Shown one piece after another: positions 1 through 64,000 of a DNA stretch of 64,000 nt. This DNA is from a virus (lineage: Duplodnaviria > Caudoviricetes). The stretch is taken from the IMG/VR virus record IMGVR_UViG_3300011008_000012, positions 32,001 through 96,000 of that record; one strand, written 5' to 3'. Each line of letters begins with the position of its first letter. The first letter of the stretch is position 1. A model generated the notes under the pieces. That model saw nothing but the letters and a program-made list of their open reading frames with translations. It did no database searches and was not told the DNA's origin. The position numbers and the translations under genes were made by a program.

Positions 1-2
1 AT

Positions 3-233
3 GGATGTCCAGAGTACGAGCCACACATTATTTTCGGGTCATCAAGACTGACAGAGCAGGAACAAAAGATAGTGGATTATCTCGAAACGTGTTATACAGG
101 AGCGCGTATGATGGATGACGATTTGTATATGGTGAGATTGAGCAGGGCGCTAGCAGCCTTCAAAGCAAATCCTCTCGATCCGCCAGAAAGCATCTTTACG
201 GAGCGGTTCATTGAATCGTCTTGGAAACTGTAA
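3..233 (+). CDS. Partial hypothetical protein (5' end outside window)
   Basis: Frame 3 is open from the window edge to TAA at 231-233; no recognisable motif. Confidence 0.4.
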   Translation, partial: GCPEYEPHIIFGSSRLTEQEQKIVDYLETCYTGARMMDDDLYMVRLSRALAAFKANPLDPPESIFTERFIESSWKL

Positions 234-376
234 TGAAAGTGAAATTTTATGAAGATTGTTCCACTGAGTAAAGCAATCGACAAAGCCAAGGTTTGTAGAA
301 GAGGTTCTTGGACTAAAACTATTTCCATGCCAGAAGTTGATGCTAGATGCAATGGACATCTATAGGAGGCTAACGT

Positions 377-1192
377 ATGGCGGACGTAATCAACCTGTCG
401 GAGTTCAAAGCTCGTCAAACGATCGATGTCTCCGCATTACAGAAGAACAACAGAAAACTGCAAGCCGGTATGATCGAACCAGCGAAAGAGGTCGTGACTC
501 CTGATATTGCACCGGAGCACGCGGCGGAACCGATTAAAAGCATGGATGATATCATGCGAATATCGAAGTATCTGATATCCAAGGGACGGTACAGGGATAA
601 CATGCTGTTTATCGTCGGTATTAACTTCGGGCTGCGTGTCAGCGATCTGCGGCTCTTGCGGTTCACAAATCTTATCAACGACAATCTGACGTTCAAGGAC
701 AGCTTCCCGGTTTTTGAACAGAAGACGAGAAATACAAGAACAAGGAAAAAGAACCGCTACATAACGATCAATACAGCGGTAATCGAGGCGGTCACTCTTT
801 ATCTTGAGCATACACCGGGCATATGTCTGAGTGACTATATGTTCCGCAGTCAGTCAAGGAATAGCGGCAACAAGAACGTCCCGCTCCACAGGAGCGCAAT
901 CGACGACATATTGAAGGGGATCGCAAGAGATCTTAACCTGAACATCCATATGTCAACGCATACGCTTCGCAAGACATTCGCGTATCACCAGATGGTGATG
1001 TCAAACAACGATCCGAGAAAGCTCCTGCTTCTGTCCAAGATATTCGGCCATTCATCGGTAGCAATTACTTTGGATTACATCGGGATCACAGGCGAAGAGA
1101 TCGAGGAGGCGTACAGGAATCTCAATCTCGGAAGTGAGACATACAACTATTTAAACTCCAATATCAAAGAAGAAGAAATGTGTGCCGTATAA
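377..1192 (+). CDS. Tyrosine recombinase (XerC/D-like, phage)
   Basis: GLRVSDL, THTLRKTF and FGHSSVAITLDYIG catalytic motifs (R, H-x-x-R, H, Y); GGAGG RBS. Confidence 0.9.
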   Translation: MADVINLSEFKARQTIDVSALQKNNRKLQAGMIEPAKEVVTPDIAPEHAAEPIKSMDDIMRISKYLISKGRYRDNMLFIVGINFGLRVSDLRLLRFTNLINDNLTFKDSFPVFEQKTRNTRTRKKNRYITINTAVIEAVTLYLEHTPGICLSDYMFRSQSRNSGNKNVPLHRSAIDDILKGIARDLNLNIHMSTHTLRKTFAYHQMVMSNNDPRKLLLLSKIFGHSSVAITLDYIGITGEEIEEAYRNLNLGSETYNYLNSNIKEEEMCAV

Positions 1193-1295
1193 AGTTTTGA
1201 CGGTCATATAGGGTTTTGTTTTTATCCGACTTGTCAGGATAATAGTTTTTAAGGTATTATAAATAGTATAAATCATATATGGTGGTGATATTTCA

Positions 1296-1850
1296 ATGAT
1301 TCATGTCGGTGTAATTCTCAAAGCGCTTGCTTGGCAAGCGGTCGGAGTTGGTATGCTCACAAAGCATGGTGTTGATCACGCTCGCGCTAAGCACGCACAG
1401 ACGGTAACAAACCGGTATTATGCTCCATTGGATACGTGGTGGGCGAAATACGGGTCGTCTGTGAATGACACAAGCAAGAAGGTTCTCGACGCCTGCAAAC
1501 TTGCTTACTACGATGATTCATGGATCGATTATGTGCGCAGCGTGGTCACGCCGGATAATGAGTATATCGAAGATATGCTGAAAAACCCGAGGATGCCTCG
1601 CTATAGAAACCACGGATATCCTATGACGATGATCTACTATGCTTGCCTGGGGCAGGCGGCGAATATTACGAGGTTCGGAGATTTGCATCCTGTAAGGAGA
1701 GTCCCATCGGGGAATCTGTTCCAGCAGCAGGAAAAGCCTGTACAGGAACTTATCGTAAAGTTATTGGAAGAGCGTGGAGTTCCGGAGCTTTATTGGTACA
1801 CAGAAGATGTGGACAGCATTATGAAACGACTAGATGAGCTGTCCAGATAA
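1296..1850 (+). CDS. Hypothetical protein
   Basis: 184-aa ORF with GGTGGTG RBS and a hydrophobic N-terminus. Confidence 0.6.
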   Translation: MIHVGVILKALAWQAVGVGMLTKHGVDHARAKHAQTVTNRYYAPLDTWWAKYGSSVNDTSKKVLDACKLAYYDDSWIDYVRSVVTPDNEYIEDMLKNPRMPRYRNHGYPMTMIYYACLGQAANITRFGDLHPVRRVPSGNLFQQQEKPVQELIVKLLEERGVPELYWYTEDVDSIMKRLDELSR

Positions 1851-1862
1851 CGCAAGTAAGAC

Positions 1863-1947
1863 GCCGGCATGGTGAAATTGGCAAACACGTCGGCCTCAAG
1901 TACCGATGCCGCATGGCTTGAGAGTTCGAGTCTCTCTGCCGGCACCA
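1863..1947 (+). tRNA. tRNA-Leu(CAA)
   Basis: GCCGGCA/TGCCGGC acceptor stem, D-loop TGGCAAA, anticodon loop CTCAAGT, long variable arm, GAGAG-TTCGAGT-CTCTC T-arm, encoded CCA end. Confidence 0.93.
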
Positions 1948-2163
1948 TCCCATGGCGGCGGGGAGAATAGTCGCCCAGGAAGGTGAGAGGACAAATAAAC
2001 AAAAAGCCCCTTAGCTCACCACCACGCTCCCACCAGTTGGAAGCAGGTCGGCACGGAGACCTTAAATTCTGTGATTCCAGTGAAATTCTGAGCGTGTCCA
2101 CCATCTGGGCGCACCGTGACAGCCGGGCAGTAGAAATATCATCTGAAAACAATATGATGGAAC

Positions 2164-2187
2164 CACGGCCGACGCCGTGTTTTTTTT
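2164..2187 (+). terminator. Rho-independent terminator
   Basis: CACGGC-cgac-GCCGTG followed by T8. Confidence 0.7.
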
Positions 2188-2203
2188 GTGATGAGGTAAA
2201 ACA

Positions 2204-2575
2204 ATGGGATATTATTCTACATATGCGCTTACTTGGGAATACAAGGGAACGGACACGACACAGGCAGAGATTTCCGAAAGAATCATCAATGCCTTTGCCG
2301 ATCTTCCGTACTGGTCAGCCGGCGGCTTTGATGTTGATAGCGATGACAGCATTTATATCTCAGAAGCCAAGTGGTACGACTACAGTGAAGATATGTACGA
2401 TCTCTCCGTACAGTTCCCCGATGTGGTGTTCCACCTGTGGGGTGATGGAGAAAGTGCAGACGACCTATGGGAAGAACACTGGCAGAACGGTAAAACACAG
2501 CATTGTGCGGCGGAGATTCCGCCATATGATCCAATGAAGATGGTCGATTACAAACGGAGGTGCCGATGTCAGTAA
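2204..2575 (+). CDS. Hypothetical phage protein
   Basis: 123-aa acidic ORF with GAGG RBS. Confidence 0.65.
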   Translation: MGYYSTYALTWEYKGTDTTQAEISERIINAFADLPYWSAGGFDVDSDDSIYISEAKWYDYSEDMYDLSVQFPDVVFHLWGDGESADDLWEEHWQNGKTQHCAAEIPPYDPMKMVDYKRRCRCQ

Positions 2576-2609
2576 TGGTGTCGACCAATATATCTATAGG
2601 GAGGACGCT

Positions 2610-3311
2610 ATGTCCAGAATCTTTGTGACCGGTGATACGCATGGAGATTACGACTGGGGAAAAATCAATACGGCTAGATGGCCTGAACAGAAGAAACTCA
2701 CGAAGGACGATTACCTGATCATTGCTGGCGACTGGGGAGGTATCTGGAGTATGCCTGTCGATGAAGGCGAAAGCGCATACTGTATTGAGGTCTACAACAG
2801 CAGGAATTTCACGACGCTGTTTGTCGATGGAAACCATGACCGTCATGATTACTACGCCACACTCCCGGTCGAGGAATGGAACGGCGGCAAAATACATAGG
2901 GTGTCCGATTCCATCTTCCATCTGATGCGCGGTCAGGTTTTCAATATCGACGGACGCACCATCTTTACAATGGGAGGCGCAGACTCCGTTGATAAACTGT
3001 GGCGTAAACCTGGCGTAAGCTGGTGGCCGGAAGAAATGCCAAACATCGCCGAGTACACAGAGGCGATGGAGAATCTGGAGAGAGCCGGTTTCAATGTTGA
3101 TTACGTCATTACACATTGCTGCGGGACACAGCTCCTCCATCGAATGTATACGCACCACTCGCAGCCAGATGCGCTCACAAATTTCTTCTGGGAGCTGGAG
3201 AAGGATCATAATCTTACGTTCAAGTCGTGGTTTTTCGGGCACCATCATCAGGATGCGATATTCGATGATGGGAAATACAGATGCCTCTATCAGGACATCG
3301 TGGAGATATAA
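2610..3311 (+). CDS. Calcineurin-like metallophosphoesterase
   Basis: GDTHG, GDWG, GNHD, ITH and GHHH motifs. Confidence 0.9.
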   Translation: MSRIFVTGDTHGDYDWGKINTARWPEQKKLTKDDYLIIAGDWGGIWSMPVDEGESAYCIEVYNSRNFTTLFVDGNHDRHDYYATLPVEEWNGGKIHRVSDSIFHLMRGQVFNIDGRTIFTMGGADSVDKLWRKPGVSWWPEEMPNIAEYTEAMENLERAGFNVDYVITHCCGTQLLHRMYTHHSQPDALTNFFWELEKDHNLTFKSWFFGHHHQDAIFDDGKYRCLYQDIVEI

Positions 3312-3416
3312 CGGTACACCGAAGTCATTCTGTTTTCGCTCATCATGTGCATCCTTTTCCTGATCTATGAGACGATGGAGCTTTTCCCCGGAAACGACTG
3401 AAAATAGGAGAGTAAA

Positions 3417-3821
3417 ATGAGATTTAACGTCATCATCGCCGGATCACGCGGCTTCAATGATTATGATCTTCTTTGTATAAAATGTGATAAGTTCTTCGCA
3501 AGAAAAACGCCGACGATGATCCTCTGCGGAGAGGCAAGGGGAGCAGACGCCCTTGGACGCAGATATGCGGAAGAGCGCGGCATCGAAGTCGGCTCGTTCC
3601 CGGCTGAATGGAGTAAATACGGTAAATCTGCCGGTATGCTCCGCAATCGAGCAATGCTGGAACACGCGGATGCGCTCGTCGCGTTTTGGGACGAGCGCTC
3701 CGCAGGTACCAAACATATGATAGAAATCGCAAAAGGGAAAGGAATCCCTGTTCGCGTTGTAAAATATGCGAGTGTGAGTTTAGAACAGAAGGACGAGAAT
3801 GGGACAAGTATCGATCAGTAA
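3417..3821 (+). CDS. SLOG-family (YspA/DUF2493-like) protein
   Basis: IIAGSRGF, GEARGADALG, AGMLRNRAM and FWDERSAGTKHMI motifs. Confidence 0.8.
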   Translation: MRFNVIIAGSRGFNDYDLLCIKCDKFFARKTPTMILCGEARGADALGRRYAEERGIEVGSFPAEWSKYGKSAGMLRNRAMLEHADALVAFWDERSAGTKHMIEIAKGKGIPVRVVKYASVSLEQKDENGTSIDQ

Positions 3822-4404
3822 CGGAAATTCAAAAATGGGTTCTATCCCGAGTGTGTCACTCCCATCCATCGTAACATGCAGGGAGTGTGCGTGTCAGAAG
3901 AAATGCTATGCGCATAAACTGGAGCGGCTTCGCCCCTCTGTTCTGAACGCATATCAAAACAATCTGAGGATTTTGCGGGAAGATCCAAAAACATATTGGA
4001 GAGAAATCGAAGCGGCGATCATGATGAGCCGCTTCTTTCGTTTCCATGTATCCGGCGACATACCGGATGAAGAGTACTTCAAGCACATGGTAGAGATCGC
4101 CAAAAGGAATGAACACTGTCAGATCCTGTGCTTCACAAAGAAGTACGAGATCGTAAACAGATGGCTCGGTCAAACAAACGGGTATTTGCCAGACAATTTA
4201 CATATCGTTTTCAGCGGTTGGGTTGGCCTTGAGATGGTCAATCCATTTTTCTTGCCGGAAGCGCATGTCCGATACAAGGATGGGACGACTACGGCGAGAG
4301 ACGACGCGATGGAATGTCCGGGAAATTGTACGGACTGTGCCATAACAGACTGTGGATGTTGGGTCTTAGGACTTGGCGAGCAGGTGGTTTTCCACGAACA
4401 TTAA
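3799..4404 (+). CDS. Gp88-like Cys-rich (radical-SAM-related) phage protein
   Basis: GNSKMG...SLP..TC...C..KCYA and FRFHVSGD motifs; C-terminal CPGNCTDC cluster. Confidence 0.7.
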   Translation: MGQVSISNGNSKMGSIPSVSLPSIVTCRECACQKKCYAHKLERLRPSVLNAYQNNLRILREDPKTYWREIEAAIMMSRFFRFHVSGDIPDEEYFKHMVEIAKRNEHCQILCFTKKYEIVNRWLGQTNGYLPDNLHIVFSGWVGLEMVNPFFLPEAHVRYKDGTTTARDDAMECPGNCTDCAITDCGCWVLGLGEQVVFHEH

Positions 4405-4416
4405 AGGAGGTATGCA

Positions 4417-6645
4417 ATGAGAGTATTGCTTTTGCTGCGCGGAGCTCCTGGCTGCGGCAAGACGACATGGATCAAAGAACACGGGCTGACGCCATACGCG
4501 CTGTCCGCTGATGATATTCGTCTGATGTGCGCCGGACCGGTCATGACGGTTGACGGAGGGCGGGCGATCAATGTCACGAGCGATCAGGTGGTTTGGAATA
4601 CGCTGTTTCGCCTGCTGGAAACTCGTATGCAGAACGGCGCGTTCACGGTGATCGACGCCACGAACTCCAAAACGATCGAGATGAAGCGTTATAAAGACAT
4701 GTGCGATACATACCGGTACCGTATCTACTGCGTTGACTTCACCGGATTGCCTATCGAATGGTGCAAGGCACAGAACAAGATGCGTCCCGAGATCAAACAG
4801 GTTCCTGACGAGGCGATCGACCGTATGTACGCGAGGTTTGCCACGCAGAAGATCCCGTCCGGTATCACGGTCATCCAGCCGGATGAGCTGGATAAGATAT
4901 GGATGCGGAAGATCGATCTTTCCAACTATAAGAAGATTCATCATATCGGTGACATTCACGGATGCTGGACAGTACTTCAACAGTACTTCAATAATGAGGG
5001 GACGCTAAAAGATGATGAGTTCTACATCTTCTGCGGAGACTACATTGACCGAGGGATCGAGAATGTACAGGTGATCAACTTCCTCATGGATATTGTCGGG
5101 CGTGATAACGTACTTCTCCTTGAGGGCAATCATGAGCGTTGGCTCTGGACGTATGGATGTGATGGAGTGGCGAAATCCAAGGATTTTGAACTGCACACGA
5201 AGGCAGAACTTCAGGACGCGAAGATTGACCGAAAGGCAATGAGACAACTTTACCGGCGTATGGGACAGTGCGCTTGGTACTCATACGGTGATAAGACGGT
5301 TCTCGTAACTCATGCCGGCCTGAGCTGTATTCCAGAGAACATGACGCTCGTAGCTACTCAGCAGATGATCAAGGGCGTGGGGAACTATAACGATTTCGAG
5401 AAGGTCGCCAACGCTTTTGTTGCGAATACACCAGAGAATACATATCAAATTCACGGGCATCGGAACACAAAGCATCTGCCGGTTCAGGTGAATGAGAGAG
5501 TGTTCAATCTGGAAGGACGGGTCGAGTTTGGCGGTGAGCTCCGTGTAGTCCAGTTGTCAGCGGATGGTTTCAAGACGGTGGAAATCAAGAACACGGTTTT
5601 TCGTGAGCCGGAAGAGGTCGTTGTATATGAGCCCAAAAAGACAACGAATGTTGCTGATGTGATCCTCGAAATGCGGGAGAACAAGTACATTCAAGAGAAA
5701 CGTTACGGAGACATCTCATCCTTTAATTTCACCAAGAGCGCATTCTACGATAAGGTGTGGGACGAGCAGACGATGAAGGCACGCGGGCTTTACATTAATG
5801 TCCCAAAGGCAAAGATCGTGGCAAGAGCTTACGATAAGTTCTTCAATATCAATGAGCGCCCCGAGACGAAATTCGATATGCTGGAATCCAAGCTGGTCTT
5901 CCCGGTAACTGCGTATGTGAAAGAAAACGGGTTCCTCAGCCTGATCAGCTATGACCATGACAAGGATAATCTATTTATCACAACCAAATCCTCTCCGGAC
6001 GGAGACTACGCTGTTTGGCTGCGCGGGATTTTTGAGACGGTCGCTCCCGGTGTTCGCGAGCGCATCAAGCAATATCTGAAAGAGAATGATGTCACGATGG
6101 TCTTCGAGTGTGTGGACATGGTTCATGATCCACACATCATTGAGTATTCAGGTAACTGTCTCTACCTGCTGGACATTATCAAAAACGACCTGAAATGCAC
6201 GAAGATGCCGTATGAGCAACTGAAAGAGGTCGCCGCCGCTTTTAGCCTGCGCTGCAAGGAAAAAGCGTTCGTGCTTCATGAGTGGCCCGAATTCTTTGAC
6301 TGGTATTACGAAGTAACAGACCCGGAATACATGTACCAAGGACGCCATATCGAAGGCTTTGTAATCGAAGATTCAACAGGGTATATGATTAAGCTCAAGC
6401 TGGCTTACTACAACTTCTGGAAATTTATGCGCGGCGTTGCGCACGAGGCTATCCGCAAAGGTCATATTGACGGTAAACGTACATCAGCTCTGACGACAGC
6501 GCTTGCCAATCGTTTTTACGGTTGGGTACGCACACTCCATGACCGTGATGATGTAGACACGATCCCGAAGGATATCTGCACGCTCCGCAAGATGTTTTAC
6601 GCATCGGACGATGGGCGGGAATTCATCACGACCGAGGGTATGTAA
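4417..6645 (+). CDS. Polynucleotide kinase / metallophosphatase / Rnl1-type RNA ligase fusion
   Basis: P-loop RGAPGCGKTT plus IDATN; GDIHG, GDYIDRG and GNHE; ligase KFFN, KENG, EGFVI and KLK motifs. Confidence 0.85.
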   Translation: MRVLLLLRGAPGCGKTTWIKEHGLTPYALSADDIRLMCAGPVMTVDGGRAINVTSDQVVWNTLFRLLETRMQNGAFTVIDATNSKTIEMKRYKDMCDTYRYRIYCVDFTGLPIEWCKAQNKMRPEIKQVPDEAIDRMYARFATQKIPSGITVIQPDELDKIWMRKIDLSNYKKIHHIGDIHGCWTVLQQYFNNEGTLKDDEFYIFCGDYIDRGIENVQVINFLMDIVGRDNVLLLEGNHERWLWTYGCDGVAKSKDFELHTKAELQDAKIDRKAMRQLYRRMGQCAWYSYGDKTVLVTHAGLSCIPENMTLVATQQMIKGVGNYNDFEKVANAFVANTPENTYQIHGHRNTKHLPVQVNERVFNLEGRVEFGGELRVVQLSADGFKTVEIKNTVFREPEEVVVYEPKKTTNVADVILEMRENKYIQEKRYGDISSFNFTKSAFYDKVWDEQTMKARGLYINVPKAKIVARAYDKFFNINERPETKFDMLESKLVFPVTAYVKENGFLSLISYDHDKDNLFITTKSSPDGDYAVWLRGIFETVAPGVRERIKQYLKENDVTMVFECVDMVHDPHIIEYSGNCLYLLDIIKNDLKCTKMPYEQLKEVAAAFSLRCKEKAFVLHEWPEFFDWYYEVTDPEYMYQGRHIEGFVIEDSTGYMIKLKLAYYNFWKFMRGVAHEAIRKGHIDGKRTSALTTALANRFYGWVRTLHDRDDVDTIPKDICTLRKMFYASDDGREFITTEGM

Positions 6646-6646
6646 G

Positions 6647-7216
6647 TTGAGGCTTTTTGTATTATTTTGGGCATTCACGATGGTGCTTGGGTTGCCTATT
6701 TTCTTGCTAGATCTGTTTTGTTCAAACAGTCCAATGAGTTACAGAAAATCAAAAACGGACGGAGAGTACGATTCTTCTGTTAAATTGACATTTGATCAGT
6801 TCGCCTCTTTTTTCGCTATCAATCCTAACCGATACGAGATTGACAACGACTGGTACGCGGTTGCCTACTGTGACGAAGAGTACGAAACGAGAAGGGTTTT
6901 TTGTGAGAAAACCATCCCCAATGGAGAAAAATACATAACACTGACGTATTCTCCTACGTCACAACCGATCTACAAAGGTAAACAGCGTATATACTTCAAA
7001 AACTATTTTCAGGCCTTGAAATACAATCGCTTCAGACGAAAGGTCGAGAGGGAACTTAAACTGCGCAGAGAAATAGATAGACAAAACGCTGAGATGGAGA
7101 GCTTTGCGCAAGTCGTACAAAAAGATATCGATCGCATACAGGAGCTTGCGGGCAGAGAACGCGAGCAGGCTCTTGATGAAATGATGAACCAACTGGAAAT
7201 GATGAAAGGCAGGTGA
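6647..7216 (+). CDS. Hypothetical membrane-anchored protein
   Basis: N-terminal TM helix and C-terminal coiled coil; TTG start inferred. Confidence 0.6.
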   Translation: MRLFVLFWAFTMVLGLPIFLLDLFCSNSPMSYRKSKTDGEYDSSVKLTFDQFASFFAINPNRYEIDNDWYAVAYCDEEYETRRVFCEKTIPNGEKYITLTYSPTSQPIYKGKQRIYFKNYFQALKYNRFRRKVERELKLRREIDRQNAEMESFAQVVQKDIDRIQELAGREREQALDEMMNQLEMMKGR

Positions 7217-7794
7217 GCTACATAGCGAACTACTACATATCTGACCTACACTTCGGACATGCAAACGTCATTAAGTTTGACAACCGCCCATTCAATTCGG
7301 TGGAGGAGATGGATTTGGAACTGATGCGCCGGTGGAACTCTGTCGTCTTACCTGGGGATACAGTCTACGTTCTCGGGGATATGATATGGAAGAATGAGGC
7401 TCGCTGGCCTGAACTCCTGAAAGAGTTAAAGGGCAACAAAGTTCTTATTATTGGCAACCATGATCTGAAACACTATTCTGGGAAAGTGCGCAAGTGCTTC
7501 CAAGATATCAAGGAGCTCAAAACAATCCATGATGGCGATTACGAAGTTGTCATGTGCCATTACCCGATCCTCTTCTATCCACACAGCTACAATCCTAACA
7601 CGATCATGCTGTGCGGCCACGTTCATGTAACGAGGGAGAACCTATATCTGGAGGCTTTCCGCGATATGATACGTGCAAACTACGAGGGCGGTGGCGACAA
7701 CCGCGGACGAATTATCAATGTTGGGTGCATGATGCCGTGGATGGACTACACGCCGAGGACTCTTGAGGAAATTCTGGAAAGGACTGGTCTGTAA
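7213..7794 (+). CDS. Calcineurin-like phosphoesterase
   Basis: SDLHFGH, LGD, GNHD, CHYP and GHVH motifs. Confidence 0.9.
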   Translation: MSYIANYYISDLHFGHANVIKFDNRPFNSVEEMDLELMRRWNSVVLPGDTVYVLGDMIWKNEARWPELLKELKGNKVLIIGNHDLKHYSGKVRKCFQDIKELKTIHDGDYEVVMCHYPILFYPHSYNPNTIMLCGHVHVTRENLYLEAFRDMIRANYEGGGDNRGRIINVGCMMPWMDYTPRTLEEILERTGL

Positions 7795-8957
7795 TGATCT
7801 ACTTGGACAGCGCCGCCACGACGAAGATCGATCCGCAGGTACTTGAAGCTATGCTTCCATATCTCACAAACGAATACGGCAACGCCGGTTCTTTGCATAG
7901 CCTTGGACGAAAGGCGAGTCAGGCGATCGACCATGCGAGGGAGCAGGTAGCGAAATTCCTGAACTGCGAACCGGATCAGGTGATATTTACATCCGGCGGG
8001 AGTGAAGGGAACAATCTGGTGATCCAGGGCGTCGCTCCCTATTTGGAGAAGATCGGAAGAACCGGGATCATCACATCGATGGGCGAGCACGACAGCGTCA
8101 TTCGCGCAGTAAAAGCACTGGCTATGAAACCTGTCTTTCATACAGAGTTTTTACCCATTTTTATGGGCGGAAAGGTCAATTTGCGTGACTTTTCCAAGGA
8201 AAAACTGCTTGAAAGCGGGCTTTGCAGCATCATGTATGTCAATAACGAGCTCGGAACAGTCAATGAAATTTCGAGCATCGCGGATCTGTGCAACAGGTAT
8301 GGAGTACTGCTCCATACAGACTGTGTTCAGGCGGCCGGGACATATGAACTCGATGCCAATGAGCTGGGATGTGATTTCTTAACCATATCGGCTCATAAGA
8401 TCCACGGACCGAAAGGTGTCGGTGCGGTTTTTGCGAAAAACAAACACATTATTATGCCGATGATCTATGGCGGGTCAGAGCAGGAGTACGGTCTGAGAGG
8501 CGGTACAGAGAATGTGGCCGGTATCGTAGGCTTTGGTAAGGCGTGCGAAATTGCACAGACGGAGTTTCATGATACAGAGGTACGAATTGAGGCCGTAAAG
8601 CAACAGTTTTACACTTCGCTGATGGAATCTTTGCATCAGCTCGATCTCGATAGTGTAGTACATGTAAACGGAGACCCTGTTATCCATAAAGGGAAAATCG
8701 TGAGCTTGCGGTTCGACAGGGTGGATAGCGAGGCATTGCTTTTGATGTTGGACTCAAAGGGAGTGTGCGCCTCCGCTGGTTCCGCGTGTCACGGACACAG
8801 CTCCGAGCCGAGTCGTGTTTTGATGGCCGCAGGTCTGAGCGAAAGCGATGCCAGGAACACGATCCGTGTGTCTTTCTCTAAGAATACGACACTGGACGAC
8901 GCGGACAGCGCCGGCCAGATCATGGCGTCTTGCGTATCCGTTTTGAGAAAAATTTGA
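7794..8957 (+). CDS. iscS: Cysteine desulfurase (IscS/NifS class I)
   Basis: IYLDSAATT, SAHKIHGPKG (PLP lysine), RGGTENV and SAGSAC (catalytic Cys). Confidence 0.92.
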   Translation: MIYLDSAATTKIDPQVLEAMLPYLTNEYGNAGSLHSLGRKASQAIDHAREQVAKFLNCEPDQVIFTSGGSEGNNLVIQGVAPYLEKIGRTGIITSMGEHDSVIRAVKALAMKPVFHTEFLPIFMGGKVNLRDFSKEKLLESGLCSIMYVNNELGTVNEISSIADLCNRYGVLLHTDCVQAAGTYELDANELGCDFLTISAHKIHGPKGVGAVFAKNKHIIMPMIYGGSEQEYGLRGGTENVAGIVGFGKACEIAQTEFHDTEVRIEAVKQQFYTSLMESLHQLDLDSVVHVNGDPVIHKGKIVSLRFDRVDSEALLLMLDSKGVCASAGSACHGHSSEPSRVLMAAGLSESDARNTIRVSFSKNTTLDDADSAGQIMASCVSVLRKI

Positions 8958-8976
8958 GTTGTTAGAAATAATTACC

Positions 8977-9011
8977 GGGTCTAATCCTCTGCGCCGCAGA
9001 GGATTAGACCC
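8977..9011. repeat. Perfect 35-bp palindrome
   Basis: GGGTCTAATCCTCTGCG-C-CGCAGAGGATTAGACCC. Confidence 0.9.
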
Positions 9012-9031
9012 TGCTTGATGGGGTGTACTTA

Positions 9032-9235
9032 ATGAGATACCCACGCGGTGAGATCGTTTGGACGGGTTACTACAACAAAAACCACGAGCTCAAGTTCATT
9101 GTTACAAGTAAGCCGTTGCGCGATTATTATTTCTTATACGAAGTGGTCGATGCCGAGCTGAAGAAGCTCGGCAAAACAAGATCGCCAATGGAACTGGAAT
9201 CCAAATTCAACGTGATGGATGTTATAAGCGGGTAG
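9032..9235 (+). CDS. Small hypothetical phage protein
   Basis: ORF with GGGGTG RBS. Confidence 0.6.
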   Translation: MRYPRGEIVWTGYYNKNHELKFIVTSKPLRDYYFLYEVVDAELKKLGKTRSPMELESKFNVMDVISG

Positions 9236-9300
9236 GAACTATTTTTCTTACTCTCGCAAGGTAAAACAGATATGGGTGGCATGTAAACGAAAAAATTGAC

Positions 9301-9330
9301 TTGACATTCGACCACGGGTCGTGCTATACT
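9301..9330 (+). promoter_or_regulatory. Sigma-A promoter with palindromic spacer
   Basis: TTGACA-18 nt-TATACT with extended TG; spacer contains CGACC-acg-GGTCG. Confidence 0.7.
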
Positions 9331-9363
9331 CCGTACATAAAGCAAAGGAGTACACGCCCACAA

Positions 9364-9789
9364 ATGAATACAAGCAAGACTCCCCGCATAGGCGAGGTGT
9401 ATATGGTCCGATTTGAAGGATCTGGCAGCGAACAGACCGGAGTGCGACCAGCAGTGATATTCCAGAACAATATCGGGAATATGCACAGTCCGAATGTCAT
9501 AGTTCTTCCACTCACAAGTAAATACAAGAAGACAAATCAGCCAACGCATGTGCTGGTACCGGCGAAGGGAACCGGATTGAAGATGGACAGTATGGTTCTC
9601 TGTGAAAATCCGGTATGTATATCGAAGCAAAAGCTCCAAAAGTACATGACGACACTACCACAAGAGTATATGGCGAAGGTTGCGGAGGCAAATCTTCTGG
9701 CATCATCGGCCATATGCTATATAAACCCAGAGATACTGAAGGCTCTGTGGGAAAGGGCGGCAAGGATGAACGCAGTTCTTCCGGCATAA
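9364..9789 (+). CDS. mazF: PemK/MazF-family endoribonuclease toxin
   Basis: GEVY..GSEQTGVRPAVIFQNNIGN..SPNVIVLPLTS and PTHV..GLKMDSMVLCE; ATG at 9364 follows AAGGAG (the track's TTG at 9301 is the -35 box). Confidence 0.88.
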   Translation: MNTSKTPRIGEVYMVRFEGSGSEQTGVRPAVIFQNNIGNMHSPNVIVLPLTSKYKKTNQPTHVLVPAKGTGLKMDSMVLCENPVCISKQKLQKYMTTLPQEYMAKVAEANLLASSAICYINPEILKALWERAARMNAVLPA

Positions 9790-9817
9790 CGCCCCTACAT
9801 AGACTGGAGGTGTTGCT

Positions 9818-10804
9818 ATGTACAATGAAGAACAAAAGCGCCGCTATATCTCGGAACAGATAGAGAACTCAAAACGTGCGCGCACATGCGAACAGGTTTT
9901 TGAGGCGCTGGCTCCATATGAGGAAGAATGGGGAGCCGATTTTTCAACAAGGTCACCGGAAGAATTGCGTCCCATATTCGAGCAGATCGCAGGACTTCGC
10001 GAGCGAGTTCGGATGAATTACATGATCATTATCAGGAACTATATCAAGTGGCTGATCGGTCAAGGGGACAACACAGTTCAGAGGGGTATCTTGTCTATTG
10101 ATACGCTCGGCCTCGGCAATATCAGGAATATGACCGTAAAGAACCCGGTACATCTGCAACAATGTCTGAACGAAATTTTTGAGCCGGAAACAGAGCAGAT
10201 GGTAAGCAATATCCATCGCTGCTTCTACTGGCTTGCGTATGCCGGACTCAGAGAACAGGATATACTGAGCGTGAAATGCTCCGATGTTGATCTGGATCAC
10301 TTAACCGTCACATTTGGCGGCGAGACATATCGCATCTACGAAGAGGGACTCCTTGCTTTTAGAAATGCGGCAACACTGCCGACATTCGTTTATAAGAACA
10401 GTAATTACACGGCAGATAAGAAGATTATCACGCGCATCAGAGCTCAAGGCGATACGTTGATTCGCGGTTTTACATCAAAACCGACAAGCAAAGGTATAAG
10501 AGGCGAGCTTTCGCATCGCACCAAGGACGCGATAGACAGTGGGCGGACAAAAATGAAGCTCAGCCATCATCGCGTACAAATATCCGGGATTTTCTACCGT
10601 ATGTATGAACGGGAAGTTCGAGGATTACCGGTAGACTTCTCGGAAGACGCCGCGAGATTTATGGAACACAGCGTCGAGCGGCGAAAAGGCGAGTCGTATA
10701 AACTGGACAGCGGAAGAAACACGATTGAGGCAAAACAACGTCAGATCGAACGAGACTACATGCGGGATTATGAACGCTGGAAAGTAGCATGGGTGATCCT
10801 TTAA
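9818..10804 (+). CDS. Degenerate tyrosine-recombinase-fold protein, SPbeta MrpR/YopR-like repressor
   Basis: MYNEEQKRRYI start and LAYAGLR..DIL core, but RVQISG replaces HxLR and no H/Y catalytic box is visible. Confidence 0.65.
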   Translation: MYNEEQKRRYISEQIENSKRARTCEQVFEALAPYEEEWGADFSTRSPEELRPIFEQIAGLRERVRMNYMIIIRNYIKWLIGQGDNTVQRGILSIDTLGLGNIRNMTVKNPVHLQQCLNEIFEPETEQMVSNIHRCFYWLAYAGLREQDILSVKCSDVDLDHLTVTFGGETYRIYEEGLLAFRNAATLPTFVYKNSNYTADKKIITRIRAQGDTLIRGFTSKPTSKGIRGELSHRTKDAIDSGRTKMKLSHHRVQISGIFYRMYEREVRGLPVDFSEDAARFMEHSVERRKGESYKLDSGRNTIEAKQRQIERDYMRDYERWKVAWVIL

Positions 10805-10820
10805 TAACGAGTGAACGAAA

Positions 10821-10847
10821 CACCCGCTTCGGCGGGTGCTTTTCTTT
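10821..10847 (+). terminator. Rho-independent terminator
   Basis: CACCCGC-ttcg-GCGGGTG followed by a T-rich tail. Confidence 0.85.
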
Positions 10848-10972
10848 ACATATATCAAAACAATAAAATTATCTGCATCAAAAACGCAGAACGGAAAGGA
10901 AGGTGCTCCATGAAGAATGTAGCTGGTTAGCATGGCGATCAGATAACAAATTTCTTGTATTGGAGGAATTGA

Positions 10973-11650
10973 ATGGCAGAAACGCTGAACATCTATCAGA
11001 AATTGGCAAAGGTCCGCAAGGCCGTCGAGGTCGTGCAGAAGAATGCCAGCGGTTATGGGTACAAATACGTCACAGATGACGAGTTACTTGCTCGCATCAC
11101 GGGCGTTATGGATAAGCATGGGCTCTCGCTTATCCCAAGTATCGTGCCGAACACATTCACAGTAGAGCCTTATACATATACGAAGATCAAAAAGGGCGAA
11201 GAAGAGATCGTCAATGAGATCCTCGTCAACGCAGACATGGAATTTGTCTGGATCAATAACGACGCGCCGAATGAGGTGATTCGTGTGCCGTGGGCGCTTA
11301 CCGGTCAGCAGAGCGATGCGTCGCAGAGCTTTGGTTCCGGTCTGACGTATGCCTATCGCTACTTCCTTCTGAAATACTTCGGGGTCGCCACTCCGAACGA
11401 TGATCCTGACAACTGGCGAAACAAGCAGCGCGAGGCGGAAGCCGCGGAAGATCGTGCGCTTGCAGAGCAGATCGTCAATATCATCGATAAAGAATTCAAG
11501 GATTATATCTCGAACGGTGGTTCCACCGAAGAGATCCGCGACTTTGCAAGTAAGTATGTGAAGGGCGGAAATTACTTCAACATCAAAGAGTCTGCGGTAG
11601 CGGCAAAGATGCTTGAAGATTTCAAGAATACTTTTAAGAAGGAGGCGTGA
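10973..11650 (+). CDS. ERF-family ssDNA annealing protein
   Basis: GYGYKYV and SQSFGSGLTYAYRYFLLKYFGVATPNDDPD motifs. Confidence 0.85.
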   Translation: MAETLNIYQKLAKVRKAVEVVQKNASGYGYKYVTDDELLARITGVMDKHGLSLIPSIVPNTFTVEPYTYTKIKKGEEEIVNEILVNADMEFVWINNDAPNEVIRVPWALTGQQSDASQSFGSGLTYAYRYFLLKYFGVATPNDDPDNWRNKQREAEAAEDRALAEQIVNIIDKEFKDYISNGGSTEEIRDFASKYVKGGNYFNIKESAVAAKMLEDFKNTFKKEA

Positions 11651-11653
11651 GAG

Positions 11654-12037
11654 ATGGGTTTTCGTACTGGAGCCTACTGCAAAATCTGGGAAATCAAGCC
11701 GATCTCCAACTCGATGACGAAAATCCGTATTTCCATCAGCCGTAAGAAACGCGGCGAGGACGAATACGTCCAGGATTTCAGCGGATATGTAGCGTGCATC
11801 GGAACGGCGGCCGCCGATAAGGCGTCGCGTTTGAGCGTCGGAGATACGATCAAGCTCGGTGATGTGGATGTTTCCACTACATACGACAAGGAGAAGAAGG
11901 TCACCTATACTGACTTCAAGGTTTTTTCGTTTGATGTCAGTGATCGGGATGCGAAAGGCTCAAACAACGGATCTGCCGGTGGCGTAGATGATGGAGAGCC
12001 GGAAGCGTCTGGCTCTGATAGCCGTCTGCCGTTCTGA
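11654..12037 (+). CDS. ssb: Single-stranded DNA-binding protein
   Basis: OB-fold-sized, acidic tail ending LPF, adjacent to ERF. Confidence 0.75.
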   Translation: MGFRTGAYCKIWEIKPISNSMTKIRISISRKKRGEDEYVQDFSGYVACIGTAAADKASRLSVGDTIKLGDVDVSTTYDKEKKVTYTDFKVFSFDVSDRDAKGSNNGSAGGVDDGEPEASGSDSRLPF

Positions 12038-12048
12038 GGCGTCGTTAA

Positions 12049-12870
12049 ATGACGGCTATCGATTATAAGCCGCTCATTCAGGACATGGTATGGAGCTACT
12101 CAAGGCTGGAAGCGTTTGAGGATTGCCCATATAGATGGTTTCTGCATTATCTTCTGAACTTCCAAGACGAGGATAAGTTCTACGCGAGCTTCGGTTCGTT
12201 CATGCACCATTTGCTCGAACAGTTTTATACCGGCAAAAAAGATCGGTCTGAGCTTGTCATGGAGTTTATCGCGGATTTTCAGGAGAAGGTCGTTGGGAAA
12301 AGACCGTCAGAAAAAATCCTGTCCAAATACATTCAGAACGGAGTCAATTACCTACAGGCATTTGACCCGCTTCCGTTCAATGTGATCGATATTGAGAAAA
12401 GGGTCCGGTTTTCCATCCAAAGAGATGGGGAACCGGATATACAGATGATCGGTATTATTGATTATCTTGGAGAGAAGGACGACGAATTGTATATCGTCGA
12501 TCATAAATCCAGGAAATTGAGTCCGAGGAGCAATCGGGCAAAGCCGACACTGAAGGACAAAGAACTAGATAAGATGCTCAGGCAGCTCTATGTCTATTCG
12601 ATCGCCGTTGAACAGAATTACGGGAAATTGCCGAATTACTTATGCTTCAACTGCTTCCGGTCAAATGAGCTTATCGTTGAGCCATTCAAGCAGGAAGCAT
12701 ACGAGGAGGCGAAACAATGGGTAATTGACACGGTAAAAAAGATCGAGAACACAGCGGAGTTCCCTCCGAAGCAGGATCTATTCTCATGCTTTTGGATATG
12801 CGGCGTCAATCGTCATTGCAAATATGACATTGAAAGTATGAATGAGAGGAGGAATGTCCGTGGACTATGA
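12049..12870 (+). CDS. PD-(D/E)XK Cas4/RecB-like exonuclease
   Basis: WSYSRL..CPY, G...H, GIID, VDHKS, QLYVY and C-terminal C..IC.....C. Confidence 0.85.
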   Translation: MTAIDYKPLIQDMVWSYSRLEAFEDCPYRWFLHYLLNFQDEDKFYASFGSFMHHLLEQFYTGKKDRSELVMEFIADFQEKVVGKRPSEKILSKYIQNGVNYLQAFDPLPFNVIDIEKRVRFSIQRDGEPDIQMIGIIDYLGEKDDELYIVDHKSRKLSPRSNRAKPTLKDKELDKMLRQLYVYSIAVEQNYGKLPNYLCFNCFRSNELIVEPFKQEAYEEAKQWVIDTVKKIENTAEFPPKQDLFSCFWICGVNRHCKYDIESMNERRNVRGL

Positions 12871-14195
12871 GAATTGATGATATCAACAGCATAGACAGCG
12901 AGAGCGGTATCATTGCGTCTCTCATACATAACCCGGAGCTGTCGTTCTACTCTGAGCAGCTCCTGCCTGAACACTTTACGCGCAAAGACAACAGGTATGT
13001 TTATACTGCGATCTGCAATCTTGCGAAGCGCGGAATATCAACGGTAGATCCTTACAACATCATCGAGGTTTTGAACACCGAGGAATCCACACGGCAATTT
13101 GCAAGCGAACTATCCATTGATATGCTGCAGGAGCTCATAAGTATGAGCGATGTGCTCGCCAGAAGGACTCCGGAAGAGTATAAAATCCTGGTTTCAAACG
13201 TGATTGATGCGGCATTTCGCAGGGAAATGTACCAAAAACTGTCCGATTGCCAGCGTTTGTGTTGTGATCGGAACGCAGAAAACATCCAGGAACAGGTGTA
13301 CGCGACGATCGACGAGATCCTCACAAGTTATTCGACCGTCGATGACATTCTTCCATATTCAGATGTTGTGGATCAGTGCTGGAAAGAAATCCAGTCAAGA
13401 CAGGGGACAGGGTTTGCCGGTATCCCTTTCAAATTCCCAACGCTGAATGAGTATGTAACGATCGAAGACGGAGAACTTGTGATATTCGCGGCGGAAGCGA
13501 AGCAGGGAAAGTCAATGCTCCTCCTGAATTGTGCGGTCGATCTTCTAAAACAGGACAAAGCAGTTTTGTATTTAGACAGCGAATTGAGCGATATGCTTTT
13601 CACAAAAAGGATTTTGGCGCATCTGTCAGGCGTGGAGTATAAGCGTTTGGAAATCGGAGCGTATGACGTAAATGAGGCGGCAAAGATCGACACGGCGCGT
13701 GAGTGGCTGAAAACACGGAAATTTACGCATTTGTATATTCCGATGTTCGACCAGCAGACGATCTACACAACCGTCAAAAAGGTTGCGCATACGCAAGGGA
13801 TCGACGTTCTGATCGTTGACTATTTCAAGGGGCAGGGTACAACCGATGCGTTCGCAAGCTATGCAGAACTAGGAGCATTTACAGACTGTATTAAGAACAA
13901 AATCTGTGGCGACATGAAAATTGCTGGAATTGGTGCTGCGCAAGCGACATCAACCGGTAAATTGGCCGATTCCGTCAAGATTGTCAGGAATGCAAGTACA
14001 ATTTGCATGATAACGGACAAGACAGAAGAGGAAATCGAAGCGGACGGACCGGAATGTGGCAACAAAAAGCTCCGTGTTGTATTCAATCGAAACGGGATGC
14101 AGCATACGTCGTCTGAGTATATAGATATGTTGTTCGACGGGAATCACATCTTATACAAAGAGGCAAAACAGCATATCCCTGTCAGCCCATATTAA
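12867..14195 (+). CDS. DnaB-like replicative helicase
   Basis: AAEAKQGKS Walker A, LDSE, LIVDY, AAQ and NRNG motifs. Confidence 0.88.
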   Translation: MRIDDINSIDSESGIIASLIHNPELSFYSEQLLPEHFTRKDNRYVYTAICNLAKRGISTVDPYNIIEVLNTEESTRQFASELSIDMLQELISMSDVLARRTPEEYKILVSNVIDAAFRREMYQKLSDCQRLCCDRNAENIQEQVYATIDEILTSYSTVDDILPYSDVVDQCWKEIQSRQGTGFAGIPFKFPTLNEYVTIEDGELVIFAAEAKQGKSMLLLNCAVDLLKQDKAVLYLDSELSDMLFTKRILAHLSGVEYKRLEIGAYDVNEAAKIDTAREWLKTRKFTHLYIPMFDQQTIYTTVKKVAHTQGIDVLIVDYFKGQGTTDAFASYAELGAFTDCIKNKICGDMKIAGIGAAQATSTGKLADSVKIVRNASTICMITDKTEEEIEADGPECGNKKLRVVFNRNGMQHTSSEYIDMLFDGNHILYKEAKQHIPVSPY

Positions 14196-14201
14196 AACAG
14201 T

Positions 14202-15191
14202 ATGGATCTATCAGAGCTTTTATCGAAAATCGATATTATCGAATACATATCACAGTATGTGGAACTCGAACAGCGAGGGGATGAATGGTGGGGAATCTCG
14301 CCATTCACCTACCCGCCGGAAAAAACACCATCGTTTTCTGTAAGACAGTCTGAAGGTACGTTTTACGATTTCTCATCAGGCATAGGCGGTAACCTATACA
14401 CCTTTATACGCTTTTACGATAAGTGCTCACGCCGTGATGCGCTGGAAAAGATCAAGTCTTATGCCGGGTTTGATGGGAAAATCATGCGTCCATCAGAAAA
14501 AATGTCGGCAACGATGACCTGCAAGAAGTTTTCACCGCCCATTTCGCGGGAAAGACAGTCAAAAGCGGCTGTGTTGCCAGACAACTATATGGAGCGGTAC
14601 GAGAATAAGCCAGAGAAGCTCAAGGTCTGGGAAGACGAGGGCATTTCACTGGATGTCATGGAGCGTTTTCAGGTCAGATACGATAGCTTCTCTGATCGGA
14701 TCGTGTATCCAATACGCAATCCGGAAGGGAAAATCGTCAATGTGGGCGGTCGTGCTCTTGATCCGGAGTGGAAGGAGAAGGGGCAGCGTAAGTACTGCTA
14801 CTTTTTCCCATGGGGAACGATGCAGACAATCTACGGGTATGCAGAGAATCTAAAGAGCATCAAAGAAAAGCACGAGATCATCCTTTTCGAGGGGTGTAAA
14901 AGCGTGTTAAAGGCTTCATCGTGGGGAATAGAAAACTGTGGCGCGATACTCACAAGCCATGTCAATCCGTTTCAGATGAAGCTGCTTGCCAAACTCGGGT
15001 GCGACGTGGTTTTTGCCTTGGATAAAGACGTGCGAATCTTTGACGATCATAATATAGAGAAGCTGAGACGTTATGTGAACGTCTCGTTTTTGTTTGATCA
15101 GAGAAATTTGCTCAATGAGAAGGATAGCCCAGTCGATCAAGGTAAGGAAGTGTTCATGGATCTATACGAAAAAAGGTGTGTTTACAAATGA
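14202..15191 (+). CDS. DnaG-like primase
   Basis: EKTPSF zinc-finger-like domain, GGR, TOPRIM FEG and ALDKD. Confidence 0.88.
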   Translation: MDLSELLSKIDIIEYISQYVELEQRGDEWWGISPFTYPPEKTPSFSVRQSEGTFYDFSSGIGGNLYTFIRFYDKCSRRDALEKIKSYAGFDGKIMRPSEKMSATMTCKKFSPPISRERQSKAAVLPDNYMERYENKPEKLKVWEDEGISLDVMERFQVRYDSFSDRIVYPIRNPEGKIVNVGGRALDPEWKEKGQRKYCYFFPWGTMQTIYGYAENLKSIKEKHEIILFEGCKSVLKASSWGIENCGAILTSHVNPFQMKLLAKLGCDVVFALDKDVRIFDDHNIEKLRRYVNVSFLFDQRNLLNEKDSPVDQGKEVFMDLYEKRCVYK

Positions 15192-15228
15192 ATACGGAAA
15201 ATGAACAGATTCCGAAGAGGGACGAAGT

Positions 15229-15839
15229 ATAAGCAGAATCATTTTAGACTTATGCGGAGGTACTGGCAGTTGGAGCAGGCCGTATGCGGAAGCTGGTTAT
15301 GATGTCAGGATTATAACACTTCCAGAATATGATGTGCGTACTTACGCCCCCCCCGCGAGGTTTATGGTATTTTAGCGGCTCCGCCATGCACCGAGTTCTC
15401 TGTTCTAAATTGTGTAGCAGCTCCGAGAGAGCGTGACGAAGAAGCAGGAATGGAGATCGTTAATGCCTGCCTGCGGATCATCCGTGAATGTAATCCAGTA
15501 TGGTGGGCAATGGAGAACCCAAGAGGCTATCTACGCAAATATATGGGCGCTCCGAAATTGACGTTCCAGCCATGGTGGTATGGCGATCCGTGGACAAAAG
15601 CGACGGATATTTGGGGAAATTTCAACATACCGGAGCGGGTATACGAGAACTGGGAAGACGTTCCAAAACTCCCGTTGTACACCCGAAAGGGTAGAGAGAA
15701 GCCAAACTTCGCATTTTTACATAAATCTGCGAGGGAAAACATCCCGCAGTTATCATTCCATAAACCAGCAACAGACGCGGAGCTGAGGGCGATGACGCCT
15801 CCTGGCTTCGCGCAAGCATTTTTCAGAGCAAATCAGTAA
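15229..15839 (+). pseudogene. C5 DNA-cytosine methyltransferase, frameshifted at a C8 run
   Basis: ILDLCGGTGSWS motif I lies in one frame and AAPPCTEFS / MENPRG in another; the frame switches at C8 (15347-15354); only an ATA start is available. Confidence 0.8.
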
Positions 15840-16276
15840 CACATAGATTTTATTCACAAGAAAGTGAGGATAAAGCCAAAATCATGGCTAAATCACAGCC
15901 AAAATTCACCAGCGAAGACCTCTATGAGATGCAGAGCTGGCCTTTATGGCGAAAAATTCAGGTCACAACGAGCAGAATCATTGAGTTTGCAAACAAATTT
16001 GATGATAAAATCTATGTTTCCTTCAGCGGTGGCAAAGATAGCACAGTCCTGCTTGATATTGTCAGGAAAGTGTATCCGGATTGCCCCGCTGTATTCATAG
16101 ATACAGGTCTTGAGTATCCGGAAGTCAGGGAATTTGCGCGTTCTATGTATATGTCAATCGAAAATTAGGTCAAGCGCTCATCGAAAACTAGGTCACTCAA
16201 GGGCGGGAGAAGCGCCCGCAATATAGGTGCGAGCGCGTACTCCTGGTGAGGACTGCGTTTCCGCGGCCATCGAAAA

Positions 16277-16624
16277 TTAGGTCAGATGTCCATCCAAAAC
16301 TAGGTCAGCCGGTCTCGGTAGGGCTTCCAGTTCCCATAGGCTTTGCTCAAAGGCATGCGCCTCCTCAGAGTGATCTCGGCTCAGTTCAAGGCGTTCTTCC
16401 TCGGTCATAGCTTCGTATTCCTCCAAGCGGTCGTTGTCCATCCGGATAGCGGTAACGAGATCTGCCGGCCAGCCGGCTTCATTGTAGTAGAACCAAGGAT
16501 TATCGTAGATATCTACTCCGTGGTGGACCCAGTACCATACGTCGGCGCGTTCAGATTTGGCGGCGTTCATTTCCGTAAGATATTTCTGCACTTCGCGGCG
16601 CAGCTCAGAATCAAGCTTTGGCAT
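16277..16624 (-). CDS. IS passenger hypothetical protein
   Basis: 115-aa ORF overlapping the istB end, GGAGG RBS. Confidence 0.6.
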   Translation of the reverse strand: MPKLDSELRREVQKYLTEMNAAKSERADVWYWVHHGVDIYDNPWFYYNEAGWPADLVTAIRMDNDRLEEYEAMTEEERLELSRDHSEEAHAFEQSLWELEALPRPADLVLDGHLT

Positions 16625-17399
16625 CGTTCTTACCCTCCATCAGTCGTTCAAAAGAAGCTCCATTGGCACGGAGGGTCTCGCGGAAACGATATGAGTCGCC
16701 CTCCATATCTACCAGGATGGCTTTGTAGGTGAGTCTGTCCACAATGGCGCTGGTAATGGCAGCGTCGCCAAATATCTCGTCCCAGCGCTCAAAGGTCAGG
16801 TTGGATGTAATAATCGTGGATTTCTGGGTGGCGCGCAGAGAGAGGTTTGTAAACAGGAGGTCTGCGCCCTCTCGGTCAAAGGAGACATAGCCCATCTCAT
16901 CGGCTATGACCAAATCATACTTTTCAAACCGTTTCTCAAACGCCTTGAGCGTTTTTGCATTCACATTTTCCTTCAGTTCTGTTACCAAATATGGAACAGT
17001 GGTGAACAGAACGCGGAAGCCTTGCTCGCAAGCTCGAATACCGAGGCCAATGGCCACATGTGTTTTTCCAGTGCCGGGATTGCCGGTGAGAATGAGATTT
17101 TGGCCGTTGCGGATGAAGTCCAATCCAGCGAGCTCCGGCAGCCGCTTGCGCATATCCCTTGGCAAGCATTCCAATTCAAGGTCTTCCAGATATTTTTTGT
17201 ACGGAAAGTGGGCACGTCGGATTCGGGACTGTTTCATCCGTTCCTCGGCTTCCTGCAGTTCCTGAGATAATATTCGGTACAGAAAATCCTCGTAGTCCGC
17301 AGCTTCCTGCTCCATGGTCTCAAAGCTCTTCGCGATACCGTTCAGCCGCAGGATCTTGCACAGTTCCTTTATGTCGGCGTTCGTCTTGGCGCTCGTCAT
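16611..17399 (-). CDS. istB: IS21 helper ATPase IstB
   Basis: GNPGTGKT, DEMGY, TSNL and DRL motifs. Confidence 0.95.
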   Translation of the reverse strand: MTSAKTNADIKELCKILRLNGIAKSFETMEQEAADYEDFLYRILSQELQEAEERMKQSRIRRAHFPYKKYLEDLELECLPRDMRKRLPELAGLDFIRNGQNLILTGNPGTGKTHVAIGLGIRACEQGFRVLFTTVPYLVTELKENVNAKTLKAFEKRFEKYDLVIADEMGYVSFDREGADLLFTNLSLRATQKSTIITSNLTFERWDEIFGDAAITSAIVDRLTYKAILVDMEGDSYRFRETLRANGASFERLMEGKNDAKA

Positions 17400-18967
17400 A
17401 CAGCGACACTCCCTTCCATCTGCAGTTGTCTGAGCAGATCATATTGAGAGAGCGTGCTTTTTGCTTTTTCACTGAGATGGTCAGAACCCGGCTGCTGAGG
17501 CACCTTACGCAGTGTGTTCTCGCATACGACGCGGATCTTTTGGGCGCTCATATCCTTCGGCGACAGACGCTCCATACGTTTAAGCGCCTGCTGTACAGTA
17601 TCCGCGCCTAGCTCGTATATGACCTCCAGAACTTCGAGGAAGGTACGAGCATCCTGTGTGTAATAAGTGTCGTAAATCTGCTTTACAACAGAGTCGGACT
17701 GCAGCAGTGCCGTGCTGCCGGGCAGAGCGCCGGGCTTGCGTTTCAGGGTTCGGAGATAGTGATAGATGTCAATCGTCCAGTCATGAGGGCGGAAACTCCG
17801 GCTGTGAGTCGCCACGATCCGGTTTTCGTAGTAAACAACGAGCTTGCTCGTGTAAAGACGTACCTGCACACGCTTTCCCACAAGCGTGTCCGGCACAGAG
17901 TAATGATTACCGGCAACCATGACTGTAGAGTACTTGTCCACGCTGTTTTCCGTCCGGATACAGCACTCGAACCTCGGCATGGCCGGCAGTAGACAGCGCT
18001 GTTCTTCTTCAAAGAGTTCTGCCGGAACCTGGCCGTTGGATGCCGTTTCCCGGTTCAGCCTGACACATACGCCAAACAGATACCGGTTGGCAGACTCCAG
18101 AGATTCAAAAATGTCACAGCCGGGTGCACTGAAAGCTTTGTGGCGAACCACATCCACACTGCGCTCCACATGCCCCTTCTCGTTCCCGCGGCGTACATTG
18201 CAGAACCGAAACTGGAAGCCATAATACAGAGACAACTCCAGCAGCGCGTTCGTGGGTTCCTTTTCTGTCGGGCCAACAAATTTCCGCACGGCGACCTTCA
18301 TGTTGTCATAGACCATGGTGTGAAATGCTCCATGACAGAAGGAAAAGAAGGTCGTATGGGATTCCTGGAATGCTGCCGTATCCTGTGAACAGTAGAGAAC
18401 GGCAAATCGCTCCCCGCTATATGCTGCTGTGAATACGGCCATCTGGTATCTCTTGAAGCCGCTGTTCGCTATATCCAGCTTGACCTCGCCCCAGTCGAAC
18501 TCACAGGTTTCACCGGGCTGATATTCCTGCCGGATATACGCCTCTTCATGACGGGCTTCCAGTCTGTTCACCAGCCGTTTTACCGTGGAATAGCTTACAG
18601 AAAAGCCTTCCCGAACCAGGTATTCGTGGATGTCCTTCTTCCTCATCGCCTGTTTCCGCATCCCGGACACTCGCTTCACAGCGTTGAGCTGTAGGCACTG
18701 CTCCACGGCGGCTTCCATCTCCGGCGTTACGATGACCGGGGTGCGGTTACTGGCGTCGTATTTCGGTTCTTCTACGAAGGTCTGGAGAATCTCTTCTGGA
18801 TCTGCATCCGGATCCCGAGTCAGCAATTCTGCCCGCTGTGCATCGTACTCCTTCACATACTTGTTCACGGTGTCCTTGCTGATGTGCATCTTCGATGCAA
18901 TCTGCCGGTTGCTCACCCCGGCCAGGTGGCTCATGATGATTTGCTGCTTTCTGGTCAATGTGATCAC
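17396..18967 (-). CDS. istA: IS21 DDE transposase IstA
   Basis: N-terminal HTH; EFDWG, YDNMK, EKGHVE and YSVP motifs. Confidence 0.95.
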   Translation of the reverse strand: MITLTRKQQIIMSHLAGVSNRQIASKMHISKDTVNKYVKEYDAQRAELLTRDPDADPEEILQTFVEEPKYDASNRTPVIVTPEMEAAVEQCLQLNAVKRVSGMRKQAMRKKDIHEYLVREGFSVSYSTVKRLVNRLEARHEEAYIRQEYQPGETCEFDWGEVKLDIANSGFKRYQMAVFTAAYSGERFAVLYCSQDTAAFQESHTTFFSFCHGAFHTMVYDNMKVAVRKFVGPTEKEPTNALLELSLYYGFQFRFCNVRRGNEKGHVERSVDVVRHKAFSAPGCDIFESLESANRYLFGVCVRLNRETASNGQVPAELFEEEQRCLLPAMPRFECCIRTENSVDKYSTVMVAGNHYSVPDTLVGKRVQVRLYTSKLVVYYENRIVATHSRSFRPHDWTIDIYHYLRTLKRKPGALPGSTALLQSDSVVKQIYDTYYTQDARTFLEVLEVIYELGADTVQQALKRMERLSPKDMSAQKIRVVCENTLRKVPQQPGSDHLSEKAKSTLSQYDLLRQLQMEGSVAV

Positions 18968-19819
18968 ATCCCTTTCCGCCTCCTTACTGCTTGATACAGC
19001 AAGGATAGCATACTTCTTGGATGTGACCTACTTTTCAATGAGCCAGCTGACCTATTTTTAGATTACCATAAACATTCTACGGAAAACGTCATCGTAGTCA
19101 GACCTGAAATGAACTTTCGCAAAGTCATAGAGCGATGGGGTTATCCTCTGATAAGCAAAGAGGTCGCGTTTATGATCTACACGGCGCGGAATAGTCCTGA
19201 CGGAAAGATAGCTCAGCGTTTTGAGCCTGATAACGAGCATGATCTAAAGTACAACGGGCATTTTTCTGTTGCGAAATGGAAATGGCTCAAGGACAGCGAC
19301 ATTCCCATCAGCAATTATTGCTGCAAGGTCATGAAAAAGCGCCCCGCAAAGAAGTTTGAGAAAGAATCTGGGCTACATCCGATCACAGCAATGATGGCTT
19401 GTGAAAGTAGTCTGCGCCGTAATTCCTGGACGCAAAACGGATGCAACATTTTTGATGGTGAGCGGCCAATCTCTAATCCGATGTCGTTCTGGACAGAGCA
19501 GGATGTGCTGGAATATCTCGATACATACAACATTCCATACGCATCTGTATATGGATCGATCGTGAAAAACAGTAAGGGGAAATTCAGGACAACCGGCTGT
19601 GATCGAACAGGATGCGTGTTTTGCGGTTTTGCATGTCACAGAGATAAAGAACCGAACAGATTTCAGAGGTTAAAACAAACACATCCACAGTTGTGGGACT
19701 ACTGTATGCGCCCATGGGATCAGGGAGGTCTCGGAATGAGAGAGGTCATGGACTTCATTGGTGTAAAGGTGGAGTAAATGACATCGCTAGTTTAATCAGA
19801 ACAGAAAGGTGGTGGTTGG

Positions 19820-22800
19820 TTGGCAGGAAACTACATACCATATCACGTTCACAGCGATTACAGCCTTCTCGATAGTTGCACGAAGTTTGAAGATTACGTT
19901 GATCTTGCAGTTCGTGACGGCGTTAAGGCGATTGCGTCTACAGAGCATGGGAAACCAATGGGTTGGGTTTCCAAAAAGTTGTACTGTGACAAGCAGGGTA
20001 TCAAGTTTATCCACGGCGTTGAGATTTACCTGACAGAAAACCTCGACGAAAAAGTCAGAGATAACTACCACACAGTTCTGCTTGCGAGGAATCTGGATGG
20101 TGTACGCGAGCTGAACAGGCTGGTATCAATGTCGTGCGATAAACGACACTTCTACTATACAAACCGAATTAGTTTTGATGAGTTTCTCGGTATATCCGAT
20201 AATATCTTGTCAACGAGCGCGTGTCTGGCGTCACCGTTGAACAGGTTGTCCGAAAGTCATCCGTACTATATGGCATTGGCACAGAAGTACGACTTCCTGG
20301 AGGTGCAAGCCCATAACCATCCAGATCAGATCGCGTTTAATAAAAGGTTGTTTCAGCTATCTTTGGATCTTGGCACTCCATTGATCGCAGGAACAGATAC
20401 ACACAATTCTTCTCCGTATAAAGCGGAGTGCAGGTCGATCCTTCTGAAAGCAAAGCACAAATCATTTGGCGATGAAGATGCGTTCGACCTTACATATAAA
20501 ACATACGACGAGCTGGTCGAAATGTTCCGGCGTCAGAACGCGCTTCCAGAGGATGTGTATCTGGAGGCTATTACCAACACGAACATGCTTGACGAACTCG
20601 TTGAAAATTTTGAACTTGATAAAAGCATTAAATACCCGATCCTGTACGGATCACGAGAAGCCGACTCTGCGAAGTTTACAGAAACAGTAGAACGTATGTT
20701 TGCTGAAAAACTTGAGAGCGGCGTTATTCCACCGGAGCAAAAGGATGCGTTCCGTGCCGCGATCGATGAAGAAATGCGGGTTTTCCAAAAGCTCAAAATG
20801 GATGGCTTTATGCTGTCTATGTCCGAGCTTATATGCTGGTGCAAGAACCATGGCATGGCGATCGGTACTGCCCGCGGCTCCGTCGGCGGTTCCAGAGTGG
20901 CGTATGTCACAGACATCATTGACCTTAACCCGGAAACATGGCAGACGGTTTTCTCGCGTTTCTGCAACGAAGACAGAACAGAAATAGGCGATATTGATAT
21001 CGACTGCATTGAAGAAGACCGTCCGGAGATATTCCGCCATATTATATCAAGATTTGGCGCGGACAAGACAGGCCGCGTCGCTTCGTTCGGCACGATACAG
21101 ACCAAGGGTGTCATCGACGAGGTTTGCCGTGCAAAGATGAACGACTGGAATAAGGAACACGGATACAAGGAAGGCGAAAAGGTTGATGATAATCCGTATG
21201 GGTACGATATCGTTAACAAAATTAAGGCAGAATTGACTCCAATCGACAACTTATCCAAGAAAGAAAAGAAGCCGATCACAAGCTATCCTGAATACGATGT
21301 GCTTGCGAAAAAGTACCCACAGGTTTTCTACTACTTCGATGGTTTGTTCAACACAAAGGTTTCCCAGTCCGTTCATCCGGCCGGCATGGTCATCAGTCCT
21401 ATCACGCTTATAGATAACTATGGGATGTTTGATAAGGACGGAGAGAACTGTCTAATGATGGATATGGAAGAGGCTCATGAGGTCGGAGCGGCGAAATACG
21501 ACTTCCTTGTTTTGAAGACAGTGCAGGTTATACGGGATGCTTGCGAATATCTCGGAGTGAACTATCCGCATACATACGAAATCGATTGGAACGATCAAAA
21601 TGTGTGGGCGGATATGCAGAAAAACCTGACTGCGATCTTCCAGTTTGAGGGAGCATTTGCCGCAGACTGTTTTAAGAAGTTCAAAACGTCGAGTATCTTC
21701 GATATGTCGCTCGTCACGGCTTGCATACGTCCGTCCGGTGCGTCATACAGAGATCAGCTTCTTGCACGAAAACCGCATAAGAATCCGTCCGAAATGATCG
21801 ACGAACTCCTAAAGGATAACCTTGGTTATCTGGTGTATCAGGAGGACACGATCAAATTCCTGCAGCAGATTTGCGGTTTGACTGGCAGCGAGGCGGATAA
21901 CGTGCGTCGTGCGATAGGACGAAAACAGCATGACAGACTGGCAGCGGCGCTTCCGTCGATCCTTGAAGGTTATTGCGGGAAATCTCCAAAACCTCGTGAC
22001 GAGGCGGAGAGCGAAGCGAAAGAGTTCTTGCAGATTATAGAAGACAGTGCGAATTACCAATTTGGGTTAATGATTAGCCCATTCTTTGTGAACCCTATTA
22101 CTCAGGGGTGTGTATCTTACGAAGCTGAGTAACCGCAGGAAATGGCGGCTAAAAGATATGCTAACGGGGGAACCCTACTGTATTGAGGGCAATCCTGTGC
22201 TAAGCAGATAGGAGTGAAGATGTGGAAATCAATTAGTGGCTATGAAGGATACTACGAGGTGAGCGACGATGGTAGGGTGAGGAGCCTCACTCGCACAATC
22301 TTAGACTCACGCGGGGTAATACGAACACTTCACGGCGGTGAAATGAAGGTTACAGAATCGATCGGTAAAGACCGGTCCGGAGACGGTTATTATGTAGTAA
22401 ACCTAAGACGTGAGCATACTTCGAACGTGTGCCCGGTTCATAGGTTGGTTGCTGAAGTATTTATACCAAACAGCGATAATCTTCCGACTGTGAACCACAT
22501 AGACGGAGACAAGTATAATAATCATGTTTCAAATCTGGAGTGGGCTTCATACGCAGACAATAATGTACATGCGCTAAAGCACCAGTTAAGACAACCTAGA
22601 GGTAATCGTATTGCCCAGTATTCTTTGGACGGTTCCTATATTTCCACATTTCAGTCTACATGCGAAGCCGCGAGGCAAACAGGTGTATCGCGCGGAATGA
22701 TTTCACACTGCTTGAATGGCAGATGTGGTTCAGCAGGCGGCTTTGTATGGAAAAAACTATCTGAAAGTGCAACGACTATCCCGCAAGGGAGTACGCAGGA

Positions 22801-23827
22801 AGATGAGTTACCTGCGGAAGCGCAAAGACCACAATAAGTGGAAGATATAGTCTACGCCACCAGTAATGGTGGAATGCGTGATAATCATTCAATCGCATAT
22901 TGCCTTCTAGGGTATCTGTGTGGATATTATCGCTACTATCATCCTTTGGAATTTGTCACGTCGTTTTTGAACAATGCGGCAAACGATGAGGATATCAGAA
23001 ACGGTACTGCATACGCAACAAAGGTCGGGATCAAAGTGACGATGCCAAAATGGGGCGTATCCAAAGGTGAGTACTACTTCGACCGGGACAAAAACATCAT
23101 CGCAAAGGGTGTCACATCGATCAAGTACATGAGCGAACAGCTCGCAGATGAAATGTTCATCCTCTCGAAGAATCATTATGAACGATTCATTGATTTGGTC
23201 GCCGATCTTAAGTCAAAGACAAGCATAAACTCGCGCCAACTTGAGATCCTCGTTAAGCTGGATTTCTTTTCCGACTTCGGCAATCAAAGAGAATTGCTTC
23301 GCATCATTGATGTGTTCAGTCAGTTGTTAAAGGACGGAGAGGTCAAACAGATCAAGAAGGAATCTGTCGATGGAACACCGTTCGGTGAGATTATCGCACA
23401 ATACTCAAACGGGAAAACGAAGAATGGCGCTGAGTCCAAAAGCTACGTCATTCAGGATATCCACGCGATCATGCGCGGAGTTGAAGATGCAATCATGGCG
23501 GCTCGTCTGGAAGATTTGCCAGACATTGTGAAGATACAAAACTTCCACGACGCTATGGGCTATGTCGGATACACATCCGGCAAGGAAGAGGACAGAAGAA
23601 AGCTCTATGTTCTCGATGTTTTCCCTCTCGCAAGAAAAAGTGACGGAAAGAAGTTTGGGTATTCCGTCATCACAAAATCGATCGGAAGCGGCGTTGAAAG
23701 CCGCTTCACGGTTTTTAATCGGGTATTCGATAAGGAACCGATACATAAGGGCGACGTGATCTACTGCAAAGGATATGAACGGAATAGACAATACTTTACA
23801 CTCACTTTTTATGACAAAGTCTACTAA
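19820..23827 (+). CDS. dnaE: DNA polymerase III alpha, spliced (join 19820-22067 + 22881-23827, ~1064 aa)
   Basis: PHP HVHSDYSLLD, RGSVGGS, DIDID, HPAG and YQE motifs; splicing restores NYQFG-Y-NHSIAY. Confidence 0.92.
22068..22880 (+). ncRNA. Group I intron in dnaE (813 nt)
   Basis: P1 TGGGT/GCCCA with U.G; P10 AATGATT/AATCATT; P TAACGGGGGAACCC, Q GGCAATCCTGTGCTAAG, R GTGCAACGACTATC, S GAAGATATAGTCT; terminal G. Confidence 0.9.
22214..22837 (+). CDS. Intron-encoded NUMOD4-HNH-NUMOD1 homing endonuclease
   Basis: WKSISGYEGYYEVSDDGRVRS, VHRLVA, VNHIDGDKYNNHVSNLEW and C-terminal HTH. Confidence 0.9.
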   Translation: MKMWKSISGYEGYYEVSDDGRVRSLTRTILDSRGVIRTLHGGEMKVTESIGKDRSGDGYYVVNLRREHTSNVCPVHRLVAEVFIPNSDNLPTVNHIDGDKYNNHVSNLEWASYADNNVHALKHQLRQPRGNRIAQYSLDGSYISTFQSTCEAARQTGVSRGMISHCLNGRCGSAGGFVWKKLSESATTIPQGSTQEDELPAEAQRPQ

Positions 23828-23839
23828 GGCGGTGACCAA

Positions 23840-24598
23840 ATGCGGGAATTTGATTCGGAAAGCCTGACTGAGCTTCTCACTGATTGCTATGAAAACCCAG
23901 GGTTCGTCGGAGGTTTATTGTTTAGGTACGCAGATGAAGTGGAGCGTGTTAAAAAGCTCTTCGAGGACGGAATTAGAGCCGGTAGGATAGATGGTGCTGA
24001 ACGCATCGAGTCTGACGTGAATGTCGAGCTGATGGCACGATATGATTGGATTCGGTTTAGTAATGGCAGCTCCATTTATATGATGAGCTCATCCACTGCT
24101 AATACTGGAGCTGCAATTTACCAAGCTGGTCATCACTTTGATCGAATCCTATTTGACATTTCTGTGCCGGAAATAGATCGTATGGCGTTTCTATCGTTAG
24201 AGAAGATGCAGGATACATACGATCTCCGCGATTGGTTGCCATCATTATCTATGTGTGTCGATGCGACTCCTGATTACCGCTATATTGTTAGTAATGAACC
24301 ATGGAGTATGCCTACAACATCATCTGCTACAACTTATGCGCACACAACGACATCACCAACATACATGGAAAGGTCAACCACCATACCAACAAGCACGATT
24401 AGTGGTCCGTGGTGCTCATCCGGTACAACATTTCAGTATGCGTATGACGAATCCATGCGTGGGAAAACATGGCGTCGAAGTGATGCGCTCAAAAATGCTC
24501 TGAAAAAGCTCAAAATCAAAGATGAATCGGACGTAATTGATGAGAAAGCGTTCGATTCGTTTATGAAAAAGCTCGAAAACGGAGAAAAATTGGCATGA
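23840..24598 (+). CDS. Hypothetical protein
   Basis: 252-aa ORF in operon with a T/S-rich segment. Confidence 0.6.
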   Translation: MREFDSESLTELLTDCYENPGFVGGLLFRYADEVERVKKLFEDGIRAGRIDGAERIESDVNVELMARYDWIRFSNGSSIYMMSSSTANTGAAIYQAGHHFDRILFDISVPEIDRMAFLSLEKMQDTYDLRDWLPSLSMCVDATPDYRYIVSNEPWSMPTTSSATTYAHTTTSPTYMERSTTIPTSTISGPWCSSGTTFQYAYDESMRGKTWRRSDALKNALKKLKIKDESDVIDEKAFDSFMKKLENGEKLA

Positions 24599-24637
24599 TT
24601 TTGCTTATAAAACTTGGTTTTCATAGAGGAGGTGTTT

Positions 24638-25348
24638 ATGGCAAGTAAAAAGAAACCATACATTGAGACACATCCAGACCCGCCGGAGAAGATCACGAAC
24701 GAGTGCTTCTACGGTATAAAGCTGGACAAGGAACAACTGGAGCTGGCGAATACGATCTGGAATCCAGACATTGATATCGTGTTTGTCAACAGTACAGCCG
24801 GTACTGGAAAGACAACCATAGCGACCGGTGTGGCAAACCTCCTCGTGCATTACGGTATGTTCGACGGGATCGTGTACATCATGTCGCCATACGGCGAACG
24901 AAAGCAAGGGTATCTTCCTGGTAGCTTCACGGAAAAGAGTGCTGTCTACTTCGAGGCTTTTTATCAGGCGCTCATCAACTGCAACGTCAATCCGACAACA
25001 TCTATCAACGATGAGAGCATGGTGAACCAGAAAAACGGAACTGGGTATATCACCTGTATCACAGATACGTTCCTGAGAGGAACGAACCTTGATAGAGCTG
25101 TAATTATTCTTGACGAAGCGCAGAACTACACGACGGCGCAACTCAAGAAAACGCTTACAAGAGTTGGATCGCGATCCAAAGTGATCGTGATCGGTCATGA
25201 TAAGCAATGCGATCTGGACGATCCGAACGCAAGTGGATTTGTCAGATACATCAACCATTTCTCCGGCAAGGAACGTGCTGCTATCTGTGAGCTTCATACC
25301 AATCACCGTGGGTGGGTTAGTCAGCACGCTGATGAGCTTGAGGAATAA
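24638..25348 (+). CDS. phoH: PhoH-family ATPase
   Basis: AGTGKT, GYLPG, LRGTNL, LDEAQN, LTRVG and Q.DL motifs. Confidence 0.9.
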   Translation: MASKKKPYIETHPDPPEKITNECFYGIKLDKEQLELANTIWNPDIDIVFVNSTAGTGKTTIATGVANLLVHYGMFDGIVYIMSPYGERKQGYLPGSFTEKSAVYFEAFYQALINCNVNPTTSINDESMVNQKNGTGYITCITDTFLRGTNLDRAVIILDEAQNYTTAQLKKTLTRVGSRSKVIVIGHDKQCDLDDPNASGFVRYINHFSGKERAAICELHTNHRGWVSQHADELEE

Positions 25349-25369
25349 TACATAACAGGAGACACGCCT

Positions 25370-25606
25370 TTGAGGATTTGTATTTGCAATAAGTGCGGAA
25401 AAACCATGGACGTTTATGATATTCAGGAGAAGTTCTCATTCCATACACGTCTTGGGTATGGATCAAGGTACGATGAGGATTATCTTGATATCGATCTCTG
25501 CTGTGAGTGCATGGATAAGATAATCGATGAATGTCTGATCTCGCCAATCACGGAATGCGGCTTCTGGGATGAATATGACGAAGAAGAGGACTGTGAAAAT
25601 GAGTGA
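25370..25606 (+). CDS. Small Cys-rich (zinc-binding) hypothetical protein
   Basis: CNKCGK...DLCCEC. Confidence 0.65.
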   Translation: MRICICNKCGKTMDVYDIQEKFSFHTRLGYGSRYDEDYLDIDLCCECMDKIIDECLISPITECGFWDEYDEEEDCENE

Positions 25607-26210
25607 GTACATAGTTACAGACTACGGGTGTTGCCGAAACACGCATGTATACGGCCTCGATGAGAGCATCCGGTTTGCAAAATATCCAATGTCAACCGAC
25701 ACGTCATGCCTGAATGCAGAGCTGACGGATGGAATCCGAGGTCTTGCGCAGAGTGAGAAGGGGGAGGGACATGACCAGTGGCTGACGGGCGTTACCGTCG
25801 AGTTTGACCTTGAGTTTACGATTAAAGCATGGACGGAGGAAGAACGGTACACGTTTATGAACTTCGTCAGCAGTCAATCGACAATGCACCGCATAGCTAG
25901 ATTCGACTACGACGAATCATATATCAAATACACAGATCCACGTTGCATCGAGATCGTGAAAGAACTTGCAGATCGATATAATGCTACAAGAGATCCAGAG
26001 GATTACCTCCGGCTTCTGTACAGCAATCCATGCGGCATGAAGCTCCGCGCAGGCATCGTGACAAACTACCGTGCTCTCAAAACGGTCTATGCGCAGCGTA
26101 AAAACCATCGGCTTCCCGAGTGGAGAGAGTTTTGCAGATGGGTCGAAACGCTCCCGATGGCAACCGAGCTCATCCTTCCAAGAGAAGAGAAGGAGGAAGA
26201 GGTGGCGTGA
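25599..26210 (+). CDS. ThyX-like flavin-dependent thymidylate synthase
   Basis: GEGHD, SQSTMHR and NYRALK...QRKNHRLPEWR; lies in the nucleotide cluster. Confidence 0.7.
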   Translation: MSEYIVTDYGCCRNTHVYGLDESIRFAKYPMSTDTSCLNAELTDGIRGLAQSEKGEGHDQWLTGVTVEFDLEFTIKAWTEEERYTFMNFVSSQSTMHRIARFDYDESYIKYTDPRCIEIVKELADRYNATRDPEDYLRLLYSNPCGMKLRAGIVTNYRALKTVYAQRKNHRLPEWREFCRWVETLPMATELILPREEKEEEVA

Positions 26211-26773
26211 AGGTAATCTGCATATCTGGGAAAGCGCAGCATGGAAAAGATACTACGGCGTCGATCATGGCTAGTACGCTGCGTGAAAGAGGTTTTCGTG
26301 TGCTGGTTGCGCATTATGCCGACCTGCTGAAATACATCTGTAAGATGTTTTTTGGTTGGGACGGCAAGAAGGATGAGGATGGCCGTCAGCTTCTGCAATA
26401 TGTTGGCACAGACGTTATTCGTGCGCAGGATCAAAACTTCTGGGTTCGATTCATTGGAAGCGTTCTCAATCTTTTCCCTGACGAATGGGATTTTGTTCTG
26501 ATTCCTGATACAAGGTTCCCGAACGAGATCAGTGCTATGAATGGATATGGGTTTGATGTGTCGCTCCTTCGTGTAATTCGTGATGGGTTTGATAACGGTC
26601 TCACCGAAAAGCAAAAGAATCATCCATCCGAGACTTCGCTTGACGGTGTGAAAGCAGACTATACGATCCATAACAACGGGCCAATGTCCGATCTGATTGT
26701 GGATGTACATAACCTGATCGATAGTATGATCGAGCCAATGCCGCTTATAGATGGATACGAGGTGACAGATTGA
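26207..26773 (+). CDS. Deoxynucleoside monophosphate kinase
   Basis: SGKAQHGKDT, RQLLQYVGT, DTRFPNE and HPSE motifs. Confidence 0.85.
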   Translation: MKVICISGKAQHGKDTTASIMASTLRERGFRVLVAHYADLLKYICKMFFGWDGKKDEDGRQLLQYVGTDVIRAQDQNFWVRFIGSVLNLFPDEWDFVLIPDTRFPNEISAMNGYGFDVSLLRVIRDGFDNGLTEKQKNHPSETSLDGVKADYTIHNNGPMSDLIVDVHNLIDSMIEPMPLIDGYEVTD

Positions 26774-27321
26774 CAATACTTGTAGACATGGATGAGGTAT
26801 TAGATCAGCTATTACAGGCATGGATACCATATCTCAACAAAAAGTACGATCGGAATGTTGATCCAGAAGACGTTACTGGTTGGTGGATCACAGATTTTTA
26901 TCCCGGTCTTACGCACAAACAAATATATGGCGTCTTAAAAGACGGGGAATTGTGGGCGAATGTCAAACCGGTTCCTGGAGCAAGTGAAGTGCTCCAGAAG
27001 CTAATGGCAGACGGCCACGATATTTTTATCGTCACGAACTCCAACTATAAGACCGTGGAAGTGAAGATGGATACCGTGCTGTTCAAATACTATCCATTCC
27101 TTTCATGGGACAAGGTAATCCTGGCGACAAAGAAACAAATGATCCGTGGCGATGTTTTGATCGACGACGGAATCCACAATTTAGAGGGCGGCGATTATCA
27201 CAAAATCCTGATGGACGCGCCGCACAACCGCGGGTATGACGCGGCTATACACGGTATGCACCGGGTTTTTAACTGGGATGACATCTACCGGGTGATTCAG
27301 CACATAGATCAAAGGAATTGA
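26770..27321 (+). CDS. 5'(3')-deoxyribonucleotidase (HAD)
   Basis: VDMDEVL, LIDD and PHN motifs. Confidence 0.85.
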   Translation: MTILVDMDEVLDQLLQAWIPYLNKKYDRNVDPEDVTGWWITDFYPGLTHKQIYGVLKDGELWANVKPVPGASEVLQKLMADGHDIFIVTNSNYKTVEVKMDTVLFKYYPFLSWDKVILATKKQMIRGDVLIDDGIHNLEGGDYHKILMDAPHNRGYDAAIHGMHRVFNWDDIYRVIQHIDQRN

Positions 27322-27326
27322 ATGCT

Positions 27327-27551
27327 ATGTATGATATTACGCTTTACAGCACAGATTGCCCTCAGTGCGTCGTGTTGAAGAAAAAGATGAACGCCAGAGG
27401 ATTGGCGTTCAAAGAGAACAACGATATAAAGACCATGCAAGACATGGGTATTACATATGTCCCGGTTCTTCAGGTCAATGATACGTTGATGGATTTTGCC
27501 GCCGCGTGCAGATGGGTAGACGCGGAGGAGGCAGACCAGAATGAACATTGA
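27327..27551 (+). CDS. NrdH-like glutaredoxin
   Basis: CPQC and VPVL motifs. Confidence 0.8.
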   Translation: MYDITLYSTDCPQCVVLKKKMNARGLAFKENNDIKTMQDMGITYVPVLQVNDTLMDFAAACRWVDAEEADQNEH

Positions 27552-29466
27552 ACTGAAACTGTCAAAGGACTTTGAACGGTGTCTTGAAGAACTGAAAAAG
27601 AAATATGGTGAGGACTTTGAGTATATCAACGGTCTTCATCCAAGCCAGCTCGATTTCTCGGAGTTCATTGAGAACTTCGTTGATCACGAAACTGTGGCCG
27701 ACGCGAGCATCGATCCAAATGCGAATGTGAGTCATAAGGATATCCGCAGCTTTATGACGGAGAAAGCAAAGAGCGAGGACAAGCTCTTTGGATTAAATAA
27801 GATCTTTATGACAATCAAGAAGCAGTGGGGACTTCGCACAGCGAAACAATGGCTTGAGCAGGAATTCAGCAAGGGGTTTTACCTTAACGATAGTACAACA
27901 GCAAGTTATTTCCCGTACTGTTGGGCAAATGATTTCACAAGGCTCGCCAAGGAAGGGCTTTTCTTCCTCGGTAATTACAACAACGAGGCTCCAAAGCACC
28001 TTACAACATATTTCGATGATGTGATCGAGTTCGTTTCCTTCCTGTCAAACCGCCAGAGCGGAGCAGTTGGGATGCCCAATGTACTGATTTGGGCATGGTA
28101 CTTCTGGAAGAAGGATGTTGAGAACGGATACTTCATGAAAGATCCGGATTACTACCTTCGCCAGCAGTATCAGAAGCTGATCTATCGTCTTAACCAACCA
28201 TTCCTAAGGATAGATCAATCAGCCTTTACTAATATTTCGATCTTCGATCATCCATATCTCGAATCGCTGTTCGGAGGCGTGGAGTTCCCGGACGGCACTT
28301 TCGCCATTGACCACATCAACGATCTGATCGAAGCGCAGAAGATATTTATGGATGTAGTCAGCGAGATTCGTGAGACCAATATGTTCACATATCCGGTTTT
28401 AACATACTCACTGCTCTATCAGAACGGGAAATTCGTAGACGAAGAGTTCGCCAGATGGTGCTCCAACCATAACATTAGATGGTCTGACAGCAACTTCTTC
28501 GTCAGCGACAATGTTGGCGTCTTATCAAACTGCTGCCGCCTGTTATCAGATACGAAAAAGCTCGATGCGTTTATCAACTCCATCGGCGGTACAGCGCTGT
28601 CTGTCGGTTCCTGCCGCGTCAGCACTATCAATCTCGTGCGAATTGCCTATGAGAGCGGATTTAACCGCAAGAAGTATCTGAACATCCTTCGTGATCGCGT
28701 GACCCTTGACTGTAAAGCACTGTTTTCCATGCGGCACATCATCAAGCGAAACATTGAGAAGGGGCTTTTGCCTAACTACCAGGACGGAGCTGTCGAGCTT
28801 GACAAGCAGTTCTGTACAATCGGCGGTATCGGTATGTATGAGGTCATGGATCTGTTTGGCCTGATCGATACAGACGTTCTTGGCAATAAGTTTTATTCTG
28901 AAGCCGCTGTTGAATTCGCAACCGAGATTCTTGATGTGATGAACGAAGTGAAAGATAATTTCGATTGTGACTTTTCTTTCAATATCGAAATGATACCGGC
29001 GGAAAACTGCGCTGGCGTGATCTGCCAAGCGGACAATCTCCTGTTCGAGCAGAACAAGTACTTTATATATTCGAATCAGTGGATTCCGCTGATGGAGAAA
29101 TGCACAATCCAAGAGAAGTGTAGGCTTGGTTCTCTGTTCGATAAGAAGTGCGGCGGAGGTTGTATCGCCCATATCAACATCGAGAACAGATTTCAGAATG
29201 AAGAAACCGCGTGGGATATGCTGAACTATGTAGCGTCCCACGGGGTTATTTATTTCGCTTTCACCACGAAGATCAGCGTTTGCGAAGACAAGCACGCATT
29301 CATCGGTATGAACACATGCCCAAAATGCGGTAAACCGGTGTCTGATACATATGCAAGAGTCGTCGGGTTTTACACGCCAGTCAGCAGTTATCAGCGAATT
29401 CGTAAGAATGAGTTCGATAAACGACGCTGGATAGACGTTTTGGCGAACGACGGAGTCATGAAGTGA
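27541..29466 (+). CDS. nrdD: Anaerobic (class III) ribonucleotide reductase
   Basis: NCCRL, TINL, PAEN, C-terminal zinc site and RVVGFY glycyl-radical motif. Confidence 0.92.
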   Translation: MNIELKLSKDFERCLEELKKKYGEDFEYINGLHPSQLDFSEFIENFVDHETVADASIDPNANVSHKDIRSFMTEKAKSEDKLFGLNKIFMTIKKQWGLRTAKQWLEQEFSKGFYLNDSTTASYFPYCWANDFTRLAKEGLFFLGNYNNEAPKHLTTYFDDVIEFVSFLSNRQSGAVGMPNVLIWAWYFWKKDVENGYFMKDPDYYLRQQYQKLIYRLNQPFLRIDQSAFTNISIFDHPYLESLFGGVEFPDGTFAIDHINDLIEAQKIFMDVVSEIRETNMFTYPVLTYSLLYQNGKFVDEEFARWCSNHNIRWSDSNFFVSDNVGVLSNCCRLLSDTKKLDAFINSIGGTALSVGSCRVSTINLVRIAYESGFNRKKYLNILRDRVTLDCKALFSMRHIIKRNIEKGLLPNYQDGAVELDKQFCTIGGIGMYEVMDLFGLIDTDVLGNKFYSEAAVEFATEILDVMNEVKDNFDCDFSFNIEMIPAENCAGVICQADNLLFEQNKYFIYSNQWIPLMEKCTIQEKCRLGSLFDKKCGGGCIAHINIENRFQNEETAWDMLNYVASHGVIYFAFTTKISVCEDKHAFIGMNTCPKCGKPVSDTYARVVGFYTPVSSYQRIRKNEFDKRRWIDVLANDGVMK

Positions 29467-29948
29467 TCGTCAAAGACATTGTAATTGAGGATTTCGTCAA
29501 CTACAGATTGCCATCCATGTTTATCATCAGCTCAAAATGCGACTGGAAGTGCTGTAGAGAGCAGGGCTTGGATATCAGTATATGTCAGAACGCAGATCTT
29601 GCTCTATCTAAGCCTCGTGATGTTTCCGACGACACTATATTAAATATGTATAGGTCAAATGATATTACAAAGGCCGTCGTTATCGGCGGCCTTGAACCCT
29701 TATTGCAGGCGGATGAAGTTTTGGAACTGGTACGAACCTTTCGTAAGCACGGAGAGATGTGTGATTTCGTTATTTACACAGGATACTATCCGGAGGAAAT
29801 TACCGAGTCTTTTATGACCGCCTTACAGGAATTCGGAAACATCATTATTAAGTTTGGGCGCTACATTCCCAATATAAAGCCAATATTTGACGATGTGCTT
29901 GGCGTCCAACTCGCATCCGAAAATCAATTCGCAAGGAAGATTAGCTGA
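29463..29948 (+). CDS. nrdG: NrdG-like RNR activase
   Basis: CDWKCC, GGLEP, YTGY, KFGRY and LASENQ; directly follows nrdD. Confidence 0.75.
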   Translation: MIVKDIVIEDFVNYRLPSMFIISSKCDWKCCREQGLDISICQNADLALSKPRDVSDDTILNMYRSNDITKAVVIGGLEPLLQADEVLELVRTFRKHGEMCDFVIYTGYYPEEITESFMTALQEFGNIIIKFGRYIPNIKPIFDDVLGVQLASENQFARKIS

Positions 29949-30136
29949 TGAAAATCAAAATGACAGAGAATCATGAGCATCGGGAGAAAATTCTCGACGC
30001 TCTTCGCAAAAATGACGGATATTGCCCCTGCGCTCTTGAAAAAGTGCCAGAGACGAAGTGTATGTGTAAAGACTTCAAAGATATGAAGTCAGGGACTTGC
30101 CATTGCGGCCTTTATATCAAGGAGGTTTCAGATTGA
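29948..30136 (+). CDS. Ferredoxin:thioredoxin reductase catalytic-chain-like protein
   Basis: GYCPC...CMC...CHCGLY. Confidence 0.75.
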   Translation: MKIKMTENHEHREKILDALRKNDGYCPCALEKVPETKCMCKDFKDMKSGTCHCGLYIKEVSD

Positions 30137-30300
30137 CGTGCTGTAAGAACGACAGTTGTCCGTTCGATGATTGTGAGCGTAGCTATAAGAACTACGGAGG
30201 CAACATCGATGATATGTTCGTCACAAATTTTTTCAGTACATGCGACAGGTACATGAAATATCTCGCGGAGAAGATCAATGGGAATACAGAAAAAACCTGA
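30133..30300 (+). CDS. Small Cys-rich hypothetical protein
   Basis: GGAGG RBS plus TTG start; CC...CP..C. Confidence 0.5.
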   Translation: MTCCKNDSCPFDDCERSYKNYGGNIDDMFVTNFFSTCDRYMKYLAEKINGNTEKT

Positions 30301-30460
30301 CAGAGATTATGTTAGGGAGGTTCAGAAGCAACTGAAACAAAACAGCGGCTACTGCCCAAGCCGCCTTGAACGGAATGCAGACACAAAATGTATCTGCAAA
30401 GAGTTCAGAGAGCAGGACAGCGGCATGTGCCGCTGTGGGCTCTACATAAAAAATAGGTGA
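30278..30460 (+). CDS. Second FTR catalytic-chain-like paralog
   Basis: GYCPS...CIC...CRCGLY. Confidence 0.7.
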   Translation: MGIQKKPDRDYVREVQKQLKQNSGYCPSRLERNADTKCICKEFREQDSGMCRCGLYIKNR

Positions 30461-30571
30461 TACATACTTCCTAGTATTCATGTTTGTCATGTACCTTGTC
30501 TCGATTGCGTTTGTGTTCAACAACAATATGACACCACGAAATTAAATCATCTTTACACAAGGGGATTATGA

Positions 30572-31096
30572 ATGAATAGACGAATAGCTCAATTTGAAAA
30601 GGTAAGTTTTGATCAGTGGGTTACTGATATGAAAACACATCAGCCCGATTGTTGCAGTGACAAGTCTCAACTTAAATACCTATACGACATCATTCAGCTA
30701 CCAACCCGCGCCACAAGGGGGTCATCTGGTTACGATTTTAGGGCGCCATTCCCGTTTTCTCTCGAAGCAGGTGAGAGCATCGTTATTCCTACTGGCATAC
30801 GATGCTGGATAAACGACGAATGGTGGCTTATGTGTATGCCAAAGAGCGGCCAAGGATTCAAGTACAGAGTCCAGTTAGACAACACTGTCGGCAATATCGA
30901 TAGTGATTATTACGGCTCGGAAAAGAACGAGGGGCACATCATCGCAAAGCTTACAAATGATGGCCGGGAAGGGAAGAAGATGGAAGTGATGCGTGGCGAT
31001 GGTTATATGCAAGGCGTCTTTACTGTATACGGCATCACTATTGATGATGAGGCTGACGGTATAAGAAACGGCGGTTTTGGAAGCACGGGCAAATAA
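30572..31096 (+). CDS. dut: dUTPase (trimeric)
   Basis: SSGYD, PKSG, GNIDSDYY, Q and RNGGFGSTG motifs. Confidence 0.9.
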   Translation: MNRRIAQFEKVSFDQWVTDMKTHQPDCCSDKSQLKYLYDIIQLPTRATRGSSGYDFRAPFPFSLEAGESIVIPTGIRCWINDEWWLMCMPKSGQGFKYRVQLDNTVGNIDSDYYGSEKNEGHIIAKLTNDGREGKKMEVMRGDGYMQGVFTVYGITIDDEADGIRNGGFGSTGK

Positions 31097-31113
31097 TACA
31101 CATCTGGAGGAGT

Positions 31114-31139
31114 GGGGCGGGATTCCGCCCCTTTTTTTT
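31114..31139 (+). terminator. Rho-independent terminator
   Basis: GGGGCGG-gatt-CCGCCCC followed by T8. Confidence 0.85.
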
Positions 31140-31142
31140 ATT

Positions 31143-31457
31143 ATGCAATACGAAAAAATTGCGCGCGGACGACGCGCAGATTGCCTTTATCGACGAGACG
31201 CAAGCGGAGTGCTTTGTGCTTCAAGGCTAGTTCCGCACGAAGGAATGAGACTATATGAGATCAGAGCAACATACGCAAAACAACTCAACGATAGCACATA
31301 CTACACACTTGCCAAAAACCACATCGAAGCGATAGCATACTTCAAAGACAACTACCCATGGATCAGTATTATAAGGGATGTGCTCGAAGTGAAGTCACAA
31401 CAAGAGGCGGATAATATTCTGACCGATATATACCGTATGCCGATACACTGTGTGTAA
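31143..31457 (+). CDS. Hypothetical protein
   Basis: ORF upstream of xis. Confidence 0.5.
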   Translation: MQYEKIARGRRADCLYRRDASGVLCASRLVPHEGMRLYEIRATYAKQLNDSTYYTLAKNHIEAIAYFKDNYPWISIIRDVLEVKSQQEADNILTDIYRMPIHCV

Positions 31458-31460
31458 ACT

Positions 31461-31652
31461 ATGGACAGAAACGATAAGCTATTGACATGTAAAGACCTGC
31501 AACATATACTTAATATGGGAAGAGGAAGGGTATATGAGTTGCTCAAATCAGATTGCTTCCCAACTATACATATTAATAATAGAATGTATGTAAGAGAGAC
31601 AAGGCTCCGTGAGTGGATGCTAGCATACGAAGGAAGGAAGTACGTTTTATAA
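31461..31652 (+). CDS. Excisionase (HTH_17-like)
   Basis: LLTCKDLQHILNMGRGRVYELL..FP motif, next to att and int. Confidence 0.8.
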   Translation: MDRNDKLLTCKDLQHILNMGRGRVYELLKSDCFPTIHINNRMYVRETRLREWMLAYEGRKYVL

Positions 31653-31657
31653 TGACA

Positions 31658-31928
31658 TAGTGTACAGATAGTGTACATTTTGTCAGTATAGAGCCAATAC
31701 TATACTGCAACGCAGTTGATTATAAGCGTTTCACGACGGTCTCCAAAACCGTAGGCCGAGGGTTCGAAACCTTCTTCCCCTGCCAAATTTCCACCAAATT
31801 TCGTAAGAAATGCGGTGGATTTTTGTTATCTTTGTACAAATTATTAGCTTTTTGATGATGTCTCTTTACTTCTTTTTGAACATCCTGTAAACTAATGTAC
31901 CAGTTAGTAGTGTACATTATAGTGTACA
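31658..31928. other. attP site: tRNA-Trp 3'-half core (31733-31785) flanked by arm repeats
   Basis: ACGGT-CTCCAAA-ACCGT anticodon arm, T-arm and CCCCTGCCA with no 5' half; TAGTGTACA at 31658, 31669, 31908 and 31920. Confidence 0.85.
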
Positions 31929-31970
31929 GAGCTCTCGAACTTCTACATATTTACTACACGAGGTGAGAAT

Positions 31971-33173
31971 ATGGCAGATAAACGTCGAGAAAAAGGTACA
32001 GGCGGCATAACTCAGCGCAAGGATGGCTATTGGGTTGGCCGTTATGATGCAGGAACGAAACCAAATGGCAAGCGCGATGTGCGTGTCGTTTACGGGAAAA
32101 CAGAACCAGAAGCAAAAAGAAAACTAAAAGACCTTATCAAAGAGCTAAACAAAACTGAATATACCTATGTCCAGCGGTCTTCCGTAAAAGATTATATGAT
32201 GGACTGGCTAACACAAACAAAGCGTAATGAGCTCAAACCAAAAAGCTATGACCGGTTAGAACAGACGCTTGAAAAAGATGTGTTCCCTTATATCGGGCAC
32301 CTTCAATTACAGGCAATATCAACGAGGGACGTTCAGATGATGATCAATAACCTTCGTGATAGCGGAAGATCTTATTCAAGTATTAAGAAAGCGTATGAAG
32401 CAGTTAATGCTTGCTTTAAGCATGGCCTTGTCCAAAATACTGTGTCTGCAAATCCGGCCGCAGGTGTTTCGATCCCCAGCCAAAAGCTGTTCAGGAAGAA
32501 ACAGATCCCGTACTATACGCAAGAAGAGGCAAATAAGATCGTCACTCAAGCCTTGTCTGTATGGAGCAATGGCGTTCGGCGCTATCCGCTTGGCGACTTT
32601 GTGCCCCTCATCCTAAACACTGGGCTCCGCCTTGGAGAGATCCTTGCGCTTCAATGGGAACGCGATGTCGATTTTGAGACAAAGACTATTACTGTCCACT
32701 CAAACATCGTAACTGTCAAAGACCGATCCGGCGACGGCAAAACGAAGTATCACACCGTCGAACAAGATGAGGTCAAGACCGATGCTGGGCAGGACAGGGT
32801 AATTCCCCTCAACAATGCAGCTTTAAATGCGTTGCGAGCGCTGCAAGAAGTTACAGGTAAAGAAACGTATGTTCTAACGACGAGGAATAAGACACAGGTC
32901 AAACAACGTCAGCTCGATCAGATGTTCCGTAGGATCGTTACCGCCGCCGGTATGCCTGAAGAAAAAATATATGGTGTTCACGCTCTGCGACATACGTTTG
33001 CCACGCTTTTGATTTACAACCATGTCGATATAAAAACCGTCAGTAAGTTGATGGGGCACTCAGATGTCGGGGTGACATACAACACCTATGTCCATGTGAT
33101 CAAAGAGGCGGAGAAATCGGCTGTTGCTTCGATCCCGGATATTGTCTACCCGAATCAGGAGGGAAACTCATGA
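31971..33173 (+). CDS. int: Phage integrase (tyrosine recombinase)
   Basis: Arm-binding N-terminus (GTGGITQRKDG.W), GLRLGE, HALRHT and MGHSDVGVTYNTYVH. Confidence 0.95.
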   Translation: MADKRREKGTGGITQRKDGYWVGRYDAGTKPNGKRDVRVVYGKTEPEAKRKLKDLIKELNKTEYTYVQRSSVKDYMMDWLTQTKRNELKPKSYDRLEQTLEKDVFPYIGHLQLQAISTRDVQMMINNLRDSGRSYSSIKKAYEAVNACFKHGLVQNTVSANPAAGVSIPSQKLFRKKQIPYYTQEEANKIVTQALSVWSNGVRRYPLGDFVPLILNTGLRLGEILALQWERDVDFETKTITVHSNIVTVKDRSGDGKTKYHTVEQDEVKTDAGQDRVIPLNNAALNALRALQEVTGKETYVLTTRNKTQVKQRQLDQMFRRIVTAAGMPEEKIYGVHALRHTFATLLIYNHVDIKTVSKLMGHSDVGVTYNTYVHVIKEAEKSAVASIPDIVYPNQEGNS

Positions 33174-33563
33174 ACCGATATTCTATTTCCTGGAGAATCA
33201 GGAGGACGGGCTGCGGAAGAACGCCACATTGATGAAATCGCAAGAGGCTTTATCATAACCACAACGCAAAGCGTTATTGGACGCGGGATAACTGCATATC
33301 TTGGCGTAGTATCGGAGACGGTTGTTCTTGGGCAAGGAATGAAAAGTGCATGGTCTTTAGAGTTTGCCGATGCGGCTGGCAAGGCTAGTAACAGCTTCGA
33401 GCAGAAGGTTGTTGAAGCAAAAAGCGAATTATTCCGAAGAATGTCTCACACACTTTACCATGCCGGAGGCGACGCCATTGTTGGGTTATCGATTGATGTC
33501 GAGATGTCAAACACAAACGCAATCATTGTGACCGGTACAGGAACTATGATTAAATTATCATAA
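33174..33563 (+). CDS. YbjQ/UPF0145-like protein, start unresolved
   Basis: ITTTQSVIGRGITAYLGVVS...GGDAIVGLSID...VTGTGT; the frame is open back to the integrase TGA. Confidence 0.6.
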   Translation, partial: TDILFPGESGGRAAEERHIDEIARGFIITTTQSVIGRGITAYLGVVSETVVLGQGMKSAWSLEFADAAGKASNSFEQKVVEAKSELFRRMSHTLYHAGGDAIVGLSIDVEMSNTNAIIVTGTGTMIKLS

Positions 33564-33570
33564 AACTCAC

Positions 33571-33616
33571 ACCCCGTAGGAGGCCACAAACGGCTTTCTG
33601 CGGGGTTTTCTTTTTA
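33571..33616. terminator. Terminator between the convergent gene arms
   Basis: ACCCCGTAGGAGGCC...GGCTTTCTGCGGGGT followed by a T tract. Confidence 0.7.
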
Positions 33617-33725
33617 CCCATATCCCTGCATCCCGGCGTCTCTGCGCGCAAATACACAGCTGCCAGCAGTACCACGCGGTAAAAAAAAAGAGCCATCCGA
33701 AGATAGCTCTAATATAAGAGAAACA

Positions 33726-34139
33726 TTATCCGTCATTTTCAGGATCGGTTTCAGAACTGGTCTCTGAGTCGTCTCCCTGGTCAGTAGATGGATCTGTACC
33801 ATCGTCGGACTGTGAGTCTGTTTCGTTACTCGCAACCGTGGAAATAACCGCAGTATCGAGTCTTTTGATCACCTTGACCAATTTTGTTGGTTCAATATGA
33901 ACGATGCCGTTCCCGTCAGACCATTTGATCTCAAGAGTAAGCATTCCAACTGGGAATTCCATAGTGTCGGCTTCTGTCAGCGGAGCAAATATCTTTTCAT
34001 CTGAGATTGTAAGATCGTTGTACTCCCAGTTTTTAACATCGCTGTTTCCGTCATGCAGGAGAACTGACATATTTGTCACGTCAGAAACACTCCCGCTGAT
34101 CCTGATACGTATTGGGCTGTTTGCCCCCTGATAAATCAT
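33726..34139 (-). CDS. Small beta-rich virion-type protein with acidic tail
   Basis: IYQG..PI...LTEADTM.F pattern resembles BppU-N-like domains. Confidence 0.55.
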   Translation of the reverse strand: MIYQGANSPIRIRISGSVSDVTNMSVLLHDGNSDVKNWEYNDLTISDEKIFAPLTEADTMEFPVGMLTLEIKWSDGNGIVHIEPTKLVKVIKRLDTAVISTVASNETDSQSDDGTDPSTDQGDDSETSSETDPENDG

Positions 34140-34152
34140 AATATATCACCCC

Positions 34153-34623
34153 TCACAGGAAATTATTCTTCTCAAGGCATTCATCATACGCCTCAAGAAT
34201 TTTCTTTTTCGCGGCGACGGTCTTATTGTTCTCAAATTCCTTATGAGCATCACAGTACCGCTCATAATCGTCGATATCCTCAAGAACCTGTGTAAAACTC
34301 TCGTGCGAATGTTTCACACCGCGGCGGATCTCATCGCCGAATGAGAGTATATTACGCCTGCATGCGATCACATTTCGCATATCGTCTTTTGCACTGATTT
34401 CTGTGACATCGTTTTTGAGCGTGTTTACCTGAATTTCAATATCCTTGACCTTGTCTAAAAGCTCGTGATTGGTCATTTTACCGATCCACCCAAAAAATCT
34501 GGACAACGGGTTCAACTTGATCGGTGTGATCTCAATAAATGTCGCCAATATGACAAAAATGCCGAAGCCGCCGCCGATGATCTGACCTGCTGTGAGGCTC
34601 AGTATATCGAGTAGGTTTTTCAT
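34153..34623 (-). CDS. Membrane protein, possible holin
   Basis: TM helix, IEITPIKLNPLS, RRNILSFGDE motif. Confidence 0.6.
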   Translation of the reverse strand: MKNLLDILSLTAGQIIGGGFGIFVILATFIEITPIKLNPLSRFFGWIGKMTNHELLDKVKDIEIQVNTLKNDVTEISAKDDMRNVIACRRNILSFGDEIRRGVKHSHESFTQVLEDIDDYERYCDAHKEFENNKTVAAKKKILEAYDECLEKNNFL

Positions 34624-34634
34624 GAGTTACTACC

Positions 34635-34955
34635 TCATACGTTGCCGTTTGCATTCACAATATGCGTCATGGCGCAAAGGCTATCGATCATTTCAGAGAT
34701 AACATTCAGGTCAATGTCATACTCGATAGTATCAGCACTTGCCTTCACCATCATCAGCACCCACTCCTTGCGTTCATCGCCGGTTGTAAACTTCAACTCT
34801 GCCTGAGCCATAAGGCTTGTCACGAGATCAAGAACCTGACGCCAATTCCTTTCCTTGATGGCGGTCTGAGTATACTGAACAAGCTTAATGATCAGGGGGA
34901 TAGCTGTAATCACACCAGACAGGATAGCCAATACATACTTAATGATTTCTTCCAT
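34635..34955 (-). CDS. Holin-like protein
   Basis: N-terminal TM helix and AE...G.ERK..V motif (LL-H-type). Confidence 0.6.
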   Translation of the reverse strand: MEEIIKYVLAILSGVITAIPLIIKLVQYTQTAIKERNWRQVLDLVTSLMAQAELKFTTGDERKEWVLMMVKASADTIEYDIDLNVISEMIDSLCAMTHIVNANGNV

Positions 34956-34973
34956 TTTAGTCCCTCCTTGGTA

Positions 34974-35429
34974 TCAGCTTCGTTCCGGAAGTATAAGCAC
35001 AACCTTCCCGAAGCATTTATAATACGGCGTTGGTCTGTCGCCAAAGATGTAGTAGTTATAAGCATCTGCTATGATTACCGCGATCATTGACAGAGCTGCC
35101 CAAGCGAGGCTGAATGGCAGGCAAACGACACCGTCAAAATTCCAAATTACGTTTGAATAATCCCACATGACTGAGATAATGCCCGTGTGTATAGCGAACT
35201 CACCGATAACGAGCTCCATAAATGAAACGAGGGCTGAACCAATCAGCCCCTGCAAAATGATATCAACATCCCATGATATTCGGTTGTTTATCTGATCGAG
35301 AAGAAGTATAATCAATCCGCCGCAGCACCCCATAAGAGGGTAACTCCGCCCTCTATACGTGACCTCAATAGCGATATAGAGGCTGTATCCCAGGATGAAT
35401 AAAAGCGTCGTCTTAACAACTTTCTTCAT
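34974..35429 (-). CDS. Multi-pass membrane protein (CmpB/ABC-permease-like)
   Basis: Four TM helices; WDYSNVIWNFDGVVCLPFS. Confidence 0.7.
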   Translation of the reverse strand: MKKVVKTTLLFILGYSLYIAIEVTYRGRSYPLMGCCGGLIILLLDQINNRISWDVDIILQGLIGSALVSFMELVIGEFAIHTGIISVMWDYSNVIWNFDGVVCLPFSLAWAALSMIAVIIADAYNYYIFGDRPTPYYKCFGKVVLILPERS

Positions 35430-36196
35430 TCAGCATTAGCCTCCAGCATATGCTTGAAGATATCAGACTGGAACGCTGCCGGGATATCCATACCGAATGT
35501 AACGGCAACGATCTCATCCACTGTTTCCAAAGACTCAATATACGCTTTCAAGCTGTTGAAATATGTAGTCAGGTATGTCTTTTTATTTGCAGCCACATCG
35601 ATAATAGCCTGCATTTCATCAGCGGAAAAGTATCGACACAGCTCTCCGTCGGCATGGTATGGGACTTGCGGCTCGCCAGCGGCCACCATGCTAGACAGCG
35701 TGATCAGATTGAGCTGGTCTTGCACTGTCAGAGAGAAGTGGTGAGATTCGCCGTCTGCCAGGGTCACGTCAAAACCGTTGGTAATAGCGCGATTACACGC
35801 CACGCTCATCTCATTCAGCTTCGCCGTTTTCAGGAATTCGATCGTTGCTTCATTGGCGGGGTCAGAAGAGTCGATAAAGTAATCATCAACGACATCCTCT
35901 ATGACAACCTCGTCATCATCAATTTCGATTTCCGATTCTGTCTCAAAGGCTGAAACAAGCGCGTCGTACTCATCCTTATCAATACTGACAATGGAGGCAC
36001 GAACATAATTCTGATCCTCCATAACCGGCCGCAGCCAATCGTCGTGGTAGTATATACCGTTGTATTCTACATATTCCGCATGATCCAGGTCACAGAGCAG
36101 ATATACATTATGCTTGCGCTGGAACTTACGAAGATTCTCAAGCGATGCAACGCCAACGATATTCTGCCCATTTATCAACTTGAAATAGCTCACCAT
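35426..36196 (-). CDS. DUF4376-like tail-associated protein
   Basis: HHFSLTVQDQLNL and YHADGELCRYFS; AGGAGG RBS before ATG at 36196. Confidence 0.7.
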   Translation of the reverse strand: MVSYFKLINGQNIVGVASLENLRKFQRKHNVYLLCDLDHAEYVEYNGIYYHDDWLRPVMEDQNYVRASIVSIDKDEYDALVSAFETESEIEIDDDEVVIEDVVDDYFIDSSDPANEATIEFLKTAKLNEMSVACNRAITNGFDVTLADGESHHFSLTVQDQLNLITLSSMVAAGEPQVPYHADGELCRYFSADEMQAIIDVAANKKTYLTTYFNSLKAYIESLETVDEIVAVTFGMDIPAAFQSDIFKHMLEANAE

Positions 36197-37427
36197 GATT
36201 TCCTCCTTTGATATGTTCATATTTCTTCGTCAAGCGGTAGCCGTCAAAAAGCTGGTTATACAGCTTCATCATGTTCCGTTGCGTATGGTAGGACATAGCA
36301 ATATCCGCGTGAGCCTTCCACGATTGAAGGGAATCGTACACGTTGTTCATGGTCATCTCACCAATGTCAACCTTCCTGCGGAATTTGCGCAGTTTCCTAC
36401 GCATCCTTGTGATGTTTTTGCGCGTAAGGTTCTTAATAACCTTTCCAGTGCTTGTTACATAGTATCTGGTTTTAAGGAATGTAAAACCGTGAAGAGATTT
36501 CACAATGTGTGTTTTCTTCATATTGAACCGCAGGCCAAGGTCGTCGCATATCGGCTTAAGATCTTCTAAGAGCTTTATAAGCTCCTCTTTGGTCTTGGCT
36601 ATAACGATTCCGTCATCCATATACCTGATATAATGCTTGAACCTTGCGTGATCCTTGATATAGTGATCGATAGCGTTCGGAACAATAAGAGCCATAGATT
36701 GAGAAATCTGGCTTCCTAAGCATATACCGCAAAGTTCGTCATGCTCCAATAGATCAAGTTGGCGTTCGCGCTCGTCTTTGTCCTTGATCTTATTGATCTT
36801 CTTTTGATATGGGCTTTTAATAAACGCCATCAGAACATTGACAACCATCTCGTCGTTGTATATGCTGTTTAATATACGGCGGCACGTTCTATGAGGGATG
36901 CTGTCAAAATAACTCTTGAAATCAAACGATAAAACATAGAACTCAGGTCCGTATTCACGAATCGCATTGTGGAGATGCTTGTCCAGACGTGCCCTGGTAA
37001 AATCTACACCTTTGCCAGCTAAACTTGCACCGTTGTCGTAAATCAAATGATCCCTTATCATCGGTACGAGAGAATTGTCGCAGAATACTTTTTGTAGTAC
37101 GCGGTCACGAATATGTATTGGCGTGATTACGCGAGCCTTGCCTCTCTCGTATATAACGATCTCTCGATCGCCCGTTGCTCTGGGAGGCGCACCGGTAAGC
37201 ATGATATTGAAATCCCTAAAAATATTACAGATGGCATTATAGTTGTATCTCTGAACACTTTTCTTCCATCGAACGCCGGATTGACATTTCCGCAGGGCGT
37301 TCGTAAAATGTTCTATTGTGACGATCTTATAATAGTCGTCGTAGTCTTTGTACTTCTTTGCGCGGCGCTCAGCTTTTTCAGCAATATCGCGCTCGATACG
37401 AATTTTGGCGCGTAAGCGCTTGTTCAT
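36138..37427 (-). CDS. DGR reverse transcriptase
   Basis: RDRVLQ, GKG, FDFKSYFDSI, GICLGSQISQ and YIRYMDD; adjacent to TR. Confidence 0.93.
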   Translation of the reverse strand: MNKRLRAKIRIERDIAEKAERRAKKYKDYDDYYKIVTIEHFTNALRKCQSGVRWKKSVQRYNYNAICNIFRDFNIMLTGAPPRATGDREIVIYERGKARVITPIHIRDRVLQKVFCDNSLVPMIRDHLIYDNGASLAGKGVDFTRARLDKHLHNAIREYGPEFYVLSFDFKSYFDSIPHRTCRRILNSIYNDEMVVNVLMAFIKSPYQKKINKIKDKDERERQLDLLEHDELCGICLGSQISQSMALIVPNAIDHYIKDHARFKHYIRYMDDGIVIAKTKEELIKLLEDLKPICDDLGLRFNMKKTHIVKSLHGFTFLKTRYYVTSTGKVIKNLTRKNITRMRRKLRKFRRKVDIGEMTMNNVYDSLQSWKAHADIAMSYHTQRNMMKLYNQLFDGYRLTKKYEHIKGGNHGELFQVDKWAEYRWRCIA

Positions 37428-37701
37428 GGAGTCACCTCCAAATAAAAGATTTTCCTCTGTGCGCTGTAGAATGCGGTTAATTATTCCAGCGCAAACGGGG
37501 CTGTGCCAACCAAATTATTCTTAACCAAATAATTGGTGTGCCGCAATTAAGAGCATATCACGCATCCCCGTATACAGATTGCCTTCATGGCAAGCCAACC
37601 TTAAAGCAGGTCGGCGTATTATTTACCCAATGGGAAGGTTATGTTCTCCTTCTCGACTATATTGTTTCTTCGGCCAATCATACGGGCTTACTTTATATAG
37701 C

Positions 37702-37848
37702 GAGAATCCGAGGCACACGCCATTGTTGTTGCTCGCGTTGTTGTTGTTGAGGTTGCCGTTGTTGTTGACATTCATGAAGTTGGTGGTGTTGCCAAGGTTG
37801 GGAGAGCGCTCCCACCAGTTGTTAGCACCGACCCAGCCGCCAACAGCG
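37702..37848 (-). repeat. DGR template repeat (TR)
   Basis: 147-bp copy of 38829-38975, AAC-rich; all 14 differences are at TR adenines on the coding strand. Confidence 0.95.
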
Positions 37849-37897
37849 CAGAGCCCAACAACAACCGCGAATAACAGGCCATAACCTAATATAATAT

Positions 37898-38695
37898 TTA
37901 CATGATATGAGCGTATCTTTTCTTGTCTGATTTCAATAGATTCTGTAATAGCTTAATCTCTTTTGCCAGCAAACCGGACAGTTCTGTTTGAACTCTGTCG
38001 GTACAATGATTGAACGCAAAATACGATATGAGTGGTGTATTCATTTGCTTCAGATAATTGATAGTATCTGAAATACACTCGCGCCGATGCTCAACGTCAT
38101 CCGGCGTTTCCGGCACTTTCATATTCCCATCTGCGATACATCCCAAAGCCAGTGTCGATAGCTTAATCAGCAAATTACCGTTTGTATTTCTGAACGATCT
38201 TTTTGACGAGATCATTTTTGAAAAGATTTCACCTTGAAGCTCGCACATCGTACTCACGAACTCCGCATGTTGTATGGCGTAATTATCAAGAATAACGATC
38301 TTGTCGCCGTCGTCTAATTCAATACAGGCCATCTCGGCAAGTACCTCCATTTCGTGGTTTATGGATTGCGCTAGATAAACCATTTTCCGTTCCTCAAAGC
38401 GCTCGATATTCCACATCGCAAGCAGATATGGCTGCAACGATTTTAGTTTGCCAATCACATCCTGCACCATTGGAATCAATGCGGTATCTTTGAATTTATA
38501 CCCGTAGCTATCGTCAGCCATTTTGCCGATTATGATGGCGACATCGTTCAATATCTCGTTGATTGGGACGGATATGTATGGTTGCCGACGTATAGGCACC
38601 TTGCTCGTATACATATCGCTTATGTTATATAAAGTGATAAAGCTATTGAAGAATTCAAGTTCAGAGGTTTTCCTCTGTGAAGCAAGTACGCTCAT
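37898..38695 (-). CDS. avd: DGR accessory protein Avd-like, double length (265 aa)
   Basis: Lies between target gene and TR; MSVLASQR..S.LEF start and KEIKLL....KSDKKR end typical of Firmicute Avd. Confidence 0.7.
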   Translation of the reverse strand: MSVLASQRKTSELEFFNSFITLYNISDMYTSKVPIRRQPYISVPINEILNDVAIIIGKMADDSYGYKFKDTALIPMVQDVIGKLKSLQPYLLAMWNIERFEERKMVYLAQSINHEMEVLAEMACIELDDGDKIVILDNYAIQHAEFVSTMCELQGEIFSKMISSKRSFRNTNGNLLIKLSTLALGCIADGNMKVPETPDDVEHRRECISDTINYLKQMNTPLISYFAFNHCTDRVQTELSGLLAKEIKLLQNLLKSDKKRYAHIM

Positions 38696-38806
38696 TTTTT
38701 CTCCTTTCATTCCGATAGGGCGGTCTAAAGCCGCCCGATCATTATTTATCCCTCCCACCGGAAATGGCGGGAGGGATTTTTTGTTTACACGCGAGAGTTA
38801 GGCATA

Positions 38807-38830
38807 TCTATCTGAAAAATTTCAGATAGA
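38807..38830. promoter_or_regulatory. Hairpin at the VR 3' end (candidate DGR retrohoming cruciform)
   Basis: TCTATCTGAA-aaat-TTCAGATAGA spanning the target stop codon; second hairpin at 38748-38777. Confidence 0.6.
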
Positions 38831-41800
38831 GAAGCCGAGGCACACGCCATAGTAGTAGCTCGCGTTGTTGTAGTAGAGGGCGCCGTAGTTGCTGACATAC
38901 ATGAAGTAGGTGGTGTTGCCAAGGTTGGGAGAGCGCTCCCACCAGCCGTTAGCACCGACCCAGCCGCCAACAGCGGAAGAGTCTCCAAAAGTGCCACTAT
39001 CGGAAGTATAGGCAGGCGTGATGCCATATTGATCGAGCTCGTCCTGTTCGACAAACATGTATCCGATACTGCTATTGCCTGTATTGATCCAGATAGATCC
39101 AGTGCCAATGTCAGTAGAAAGATACGCCGCAGGGTCGCTCGCACAAGAGTAGATGTACGCATTGCCGTCATAGGCAGTGGTGTTGCCCGTACCAAGAGCG
39201 TATTTACGAATACGCCCACGCCACTTCAGGCGTTGCGCATTTGCGGTGTTGTATGACGAGATGCCAGAACCGCTCTGCTGTACGAACCACGGGATTCTCG
39301 GACTACTTGTATCTGCGCCAATTTCGTCGTTATACCCAGTACCAGAACCGCCAAGTTCGTAATAACTCGGTAGGTAAACCTTGTCATTTGACGTGATGAT
39401 CGATGTGCTTTGACTGCCTGCCGTCGCATTGATTTGCACGGAACGTATAATAGATCTCCACTCTATGGGCAAAGCACGGAACAGGCGGCCATTGCAGAAT
39501 GCACGCATCTTGGAATTCTCCCAGCCCGTTGAGTTATCATTGCTTGAGTTCATGTAATAGCCGCGTTTATACAACAGGTTATTCGCTATGAAACTGGCGT
39601 TTGACACGTTACCGGAACCGTCGGCGTATTCATATTTGCCCTCGCCCCAATACTCCATGCGCACGACCTCGTGCGGCCACTGAGCAAGAGCAAAAGCGTT
39701 GTAGTCTCCGATATCGTCATACCAGATCTTCATCCAGTGGATGTGGCCTGTGCCATAATTCCTGTAAGTATTGGATGTGGTATGATAATTTACAGCTCCA
39801 AATGTCACTGGTTCGTTGCTGGTTACATATGTAGTGCGCGTAAGCATCGTCTTACTGACATTGGTGCTGAACAGACTGCTGTTACCTGTTCCGCTTGCCG
39901 CGTATACATATAGTGCTGAGCTGCCGGACGGGTGTCGGAGTACGACAATATCCCTGTTGCCTCCGCTAGACCCTACATAAGTAGTCTTATCGCCCCACTG
40001 GATCGTTGGTGCTGTGCCGTCATAGTAGAGACGGAAGTTCGACGTACTGCCGTAGTTGGCAGAGAGCAGCGTCATACCGGAGGTCGACCCAATAAAATCA
40101 AAGTCGATCGCCATGGTGAATGCAGGAGAATCATCGTCGAAAAGAACGATATTGGATAGGTAGTATGTACTGCCGTCGAAATAGTACCCGCCGCTCAGAT
40201 ATTGATCCACAGCTACACCTGTAAGCGAAAGCGTAGACTCGGCACTATCGCTGTAATATTTCGGCCCGATAGTGATACTGTCCACATTGCTGAAAATGCA
40301 GTCTGTACCAAGCTTGATATCCGTATAGTCAAGATCCTCAAAATAAGAGCTCTGTAGACCTGCCTTACCTATACCGTAAATCTGAGAGACCGTCATGTCG
40401 CTCATGTCCGTACCCTGGGCGGGGAGCGCGGCATTGGTAGCAATCCAGTCAGCATACACATTCACATCGCCCGTTATAAATCCTGTGCTCTTATCCCAGC
40501 TGCGGAACACACGGAATGTGTAAGAGCTCTCGTCATCCGCAAACGTGGGCAGGGTTGAGTCGTTTATTACGTCCTCGTATGTGGCCGTAGACCACACAGA
40601 ACCGTTTGAATAATAGATCTGTCCTGTCGCATAATTCTGGTAATACATATCTGCATAGTCAGCCGCTGCATATCCCGCAGCCGCCGGGGTTGTGCTGCCA
40701 TAGCCTACGCATATATTACTGTCAATATAGTCGATACACCCACCATATGGCACCCCACTCACAGTGAGGAAGGTTGTGCCTGCGTCGCGGTACCACTTCA
40801 CTGTGTATGTGCGTGTAGTAGTGGTATACTCAGCTGTCACGTTGCGGTTGTAGCTCATGACAGTTGTGATATCATCCCACCCGGAGAATGTATAGATGTA
40901 CTGCGCTGTAGACGCCATTGCGGGCGTAAGAATATCTGCATTCGCTACAGTGCTCCACGATGTACCATCCGAGAGATAGATCGCTCCGGTTGAAGTGTCC
41001 TGGTAGTAATCGCCATTATAACTGGATGCATCATATCCGGTTGCAGCCGGTGTGCCGCTATCTGACACAGTGATAGTATAGCCCATAGTAATTGGGTCGT
41101 AAGGGGCACTGCCTACATCAACCCACTGTGTATAGGCAAGACCGTCTGTATCCAGAATTGCAGTTCCGTCTGCATTAAGGAATGTTGCAAGATACTGTGT
41201 TACCATCGTCCCATAGGTAATTTCTAAATACGGCCAAACCGTATTATACTTGGAAAGCTGGCTCTGACGCATCGTGGTGACGTATGCATCGCCCGTGAGC
41301 ACAGACTGTGTAATGTCATAACCGTCGTCATCAATACCGGCCATGTCATATACTGATTCGAGGTCGGTAGTATTTGACAATGACCAATCCATACCGATTA
41401 GGCGTGTGCGGGAGAGGTTGGGACACGACTGAATAAGGTTCAGAGCGATATCTTTCGTCCCGTGTGTGGTCGTTGTGCCGGCAATAGTTAAGGCGGCACT
41501 GCTGTCGAAATCACAGTTCTCTATGCGCAGCGTTGTCATGTTGGCGGCACTGCCGAGCGTAAGGTCTTGGAGGTACATGAGTTCACGCATCGTCAGTGAT
41601 GTGGGGTTCTGTAAATGGGCGGTTTCCAGTAACCCTGCGGTAGCAAAAGTAACGCCCGTAAAAGCTGTATTCTCCAAGTATACTTCAGACAGCGATACGC
41701 AACCAGACAGATCGAGAGCGCCCGTCACATTCGGGCAATTGCGCACGTCGAGATATTCCAGCATCGTATTGCTGCCGATAGTCAGACTCTCAAGATTGTC

Positions 41801-44800
41801 ATTCTGATAGCCGGTCAGACTGGAGCCAATCTCAAGCTGCTGCAAATTCGTTCCCATCGCAAAGTTGTTTTGCTTAAAGTAAAGGTGTGCCAGGTCACCG
41901 AGGGCTGTAATCATGGGAGCCGTGCAGAAGTACAACTCCGTTTCGCCCATCGAGCCAATTGTGGAGAAGTCCATGGTATATGTGGTTCCGCGCTGAGCCC
42001 GTGTTTTTGCCACTACGTTATAGCTTGTGGACGCCACCACGATATAACAATCGATGTACATAGATACGGTTGCTGTATTTGCCGGAGGCACCACTGTGAT
42101 AGTAGTTCCAGATGTCGGCGTATTACCACGCACCATGATATTCTGCGATGTGCAGAAGTCGCTCACATATTTCGACGCATAATAGTATGCATTGTATGTC
42201 TTGACCTGTTCGCGCTGATGCGTTTTTCGGCCTGCCAGCATAGCAATGTATGTTACTGTGCCATTATCTTCGTATGGGCGCAGATACTTACGCTGGGTAT
42301 CGGCAACCCACAGCCGCTCAGGCCGTGTATTCTGCCAATCCTGAACCTTTGTAAGGAAGTTTGTCGTGCTGAAGCACCCGGCGCTTTCGCGGTTGCGATA
42401 CATCGTCTGGCACGCGCCAAACAGCCCCCTGGTGAACGTGATCCATGCCGCGTCATGAGCATTGAATACGTAACTGCTGCCGGATTGGTCATCCGTTTCC
42501 ATACCATATGTGAAGGACAGACCGCCGACATTATCGTTGCCCAGCGCCGTATCGTTATCATAATCCTTCGACGGCTCCCAGTGCACCAGGTCGTCAGAAG
42601 ACCAGAAGGTATTCTTCGCAACGTTATCCGTCATAAGGAAAGATTCGATAAACACGAAATGGTAGATAACGGGGTCCATTATCATGTACTCCTCACAGTG
42701 TTCCAGCAGATAGGCCATGCGGTAATTAAAGCTGTCGGTGGTGTATGTTCCGGCATAATCACTGATCGTTGTTCCGGCGAGCACATTCGCCGTATCAGCA
42801 GACCAGGTAAGTGTGCCGATAGAAGTCCATGTTGTGCCGTTGCTTGAGTAAATATTGTTATTCGAATAGTTGATGTAGTAGTAGCTCGTTTCCGCACTGG
42901 CGTCCGTAACATAATCTCCCGCAGAGTAAATACCGCTGTTATATGCGGTAGGAAGCCCGTAGCCGTACAAATACACGACGTTATCATCGTCGTAAGAGCT
43001 GGTGTCATACGAACCGGACCCACGGAACGTATAGCTGCCAAATGTTACTGAAGAGGCAAGTGCATTGTTGGTCGCGAGATTCGGATTATAATCATACATA
43101 AACGATACAAACCGATCCCATGCGGATTTTGCAATATCAACCGAGTCGTCGTCTACGTAGCGGAATTCGAATACCTTTTGTTCCTCTCCGTCTTCGGTAA
43201 CAACCGCCTCGTCGTCTCCGTTCCACGTATAGGTCTTGGAAGACATCAGGCACGGGGTAGAGGTGTTGTTAGATACCTCGACACAGCACGCAAGAGGATT
43301 TGTGGTGTCATGGAACACCTCTGTGTTCTTTTTGCTGTTGCCCATATCGCATATGCCGTACAGGTGGTATCCTGTCGTGTCGGAAAACAGATTGCCGCTT
43401 CTGTCCCGGATAAAGATAGCGCCCGGCACAAACTCAATCGTGTCTCTCGCCATGGCATTTTTCTGTTTGGCAGGGGATACCCATGGCTGGTATGTGTTAT
43501 ACCAATCCGCTATGCATGCGTTGTTGGCGTTTTCAGATGAGGCGACATTCAATTTCACGTTGAAATAATCAACTGCGATAGAGTCGTCTGTCATACTATA
43601 TCCCGTGGTGGATGTTGACCCGTCATCAAAGGAAATAGAACCTGTTGTGTAGGACACGTTGTCAGATGTGAACGTCCGGTTATACTTCATGTTGATATCC
43701 ACGTTACCGGCAGACTCCAAATAACCGACAGAAGATGTGCCCTGAATGGTAACACACGCATTGTTTACGGTGAAGCAATGGCTCGAGCCGCCCGAGTTAT
43801 AGATATGTCTGGCTGTGTAAGCGACGACATTATCCTTCTTACCTGTGCTCATACGATTGAGATCCAGAAGGATCACATGCAGATTAGGGTTCTGCGTGGC
43901 AAGTTTTGTATAGTCGATCTCGCCTGAGGCGTTCAAAACATCATTACGATCATAGCGATCAACCATTTCATAGGCATTCGGAGCGTCCATAATGAAGTTG
44001 GACAGCTCGTTATCATTTGTGAGGTAGGTTGGATACGCTTTAACCATGTAGATATATACATCGCAGTCGGCAGAGCCGATGGTAATACCGACAGGAGTGA
44101 CCTGCTGCATACCGTCGTCAGCGGAATACAGGATATTTCGGTCGTGTGAGCCATCCATCCAGAATTGCAGGTATCTATACTCGCTCGTTGGGTGAATGTT
44201 GGTCTCAAATTCGATATATATGTCCTTGCAATATAGCGTTTCGAGCGATTCATTGGCCGTTGTCAGCACGGCGTTATTTGCTGTCATAACAAGACCGACG
44301 CCGTTATTGCCTGCAGAGTTGTCCATACAGCTCAGAACTTGAGCGTCATAAGTGCGGCAGTTTACCGCTTTGAATACGAACTTGAAGTTTTTGCCATACT
44401 GCTTGGGGTCATAATCCTGCCCGAACAGGTTATAGTTGAACGTCATTGTCGTCCCGGCCCGTACGCAGAAATATTGACGGAGATGCCCGTCGTCATCGTA
44501 TTCGGTGTGAAGGCCGCCGTTTACCCAGTCAAAGTTGTTGGAAAAGGTGACGTCGACTGTCTGCTGCACGCTGCTGCCTACTGGTGTATAAGACCCACTC
44601 CATGCTTGCACGGAGGCGTTGGTCGCCATTTCAGACGCCTTAAATCGGAAATCGTAACCAGTAACCTCTGCTTCGTCGATATCCAGCTCCGCCACCTCAA
44701 TAGTGATAGTCTTCATAGTAGACCCACAAGTGATCGTAAGAGTTTTCGTCCCATAGGTAGTTGGTGAATAGTTCCAATAATGTACCGTTCTGTCAACGCC

Positions 44801-47527
44801 TGTCCATGTAGACACGAGAGTGCCGCCTTCGTACAGATATACTGTAGTAGTCGTACTGCTGGGGTCATATACGACAATAGGAATTTGTACGGTATTATAT
44901 TGCGTCATTTCCGCCGTATTGAAGGATGTGGCGATAATAGGCGTTGTTGTACCCGACACAATAAATACCATGTCATGCACTTGGAGTGCGGTTGTAATCG
45001 TCGTACCGCTGACCGTAGCCGTCATATAGCGAACGACAGCATGAGACCCATGGGTCTGCGCCGGGATCGTCAGAGCCTGCTGAACACCGGAGCGCGTAGT
45101 GGTAGTGACATCCAGGATGTAGCCCGTGCCGCTCACATAGTCGCCGGCTGTCTCACTCCAAACATAATGAGTATAAGTGTCTGTCTGCGAATCGTACAGG
45201 AAGTAGTTCGCGTCGGCGTCGAAGTCATCATCCGAACTGCCTGGCAGAGAGTCAACTATGACAGGATTAAACCCAACCGGCTCGACATCGATAAATGTAT
45301 AAATCGTCTTCGAAAGAGCGCCGTATGGTGTATAATAATCCGTCACAGCCGATGTGTTGATTTGGCTGTCCACATAGTTCCATGTGAAGTACATGTTGAT
45401 GGCCGTTACAGTCCACGTCTTCGTGGCGACAGTGTTGCTTTCTCCGCCGGTATCGACACTCACGCTGATCTTAACTGTGTTATCTCCGACAGTGAGGTAC
45501 TCTCCTACGTCGATTGTGTTTTGTGTACCGGCAATGCTGGTTGACACGGATATGCCGGTGGCAACAGCGACATTGTTAACATAAAGAGTACCGGAACCAG
45601 ACCCCACTGCGTCTCCGCTGGAGTCAGAAGCAGCGACGGTATAAGTGATATCACATGAGTCGCCATACACACACTGCACAGTAGAAGCAGTGACTCTGCC
45701 GATAGTAACCGTGCCGCCGGTTGTACCGCCACTCCCGCCGCCGCCGGTGATCTGGACGGCGAGGTCTTCGAGCTCGTCCCCGTTTGAATCGTAGAAGTGC
45801 AGCGTATAATCGTCATCCACGTTATAGGCTGTACTGTCGATATCAATACCGTTGTCCAGTGTCAGCGTGGTCGTGGAATCGTCTTCGTAGGTGACAGTGA
45901 TAGTAGTCTTATCCGCGCTGATTGTAACATCTTTAACCAGATTAGCCATATTGGAGATCGTCGTTTGCAGCGAGGAAATGGTTCCCTCGGCCTCTGTTAG
46001 ACGGTCATCAATGCCTGTACCAGACTCGTTGTTCAGCATGTCGTCGATGCTGGAGTCAATCAGCGCCTGAATCTCTTCCTGAGTATACGTAACAGTGCCG
46101 ATAGGCTCATACTTGCCGTCGATATAGCGATAGTGGATATAAGAGCCGTTGGCGTCCCTGATGTAATAGTCTGAAAGCTCGCTTGCGGTAGCCAGAGTTT
46201 CAACTGTCGACCAGGTGGTGCCGTTTGACAAATAGGTCTGCAAGGTCGTAAGGTTTAGATAATACTCCCCGCTATAATCAGCGGCCTCGTAGCTATTAGC
46301 CGTTGGCGTGCCATAACCACTGATGGCGATAGAATAGGATGGTGCTATAACTTCGGCAGATGACCCAGCTACAAGCTCCCAATTATCGTCGATGTACTTG
46401 TAGTACAGGTATCCGTTGTCTGTTGCCAGAATATAATCTGTGTCCTCATTTGGGTCGGTTACATCTTCCAGGTCGTCGACAATAACTGTAGAGGAAGCGC
46501 CGAATGTGTCCCACGTTCCATCTACATACCAATACTTCTCGTAATTATAATAGCCGGAGCTATTATCGCGTGGTACGAGGTAGAATGTATTGGCGGCTCC
46601 AGCTCCCTGCATAAGAGCATCGAGCTCAGCCTGCGTGACAACCTGAATCGTAATGGGGCTATAAGACGCCAATACACCGTTAGTGTACGCGGTAGACATA
46701 GCAAAGACGCCCTGGAGCGCCGCATCAAGACCGCCATAAGAGTAGGTAGTATCGTCGACGCCGACCACATCAAATGTCTGTGTGCTAGAGTTAACGGTGA
46801 CGCCAGCGCCACGGATGCGCTGAATCGTATTGGTATCCTGCCCAACAGCGTAGGAGAAAATATCTGTCTTGCGGCCTGTTGTGTCATAGGTAGCTTCCCA
46901 ACTACCCGTCGTCGGCGTAGAGGTCGTAGACTGGCTCTTCGGCCATGCGTTATCGGCATTGTCAAGCGATGCCTGCACATCGGCAGAAAGCTTCTCTTTT
47001 GTCAGTGAACCATCGGTGATTGTCATACGTGCAAGGTCGCCGTTTTCGAGATACCCGTCCAGCACGTCTGTGATCTGCTGTTGAATCACTTCGGCGTAAT
47101 CACTGTCAGCGATATCCAGCAGCTCGTCTACCATATCTACGAGCTGGTCATACAGGGATTGTGTTATCTCTGTACTGGAAGCATCAGCGATTAATCCGCT
47201 CGCATCAATGGTGAAGGTCAATACATTAGTCGTCGCGTGAACAGTTCCATCTGAAGCATACAGCATAAGTGTAACGGAACCGCTGACGATCTCGGATGGG
47301 AGATAAACGCTGCGCGTCGCCGCGTCAAGATATACATTGTACGCCGTACCATTTTGCGTGAATTGAGCGAATACGGTAGCATTCGTATTCGTGCTCGGCA
47401 TCAACGCGCTCCAGTCTTCATCCAGTGTAAACTCGAACTTGATAAACTCCTGCGTACCGGCGACGAGATTCTTCAAATTGGTCGCAACACGAAGTTTTTG
47501 GCCGTCAACCGAGATAGGAATATTCAT
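38822..47527 (-). CDS. Giant tail fibre / adhesin, DGR target (2901 aa)
   Basis: BppU-like N-terminus, Ig-like, LRR and InlB-B-like segments; C-terminal WWERSP...GVCLGFSI CLec/DUF6273-like domain carrying the VR. Confidence 0.85.
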   Translation of the reverse strand: MNIPISVDGQKLRVATNLKNLVAGTQEFIKFEFTLDEDWSALMPSTNTNATVFAQFTQNGTAYNVYLDAATRSVYLPSEIVSGSVTLMLYASDGTVHATTNVLTFTIDASGLIADASSTEITQSLYDQLVDMVDELLDIADSDYAEVIQQQITDVLDGYLENGDLARMTITDGSLTKEKLSADVQASLDNADNAWPKSQSTTSTPTTGSWEATYDTTGRKTDIFSYAVGQDTNTIQRIRGAGVTVNSSTQTFDVVGVDDTTYSYGGLDAALQGVFAMSTAYTNGVLASYSPITIQVVTQAELDALMQGAGAANTFYLVPRDNSSGYYNYEKYWYVDGTWDTFGASSTVIVDDLEDVTDPNEDTDYILATDNGYLYYKYIDDNWELVAGSSAEVIAPSYSIAISGYGTPTANSYEAADYSGEYYLNLTTLQTYLSNGTTWSTVETLATASELSDYYIRDANGSYIHYRYIDGKYEPIGTVTYTQEEIQALIDSSIDDMLNNESGTGIDDRLTEAEGTISSLQTTISNMANLVKDVTISADKTTITVTYEDDSTTTLTLDNGIDIDSTAYNVDDDYTLHFYDSNGDELEDLAVQITGGGGSGGTTGGTVTIGRVTASTVQCVYGDSCDITYTVAASDSSGDAVGSGSGTLYVNNVAVATGISVSTSIAGTQNTIDVGEYLTVGDNTVKISVSVDTGGESNTVATKTWTVTAINMYFTWNYVDSQINTSAVTDYYTPYGALSKTIYTFIDVEPVGFNPVIVDSLPGSSDDDFDADANYFLYDSQTDTYTHYVWSETAGDYVSGTGYILDVTTTTRSGVQQALTIPAQTHGSHAVVRYMTATVSGTTITTALQVHDMVFIVSGTTTPIIATSFNTAEMTQYNTVQIPIVVYDPSSTTTTVYLYEGGTLVSTWTGVDRTVHYWNYSPTTYGTKTLTITCGSTMKTITIEVAELDIDEAEVTGYDFRFKASEMATNASVQAWSGSYTPVGSSVQQTVDVTFSNNFDWVNGGLHTEYDDDGHLRQYFCVRAGTTMTFNYNLFGQDYDPKQYGKNFKFVFKAVNCRTYDAQVLSCMDNSAGNNGVGLVMTANNAVLTTANESLETLYCKDIYIEFETNIHPTSEYRYLQFWMDGSHDRNILYSADDGMQQVTPVGITIGSADCDVYIYMVKAYPTYLTNDNELSNFIMDAPNAYEMVDRYDRNDVLNASGEIDYTKLATQNPNLHVILLDLNRMSTGKKDNVVAYTARHIYNSGGSSHCFTVNNACVTIQGTSSVGYLESAGNVDINMKYNRTFTSDNVSYTTGSISFDDGSTSTTGYSMTDDSIAVDYFNVKLNVASSENANNACIADWYNTYQPWVSPAKQKNAMARDTIEFVPGAIFIRDRSGNLFSDTTGYHLYGICDMGNSKKNTEVFHDTTNPLACCVEVSNNTSTPCLMSSKTYTWNGDDEAVVTEDGEEQKVFEFRYVDDDSVDIAKSAWDRFVSFMYDYNPNLATNNALASSVTFGSYTFRGSGSYDTSSYDDDNVVYLYGYGLPTAYNSGIYSAGDYVTDASAETSYYYINYSNNNIYSSNGTTWTSIGTLTWSADTANVLAGTTISDYAGTYTTDSFNYRMAYLLEHCEEYMIMDPVIYHFVFIESFLMTDNVAKNTFWSSDDLVHWEPSKDYDNDTALGNDNVGGLSFTYGMETDDQSGSSYVFNAHDAAWITFTRGLFGACQTMYRNRESAGCFSTTNFLTKVQDWQNTRPERLWVADTQRKYLRPYEDNGTVTYIAMLAGRKTHQREQVKTYNAYYYASKYVSDFCTSQNIMVRGNTPTSGTTITVVPPANTATVSMYIDCYIVVASTSYNVVAKTRAQRGTTYTMDFSTIGSMGETELYFCTAPMITALGDLAHLYFKQNNFAMGTNLQQLEIGSSLTGYQNDNLESLTIGSNTMLEYLDVRNCPNVTGALDLSGCVSLSEVYLENTAFTGVTFATAGLLETAHLQNPTSLTMRELMYLQDLTLGSAANMTTLRIENCDFDSSAALTIAGTTTTHGTKDIALNLIQSCPNLSRTRLIGMDWSLSNTTDLESVYDMAGIDDDGYDITQSVLTGDAYVTTMRQSQLSKYNTVWPYLEITYGTMVTQYLATFLNADGTAILDTDGLAYTQWVDVGSAPYDPITMGYTITVSDSGTPAATGYDASSYNGDYYQDTSTGAIYLSDGTSWSTVANADILTPAMASTAQYIYTFSGWDDITTVMSYNRNVTAEYTTTTRTYTVKWYRDAGTTFLTVSGVPYGGCIDYIDSNICVGYGSTTPAAAGYAAADYADMYYQNYATGQIYYSNGSVWSTATYEDVINDSTLPTFADDESSYTFRVFRSWDKSTGFITGDVNVYADWIATNAALPAQGTDMSDMTVSQIYGIGKAGLQSSYFEDLDYTDIKLGTDCIFSNVDSITIGPKYYSDSAESTLSLTGVAVDQYLSGGYYFDGSTYYLSNIVLFDDDSPAFTMAIDFDFIGSTSGMTLLSANYGSTSNFRLYYDGTAPTIQWGDKTTYVGSSGGNRDIVVLRHPSGSSALYVYAASGTGNSSLFSTNVSKTMLTRTTYVTSNEPVTFGAVNYHTTSNTYRNYGTGHIHWMKIWYDDIGDYNAFALAQWPHEVVRMEYWGEGKYEYADGSGNVSNASFIANNLLYKRGYYMNSSNDNSTGWENSKMRAFCNGRLFRALPIEWRSIIRSVQINATAGSQSTSIITSNDKVYLPSYYELGGSGTGYNDEIGADTSSPRIPWFVQQSGSGISSYNTANAQRLKWRGRIRKYALGTGNTTAYDGNAYIYSCASDPAAYLSTDIGTGSIWINTGNSSIGYMFVEQDELDQYGITPAYTSDSGTFGDSSAVGGWVGANGWWERSPNLGNTTYFMYVSNYGALYYNNASYYYGVCLGFSI
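38829..38975 (-). repeat. DGR variable repeat (VR)
   Basis: Matches TR except at adenines; encodes the last ~49 aa of the target protein. Confidence 0.95.
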
Positions 47528-47595
47528 ATTGTTTCTCCTTTAGATCAAATGAGCGGCGAATAATGCTCAGATTATCCGCCGCTTCGTGTTATTAT

Positions 47596-48633
47596 TCAGG
47601 CGTAAAGCGCCGCCCATGTCTTTGCGCCGACGATTCCGTCGACAGACAGCCCAGCTTTCTTCTGGTACGCCTTTACAGCGGCTAAAGTCTTTGCTCCGAA
47701 AGACCCATCAACAGAACCGCAATTATATCCGAGAGCGTTCAGGCGCTCTTGGAGTTTGCCCACATACGATCCCGTGGAACCGTACTTTACAGTCGGATAA
47801 CTGGCGGTACTGGTGGTCGTAGTCGCAGTATTTTTTACCGCGCTATCACTATTCAGAGCAGTCCATGTCTGCGTGCCGACAATACCGTCAACGACCAGAC
47901 TGTTTTTGCTCTGGAATGCCCTGACAGCGGCCAGGGTCTTGGAGCCGAAAGACCCATCCACAGTACCACAAGAATAGCCAAGCTCATTCAGGCGCGTCTG
48001 CAAGGTCTTTACATCGTTCCCATAGGAACCAGACCTCAGTGTGGCGTAACCGGAGATTGACGAAGAAGAACTGTCCGTAGTTCCGCCAGCCTTTGCGCCA
48101 TCCGACAGAACCATGACCGTGTGGGCGGTTTCCTTAACGAGGATATCCCCACGTTTAAGATAGGCATCGGTAGTTAAATATTTAGAATCGGTCAGGATGT
48201 CAAAGGCTCCGGTAGCGCCGAACTTGGAGCGCATGGTCGAAGTGACGGGAGCATTGAGGCCGCCGCTGGACAGCCTGAGATAGCAGTTGTCCATATTAAC
48301 ACCGGCCGCTTCTGCCGCCACCGTCATAAAGGCAGCACAGTCAGTCTCGCACTTGGTCTTAATATTCTTTCCGATCCATCCAGCCTCCCGAGCGACATCC
48401 CGCAAGGTGTTCCTTTGCCATTGATCATAGCCAACCATATTGGAAGCGCAGCACTGCTCCACAAACCGAGCCGCTTTCTCCGCCTGATCGGAGTCTTTAA
48501 ACCGAAGCAGGACGCTCCACCCGTTGGCATACCAGCTTCTAACACAAACTTCTTTGCCTGTCTGATCACCAGCAGAACCGCCGTGAGCAGTTCCGCGCTC
48601 ATCAATAGAAGCATGCCCAATAAGTACGCTCAT
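47596..48633 (-). CDS. Endolysin with two peptidoglycan-binding domains
   Basis: N-terminal Cys/His (CETDC..HT) hydrolase; two LQ.RLN.LGY.CG.VDG.FG.KT...VDGIVG..TW repeats. Confidence 0.85.
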   Translation of the reverse strand: MSVLIGHASIDERGTAHGGSAGDQTGKEVCVRSWYANGWSVLLRFKDSDQAEKAARFVEQCCASNMVGYDQWQRNTLRDVAREAGWIGKNIKTKCETDCAAFMTVAAEAAGVNMDNCYLRLSSGGLNAPVTSTMRSKFGATGAFDILTDSKYLTTDAYLKRGDILVKETAHTVMVLSDGAKAGGTTDSSSSSISGYATLRSGSYGNDVKTLQTRLNELGYSCGTVDGSFGSKTLAAVRAFQSKNSLVVDGIVGTQTWTALNSDSAVKNTATTTTSTASYPTVKYGSTGSYVGKLQERLNALGYNCGSVDGSFGAKTLAAVKAYQKKAGLSVDGIVGAKTWAALYA

Positions 48634-48647
48634 ACTATTTCCCTCCA

Positions 48648-49028
48648 TTACGTTTCATTTTCATCCGCGCCAGCAGAAAGGACAGCCTGTAAGCTGTCCT
48701 CATACTTTTGGCGTTCAAATTTTAAGTTTTCCTCTGCCTGTTTCCCTTTAAAGGATTTTAGGCAATAAATAGTGTACACGAGAACCTGAGCAGCGATATC
48801 TGATATCAGGACACCCAGGTAAGAGAGATCGGCGAATCTCCACATCGCCACGAGGGAGTATACGATGATGATGTTCAGCAACATAAAAAGATAGAGAGCC
48901 AAAGCCTTGTGCGTCTCTATCTTCCTGGTGCCATATTTCTTTTCTGCATCCAGCTCCTTGCGCTGTTCGACATCCCTATTGCGGCGTTCGATTCGCTCCT
49001 TCATTTTACGGAACTTGTTTTCATTCAT
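48648..49028 (-). CDS. Holin-like membrane protein
   Basis: Two TM helices, directly upstream of the endolysin. Confidence 0.65.
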   Translation of the reverse strand: MNENKFRKMKERIERRNRDVEQRKELDAEKKYGTRKIETHKALALYLFMLLNIIIVYSLVAMWRFADLSYLGVLISDIAAQVLVYTIYCLKSFKGKQAEENLKFERQKYEDSLQAVLSAGADENET

Positions 49029-49031
49029 AGC

Positions 49032-49394
49032 TTATTCCTCGGCCTCTTTGACCATCCAGTCCAGAATGTACATGTCGTCAGATGTGAGCGTACCGGAGCA
49101 GAATGCATCAGAGTCAATATATACCACACTAATATCGCACTCAATATCGTCTAATTCCGCGCTGTCCTTCAGATACTCTTTCTCGTTTTCCGCTGGAATC
49201 AAATACTGGTTGGGGTCATCGTCTGACCGAACACCGTATTTCACAAGCAGTGCATTTTTCGCTTCGATATATTCTTTTAATTCGTTTTCGATCTTCCTGC
49301 GATTCTTGGCAATGACGAAGCCAAGCTTTCCGCATTCATGAAGATTCTGCAATACCACAAAAGAATGAAGCGCTTCTATATTTCTAAATTTCAT
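49032..49394 (-). CDS. Hypothetical phage protein
   Basis: ORF in the late operon after the tail spike. Confidence 0.6.
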   Translation of the reverse strand: MKFRNIEALHSFVVLQNLHECGKLGFVIAKNRRKIENELKEYIEAKNALLVKYGVRSDDDPNQYLIPAENEKEYLKDSAELDDIECDISVVYIDSDAFCSGTLTSDDMYILDWMVKEAEE

Positions 49395-49408
49395 TTTCCT
49401 TTCCTCCG

Positions 49409-52400
49409 TTACAGCAAGCTATTAAGTTGTGTCTCCAGTGTATTTACTCGTGCCATAAGCTTCTGGATCATAAATGTATTCAAAGCTATGAACTCTTCAT
49501 ACCGCAGGGAATACAGCTTATCAAAGTGAGTTTGACCGGATTTTGTTACTTGTTCATCCTCGCCTATATCAACATCAGTTTGAATAATAATACCGGCGAA
49601 ATCCTCTGTCGTCAGTCCCGCGTTAACCAAAGCGGCTTCTACAGATTGAGCACCGAAACCAATATGAAGACGATGCCCAACATCGTATTTATATAGGTGC
49701 GGTGTCAAATTATTGTAAAAATCCTCATACTTATTGTCGATGGCATATAATTCTTTGAGGTTTTCGTCGGACACTACAGCCGTTGACCCACTGGAACCCA
49801 AATATACGCCGCCGTCATGAGCATATAAACGTACGTTAGAGCCGCGAATATTTGTATTAACAGTGGTAGATGACGTATATGTTGTAGTATCCGCCCTGAT
49901 AGTATCTAGCTCTGTGCTCTCTACGCCTATCGCCAAAGTAAGCGAGGTATACTGACCGCTGGTATTTTTGCTTCCGGAAGCGGCGACGGCTTTTGCGTTC
50001 CCGCCAGCGAAGCGTATATATTTACCATTCAATACCAGAGTCGATTTCAGACTCATCATAGAGCCGTCCCAGCTAAAACCGCCTGTATCACCGCTTAATG
50101 AACTCGAGCTGTAAAAGGTTAACCCGCTTGTCCTCAAGATTAAACTATATCCTTCTGCTGCATCTCGAATTGAAAGATATGAAGAAGACATGGAAGAATC
50201 GTTATTCACAATATATAAACCATTTCCCATTTGACAATAGCTGCTTGTTGAATCTCCATATACAGTGATTTTTGTTGCATATAAGATACCAGCCTTTGTC
50301 ACCCGGAACGGACAATCCGCGTATGACGAATGGCTTGTCCCGCCGGCAGCAAAAACATATGTCGTTGACGAACTTGGAAGCTGCATTACAGCGACTCCCG
50401 TTGTGCTGTCGCCGCCATAAATTTTACCGCTTGTGATGATCCATCCGGACGACCCGCCGATATATCCATCATTAGCAATAATCGTACCAGTAAACGAACC
50501 AGAAGTGGCAGTGATCGTTCCGCTTATTGTTGCGCCCGTGGCGCTTAGATACCCACTTGAATTGACGGAAAAATAGTTCGTGTAGATTGAGCTGGAGCCG
50601 ATAGTCACTCCGCCGATCTGTCCCTCAGTCGCGTAAATTGTTCCGTAAATTAGAGCGTTGCTAGCCTTGAGTAAACCATCGGTTGAAACCATAAAACCAG
50701 AACTATATCCATTATCCGGCGTACTGGATGGAACCGTGCCCTTCCCAATATCGGTGATAATATAGTTTCCGTCAGGATTCGTTTTCGTGGTATTTGTAAT
50801 CGTATTACCACTTGAGTCTATATAGGTTGTGGTCGTTGTTTTAATACCAGTACTCGCATCGGTTGTTTCCGTAATTCCAACGTCGCCTCTATACAGTATC
50901 GTATCGTACCCATACAGATCGGATATGGACGACGGTATGGTCGGCGTACCGGACAGGTCTCCATAGCTGCCGGATGTTGCAACAGTCGATAGACCGCTGA
51001 CACTTCCGGCTGGCACAGTCACATTACTTCCAAGAGTTAGCGATGTCGCTGTTATAGCGCCGGTTACGCTGACATTGCCCTGAGTGTCCGCCGAAAATAC
51101 AACATCGCTTCCATCTGTGATTGTGATGCCGTTATATTTAATGGAGATGCTGCTATCCCCGTTATATACGCCGATATTCTGCCCGAGTATAATATTGCCG
51201 ACGATGGTATCAGCAATCACGCCGTATCCTTCTTTATTGGTGCCTGTATCAGGGTCATAATAGATAAATTTACCGATACCGGCGCTGGCCGTCTTCCACG
51301 CATCCTTGGTCACATACAGGCCGGTGTTTGTAAGCTTTACCTGATTATCGCTGTAGTTATCCAAGTCGTCGTAATACGCTCGCGCCAGAAGTCCATGAGA
51401 GTCCCAGGAGATATCCTGATTTTCCGTATTGCTTATGATCTTTAAATTAGTAAGATCCAAGCCCTCCTGAACCCAGTTCCGAATCTGCGCCTTGCTCTGG
51501 CTGCCTTGCCCAGCCTGGCGCTTTACAGAATCATAGCTCCCGGATATATTCCCAAGGCTCTGCATTTGCTTGCGAACTTCGCTGGCATAGGAAGCGTCAC
51601 TGACAACATCAGAAAACGTCACGTCCAGAACGTCAAGGCTCTCGTAGTCGATATCGTAGGACATCAGCCGCAGCTTATATACGTTGCCGTCCGCCATGAT
51701 ACGAAGATAATTACCCACGGCAAAACTATCTACAATAGGAGAAAACTCTGGCATCGCAAGTAGATTCTTCAGCGAAGCGGAGATTGAGTGTTGCATAAGA
51801 GCAGACTTATAAATTTCGTTCTGTGCCGTCTCAAAGAATTCGCGGGCATTGGCTATAAGCTCAGAGTTGCTAAGGCCGTCACTGATATAGTTGGAATTGG
51901 AGTACTCGTCCTCACGACGGTAGGCAGCCATCTCTTCCCAAAGCGCTTCACCAAGATAACTCTGGAAATCGAGAGCTTCCATGACGTCTTCACGAATACC
52001 ATCCAATTCTGTCAGGACACCGCTGGTGACCACGCCACCGTTTTCATCATACACGCCCTGTACTGTGGCTATCTCCGATTCTCGCAGGGCGATTTCGGCG
52101 GCAATGGAATTTAGTTTATTGTAGTAAGGCTCGTAAATTTGGGTATACGTATTATCGGACCATGATTCCTGACTGGCAGTACCCTGTTCCACCATAACGT
52201 CCAGACACGCCTGACAGGCGTCGTAGAACGTATTCAGCCGATTCAGGCAGTATTTCTGCAACTCTAGCTTAAAGGCTGTCCCGGAAGACTCAGAATCAGC
52301 TAGCGCGAACAGCCCAGAGATATCCGTTACCCCAGATGTTGTTGCCTTATTTGCAAGAGCCTTGTCAATCTTGTTTTGAACATACGTCGTATAGTCGTCG

Positions 52401-53857
52401 TTGACGGTGAGCGAAATGCTCTGCGTCTCATCTGTATCGGTATCATCAGAATAATTGGTGACAGAGAACTTCCCGACCCATGTTCCCGTAGAGTCGCCGC
52501 TCGTATATGTATAAGTGCTTTCCGAAATCTTAACCTGATAGCGAGAGTCTACAATGGTCTTCGCCATGGCGAGCACGGCGCTGTCAGCCGTAGTAGAAGA
52601 GGCGATGCTAATATCCGTAACGGCGACAGTTCCGATATTGGCCGCCGTAAGTAGAGCCGCCTGAGCTGCTGCGCTTGTATCTGAGATGGACGCATCGGGC
52701 ATCAGTTCGTCGGAGAGATAATACACAAAATCGATCACATTATAATAAGCGTCCATAACGGCAGAATAACCTGTCATGGAAGCGCTGATTGTCTGGAGTG
52801 TCGAATCATATATTGTGTATTTATTTATGAGGTTGTTATATGCATTCACAAGATCGGAAGAAACCGTGTAGCCCATCGTCCGGTTGTAGGCGTTGTATAG
52901 CGTGTCGTATGACGTGAGAGCGGCACTTAAATCGTCGGACATATCCTCTCGCATATCATCCGATATATACCAGATATAGTCGGAACCGTTCGGATTGATA
53001 CTTCTCACCGTCGCTGTCATCAGGTCATCGCCCGCCACCAGACGGAAGCAGTTCTTTACCGCGCCTGTATCTGTTGTGTATGTGATATCATCCGTAAGAT
53101 TATCTGTGGATATGAAAATCGTAGTATCATCACCATAACCGGCTTGAAGATTCGTTCCTCCGCAATGCTGGCATACGTCGATGCTGTCGGAGCGCTTGTG
53201 GCAAGTCGACGTCAGACAGTACGACATTAGGTCGTACACTGAGATACTCCGATACATTGCTCCATTGTCGTCTTTGGAACACTTGATCACAAACAGGCAG
53301 CCGATCTCGTCGCCGATCTCCTGAAATGCATCATATAATGTTGTTCCGTCAAAGGTAAAAGTACGCTGGATATCAGCGATAGTTGTATCCACATGATCTA
53401 TCGTATAATGCGGCGCTTTCTCCATGATCCTATGAAGGAGGGAGGCGGATGTATCTGTGGTGTCGTAGAGAACCGTCGGGACATAGTCATCACGCGCAAT
53501 ATCGGTTTCTGTGTTGATCTCTATATCATGGAGCAGTATCTGTGACAACTCTGCCTCGCCGAGCGAAACGCAGGATATAGACTTCATGATTTCTGTCGTC
53601 TCATTCAGATCCAGCGTCAGCTCATAGAAGCTGTCATACTCCGGGCAGTACATCAGCCGGAAGTTCTTGATTTTATCCCACTGATCCGAACACTCCTCCT
53701 TGTACACATCGAACGATACCTCAGACCCGGACATGGAGTCAGAGAAGTGGATATGGCGAGCAGGGAGGAGGCACAGATTTTTACCGCTTCTTGTAGTTAA
53801 AATAAAGGTCGGCTCGGCCACATGCCCGAACCGATCAATTTTCAGCTTTGTTCCCAT
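49409..53857 (-). CDS. Tail hub/spike protein with C-terminal intramolecular chaperone
   Basis: Follows Dit; beta-helix-like repeats; SDENLK...GFGAQ..E...LRYEEFIA plus coiled coil (S74-type). Confidence 0.8.
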   Translation of the reverse strand: MGTKLKIDRFGHVAEPTFILTTRSGKNLCLLPARHIHFSDSMSGSEVSFDVYKEECSDQWDKIKNFRLMYCPEYDSFYELTLDLNETTEIMKSISCVSLGEAELSQILLHDIEINTETDIARDDYVPTVLYDTTDTSASLLHRIMEKAPHYTIDHVDTTIADIQRTFTFDGTTLYDAFQEIGDEIGCLFVIKCSKDDNGAMYRSISVYDLMSYCLTSTCHKRSDSIDVCQHCGGTNLQAGYGDDTTIFISTDNLTDDITYTTDTGAVKNCFRLVAGDDLMTATVRSINPNGSDYIWYISDDMREDMSDDLSAALTSYDTLYNAYNRTMGYTVSSDLVNAYNNLINKYTIYDSTLQTISASMTGYSAVMDAYYNVIDFVYYLSDELMPDASISDTSAAAQAALLTAANIGTVAVTDISIASSTTADSAVLAMAKTIVDSRYQVKISESTYTYTSGDSTGTWVGKFSVTNYSDDTDTDETQSISLTVNDDYTTYVQNKIDKALANKATTSGVTDISGLFALADSESSGTAFKLELQKYCLNRLNTFYDACQACLDVMVEQGTASQESWSDNTYTQIYEPYYNKLNSIAAEIALRESEIATVQGVYDENGGVVTSGVLTELDGIREDVMEALDFQSYLGEALWEEMAAYRREDEYSNSNYISDGLSNSELIANAREFFETAQNEIYKSALMQHSISASLKNLLAMPEFSPIVDSFAVGNYLRIMADGNVYKLRLMSYDIDYESLDVLDVTFSDVVSDASYASEVRKQMQSLGNISGSYDSVKRQAGQGSQSKAQIRNWVQEGLDLTNLKIISNTENQDISWDSHGLLARAYYDDLDNYSDNQVKLTNTGLYVTKDAWKTASAGIGKFIYYDPDTGTNKEGYGVIADTIVGNIILGQNIGVYNGDSSISIKYNGITITDGSDVVFSADTQGNVSVTGAITATSLTLGSNVTVPAGSVSGLSTVATSGSYGDLSGTPTIPSSISDLYGYDTILYRGDVGITETTDASTGIKTTTTTYIDSSGNTITNTTKTNPDGNYIITDIGKGTVPSSTPDNGYSSGFMVSTDGLLKASNALIYGTIYATEGQIGGVTIGSSSIYTNYFSVNSSGYLSATGATISGTITATSGSFTGTIIANDGYIGGSSGWIITSGKIYGGDSTTGVAVMQLPSSSTTYVFAAGGTSHSSYADCPFRVTKAGILYATKITVYGDSTSSYCQMGNGLYIVNNDSSMSSSYLSIRDAAEGYSLILRTSGLTFYSSSSLSGDTGGFSWDGSMMSLKSTLVLNGKYIRFAGGNAKAVAASGSKNTSGQYTSLTLAIGVESTELDTIRADTTTYTSSTTVNTNIRGSNVRLYAHDGGVYLGSSGSTAVVSDENLKELYAIDNKYEDFYNNLTPHLYKYDVGHRLHIGFGAQSVEAALVNAGLTTEDFAGIIIQTDVDIGEDEQVTKSGQTHFDKLYSLRYEEFIALNTFMIQKLMARVNTLETQLNSLL

Positions 53858-53868
53858 CTTAGCTCACC

Positions 53869-54693
53869 TCACATAAAGCTTTTTACGATGGGGTTATAAC
53901 TGATTTGAAGCGTACACGGCTTCGATACAGTGATTGTGTTCTGGCGAGAGGCGTATGTATTCCCGACCTTCATAAAAATGAAGTTGAAGCTTGACGCAAT
54001 ATCATGAGTTGACAGGGAAGAGGTGATAATCATTGGCTCGCCCTGCATAGTGATAACCTCCCCGGAGGTGCAACCGGTAATAGTTGTCACGGTCCCCGTC
54101 ATGGCGTTTGTAATGTTATACGCTCCTGAGTCACTGCATGTCAGCACCACATCCGGATACACATACCCGATGTCATCCGATGGATCGGTGAAGGTGACGT
54201 CCCCGCCAGAAGAGTCCGTTATAGTGTATGTTCTTTGCACAAGCGGCCCATACCCAAAAGGGCTGTCTGTCTCTAAAGTCAGTTCTATACCAAAAAGCTC
54301 GTCCCCTATAGTGATGCGCGAGAGATTGAACCCGGCGTTAAAATAGCACGGGTCACGATATGCGTCATTCTCGTCATCGTATAGAACCATGAATTCGCAG
54401 AACTCTGTACGATTCAGCCACCGGGCGATATCCCGATACTCGTCATCCGTAATCACCATACTGTCGTCATTATCGCAAACATTCTTGCATATCTGAAACG
54501 TTGTTGTGATACAGGAATCGTACTGACTGCTTACAAGAGTAAAAGCCTTGCCGCGACGCTTTGCCACCGTATTGAATGTGATTTCAGCGCCAGCGCTTAC
54601 TGTTTCCAGGCCAGCGCCACCGTCAAAGTGACAGATTATAAAGCCAAAGTCGCTGAGGTATTGGCCGTCATATTCAAAGTCTACCGCGTTCAA
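53869..54693 (-). CDS. Distal tail protein (Dit-like)
   Basis: DFEYDG..LSDFG, WL and DSPFGY; position after the tape measure gene. Confidence 0.7.
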   Translation of the reverse strand: MNAVDFEYDGQYLSDFGFIICHFDGGAGLETVSAGAEITFNTVAKRRGKAFTLVSSQYDSCITTTFQICKNVCDNDDSMVITDDEYRDIARWLNRTEFCEFMVLYDDENDAYRDPCYFNAGFNLSRITIGDELFGIELTLETDSPFGYGPLVQRTYTITDSSGGDVTFTDPSDDIGYVYPDVVLTCSDSGAYNITNAMTGTVTTITGCTSGEVITMQGEPMIITSSLSTHDIASSFNFIFMKVGNTYASRQNTITVSKPCTLQISYNPIVKSFM

Positions 54694-54741
54694 TGCTTCA
54701 CCTTCTTTCGTCGTTTATTTTCTCAGCGAATTATCGCTGTG

Positions 54742-55038
54742 TTATTCATCTTTTGTATCTTGGTACGCGGCGCGTACAGCCGCGATTTGAGTTTCCATCT
54801 CTTCGCGGTATCTTTCACGGAGTTCATGAACACGTTTTAGTACCTCCTGGTACTGATCGCGAATATCGCAAAGCTCTTTCAGAAGCTGTTCATACTCCTG
54901 ATGGGCATCCTCACATTGAGCCGCAGCGAGCTTGATGTCCACGTCTTTTCCTGTGATTACAGAACGAAGCTGCTCATTTTCCTCCTGAAGCGCTGCGATC
55001 TGATCTTCCAATTCTTTAATTTTCTTTTCGTAATCCAT
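54742..55038 (-). CDS. Coiled-coil hypothetical protein
   Basis: GGAGG RBS and heptad pattern. Confidence 0.55.
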   Translation of the reverse strand: MDYEKKIKELEDQIAALQEENEQLRSVITGKDVDIKLAAAQCEDAHQEYEQLLKELCDIRDQYQEVLKRVHELRERYREEMETQIAAVRAAYQDTKDE

Positions 55039-55090
55039 TTCATTCCTCCGATATAATCGTAGGGAGGGCAAAAAGCCCTCCCGTGTAAAC

Positions 55091-58000
55091 CTATATTTTT
55101 ATGCTATACTTATTAAGAGAGCGAGAATCCACCATCTTACCAAGACTCATGGACGCGATAAGCTTTTCAAACTTCGAGTCGCTTTGCATCTGACGAAGCA
55201 TGTCGTTATAGTCCTGAACATGGTCGATCTCGATTGTAACGTTAATGTCTCCAATACTGGAGCTGCGATTGGCGATGTTCGGGCGATGAATACCCAGAGG
55301 CATATCCCCACGCAGCGAACCGATGAGCCCACTGGATAAAGCGGACAACACAGATGCAGCCGAAGCACTACCAGAGATAGCGCCCTTACCGCGCAAGAGA
55401 TCCAACAGGGCGGAGAAGTTTTTCGTGTCCTCTGCATCAAGGATACCCTCAGGCTTATCGGGCGAACCGTCCACCCAGGCAAGGCCGGTGTAATCTGCCA
55501 TACCACCTGTCTTGTAACCTTTGAACTTCTTCCGCATTTTGCTGTAAGAATAATTGGCCGCTTTAAGGCTGTTCTTGGTCGCATACGCGGCCACAGCTTT
55601 TGCGCCCTTACCGACGATAGCCTGGATACCATTATCCGTACCGAAAACCTCTTCCAGAAGTTTCTTCCTGGTAGCACCAGAACCCCAGCCTTGACCACCG
55701 TTCCAGATCGCATAGGCGACGCCGTATTTGATCTTTTCAGTCAACTTGGGCGTGGTCGTTTTGTTTGTCTTATCGGTCTGATTCTTATCTTTGGTTGTAT
55801 CTTTGCTTGAAGTCGTGGAGGTGGAAGTGGTTGACGGAGCCGACTCGGTGGACGTCAGCTGCCCGATGGTAGCAGCCGCCTCGTTGTTGCTAGCCGTAAC
55901 CATCTCCTGAACATTGGCACTAATATCGTTGATAGCCTTTTCTGTCGTGGTTTCCTCGCCTGAATTGTATTCGGTTACTGCCAGCTTGTTAAGATTCTCT
56001 GCGGCAGTCTTCCAAATAGCGCCAAGGGTACCATCCGCTGTGGATATCTTGTAGCCATCTTCTTCAGCGGCCGACTTCAGCGTGTTCCAGATACCACCGG
56101 AATTCTCGTTGACGGCGGTGATCACGTCTCTGATCAGTGCGTCTGTTTCATCCAACCGTTTGGTGAGAGTCGCCTCATACTCCGTATACAGATCGTCAAG
56201 CAGCTGTTTTTGATCCTTGATATACTGCTCGTACTGCGTTTCCTGAAGTTTCTCCTGCGCCTCTGCAAGACTTGTATTGAGCTTTTGCAGACGAGCCCGG
56301 TTCTCCTCTGACGTATCACCGGAGTAAGCGGAGAGCTGCTTCTGGATTTGTGCTACGTTCTTCGTTTGCTCGGCAATCTTTTTCTGATAATCATATAGGG
56401 ACTTGGCAGAATCTAGACTTTCCTTATAGGTGTCTATCAGGTCTTTCAGCGAGGAGAGTTCGAGATTGATACCCTCTTCCACAAGGGAGACGATGGCGTC
56501 TTTCTCTCCCTCAGCCGCGAGAATCGACTTCTGCTGTAAGTCGATCAGCTCTTCGCGGCGCTCAATCAGGTCCGTATTATTCGGGTCTTTTGCTATCTGC
56601 TTTGTGAGTTTTGCAATCTGCGTGGCGTAATCGTCCGCCTGCCGCATATACACGTCGTAGTTTGTGCTGTGCAAGCCCATAGTAGCCATACCAGCGTCTG
56701 TGAGCTGTCCATTTTCTGTAAACAGCTTGGAGTGGCTGAGCAGGTCAACCATGAAGCTAGCCTCAGAGGAAATGCGGGAGATACGCTCTTCCAGATAGTC
56801 GAAGTGGCTCCAGTCGTTCTCGCGAGCTTGCTTGTTGAACTCCGCCATATTTGTCTCGGCTTGCTGAATTGACTCGGCAACGGCATTGATATTCTGTTGC
56901 ATAGCGTACCAAGCTTCAGAGTACTTCTTGATCTCACCGCTTGCCACCGCCGCGTCTCTCGCCGCCGTCAGCTGCTGGAACTCTTGGTTGAGCACGTTGA
57001 GATTCTTTTTCTCCTGCTTCGCCATCTTCGTATAGTATTTCGACGAGACGAGTCTGCCGCGTGCCTCCGCATTGTCGATAGCGCCGTCAAGAGTGTTGGT
57101 CACATGCTCAAAAAGACTAAGACGATCCTCAAAATTGGTTTGAATATTATTGAAGTTATCCTGATACAATGAGCCAAGCTTCTCGTGCAGATCGACAGCG
57201 GCATCCGAGCACTCTTTGCTCTTCTCATACCACTGCTGATACTCCTGAATAAGTTCTGCGGTTGCATCATCGTACTCATTGATATCAATTGTTCCTTCAC
57301 GAACACGCTTCTTCAGGTCGTCTGATAGCCCAACAGACTCCGCCTGCTTCATATAACGAGCGGCGGCCTTCTCGTTCAGGGCGAGCATGTTGTTGACTTC
57401 GCCGATTTCTTTGTTTGTGTTCTTCAGTCGCGTAGAGAGAGTTTGGAAGGAACTACTCGCCTTTGTCGCCAGCTTTGAGATCTTCTTATCCAACCGATCG
57501 ATAGCGATCTCGATCCAGTCAATGACCTCCTTGGCGTCGTCGGCCGCCTTGGTGCTGCTATTGCCGCCGCTGGTAGTGGCGGCCCCGCTGTTGCCGGAAT
57601 AACTTGATGTGTAGCTGCCGAGATTGGCGCTGGAGGTCAAGGCGGGCAGAGTCGCCTGGCTTGTAGTGGGCGTTGATCTGCCGCCGGAGTCCGTCATCAG
57701 CGTATTGACGGTGCCAATCGGGTATGCTCGTCCATGTCCGGCATGACCCGTCCGGAGAAGACCTTCCGTTTGCGCGTGGTTGAAAATAATATCGCCCTTG
57801 TCAATGCCGATGAACTCAGCTCCATTATTACCTACTGTGCGCCATTCGCCGCTTGAAGCATCGACGTATAGTTCTCTGCCTTTTTCGCCTACCAGAACAC
57901 GGCCGCCTTGTTTTGCCCCCATCGTGCCGGAGGCCATGGCGTTGCCATTGACTTGCGCTTCACGATGTACTGTGTTAATATAGGTTGTGACCTGCCTGTT

Positions 58001-61000
58001 TTCGAGAGCATTTAAGCGGCTATTTAATACGTCGAGCTGCCCCATGCCGGAAACATTAACATCGACGTCTACTTTCTTCCCTTCGGTCTCTTCGATGTTT
58101 TGTTGCAGTGCGTCGGTGGCTTCGTTGGCCTCTTCTGTACTGACTTGCATATCAGTCTGGAGATCATCCGGAACAACTTCTGCCCAATTAATGTCAGCGA
58201 CCTGACCATACTCCTTGATCATCGCCGCAAGCTCTTCACGGCTCATATGCATAACCTGGGCGAAGGCATCAAATGCGTCGTTGTCGGCTATCGACAGGGT
58301 CACCTCATCGCCAACACGGTCAATTTCTACGCCGACCTCAGAAAGCTCATCCTTGAGGGCTACGGCGCTATCGATCCAATTCGATAACCCCTTTGTGCCA
58401 TACCGGTCATCTGTCGCTCCGTCATACCATGCCTCACGTTCGGCGATCAGTGCCTCCAGCTGTCTGGCGGCACTCTCCAAGCCTTGTGAGAAGTCTATGA
58501 ACTGCGTAAGCCCCATCTTCTCAGCGATATCCCACGTTTTGGCTTCGGAGCCGATAATCCCCTTACCGAGGAGTTCTTCCATTTCCTCAACTGCTTCGGC
58601 GTAGGTGATGTATTCGTTATTGGTATCGGCGCTCAGAGATTTCTTTAGCTCGTCGGCGGCCTCTTCTACGCCACGCATAGAGTCGGCAAGCATACCATAG
58701 TGTTCTGCAAGCTCGTCAACCGGGTCGACGGGTAGGTTACGGGCGGCATTGATGACACTCTTCAACGCGGTCGTCTGCTCGTCGGTCAGGTCGGCTGTTT
58801 TAGCAAAATCTTCCAAAGACCTGATGAAGTCATCCGGCGATTCACGCAATAGCTTCTTTAAGCCTTCTTCAAGATTTCCGAAGCCTTCTGCTTCCGCGTC
58901 AATATATTCCAGAAGCTCAGGGAACTGCTGAACTAGCTCAAAGACACCCTCCGGCGTTATGTCGCCATTTCGCAGATCAACCAAAGCGGTAGTCAATGTA
59001 TCGATGTCCGAGGTAAGGGTGCCAAGCCCTTCAAGTGTTTCTGAGAGCCTAAGGTTGTCATACTCATGCCGAATGGCTGCGACGCTTTCTGCGACGCCCA
59101 TATTGGCAAAATCGAGGTTTGATGCTGCCTCTGCGACGAGATCGAGTTCGTCGTCGCCTATCTCTCTGATCCACGACAAAAGCTCGACTCCGAACTGCTC
59201 CTTTAAGGTCGCAAGCGCTTCAGACCCGTATCTGCCAGCTGTTTTGGCCGCGCCATTAGAACCGGCAAATATGTCCCAAATATCGTCCAGCGCGTCCGTG
59301 AGCTCTTCGGATAACCCAACGAATTTATTTAGTTCTTTTTCCGCAGGCTTGGCCTCGTCGGCAAGAGCCTTAAACCCGTCCGCGATTTGTCCTATAGTCC
59401 ATCCGGCAAAACTAAAGCCGTTTCCAGAGAAAAGATCGTAAAGCTGTTTAACGTCTTCGGGAGACATATCGCTGACAAACTCGTCCCATGCGGTGCGCCA
59501 CTCGTCAAGCGCCTTTGCCGTCTGACGCTCGGTCATCCCCTCGGTATCGATACCGCCGAGGACGCTTTCCCACATCTGCCGTATAGCCTCATCGACGTTG
59601 ATTATACCGATGTTGCTATTGATCGTATTGGCAACAGCTTCCGCAAAGTCCTCGCCGGTCTCCATGCCGGCTTCAACAGCGGCCAGCTTCAGAACACTTT
59701 CGGGAAATAGTTCAGATACATCTTCGGCGCTGATACCGTTGTTCCCGGTTGCCTTCTCTTTGAGCGCATCGATAAACGGCTGATTCATTGACCCAGATAT
59801 GAAGTCGTCGACAGCCTTCTGGGCATCACGAGCAACCTCTTCTTCGGTCTTGGTGTAATCGATAATCTCTTTAATCTGGTCAAGCCAATCTGCGTTGGCC
59901 TCTGGAGCCAAAGAGAGAGTTGAGTAGATGCTGAGCAGCGTATCAAGATCCTCAGCAAGAAGCTCGCGATACTCATCGGCACCATCGTTGACCATCTCCT
60001 GCTCGAACTGGATCTTTTCCAACAGATTCATATTCCGCAGGACCGACGTTCCTTCGCCTCGTGCAAGGCTATAATCTATCCCAACATCAACAACTTGAGT
60101 TTTTGACAATAGTTTTCGCGCGTCGTCTATTGCCTCTTGTTGTTCAAGAGCTGCTATCTGTCGTTTTAGCTCTAACTGTGATTCAAGGTCTGAGTTCGCC
60201 GTTTCAAGCCGACTAAGTTCCTCTTGCTCAACGAGTGTGAGTCCGCCCTTGGCATTCAACTCGTCGATTCGCGTCTGTGTGGTGTTTAACTCAGAATTTA
60301 GACTCTCTATATCAGACTGTGCACTGTCATAAGCAGCCCTGGATTTCTCCGCTGCTTTCTTGGCCTCATTAAAGGATACTATAAGCGCATCAACAATTTT
60401 TACAACGCCTACTATCAGGGATGCTGCGGCGACAAAGCCAAATATTCCCGTCGATAGCGCACCCATTCCTTCTGCTGCGAGGTTAGCCGCTGTGGCAAGA
60501 TCTTTAATGGATGTAACTCCAGTTGCAAGCCCACTTGTTGTAAATAGAGCGCTTAATGTTTGCTTGAGTATCAAATAATTTGTCGATATATATTTATGGA
60601 TACATATCAATTTGGAGGGTGATTATATGGACCAAATTACAGACCAACTTCTTAAAATCAAGTCGCTTTGGGATAATGGCGTGTTATCTGAAAGTGAATT
60701 CAACGAGTTGAAACAAAGGATTATTTCAGAAGATTACCATTCGACAGACAATGAATCTGAAACAAAGGAAAAATTGTATACAGTTAGCCTTGTAGCGTAT
60801 ACAAGGGAACAAAAAATTCCGACAATTCAAACAATCCGCGAACTAACCGGATTGGGATTGGCCGATGCAAAAGATCTGATCGAAACCTTGCCGCACGTTA
60901 TTCGCGATAATGTACCAATGTCTGAATGTATTGATATCAAAAACAGTTTTGCGACCAATAAAGCAGTGGTTGTTATAGAAGAATCCCGGGTCACGTCAGA

Positions 61001-64000
61001 ATCACATCCAACGGGAGCATATTTCGGCAATACAGTTCTTAGTGAAAATCCATCTTGCCCCTACTGCCACTCACCCGACGTAAAGAAAATCACCATGACT
61101 AAGAAGCTCGCTAAAGGTTGGGTGTTCGGTCTGGCCGCTGCGTCAACGCTCACGAAGGAATGGCATTGTAATAACTGTAAAAGCGATTTTTAATTCTTAT
61201 TATAGGAGATACTACGAATCATGAATAATAAGAAATGTATTATTGTTACTTCGCGGACCGGTTCTAAAACTCTTTGTGGGCATTGTTCTCATTGTCAGGA
61301 ATTCGTTGAGCTAACGGACATTGATAACATACCGAAAGAGCTCTTTGTATAAGTCCCGGGATATCGGCCTTTGGGTCGATAGTATGGTCGTCGTCATAAT
61401 AGAACCTAAACGCCTTGTGAACTCTATCGCAGTAAAATTGCATCTGAGTATACCCGTAATAATCGCCGCCTCCCCAATGGGTGATTTCCGGCGTAGCGAA
61501 TTTTTCATAACAATTCATAAAACCATCCTTTCATTCGTATACCCGCTCAGGTATTAAACGTGAATTATTGAACGTTAGTATACCGGAACGGGTATAATAT
61601 GTATTATATTGTTTTTATCCCATCCATAAAACCAGTCAAGGGATTGTGACCGCATTGTTATTCAAACTCTATACTGCTTCTGAAATTGGACTTTCATGCC
61701 GGTCTCTCACCGGCGAGCATAGAACCGATACAGTCTAACAAAGAAAGCTATATCGGCAATTCCGACTGTCTCTCACACTATTTGACACATAATATGTATG
61801 GTGGTATTATGACCTTGCGCATTTGACTCTCTGTCGGCTTAGTACGTTTGACAACGGGACGGAACCGCCGTCCAGAGAGGAGTGATTAGCGTGAAGAAGG
61901 TCATCAAGACCACGGTTAAGGTTGAAACGAAAGTGAAAACCAAAGCCGTCTCAAGGGCGCAAGTCCGAGTTCGACGCGGTTGATCCGTGCGCCGGGACGT
62001 GTATTGGCGCGTCCCGTTATTTTTTATGTGTAAATAGTGAACCTCCTTACAGTCTGTGAGCCTTCCCGTTCATCACAAATTCCAACGTGATGCAGTCCCC
62101 AGACGAAAAAGATTTGTATGTCTTGAAATAAAACTACGTCTGCTGTATTATTATTAACAGGCGCAACGAAATCCGGCGAAGAGAGATGTTGACGGCTTGA
62201 CTCTCTAAGTCAGGAAAGTAGGTGATATAATGGCGCAGATCAAAGTGAAAACCGAGATCAAGGTGAAAATCCGCACCACGGTGCGGGTTGCCACCCGCTG
62301 CCGTTGATCGGCGCTTAGGGAGTCAGTCACCGCTGGCTCCCGTCTTTATTTCATATACAAAATTTTTCGATAGGGGAGAGGGGCTTGGTTGCGTGATTGC
62401 CCATTGTATACGACCAGTAGCGTTATTGTTTAGCCTAGGCCAACCATCCACTTCTTTCCGCCTTTCGGCTCCTCTCGCGCTTGTCCGTTAGGGCTACGCT
62501 GTGGCAAGATGGTATTAGGGGTTCCCCGCAGTTTGAAGGTTTACGCAACGATGGGTTCACACCCATCGTGGGCAAATTCATTTGAACTACCAAAATTGTG
62601 AATCAAAACGCCGATACCCAACCCGGCAATTGCTGTACCGAGTGGACCGAGCGCGGATGTAATATGTCCAATAGCTCCGGCAATGGGTTCTAGGAGTTCC
62701 AATACGTTGGTGCCAATGTCAACGATGCTATTTACAAAGCCGGAATCGATGGCTGTCCGGCTCAGCTCCTGGAGCGCGGCCTTGAATGTGTTGATATGCG
62801 CCGTCATGCTGTCCAGGAAGACGTCATACGCGCCCTCAAGTGCGCCGGCGCTGTCGGCCATAGCTTCCATGGCTCCGGTCGCTTCACCGAACTGCCCCAT
62901 GAGGCTGCTGAACACGTCTTGCTGTCGCGTACCGGCCAAAGCAGTGGTAATGGCGGCTTTAACATCTGTGCTGAGTGTGCTCCACTTGTCCGCCAGATCA
63001 CTTAAAACCTCGAACGGATTACGAAGTGCACCAGTTGCCTCCTGTAACTGAACTCCTCCGCTTGTAAGCGCGTCGATCAGTTCTTGGTACTTCGCCTCGT
63101 TCCATACCTCGCCAGTTTCTTCAATCTCTGTTTTGACATTTCTGAGTCTGGCAATGATCGTTCGCAGACCGGTGGAAGATTTGGAAATATTCTGGACCGT
63201 TGTATTTGCGGCTGTCAGCATGGCTATCGACTGATCGATAGTCATTCCGGATTGAGCCATCATCGAGGAGGCATTGTTCATGCCCTCCGCAATCTGGGAT
63301 ACTGAAATGGGGAAGTTGTTACCAACTTTCACCATTTTATCCATGATAGACTCAATGTCTTCAACGCCCTTCCCATAAGCCTTGACGATAGCGGTTACAG
63401 CGTCAGATGCAGCCGACGGATCAATGTCGCCGACGTTTTGCAGCATAGCAGTAAATTTTGCCAGGTCATGGGATTCTTCCAGACTATAGCCAAGTCTTGA
63501 GTAAACCGTCGCCATGTTGACCAGATCGGTTATGGAGGCGCTCATATCCTTTGCCGTCTGAGCCATCGTGCTGCCAAAGCGGCTCATCGTCTCATTGTCC
63601 GCACTAGTTACGATCTGAAGCTGTGTATATGCGTCGTTCAGCTCGATGGCCGTACTGACCATCTCTTTCATTTGCGCGATCGTAGATTGTATGATACGGA
63701 ACGTGCTGAACGTCATGGCGACATATTGCGTCAGGCCAGCCTTCAGATTTCCAAAGAAAGCGGCAAGGCTCGATCCGGCGTTGTTTACGTTACCAGATAT
63801 GTTGGTCACCTCGCTCCGTAGATGGGCGAGTTTAGCGCGGGCCTCATCCGCGGGCATTCCTTTAAGGTCTCCGGCAAGCCGTTCAAGGGCGGCTATGAGA
63901 TTATTAACTTGCGCAACAGTTGACGGATCGGCGGCGCCTTTGCCGAGAGCAATCTTGTCTTGCAGTCCATGCAGCGTATTTAACATGGTGCTGACCTGAT
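55091..64000 (-). CDS. Tape measure protein, spliced (join <64000-62589 + 60583-55091; >2300 aa; 5' end outside window)
   Basis: TP901-type TMP core in 62589-63986, long coiled coils, GYKTGG..GLAWVDG...PE C-terminus; splice gives in-frame IHNFG|TNYLIL. Confidence 0.88.
60627..61193 (+). CDS. SHOCT + ribosomal L7/L12 C-terminal-like + zinc-ribbon protein (intron cargo, antisense)
   Basis: LLKIKSLWDNGVLSESEFNELKQRI; KIPTIQTIRELTGLGLADAKDLIE; CPYC...CNNC. Confidence 0.75.
   Translation: MDQITDQLLKIKSLWDNGVLSESEFNELKQRIISEDYHSTDNESETKEKLYTVSLVAYTREQKIPTIQTIRELTGLGLADAKDLIETLPHVIRDNVPMSECIDIKNSFATNKAVVVIEESRVTSESHPTGAYFGNTVLSENPSCPYCHSPDVKKITMTKKLAKGWVFGLAAASTLTKEWHCNNCKSDF
61264..61518 (-). CDS. 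Small hypothetical protein (intron cargo)
   Basis: AAAGGATGG RBS; 84 aa with CYQC. Confidence 0.55.
   Translation of the reverse strand: MNCYEKFATPEITHWGGGDYYGYTQMQFYCDRVHKAFRFYYDDDHTIDPKADIPGLIQRALSVCYQCPLAQRIPDNENNAHKEF
61782..61810 (+). promoter_or_regulatory. Sigma-A promoter of minigene 1
   Basis: TTGACA-17 nt-TATTAT. Confidence 0.7.
61891..61983 (+). CDS. 30-aa cationic peptide MKKVIKTTVKVETKVKTKAVSRAQVRVRRG
   Basis: GAGGAG RBS, GTG start, own promoter and terminator; paralog at 62230. Confidence 0.6.
   Translation: MKKVIKTTVKVETKVKTKAVSRAQVRVRRG
61993..62025 (+). terminator. Terminator of minigene 1
   Basis: CGGGACGTG-tattgg-CGCGTCCCG followed by TTATTTTTT. Confidence 0.75.
62123..62151 (+). 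promoter_or_regulatory. Sigma-A promoter of minigene 2
   Basis: TTGAAA-17 nt-TATTAT. Confidence 0.6.
62230..62307 (+). CDS. 25-aa cationic peptide MAQIKVKTEIKVKIRTTVRVATRCR
   Basis: AGGTGA RBS, ATG start, own promoter and terminator; shares KVKT, TTV and VRV with peptide 1. Confidence 0.6.
   Translation: MAQIKVKTEIKVKIRTTVRVATRCR
62318..62351 (+). terminator. Terminator of minigene 2
   Basis: GGGAGTCAG-tcaccg-CTGGCTCCC followed by GTCTTTATTT. Confidence 0.7.

Follow-up and report, generated by a model that had tools for sequence, protein, structure and literature searches.

A predicted group I intron carrying accessory genes in the tape measure gene of a tailed phage

In the phage DNA analyzed here, a stretch of 64,000 nucleotides (the window), the gene for the tail tape measure protein (TMP) appears as two open reading frames about 2 kb apart. 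Is this one gene interrupted by an intron that is removed from the transcript, or a gene that has been split? The interrupting segment resembles a group I intron and the locus is organized as follows.

62589..64000, minus strand: TMP exon 1, truncated at the window end; encodes 655 aa, the last residues before the junction being ...LIHNFG
62588..60584, minus strand: group I-type intron, 2,005 nt
55091..60583, minus strand: TMP exon 2, 1,830 aa; exon strand of P10 at 60582-60572

Excision of 62588..60584 fused both TMP reading frames in frame. The joined frame contains no internal stop codon and each length is divisible by 3. Exon 1 ends at 62589 with ...CAC AAT TTT GGT (...CACAATTTTGGT), exon 2 begins at 60583 with ACA AAT TAT (ACAAATTATTTG), and the junction peptide predicted after splicing is LIHNFG-TNYLILK (...GVLIHNFGTNYLILK). 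The gene starts beyond the window at the equivalent of position 64553, behind an AGGAGG Shine-Dalgarno (SD) sequence, and not at 63986 as first assumed; its N-terminal part as called comprises 670 aa. Because exon 1 begins outside the window, the spliced TMP amounts to 2,485 aa. Exon 1 matched the PhageMin_Tail family (PF10145, E 1.9e-28) and showed 65% identity to the single-ORF TMPs P0001 and P0002. The spliced protein aligned to the TMPs of single-ORF relatives as one unbroken BLASTP match spanning the junction, with a spacing across the junction of 88 aa here and 87 aa in P0001. Thus, the reading frames and the continuous match bear out the exact in-frame join claimed in the original prediction. 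The exact splice site cannot be pinned down by protein homology, as conservation is poor in the hydrophobic stretch around the junction. The exon 2 frame is open only from 60622, and its first 80 codons contain no start codon preceded by an SD sequence. One-piece TMPs occur in more than 300 relatives, and many TMP N-terminal parts in the databases terminate at this same site. A search of the TMP N-terminal part against viral contigs returned no relative. The phage genome record is complete (119.6 kb with terminal repeats).

The ribozyme core was searched for with covariance models. The search with the Rfam model RF00028 that had originally been proposed stayed below the gathering threshold of 50 bits throughout the window; in E-value mode it yielded only 12.4 bits (E 9.5, model positions 60-138). 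A second model, R1, was built from ten related phage introns with the present intron left out. It matched 62387-62548 on the minus strand over its full length with 81.6 bits (E 1.9e-17), which was the sole match in 64 kb. Consequently, the P3-P4-P5-P6 domain with its P/Q pairing is present. The modelled helices covary across the family, with 94% of the cells paired and compensatory pairs at 20/29; in P4 the present intron alone has G-C versus U-A in 13 others. Moreover, blastn revealed similarity to the RF00028-positive SPN3US-type intron. The remaining helices were assigned by inspection, weight-matrix rank and folding, which gave the following core on the minus strand.

62571..62591, minus strand: P1 and internal guide, exon GGU and intron AG (62591-62587) with UUGCC (62575-62571)
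62549..62568, minus strand: P2 hairpin, CGAUGGGU-GUGA-ACCCAUCG, 8 bp with a GNRA loop
62387..62548, minus strand: 5' strand of P3, P4, P5 with its extension, and P4' (R1 model match)
62541-62535 with 62046-62040, minus strand: P3, AACCUUC with GGAGGUU (inspection)
62472-62451, minus strand: P5 extension, GGAGCCGAAAGGCGGAAAGAAG
62398-62388, minus strand: P4' (Q), from the R1 model
62061..62386, minus strand: P6 and L6 insert, base CCC...GGG (MFE fold of the sub-sequence)
62040..62060, minus strand: R and 5' strand of P7, then P3'; R CUCACAGACUGUA at 62060-62048, P3' GGAGGUU at 62046-62040
61776..62039, minus strand: P8 and L8 insert (MFE fold)
61698..61774, minus strand: S and 3' strand of P7, P9 and P9a; S GAGAGACAGUCGG at 61774-61762, P9 at 61756-61725, P9a at 61714-61698
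60584..61697, minus strand: intron 3' tail, 1.1 kb, with the terminal G at 60584

R and S have the correct strand and order, and both belong to the top 0.03% of scores. With the family weight matrix R ranked 33 and S 20 of 127,976 positions, S being the top position on the intron strand inside the intron. R is nearly identical to GACTGTAAGGTAGTT of the related intron L007, which also shares the 10-mer AGAGACAGTC with S; within R, the present intron has GCUCACAGAC versus GUUCAACGAC in 10/10 relatives. P3, P7 and P8 all pair. P7 is formed by C-[A]-GACUG with CAGUC-G, and P3, compared with that of L007, carries two double changes that preserve its 7 bp. In independent folds the inserts in P6 and P8 were each closed by stems of 16-20 bp: L6 by extension stems at 62377-62355 / 62119-62096, with a small hairpin at 62092-62071 (MFE fold; inverted repeats I14 and I18), and L8 by a P8 stem of 16 bp with one bulge (62039-62024 / 61792-61776). 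These two inserts spread the core (62588-61698) over about 900 nt. S-like copies of AGAGAGUCAA (around 62200 and 61825) and an R-like GGUGACUGACU (around 62325) were rejected as core elements owing to wrong order and pairing; they belong to the cassettes described below. A covariance model of the 3' half, R2, whose consensus kept only P7, gave chance-level best matches in 60400-62700, and none bridged the 270-nt P8 insert to connect R with S. When a trimmed mini-intron was aligned to L007 and L044 by MAFFT, the variable parts were misaligned, and the helices were compared by hand instead.

The core is visible only through the family-specific model and manual anatomy, and not through RF00028. 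Both lines of evidence support the proposed group I intron in the TMP gene; of the predicted elements, P and Q are confirmed through R1, and candidates for R, S, P3, P7 and P8 were located by inspection. Judged by its sequence, the segment 62588..60584 is assigned to an IA-like family of phage group I introns, of which the SPN3US virion RNA polymerase intron is also a member.

The 5' splice site (62589|62588) is preceded by U and lies at a U.G pair, in which U62589 pairs with a G of the GCC guide; the last intron base is G60584. As anticipated, P1 is short (GGU|AG with UUGCC) and comprises just 3 bp with the exon. The same GGU/GCC arrangement was found in the same-site introns of the viral records G001 and G002. 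For P10 a plain pairing of 12/13 nt had been expected. A long P10 is indeed present, with CAAAU[G]AAUUUG at 62584-62573 as intron strand, but it consists of 11 bp and one bulged G. Its energy of -7.6 kcal/mol was matched by just 0.5% of 3,105 control positions. In three lineages a 5-6-mer next to the internal guide is complementary to the distant start of exon 2, each time with its own sequence; taken singly, the P10 candidates of G001-G003 were no better than chance. A P9.0-like tether linking the final 22 intron nucleotides to the J7/9-P9 region was discarded, since in all four genomes the duplex was no better than 50-85% of the controls.

The intron contains the following candidate genes.

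62123..62341, plus strand: cassette A, in L6 and antisense to the intron; promoter-like site, SD, ORF and terminator
61782..62016, plus strand: cassette B, in L8 and antisense to the intron; promoter, SD, ORF and terminator
60627..61193, plus strand: ORF188, antisense cargo gene of 188 aa with GGAGGG as SD in front
61221..61352, plus strand: Cys-rich ORF of 43 aa with an AGGAGA site in front; no family match
61264..61518, minus strand: ORF84, 84 aa on the sense strand; no match to a family, and its predicted model is poor

Cassette A consists of a promoter-like site (62123-62151), an AGGTGA SD, an ORF of 25 aa (62230-62307, MAQIKVKTEIKVKIRTTVRVATRCR) and a terminator (62318-62341). Cassette B has a promoter at 61782-61810 (TTGACA-17-TATTAT, 11/12), an AGGAG SD, an ORF of 30 aa (61891-61983) and a terminator (61993-62016) followed by a T run. 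The two are paralogous antisense units of promoter, micro-ORF and terminator; a blastn search across the 119.6-kb genome found no further copies of the cassettes or the tail. ORF188 combines a SHOCT-like N terminus, an L7/L12 C-terminal-like domain (PF00542, 2.2e-13) and a C-terminal zinc ribbon. This domain pair also occurs in Atlas clusters from Bacillota and phages, and a single partial relative was found. The 43-aa ORF and ORF84 overlap on opposite strands and, thus, only one of them is likely real. Most intron ORFs with expression signals lie opposite to the TMP strand. Because of these signals of their own and their mostly opposite strand, the cargo genes are predicted to be expressible independently of TMP transcription or splicing. 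Searches of the intron ORFs against Pfam, PHROGs and the Atlas recognized no HNH, GIY-YIG, LAGLIDADG, His-Cys, PD-(D/E)xK or transposase family. The intron accordingly carries accessory genes and no recognizable homing endonuclease or IS transposase gene, as originally stated; its description as holding four unrelated ORFs needs correction, as two of them belong to the paralogous micro-cassettes. The DNA polymerase intron of the same phage does contain an HNH/NUMOD ORF.

Comparison of the cargo at the same site in related phages, an approach already suggested, revealed different cargo. Introns of the same type and architecture interrupt the TMP gene at the same site in G001, G002 and G003, each with a different tail of 1.5-3.2 kb. 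G002 and G003 are near-identical proviruses with near-identical flanks and swapped cargo; they differ only in the inner tail. The term cargo vehicle used in the original prediction thus gains comparative support from three other viral records, with the difference between G002 and G003 confined to the inner tail. Homologous compact introns also occur at this TMP site, and the TMP genes of G002, G003 and L209 each contain several introns. The closest intron-bearing relative is P0124. The core of L007 scored 44.7 bits over the full RF00028 model, and the compact relative L005 was missed by RF00028 at E<=1. Blastn of L005 against the locus was empty; L005 represents another gene that contains a related intron. 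Among cultured phages, blastn returned nothing matching the G002 core, and in a search for the P5-extension pattern across bacterial genomes 0 of 80 loci among the matches listed fitted R1.

Group I introns in TMP genes have been described before in prophages of the Bacillus cereus group (TMP-IVS1/2/3, classed IA1/IA2; Tourasse and Kolsto 2008, PMC2504315). The premise that introns in structural genes are exceptional is therefore dated. The B. cereus introns share the TMP as host gene, at least one is devoid of a complete homing endonuclease gene, and several introns per TMP gene are possible, as in G002, G003 and L209 (PMC2504315). In contrast, the section consulted, compared by description only, reports no cargo other than endonucleases, no antisense genes and no splice site 1 kb past the core (PMC2504315). 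Long gene-bearing tails are known from IStrons (CdISt1 of Clostridioides difficile and CboIStron), in which a 5' group I core precedes the genes of a transposon and the 3' splice site is located where the transposon ends distally, and for which splicing that regenerates the host ORF was shown experimentally (PMC10690162). The present intron and those of G001-G003 share this layout of 5' core (here 62588-61698), long gene-bearing tail (61697-60584) and remote 3' splice site. However, IStron cargo (tnpA, tnpB and omega RNA) lies on the sense strand, whereas the cargo here is mostly antisense and equipped with promoters and terminators of its own, and P6 and P8 each house a cassette. In the C. 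difficile-type (IS605-family) IStron TTGAT abuts the left end; here exon 1 ends with TTTGGT and this motif is absent. No TnpA or TnpB match of IS605/IS607 type was obtained for the tail ORFs here or in G001-G003, and no omega-RNA-like Rfam match at E<=10.

Among named phages, the nearest sequence relative is the SPN3US-type intron in the virion RNA polymerase beta gene (Salmonella phage SaP7, Proteus phage 7). The two are about 78% identical over 92 nt, from the P5 extension to P4', and have the motif GGAGNCGAAAGNCGGAAA in common. In contrast to the present intron, the SPN3US-type intron reaches 51.9 bits on RF00028, resides in a transcription gene, has an 866-nt ORF just upstream of its RF00028 match and contains a P7.1/P7.2-type insert, which is absent here. 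In the nrdD (sunY) intron of phage T4 the core also lies 5' of the intron ORF, a homing endonuclease gene on the sense strand, and the remote 3' splice junction is recognized via P9.0/P10-type pairings; it is not known to contain antisense cassettes. Hence, TMP introns and long gene-bearing intron tails are both known already, and it is this mix of cargo that is new.

Taken together, we consider it probable that the TMP gene harbors a group I intron which is spliced over a remote 3' site and carries separately expressible cargo. According to this model the late TMP transcript would fold into P1-P9 and exogenous guanosine would cleave after U62589. The remote 3' splice site at G60584, 1.1 kb past P9, would be brought in mainly by the unusually long P10, and exon ligation would yield a single tape measure protein of 2,485 aa. 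The ribozyme would tolerate 1.6 kb of foreign DNA with two inserts placed in the stem-closed terminal loops of P6 and P8 and the rest in the 3' tail, a location it also has in IStrons and the T4 nrdD intron.

An unlikely alternative is a decayed intron in a gene that is now split, in which the inserts have left the ribozyme inactive or capable of the first step only, so that two TMP polypeptides are made or the genome is defective. The RF00028 score below threshold, the deviation of R from the family consensus, the short P1 and a core stretched to about 900 nt with a 3' splice site another 1.1 kb away all point in this direction, and the many database N-terminal parts ending here would also fit truly split genes. 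Nevertheless, no SD-preceded start codon occurs among the first 80 codons of exon 2, as opposed to the strong SDs of exon 1 and ORF188, the core helices are preserved by compensatory changes, the inserts are confined to stem-closed loops, more than 300 relatives have one-piece TMPs, and the 119.6-kb genome record is complete, terminal repeats included. The AGGAGG SD of exon 1 and the lack of an SD-preceded start in exon 2 also count in favor of the splicing reading.

Derivation from an IStron, that is a group I and IS605/IS607 chimera whose tnpA and tnpB disappeared while other genes were retained in, or subsequently added to, what had been the transposon, appears quite improbable. The layout of compact 5' core, tail genes and remote 3' splice site is the same (PMC10690162), and the zinc ribbon of ORF188 faintly matches an IS1595-type zinc ribbon (E 0.23). 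Against such an origin speak the missing TnpA/TnpB family matches in the tail ORFs here and in G001-G003, TTTGGT instead of the TTGAT of the C. difficile-type IStron at the exon 1 end, the lack of an omega-RNA-like Rfam match at E<=10 and the position of some cargo in the P6/P8 loops rather than in the tail. That no intron exists at all and a moron island or other insertion resembles group I RNA by chance is barely credible. Nothing reached the curated Rfam threshold and the antisense genes have their own promoters and terminators, which would suit such an island, but the R1 match (E 1.9e-17) comes close to refuting it. Furthermore, all core elements follow the canonical order, U occupies position -1 and the intron ends in G, and homologous compact introns occupy the same TMP site.

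The spliced intron thus remains the preferred reading. It may serve as the neutral landing pad that was originally envisaged, and tail assembly may depend on its splicing. In a broader and more tentative view, which we regard as possible, group I introns at one hot spot in long TMP genes (after K-N-x-G) act in large Bacillota phages as general, exchangeable sites where accessory genes can dock. Turnover of the cargo would proceed with neither an endonuclease nor a transposase encoded in the element, and antisense micro-cassettes would have their promoter -35 box and terminator tail built into P6/P8. If this is true, transcription of the cassettes could affect how an essential tail gene is spliced, and vice versa.

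For annotation, RF00028 at threshold misses such introns and a family-specific P3-P6 model detects them. If the intron splices, it would provide a concrete reason why many long metagenomic TMP genes are called as two ORFs. The phage would then accommodate about 1.6 kb of unrelated genes in an essential structural gene without paying for it in coding capacity, and the near-identical proviruses G002 and G003 would show the exchange of such cargo. The idea derived from IStrons, in which the intron is a stealth coat for a transposon, would thereby widen to ordinary accessory genes.

The virus record is a complete genome of 119,578 bp with direct terminal repeats, and the window comprises its bases 32001-96000. 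A tRNA gene of 82 nt, whose variable arm is long, is found at 1863-1944 (+) (RF00005, 51.2 bits). The tail tape-measure protein (TMP) of this genome is a distant relative of the TMPs of SPbeta-like Bacillus phages (127-134 kb), with approximately 27% identity. Its gene lies on the minus strand in two parts.

Stop at 62541 (-): N-terminal TMP ORF (PF10145 PhageMin_Tail, 1.9e-28)
Open from 60622 to 55091 (-): C-terminal TMP frame

The true start of the N-terminal ORF (670 aa as called) is window-equivalent position 64553, after AGGAGGTGATGTA-ATG; position 63986, the start suggested by the window, was rejected. Exon 1 terminates with ...TTT GGT at 62589, the excised segment extends from A62588 to G60584, and exon 2 begins at 60583 with ACA AAT TAT. 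The original prediction of an in-frame join was borne out, as both exon lengths are divisible by three and the fused product, 2,485 aa long, is free of internal stops. More than 300 single-ORF TMP relatives of about 2,000-2,400 aa each are present in databases. The best of these (P0002, P0001 and P0005) aligned with the fused TMP in one unbroken BLASTP match through the junction. When each half was aligned to P0001, the spacing between the halves was 87 aa in P0001 versus 88 aa in the window TMP. The junction is located within a hydrophobic stretch of weak conservation. Homology therefore reveals an interruption nearby and leaves some freedom as to the exact splice site. The first 80 codons of exon 2 contain no start codon after an SD-like 5-mer; exon 1 and ORF188, a 188-aa ORF in the intron tail, possess strong SDs.

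The proposed covariance-model check with RF00028, the Rfam group I intron model, seemed at first to go against the intron: nothing was reported at the curated Rfam threshold, and E-value mode gave 12.4 bits for model positions 60-138 only. A blastn match of about 78% identity over approximately 92 nt was obtained with SPN3US-type jumbo phages. It falls into an unannotated gap within their split RNA polymerase gene, which scores 51.9 bits on RF00028. Further phage introns, several of them RF00028-positive, were gathered by the motif of a common P5 extension. Ten of these were used, with the window sequence excluded, for training of a covariance model (R1) of the P3(5')-P4-P5-P4' domain. Against the 64-kb window this model gave a single match at 62387-62548 (-) over the full model length (81.6 bits, E 1.9e-17). 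Among 14 model R1 matches (12 introns and two additional matches in locus L015) 94% of cells were paired and 20 of 29 pairs were changed on both sides, which none of 500 shuffles equaled. At one P4 position, 13 of these sequences have a U-A pair and the window intron has G-C. One of the gathered introns, from a 118.8-kb viral contig (L005, 8700-9040, -), is a compact group I intron in which P, Q, R and S are clear; RF00028 did not report it at E<=1, and model R1 gives 149 bits.

For the 3' half, a separate covariance model retained P7 alone as structure and did not bridge the window intron, so the remainder of the core rests on anatomy. The following elements were assigned.

62062-62050 (-): R, family weight matrix, rank 33 of 127,976 positions
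61775-61763 (-): S, family weight matrix, rank 20 and top within the intron on its strand
62039-62024 with 61792-61776 (-): P8, long stem closing the stretched region in an independent MFE fold
62377-62355 with 62119-62096 (-): P6 extension on a CCC/GGG base, independent MFE fold

Two bases after R, GGAGGUU forms 7 bp with AACCUUC, itself immediately 5' of J3/4-P4, which yields P3. Compared with the same-site intron L007 (AACUAUC/GGUAGUU), two P3 pairs are changed on both sides. P7 is formed by C-[A]-GACUG with CAGUC-G, and the 10-mer AGAGACAGTC of S is common to the window intron and L007. R reads GCUCACAGAC in the window intron versus GUUCAACGAC in 10 of 10 relatives; the form UCACAGACU is that of the Tetrahymena intron. 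S is followed by P9 and a P9a hairpin. All of the predicted elements P, Q, R, S, P3, P7 and P8 were located, those from the P3 5' strand to P4' by model R1 and the rest by anatomy. On this anatomy the core appears complete, spread across 62588-61698, with a 1.1-kb tail behind it.

For the remote 3' splice site a P10 pairing is present, not in the predicted 12/13-nt form, instead as 11 bp interrupted by a single bulged G (62584-62573 with 60582-60572). Six of its pairs abut the GCC guide, and its energy of -7.6 kcal/mol was matched by 0.5% of 3,105 control positions. A P9.0-type tether to the 3' splice site was dropped as no better than chance. We conclude that the element is probably a splicing-competent group I intron using the far 3' site.

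None of the intron ORFs gave a nuclease or transposase family match, in agreement with the predicted lack of HNH, GIY-YIG, LAGLIDADG and IS transposase ORFs. The cargo is as follows.

60627-61193 (+): ORF188, GGAGGG SD, SHOCT-like N terminus, L7/L12 C-terminal-like domain (2.2e-13), zinc ribbon
ORF43 (+) and ORF84 (-): mutually overlapping, no matches for either
62205-62330 and 61839-61943 (-): hydrophobic ORFs of 41 and 34 aa, exactly opposite two plus-strand micro-ORFs

ORF188 has almost no close relatives; clusters from Bacillota and from phages contain its pair of domains as well. One plus-strand unit sits in the P6 loop (cassette A) and one in the P8 loop (cassette B), each comprising a promoter-like site, an SD, a Lys/Val/Thr-rich micro-ORF (25 or 30 aa) and an intrinsic terminator. 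The two have short repeats in common, and their stop-terminator end is conserved. The P8 3' strand contains the -35 box of cassette B, and the P8 5' strand its terminator tail. Since hydrophobic minus-strand ORFs stand opposite the micro-ORFs, the cassettes may alternatively be read as a type I toxin with antisense RNA; the SD of the 41-aa ORF is buried within the terminator hairpin.

The same intron type occurs at the homologous TMP position in three viral records, G001 (L007), G002 (L044) and G003 (L055). In all three, exon 1 ends with ...GGT in the hydrophobic stretch past PhageMin_Tail, the guide is GCC, and a compact core precedes a long stretch until the TMP frame reopens. The L007 core scores 44.7 bits across the full RF00028 model. 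The long stretches carry different ORFs.

G001, about 2.1 kb: lipoprotein-type signal ORF and membrane-type ORF (both antisense); ~190-aa sense-strand ORF, no family match
G002, 3.2 kb: DUF4325 protein; 321-aa ORF; antisense CoiA-like/zinc-ribbon ORF
G003, 1.5 kb: antisense NYN-domain ORF

Between G002 and G003, identity is 99% across exon 1 and the initial 386 nt of the intron, and 96% from 302 nt upstream of exon 2 onward; their inner tails (2.9 kb vs 1.1 kb) are wholly different. These swapped inner tails are the best support for a putative exchange of cargo. The interpretation of the intron as a cargo vehicle is partly supported, namely by the accessory ORFs carried and by cargo differing at the same site. 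In every lineage a guide-adjacent 5-6-mer of different sequence is complementary to the distant exon 2 start (window AAUUUG/CAAAUU; G002 and G003 AAUAU/AUAUU; G001 UAAAC/GUUUG). In G001-G003 the splice sites were picked partly by this pairing, and there each pairing alone is at chance level. Both proviruses, G002 and G003, have an additional interruption farther upstream in the TMP gene. There, G003 contains a 967-nt insert (L070, 2425-3391) that is absent from G002 (L069, ~2965-3200); the insert holds an ORF of 310 aa (zf-FCS, weak DUF559), and the pattern resembles that of an intron ORF present in one provirus and missing from the other.

Among the other N-part clusters listed, 75 of 119 end 0-52 residues past the projected junction, often following K-N-x-G, the intron itself being established only in G001-G003. 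The closest listed, P0124, has a common intron-encoded tail (SSIEFVHYGCELIAA vs SSNEFAHDGCEPIVA in the window TMP). In ~90-kb viral contigs of a common phage lineage (L192-L211), the TMP N part has 563 aa and terminates with ...SIKNVG. It is followed, from locus position 8689 to 10027-13615, by a variable stretch of 1.4-5 kb that usually holds an ORF of 347 aa, and then by a large C-part frame. RF00028 gave no match at the TMP junction of L192, the sequenced example. L209 has another group I intron farther down (13465-13796, 47 bits).

Elsewhere in the window, a DnaE-like DNA polymerase III alpha gene (19820-23827, +) is interrupted by another group I intron, of the classical kind; RF00028 gives only 16.1 bits, for its 3' end.

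19820-22132 and 22838-23827 (+): polymerase gene parts
22214-22837: HNH/NUMOD (I-HmuI-like) ORF in the intron
22766-22778: R-like element
22841-22853: S-like element

In 2008, introns were reported from the TMP genes of B. cereus-group prophages; they occupy three sites, and at least one lacks a complete endonuclease gene (PMC2504315). In IStrons a 5' group I core is followed by transposon genes, with the 3' splice site at the distal end of the transposon, and their splicing has been demonstrated (PMC10690162). In contrast to IStrons, the window element gave no match for tnpA/tnpB or an omega RNA and does not have the TTGAT motif. New are the kind of cargo and its arrangement, and the recurrence at one TMP site.

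What the first reader, a model, noticed from the sequence alone, without database searches (positions are those of the whole stretch)
61762..62401. Two paralogous antisense minigene cassettes nested in the P6 and P8 loops of a group I intron
Seen: inside the intron core on the - strand, the loop closed by P8 (CACTATTT-ACACATAA / TTATGTGT-C-AAATAGTG) and the loop closed by the P6 extension each hold a complete + strand unit. Each unit has -35/17 nt/TATTAT, an ~80-nt leader containing TTGACTCTCT and CGGCTT, an RBS, a 25-30 codon ORF, GTTGATC, and a GGGA...TCCC terminator. The peptides are related (AAAGTGAAAACC and ACCACGGT are shared at DNA level), strongly cationic, and alternate charged/polar with V/I/T like an amphipathic beta-strand. 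In leader 1, CTCTCTG can pair with CAGAGAG over the RBS. Both ORFs are below the ORF-track cutoff. Inference: these are independently transcribed (perhaps lysogen-expressed) peptides whose perfect antisense is the late tail transcript or excised intron. They could form a type I toxin-antitoxin-like or exclusion module, or their RNAs could gate splicing of an essential tail gene. I know of no described intron with this layout.
Basis: partly seen in the sequence, partly recalled or inferred. Interest (0 to 1): 0.9.

Follow-up and report, generated by a model that had tools for sequence, protein, structure and literature searches.

The report
Minigenes nested in intron loops
A self-splicing intron in a phage tail gene carries, in two of its hairpin loops, small backward-facing genes with their own promoter and terminator that encode very basic 25-30-residue peptides; related phages have one or none, so they are real add-on units of unknown function.

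Summary
A 2020-nt group I intron (- strand, 62591..60572) splits the tape measure gene. An intron-less relative reads straight through the predicted joint (NF|I).

Four homologous introns were found in metagenomes. Two have plain short hairpins at P6a and P8. Two carry an orthologue of unit 1 in P8 only. Units 1 and 2 are therefore discrete insertions of about 250 and 270 nt into the apical loops.

All four family members keep these features on the + strand:
- a -35/17 nt/-10 promoter;
- a structured leader;
- a strong Shine-Dalgarno and start codon;
- a 19-30-codon ORF for a strictly alternating cationic peptide (net +7 to +10);
- an intrinsic terminator.

The RNA folds far better on the + strand, and the leader is more conserved than the intron core.

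Best reading: these are moron-like autonomous minigenes, possibly dual-function RNAs, housed where they spare the ribozyme. Their antisense orientation keeps their terminators from stopping tail-gene transcription. The toxin-antitoxin, exclusion and splice-gating ideas remain untested. No homologue or RNA data exist. Other first-stage notes on this same genome had flagged the stretch; nothing similar was noted on other DNA.

The parts
60572..62591 (-). Group I intron in the tape measure gene (2020 nt). Exon 1 ends at 62592 (..HNF); exon 2 starts at 60571 (ILKQ..).
   Evidence: The core aligns to bona fide group I introns of jumbo phages: SaP7 scores RF00028 51.9 bits. Cassette-free homologues score 28.3 bits (L029) and 35.8 bits, E 3.7e-7 (L042). 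Conservation breakpoints and codon phase agree in G001 and L042. Intron-less L039 aligns through the NF|I joint.
61776..62039 (-). P8 with its long extension: CACTATTTACACATAA (62039-62024) pairs with TTATGTGTCAAATAGTG (61792-61776) and closes unit 1.
   Evidence: MFE fold. Empty P8 in L029 is CGCTC-TATG-GAGTG and in L042 is CGCTC-GTAA-GAGCG. The second pair covaries: A-U, G-U, G-C.
62096..62376 (-). P6a extension: the stem 62376-62352 / 62120-62096 closes unit 2.
   Evidence: Inverted repeats I15 and I19. MFE fold. In L029, L037, L040 and L042 the same helix ends in a 2-4 nt loop.
61782..61810 (+). Unit 1 promoter, TTGACA-17-TATTAT. The -35 lies inside the P8 stem.
   Evidence: The same layout is kept in L040 (TTGACA-17-TAGAAT) and L037 (TTGAAA-17-TATAAT) despite different spacers.
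61817..61890 (+). Unit 1 leader, with the CUCUCUG/CAGAGAG hairpin and SD GAGAGGAG at 61875-61882.
   Evidence: Fold z -3.6 to -3.8 on the + strand against -1.0 on the - strand. The leader is 94% (L040) and 82% (L037) identical, above the intron core. Compensatory pairs.
61891..61983 (+). Unit 1 ORF: GTG start, 30 codons, MKKVIKTTVKVETKVKTKAVSRAQVRVRRG, TGA stop inside GTTGATC.
   Evidence: Collinear with the L040 ORF apart from one codon indel.
61993..62026 (+). Unit 1 intrinsic terminator and T run. The T run forms the 3' arm of the closing stem.
   Evidence: Conserved in L040 and L037.
62123..62151 (+). Unit 2 promoter, TTGAAA-17-TATTAT.
62158..62229 (+). Unit 2 leader, with the AGAGAG/CUCUCU hairpin and SD AGGTG at 62220-62224.
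   Evidence: z -3.84. The - strand z is -2.4.
62230..62307 (+). Unit 2 ORF: ATG start, 25 codons, MAQIKVKTEIKVKIRTTVRVATRCR, TGA stop inside GTTGATC.
62318..62351 (+). Unit 2 intrinsic terminator and T run.

Best explanation
Each unit is an autonomous, moron-like transcription unit lodged in an apical loop (P6a or P8) of a group I intron in the tape measure gene. A sigma-A-type promoter fires on the strand opposite the tail operon and makes an RNA of about 200 nt.

Features of that RNA:
- A highly conserved, structured 5' leader.
- A 5'-3' closing helix.
- A helix that pairs the start-codon region with the stop-codon region (the GTTGATC motif).
- A strong intrinsic terminator.
- A 19-30-codon ORF for a polycationic peptide with strict two-residue periodicity, that is, an amphipathic beta-strand with one K/R face and one V/I/T face.

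Why the ribozyme tolerates the units:
- They sit at the tips of peripheral helices.
- Their ends are mutually complementary (the promoter -35 and A-rich spacer against the terminator T run), which extends the intron helix and isolates the insert.
- In antisense orientation their terminators do not stop late transcription.

Shown: the insertions, the conserved gene signals, the strand-specific RNA structure and the conserved peptide pattern.

Inferred: transcription, translation, and a role as prophage- or early-expressed accessory products. The leader's anti-SD pairing probably holds translation in check. The target of the peptide or RNA is unknown; my guess is a polyanionic partner, nucleic acid/ribosome or membrane.
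For: Presence/absence among five homologous introns:
- L029/L030 and L042 have both loops empty.
- L037 and L040 have only P8 filled.
- The window has both filled.
- Inserts measure about 250 and 270 nt.

Conserved gene signals:
- All four units keep -35/17/-10 with diverged spacers.
- All keep Firmicute-type SD plus start. In L040, ATG replaces GTG at the same position.
- In L037 a 31-nt deletion is followed by a new ATG in the ancestral frame, 10 nt from the SD.

Peptide pattern:
- The hydrophobic moment peaks at 180 degrees in all four peptides (P <= 0.004 against shuffles), with net charge +7 to +10.
- They are the top scorers among 13,648 small ORFs of all loci.
- The win1 and L040 ORFs are collinear with one codon indel; pN/pS is 0.46; differences by codon position are 14/6/14.

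RNA structure:
- The + strand folds at -82.3 and -73.7 kcal/mol (z about -3.7), the - strand at -60.8 and -63.3 (z -1.0 and -2.4). All four units favour the + strand.
- Six base pairs change on both sides and stay paired.

Orientation: no terminator-like site lies on the - strand inside the units.
Against: - No RNA or ribosome data exist; no sequencing run was listed.
- There are only four family members in three phages, and no homologue elsewhere.
- The ORF is the least conserved part (62% and 50% identity) while the leader is the most conserved (94% and 82%). The RNA may therefore be the main product.
- pN/pS of 0.46 on 29 codons is weak, and the exact antisense frame gives 0.54.
- SD and start are partly paired in the MFE folds.
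- Peptide length varies from 19 to 30 residues.
Confidence: 0.68

Rival explanations
1. The units are small non-coding RNA genes. The conserved 5' leader is the functional domain, for example a trans-acting sRNA or a protein-binding RNA, and the short ORF is incidental or only a spacer.
For: The leader is 94% and 82% identical against 62% and 50% for the ORF, and exceeds the intron core at 84% and 81%. The + strand structure is strong, with compensatory pairs. ORF length is not conserved.
Against: SD plus start at proper spacing are kept in all four units, including a re-created in-frame ATG in L037. The period-2 cationic pattern is kept in all four despite low sequence identity. Indels between win1 and L040 are codon-sized. 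No convincing complementary target exists in the phage genome; the best matches are 11-12 nt, at chance level.
Confidence: 0.2
2. A type I toxin-antitoxin-like or antisense-gating module. Either the peptide is toxic and its perfect antisense (the late pre-mRNA or excised intron) neutralises it, or the cassette RNAs pair with the intron loops to control splicing of the tail gene.
For: The mRNA architecture resembles type I toxin mRNAs: a long structured leader, a 5'-3' closing helix, and SD/start occlusion. About 200 nt of each unit is perfectly complementary to the intron RNA by construction.
Against: The peptides have no hydrophobic segment (mean hydropathy -0.2 to -0.5). The only - strand promoter-like hit near the units is weak (9/12) and lies in the conserved ribozyme core. 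The hydrophobic - strand ORFs are not kept in L037. Two related phages manage without any unit and two with one, so splicing does not need them. The antisense orientation has a simpler explanation in terminator polarity.
Confidence: 0.08
3. The inserts are peripheral RNA domains of the ribozyme, or inert MITE-like DNA, and the + strand gene signals are chance.
For: Both inserts are bounded by imperfect inverted repeats and lie in loops that commonly carry extensions.
Against: The - strand folds poorly compared with the + strand. Promoter hexamers and the 17-nt spacing are kept in four copies with diverged spacers. SD/start and terminator polarity are kept. Only two copies exist in the genome and none was found elsewhere, unlike a MITE. 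No clear target-site duplication.
Confidence: 0.04

Closest known systems
Morons of lambdoid phages (HK97/HK022 concept: promoter + gene + terminator present in one phage and absent between the same neighbours in relatives)
   Same: A self-contained transcription unit with its own promoter and intrinsic terminator. Presence/absence polymorphism between otherwise collinear relatives. Orientation independent of the surrounding late operon.
   Different: It is lodged inside ribozyme loops of an intron rather than between genes. It is only about 250-270 nt, with a 19-30-codon ORF and a long conserved leader. Its ends are complementary and double as an intron helix. Expression from a prophage is not shown.
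Intron-encoded ORFs in peripheral loops of group I introns, including antisense homing endonuclease genes of nuclear rDNA introns (PMC9548176) and group I introns in tape measure genes of Bacillus prophages (PMC2504315)
   Same: Cargo sits in apical loops (P6, P8, P9) of a group I intron. Antisense cargo has precedent. Tape measure genes are known intron targets.
   Different: The cargo is not a homing endonuclease and has no recognised domain. There are two paralogous minigenes, each with bacterial promoter and terminator signals. No role in intron mobility is apparent.
Type I toxin mRNAs (hok, aapA1, bsrG/SR4, yonT/SR6 of SPbeta)
   Same: A short ORF behind a long structured leader, a 5'-3' long-range helix, an occluded SD/start, and a strong terminator. 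The phage context is SPbeta-like.
   Different: The peptides are polycationic beta-type, not hydrophobic helices. There is no dedicated antitoxin RNA gene. Toxicity is untested.
PeSL-type mobile regulatory cassettes of T4-type phages (promoter/stem-loop modules flanking small ORFs; recalled from memory, not checked here)
   Same: Small ORFs are framed by promoter and terminator modules that can recombine. The L037 unit looks mosaic: its ends resemble unit 2 and its leader resembles unit 1.
   Different: Different phage group and sequence. The location here is an intron loop. Recombination between the modules is only inferred.

Membership tests
Group I intron (Rfam RF00028) | Conserved core P3-P8 with P7 and J8/7, scored by the covariance model | tested here: inconclusive
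   The window scores only 12.4 bits, E 7.8, because of the inserts. Cassette-free homologues score 28.3 bits, E 0.0013, over the full model (L029) and 35.8 bits, E 3.7e-7 (L042). All are below the 50-bit gathering score. The core aligns to the SaP7 intron, which passes at 51.9 bits.
Group I intron (Rfam RF00028) | Removal restores a continuous host reading frame; the intron ends in G | tested here: met
   Exon 1 ends ..AAT TTT, the intron ends ..TATTTG, and exon 2 starts on a codon boundary in the window, G001 and L042. The spliced product aligns without a break at NF|I to intron-less L039 (E 9e-33).
Group I intron (Rfam RF00028) | P1 with a U-G pair at the 5' splice site, and P10 | tested here: inconclusive
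   By hand, CAATTTT/GAATTTG gives 6 of 7 pairs with a terminal U-G in the window and G001. The pairing is weak in L029, and I found no convincing P10. Self-splicing was not tested.
Moron | Own promoter and own terminator flanking the gene | tested here: met
   Consensus scans and conservation in four copies. These are sequence signals only.
Moron | Present in one phage, absent at the same place in relatives | tested here: met
Moron | Expressed from the prophage independently of lytic genes | not testable with these tools
   No sequencing run was listed. The genome has three tyrosine recombinase genes, consistent with a temperate life style.
Type I toxin-antitoxin | Small hydrophobic membrane toxin | tested here: not met
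   There is no hydrophobic stretch, and net charge is +7 to +10.
Type I toxin-antitoxin | Dedicated antisense RNA gene with its own promoter | tested here: not met
   The only - strand promoter-like site nearby is 9/12 and lies in the conserved ribozyme core.
MITE-like element | Terminal inverted repeats, target-site duplication, many copies | tested here: not met
   Inverted ends are present but are the promoter and terminator tails. No clear duplication. Two copies in the genome and none elsewhere.
Homing endonuclease gene | LAGLIDADG, GIY-YIG, HNH or His-Cys domain | tested here: not met
   No Pfam or PHROG hit for the peptides or for the 84-aa sense ORF.

The most novel reading that the evidence does not exclude
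The units are a mobile family of self-contained riboregulated micro-genes that colonise hairpin tips of ribozymes. Their products act on the phage's own biology. Either the RNAs duplex with the intron loops to time tape measure splicing, or the polycationic beta-peptides act as conditionally translated toxins or exclusion factors released when infection perturbs the RNA fold.
Probability: 0.12. Interest if true: 0.85.

Novelty: new variant of a known kind. Interest (0 to 1): 0.62.

Why it matters
Group I intron loops are known to house homing endonuclease genes. Here they house independent, oppositely oriented bacterial-type transcription units unrelated to intron mobility. Their ends serve three purposes at once: promoter, terminator tail and ribozyme helix.

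If they are expressed, this extends the moron concept to safe harbours inside ribozymes of essential late genes. It also adds a new family of polycationic beta-type micropeptides or structured RNAs to the phage accessory repertoire. The empty, single and double alleles give a natural series for testing how much cargo a ribozyme tolerates.

Tried and rejected
- Peptide homologues. phmmer of the 33-aa form against 1.84 billion representatives gave 0 hits. tblastn of both peptides against 50,697 phage records gave no match. The peptides are too short for the search for homologous proteins and the search for related loci. The ESM Atlas machine was busy twice.
- Antisense ORF. The 41-aa - strand ORF has no homologue. 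The - strand hydrophobic ORFs are absent in L037, so I rejected them as the coding frame.
- DNA patterns. AAAGTGAAAACC..GTTGATC gave 18 chance hits in IMG/VR, none of them a minigene. The conserved leader block gave nothing in JGI metagenomes or GTDB genomes, and only L040 in IMG/VR. Intron-core patterns added only L040 and L042.
- Sequencing runs: none was listed.
- Rfam: no family matches the units at E <= 10.
- Trans targets: complementarity of the unit RNAs to the phage genome reaches only 11-12 nt, at chance level.
- Gain/loss history: the tree of the five intron cores is unresolved, so the number of gains and losses cannot be inferred.
- Long-range pairing: I first considered 61759-61744 with 60595-60580 as P9. 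A local P9 hairpin is conserved instead.
- Not run: complex and structure prediction, as uninformative for 19-30-residue peptides.
Full report
**Setting.** The window is bases 32001-96000 of a 119,578-bp IMG/VR virus with direct terminal repeats. Relatives carry YomU/V/W/X-type tail genes, so it is an SPbeta-like phage of Firmicutes, probably from gut or rumen samples. Its genome has three tyrosine recombinase genes.

The tape measure gene (PF10145) runs on the - strand and is interrupted. The N-terminal ORF stops at 62541. The C-terminal frame is open only from 60622.

**The intron is real.**
- Rfam gives only 12.4 bits for the window.
- The - strand from about 62590 to 62380 aligns to introns of jumbo phages SaP7 and GXNNE2. 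These are bona fide group I introns (RF00028 51.9 and 46.7 bits).
- I found four homologous introns at the same site of the tape measure gene:
  - L029/L030 (ENA);
  - L037 (ENA);
  - L040/L046 (IMGVR_UViG_3300011008_000101);
  - L042 (JGI Ga0247608_10015854).
- The cassette-free homologues score 28.3 bits over the whole model (L029) and 35.8 bits, E 3.7e-7 (L042).
- Those alignments assign P3 (AACCTTC/GGAGGTT), P7 (AGACTGT/ACAGTC), J8/7 and P8 exactly as in my hand fold of the window.

**Intron boundaries.**
- Nucleotide conservation among the window, G001 and L042 starts right after exon 1 (..AAY YTT).
- It ends right after ..TATTTG / ..TTACTTG.
- Exon 2 starts on a codon boundary in all three. 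The conserved block before it changes frame and holds a stop in G001.
- L039 lacks an intron at this site. The joined window exons align straight through the joint: window ..LIHNF|ILKQ.., L039 ..ITNFISTM.. (39% over 184 residues, E 9e-33).
- The intron is therefore 62591..60572, 2020 nt.
- P1 (CAATTTT/GAATTTG with a terminal U-G) is only hand-derived. I found no clear P10.

**The units are discrete insertions.** The table gives the distance between conserved flanks at each loop.

| Intron | P6a (nt) | P8 (nt) |
|---|---|---|
| L042 | 2 | 12 |
| L029 | 3 | 12 |
| L040 | 4 | 261 |
| L037 | 4 | 267 |
| window | 273 | 262 |

- Empty P8 is a 5-bp stem with a tetraloop: CGCTC-GTAA-GAGCG in L042 and CGCTC-TATG-GAGTG in L029. 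Empty P6a is a short hairpin.
- MFE folding of the window's - strand recovers the long closing stems and P7.
- The closing stems are made of the unit's own ends. The promoter -35 and its A-rich spacer are complementary to the terminator's T run and the bases after it:
  - window unit 2: CTTGAAATAAA / TTTATTTCA;
  - L037: AATCTTGAAATAAAT / ATTTATTTCAAGATT, a perfect 15 bp;
  - window unit 1: ATTTGACACATAA / TTATGTGTAAAT.

**The + strand gene signals are conserved.**
- All four units have a -35/17 nt/-10 promoter, with spacers that differ: TTGACA/TATTAT, TTGACA/TAGAAT, TTGAAA/TATAAT and TTGAAA/TATTAT.
- All have a Firmicute-type SD (GAGAGGAG, GAGAGGGG or AGGTG) 5-10 nt before a start codon.
- L040 has ATG exactly where the window has GTG 61891. 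This fixes the unit 1 start and gives 30 codons.
- L037 has a 31-nt deletion across the old start and a new ATG in the ancestral frame.
- The peptides are:
  - MKKVIKTTVKVETKVKTKAVSRAQVRVRRG (window unit 1);
  - MAKAIATVKIKTTVKIRTVTRTKVRISHR (L040);
  - MAKVIVKVKTRIRVRIRRR (L037);
  - MAQIKVKTEIKVKIRTTVRVATRCR (window unit 2).
- Each has its maximal hydrophobic moment at 180 degrees (P <= 0.004 against shuffles) and net charge +7 to +10.
- They top 13,648 small ORFs of all loci fetched up to on an alternation score.
- Window unit 1 and L040 are collinear with one codon indel. pN/pS is 0.46, and second codon positions change least (14/6/14).
- This evidence for coding is modest. The exact antisense frame gives 0.54.
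- The hydrophobic - strand ORFs (34 and 41 aa in the window) are not kept in L037, so I take them as by-products.

**The RNA is strand-specific and constrained.**
- The predicted transcripts fold at -82.3 and -73.7 kcal/mol (z -3.6 to -3.8). Their complements fold at -60.8 and -63.3 (z -1.0 and -2.4). All four units favour the + strand.
- Common features are:
  - a 5'-3' closing helix (GCGCA/UGCGC in the window, GCACA/UGUGC in L037);
  - a CUCUCU/AGAGAG hairpin that covers part of the SD in unit 1 and L040;
  - a helix pairing the start region with the stop region, which explains the conserved GTTGATC;
  - the terminator.
- RNAalifold on the three P8 orthologues finds six pairs kept through changes on both sides.
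- Identity to L040 and L037 is 94% and 82% for the leader, 62% and 50% for the ORF, and 84% and 81% for the intron core. The RNA itself, or leader-mediated control, is under the strongest constraint.

**Why antisense, and why there.** No terminator-like site reads on the - strand inside the units. In sense orientation their terminators would stop tape measure transcription. Apical loops closed by long stems are the places where an insert least disturbs the core. These two points explain the layout without invoking antisense regulation.

The rest of the intron also carries variable, mostly antisense cargo:
- window: a 193-aa SHOCT / L7-L12-CTD / zinc-ribbon protein;
- G001 and L042: zinc-ribbon membrane proteins;
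- L029: a different membrane protein.

**Function.** Nothing here tests it. I commit to moron-like accessory minigenes whose RNA leader limits translation of a polycationic beta-type peptide (0.68 for the gene-unit reading; the peptide's target is a guess).

Rivals:
- A non-coding sRNA (0.2).
- A type I TA-like or splice-gating module (0.08). This is weakened by the non-hydrophobic peptides, by the absence of a dedicated antisense gene, and by relatives that splice with no unit.
- Chance signals on an inert insert (0.04).

**Novelty.** Group I introns in tape measure genes of Bacillus prophages are known (PMC2504315). Antisense endonuclease genes occur in nuclear group I introns (PMC9548176). 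I found no description of promoter-to-terminator minigenes nested in ribozyme loops, and no homologue of the peptides or units in any collection searched.

Noticed in passing
window 60612-61193 (+): A 193-aa gene antisense to the 3' part of the intron. It has a SHOCT motif, a ribosomal L7/L12 C-terminal domain (PF00542, 50.7 bits) and a split zinc ribbon. A 43-aa CxxC ORF follows at 61221-61352 (+) and overlaps an 84-aa sense ORF at 61264-61518 (-) that has no family hit.
   Followed up: partly
L035 9262-9946; L036 8989-10176; L045 6761-7974; L034 9229 onward; L031 7896 onward: Other SPbeta-like contigs also have the tape measure gene split near the same region. The inserts there are unrelated and look group I-like by eye, but fall below Rfam E 1. 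Each carries an antisense zinc-ribbon, SHOCT or DUF7129 gene. Antisense cargo in tape measure introns seems to be a family habit.
   Followed up: partly
window 62497-62510 and 60488-60501: There is an exact 14-nt direct repeat, CGCTGTGGCAAGAT. One copy lies in the conserved P4-P5 region of the intron and is also present in G001. The other lies in exon 2, 70 nt past the 3' splice site. About 0.01 such repeats are expected by chance in 2.4 kb. No explanation.
   Followed up: partly
L037 1755-2032: The L037 unit looks mosaic. Its promoter and closing-stem ends resemble window unit 2 (TCTTGAAATAAA / TTTATTTCA), while its leader and terminator hairpin resemble window unit 1. This hints at recombination among family members.
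   Followed up: partly
L036 1927-2255: A second, strong group I intron (RF00028 71.2 bits) lies next to the YomX-like gene of a related 127-kb phage contig. A GIY-YIG gene sits at the same place in another relative.
   Followed up: no
L046 1232-1876 (-) and 369-1082 (+): In G001 the same intron carries a 214-aa sense ORF with a faint proteasome-subunit-like hit (19.6 bits, below cut-off). It also carries a 237-aa antisense protein with a zinc ribbon, transmembrane segments and a second zinc ribbon.
   Followed up: partly
window 61839-61943 (-) and 62205-62330 (-): The strand opposite the peptide ORFs reads as hydrophobic 34- and 41-aa ORFs that look toxin-like. They are not conserved in L037 and lack good start signals.
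   Followed up: yes
window 1863-1944 (+): A tRNA gene (RF00005, 51.2 bits), the only Rfam gathering-level hit in the window.
   Followed up: no
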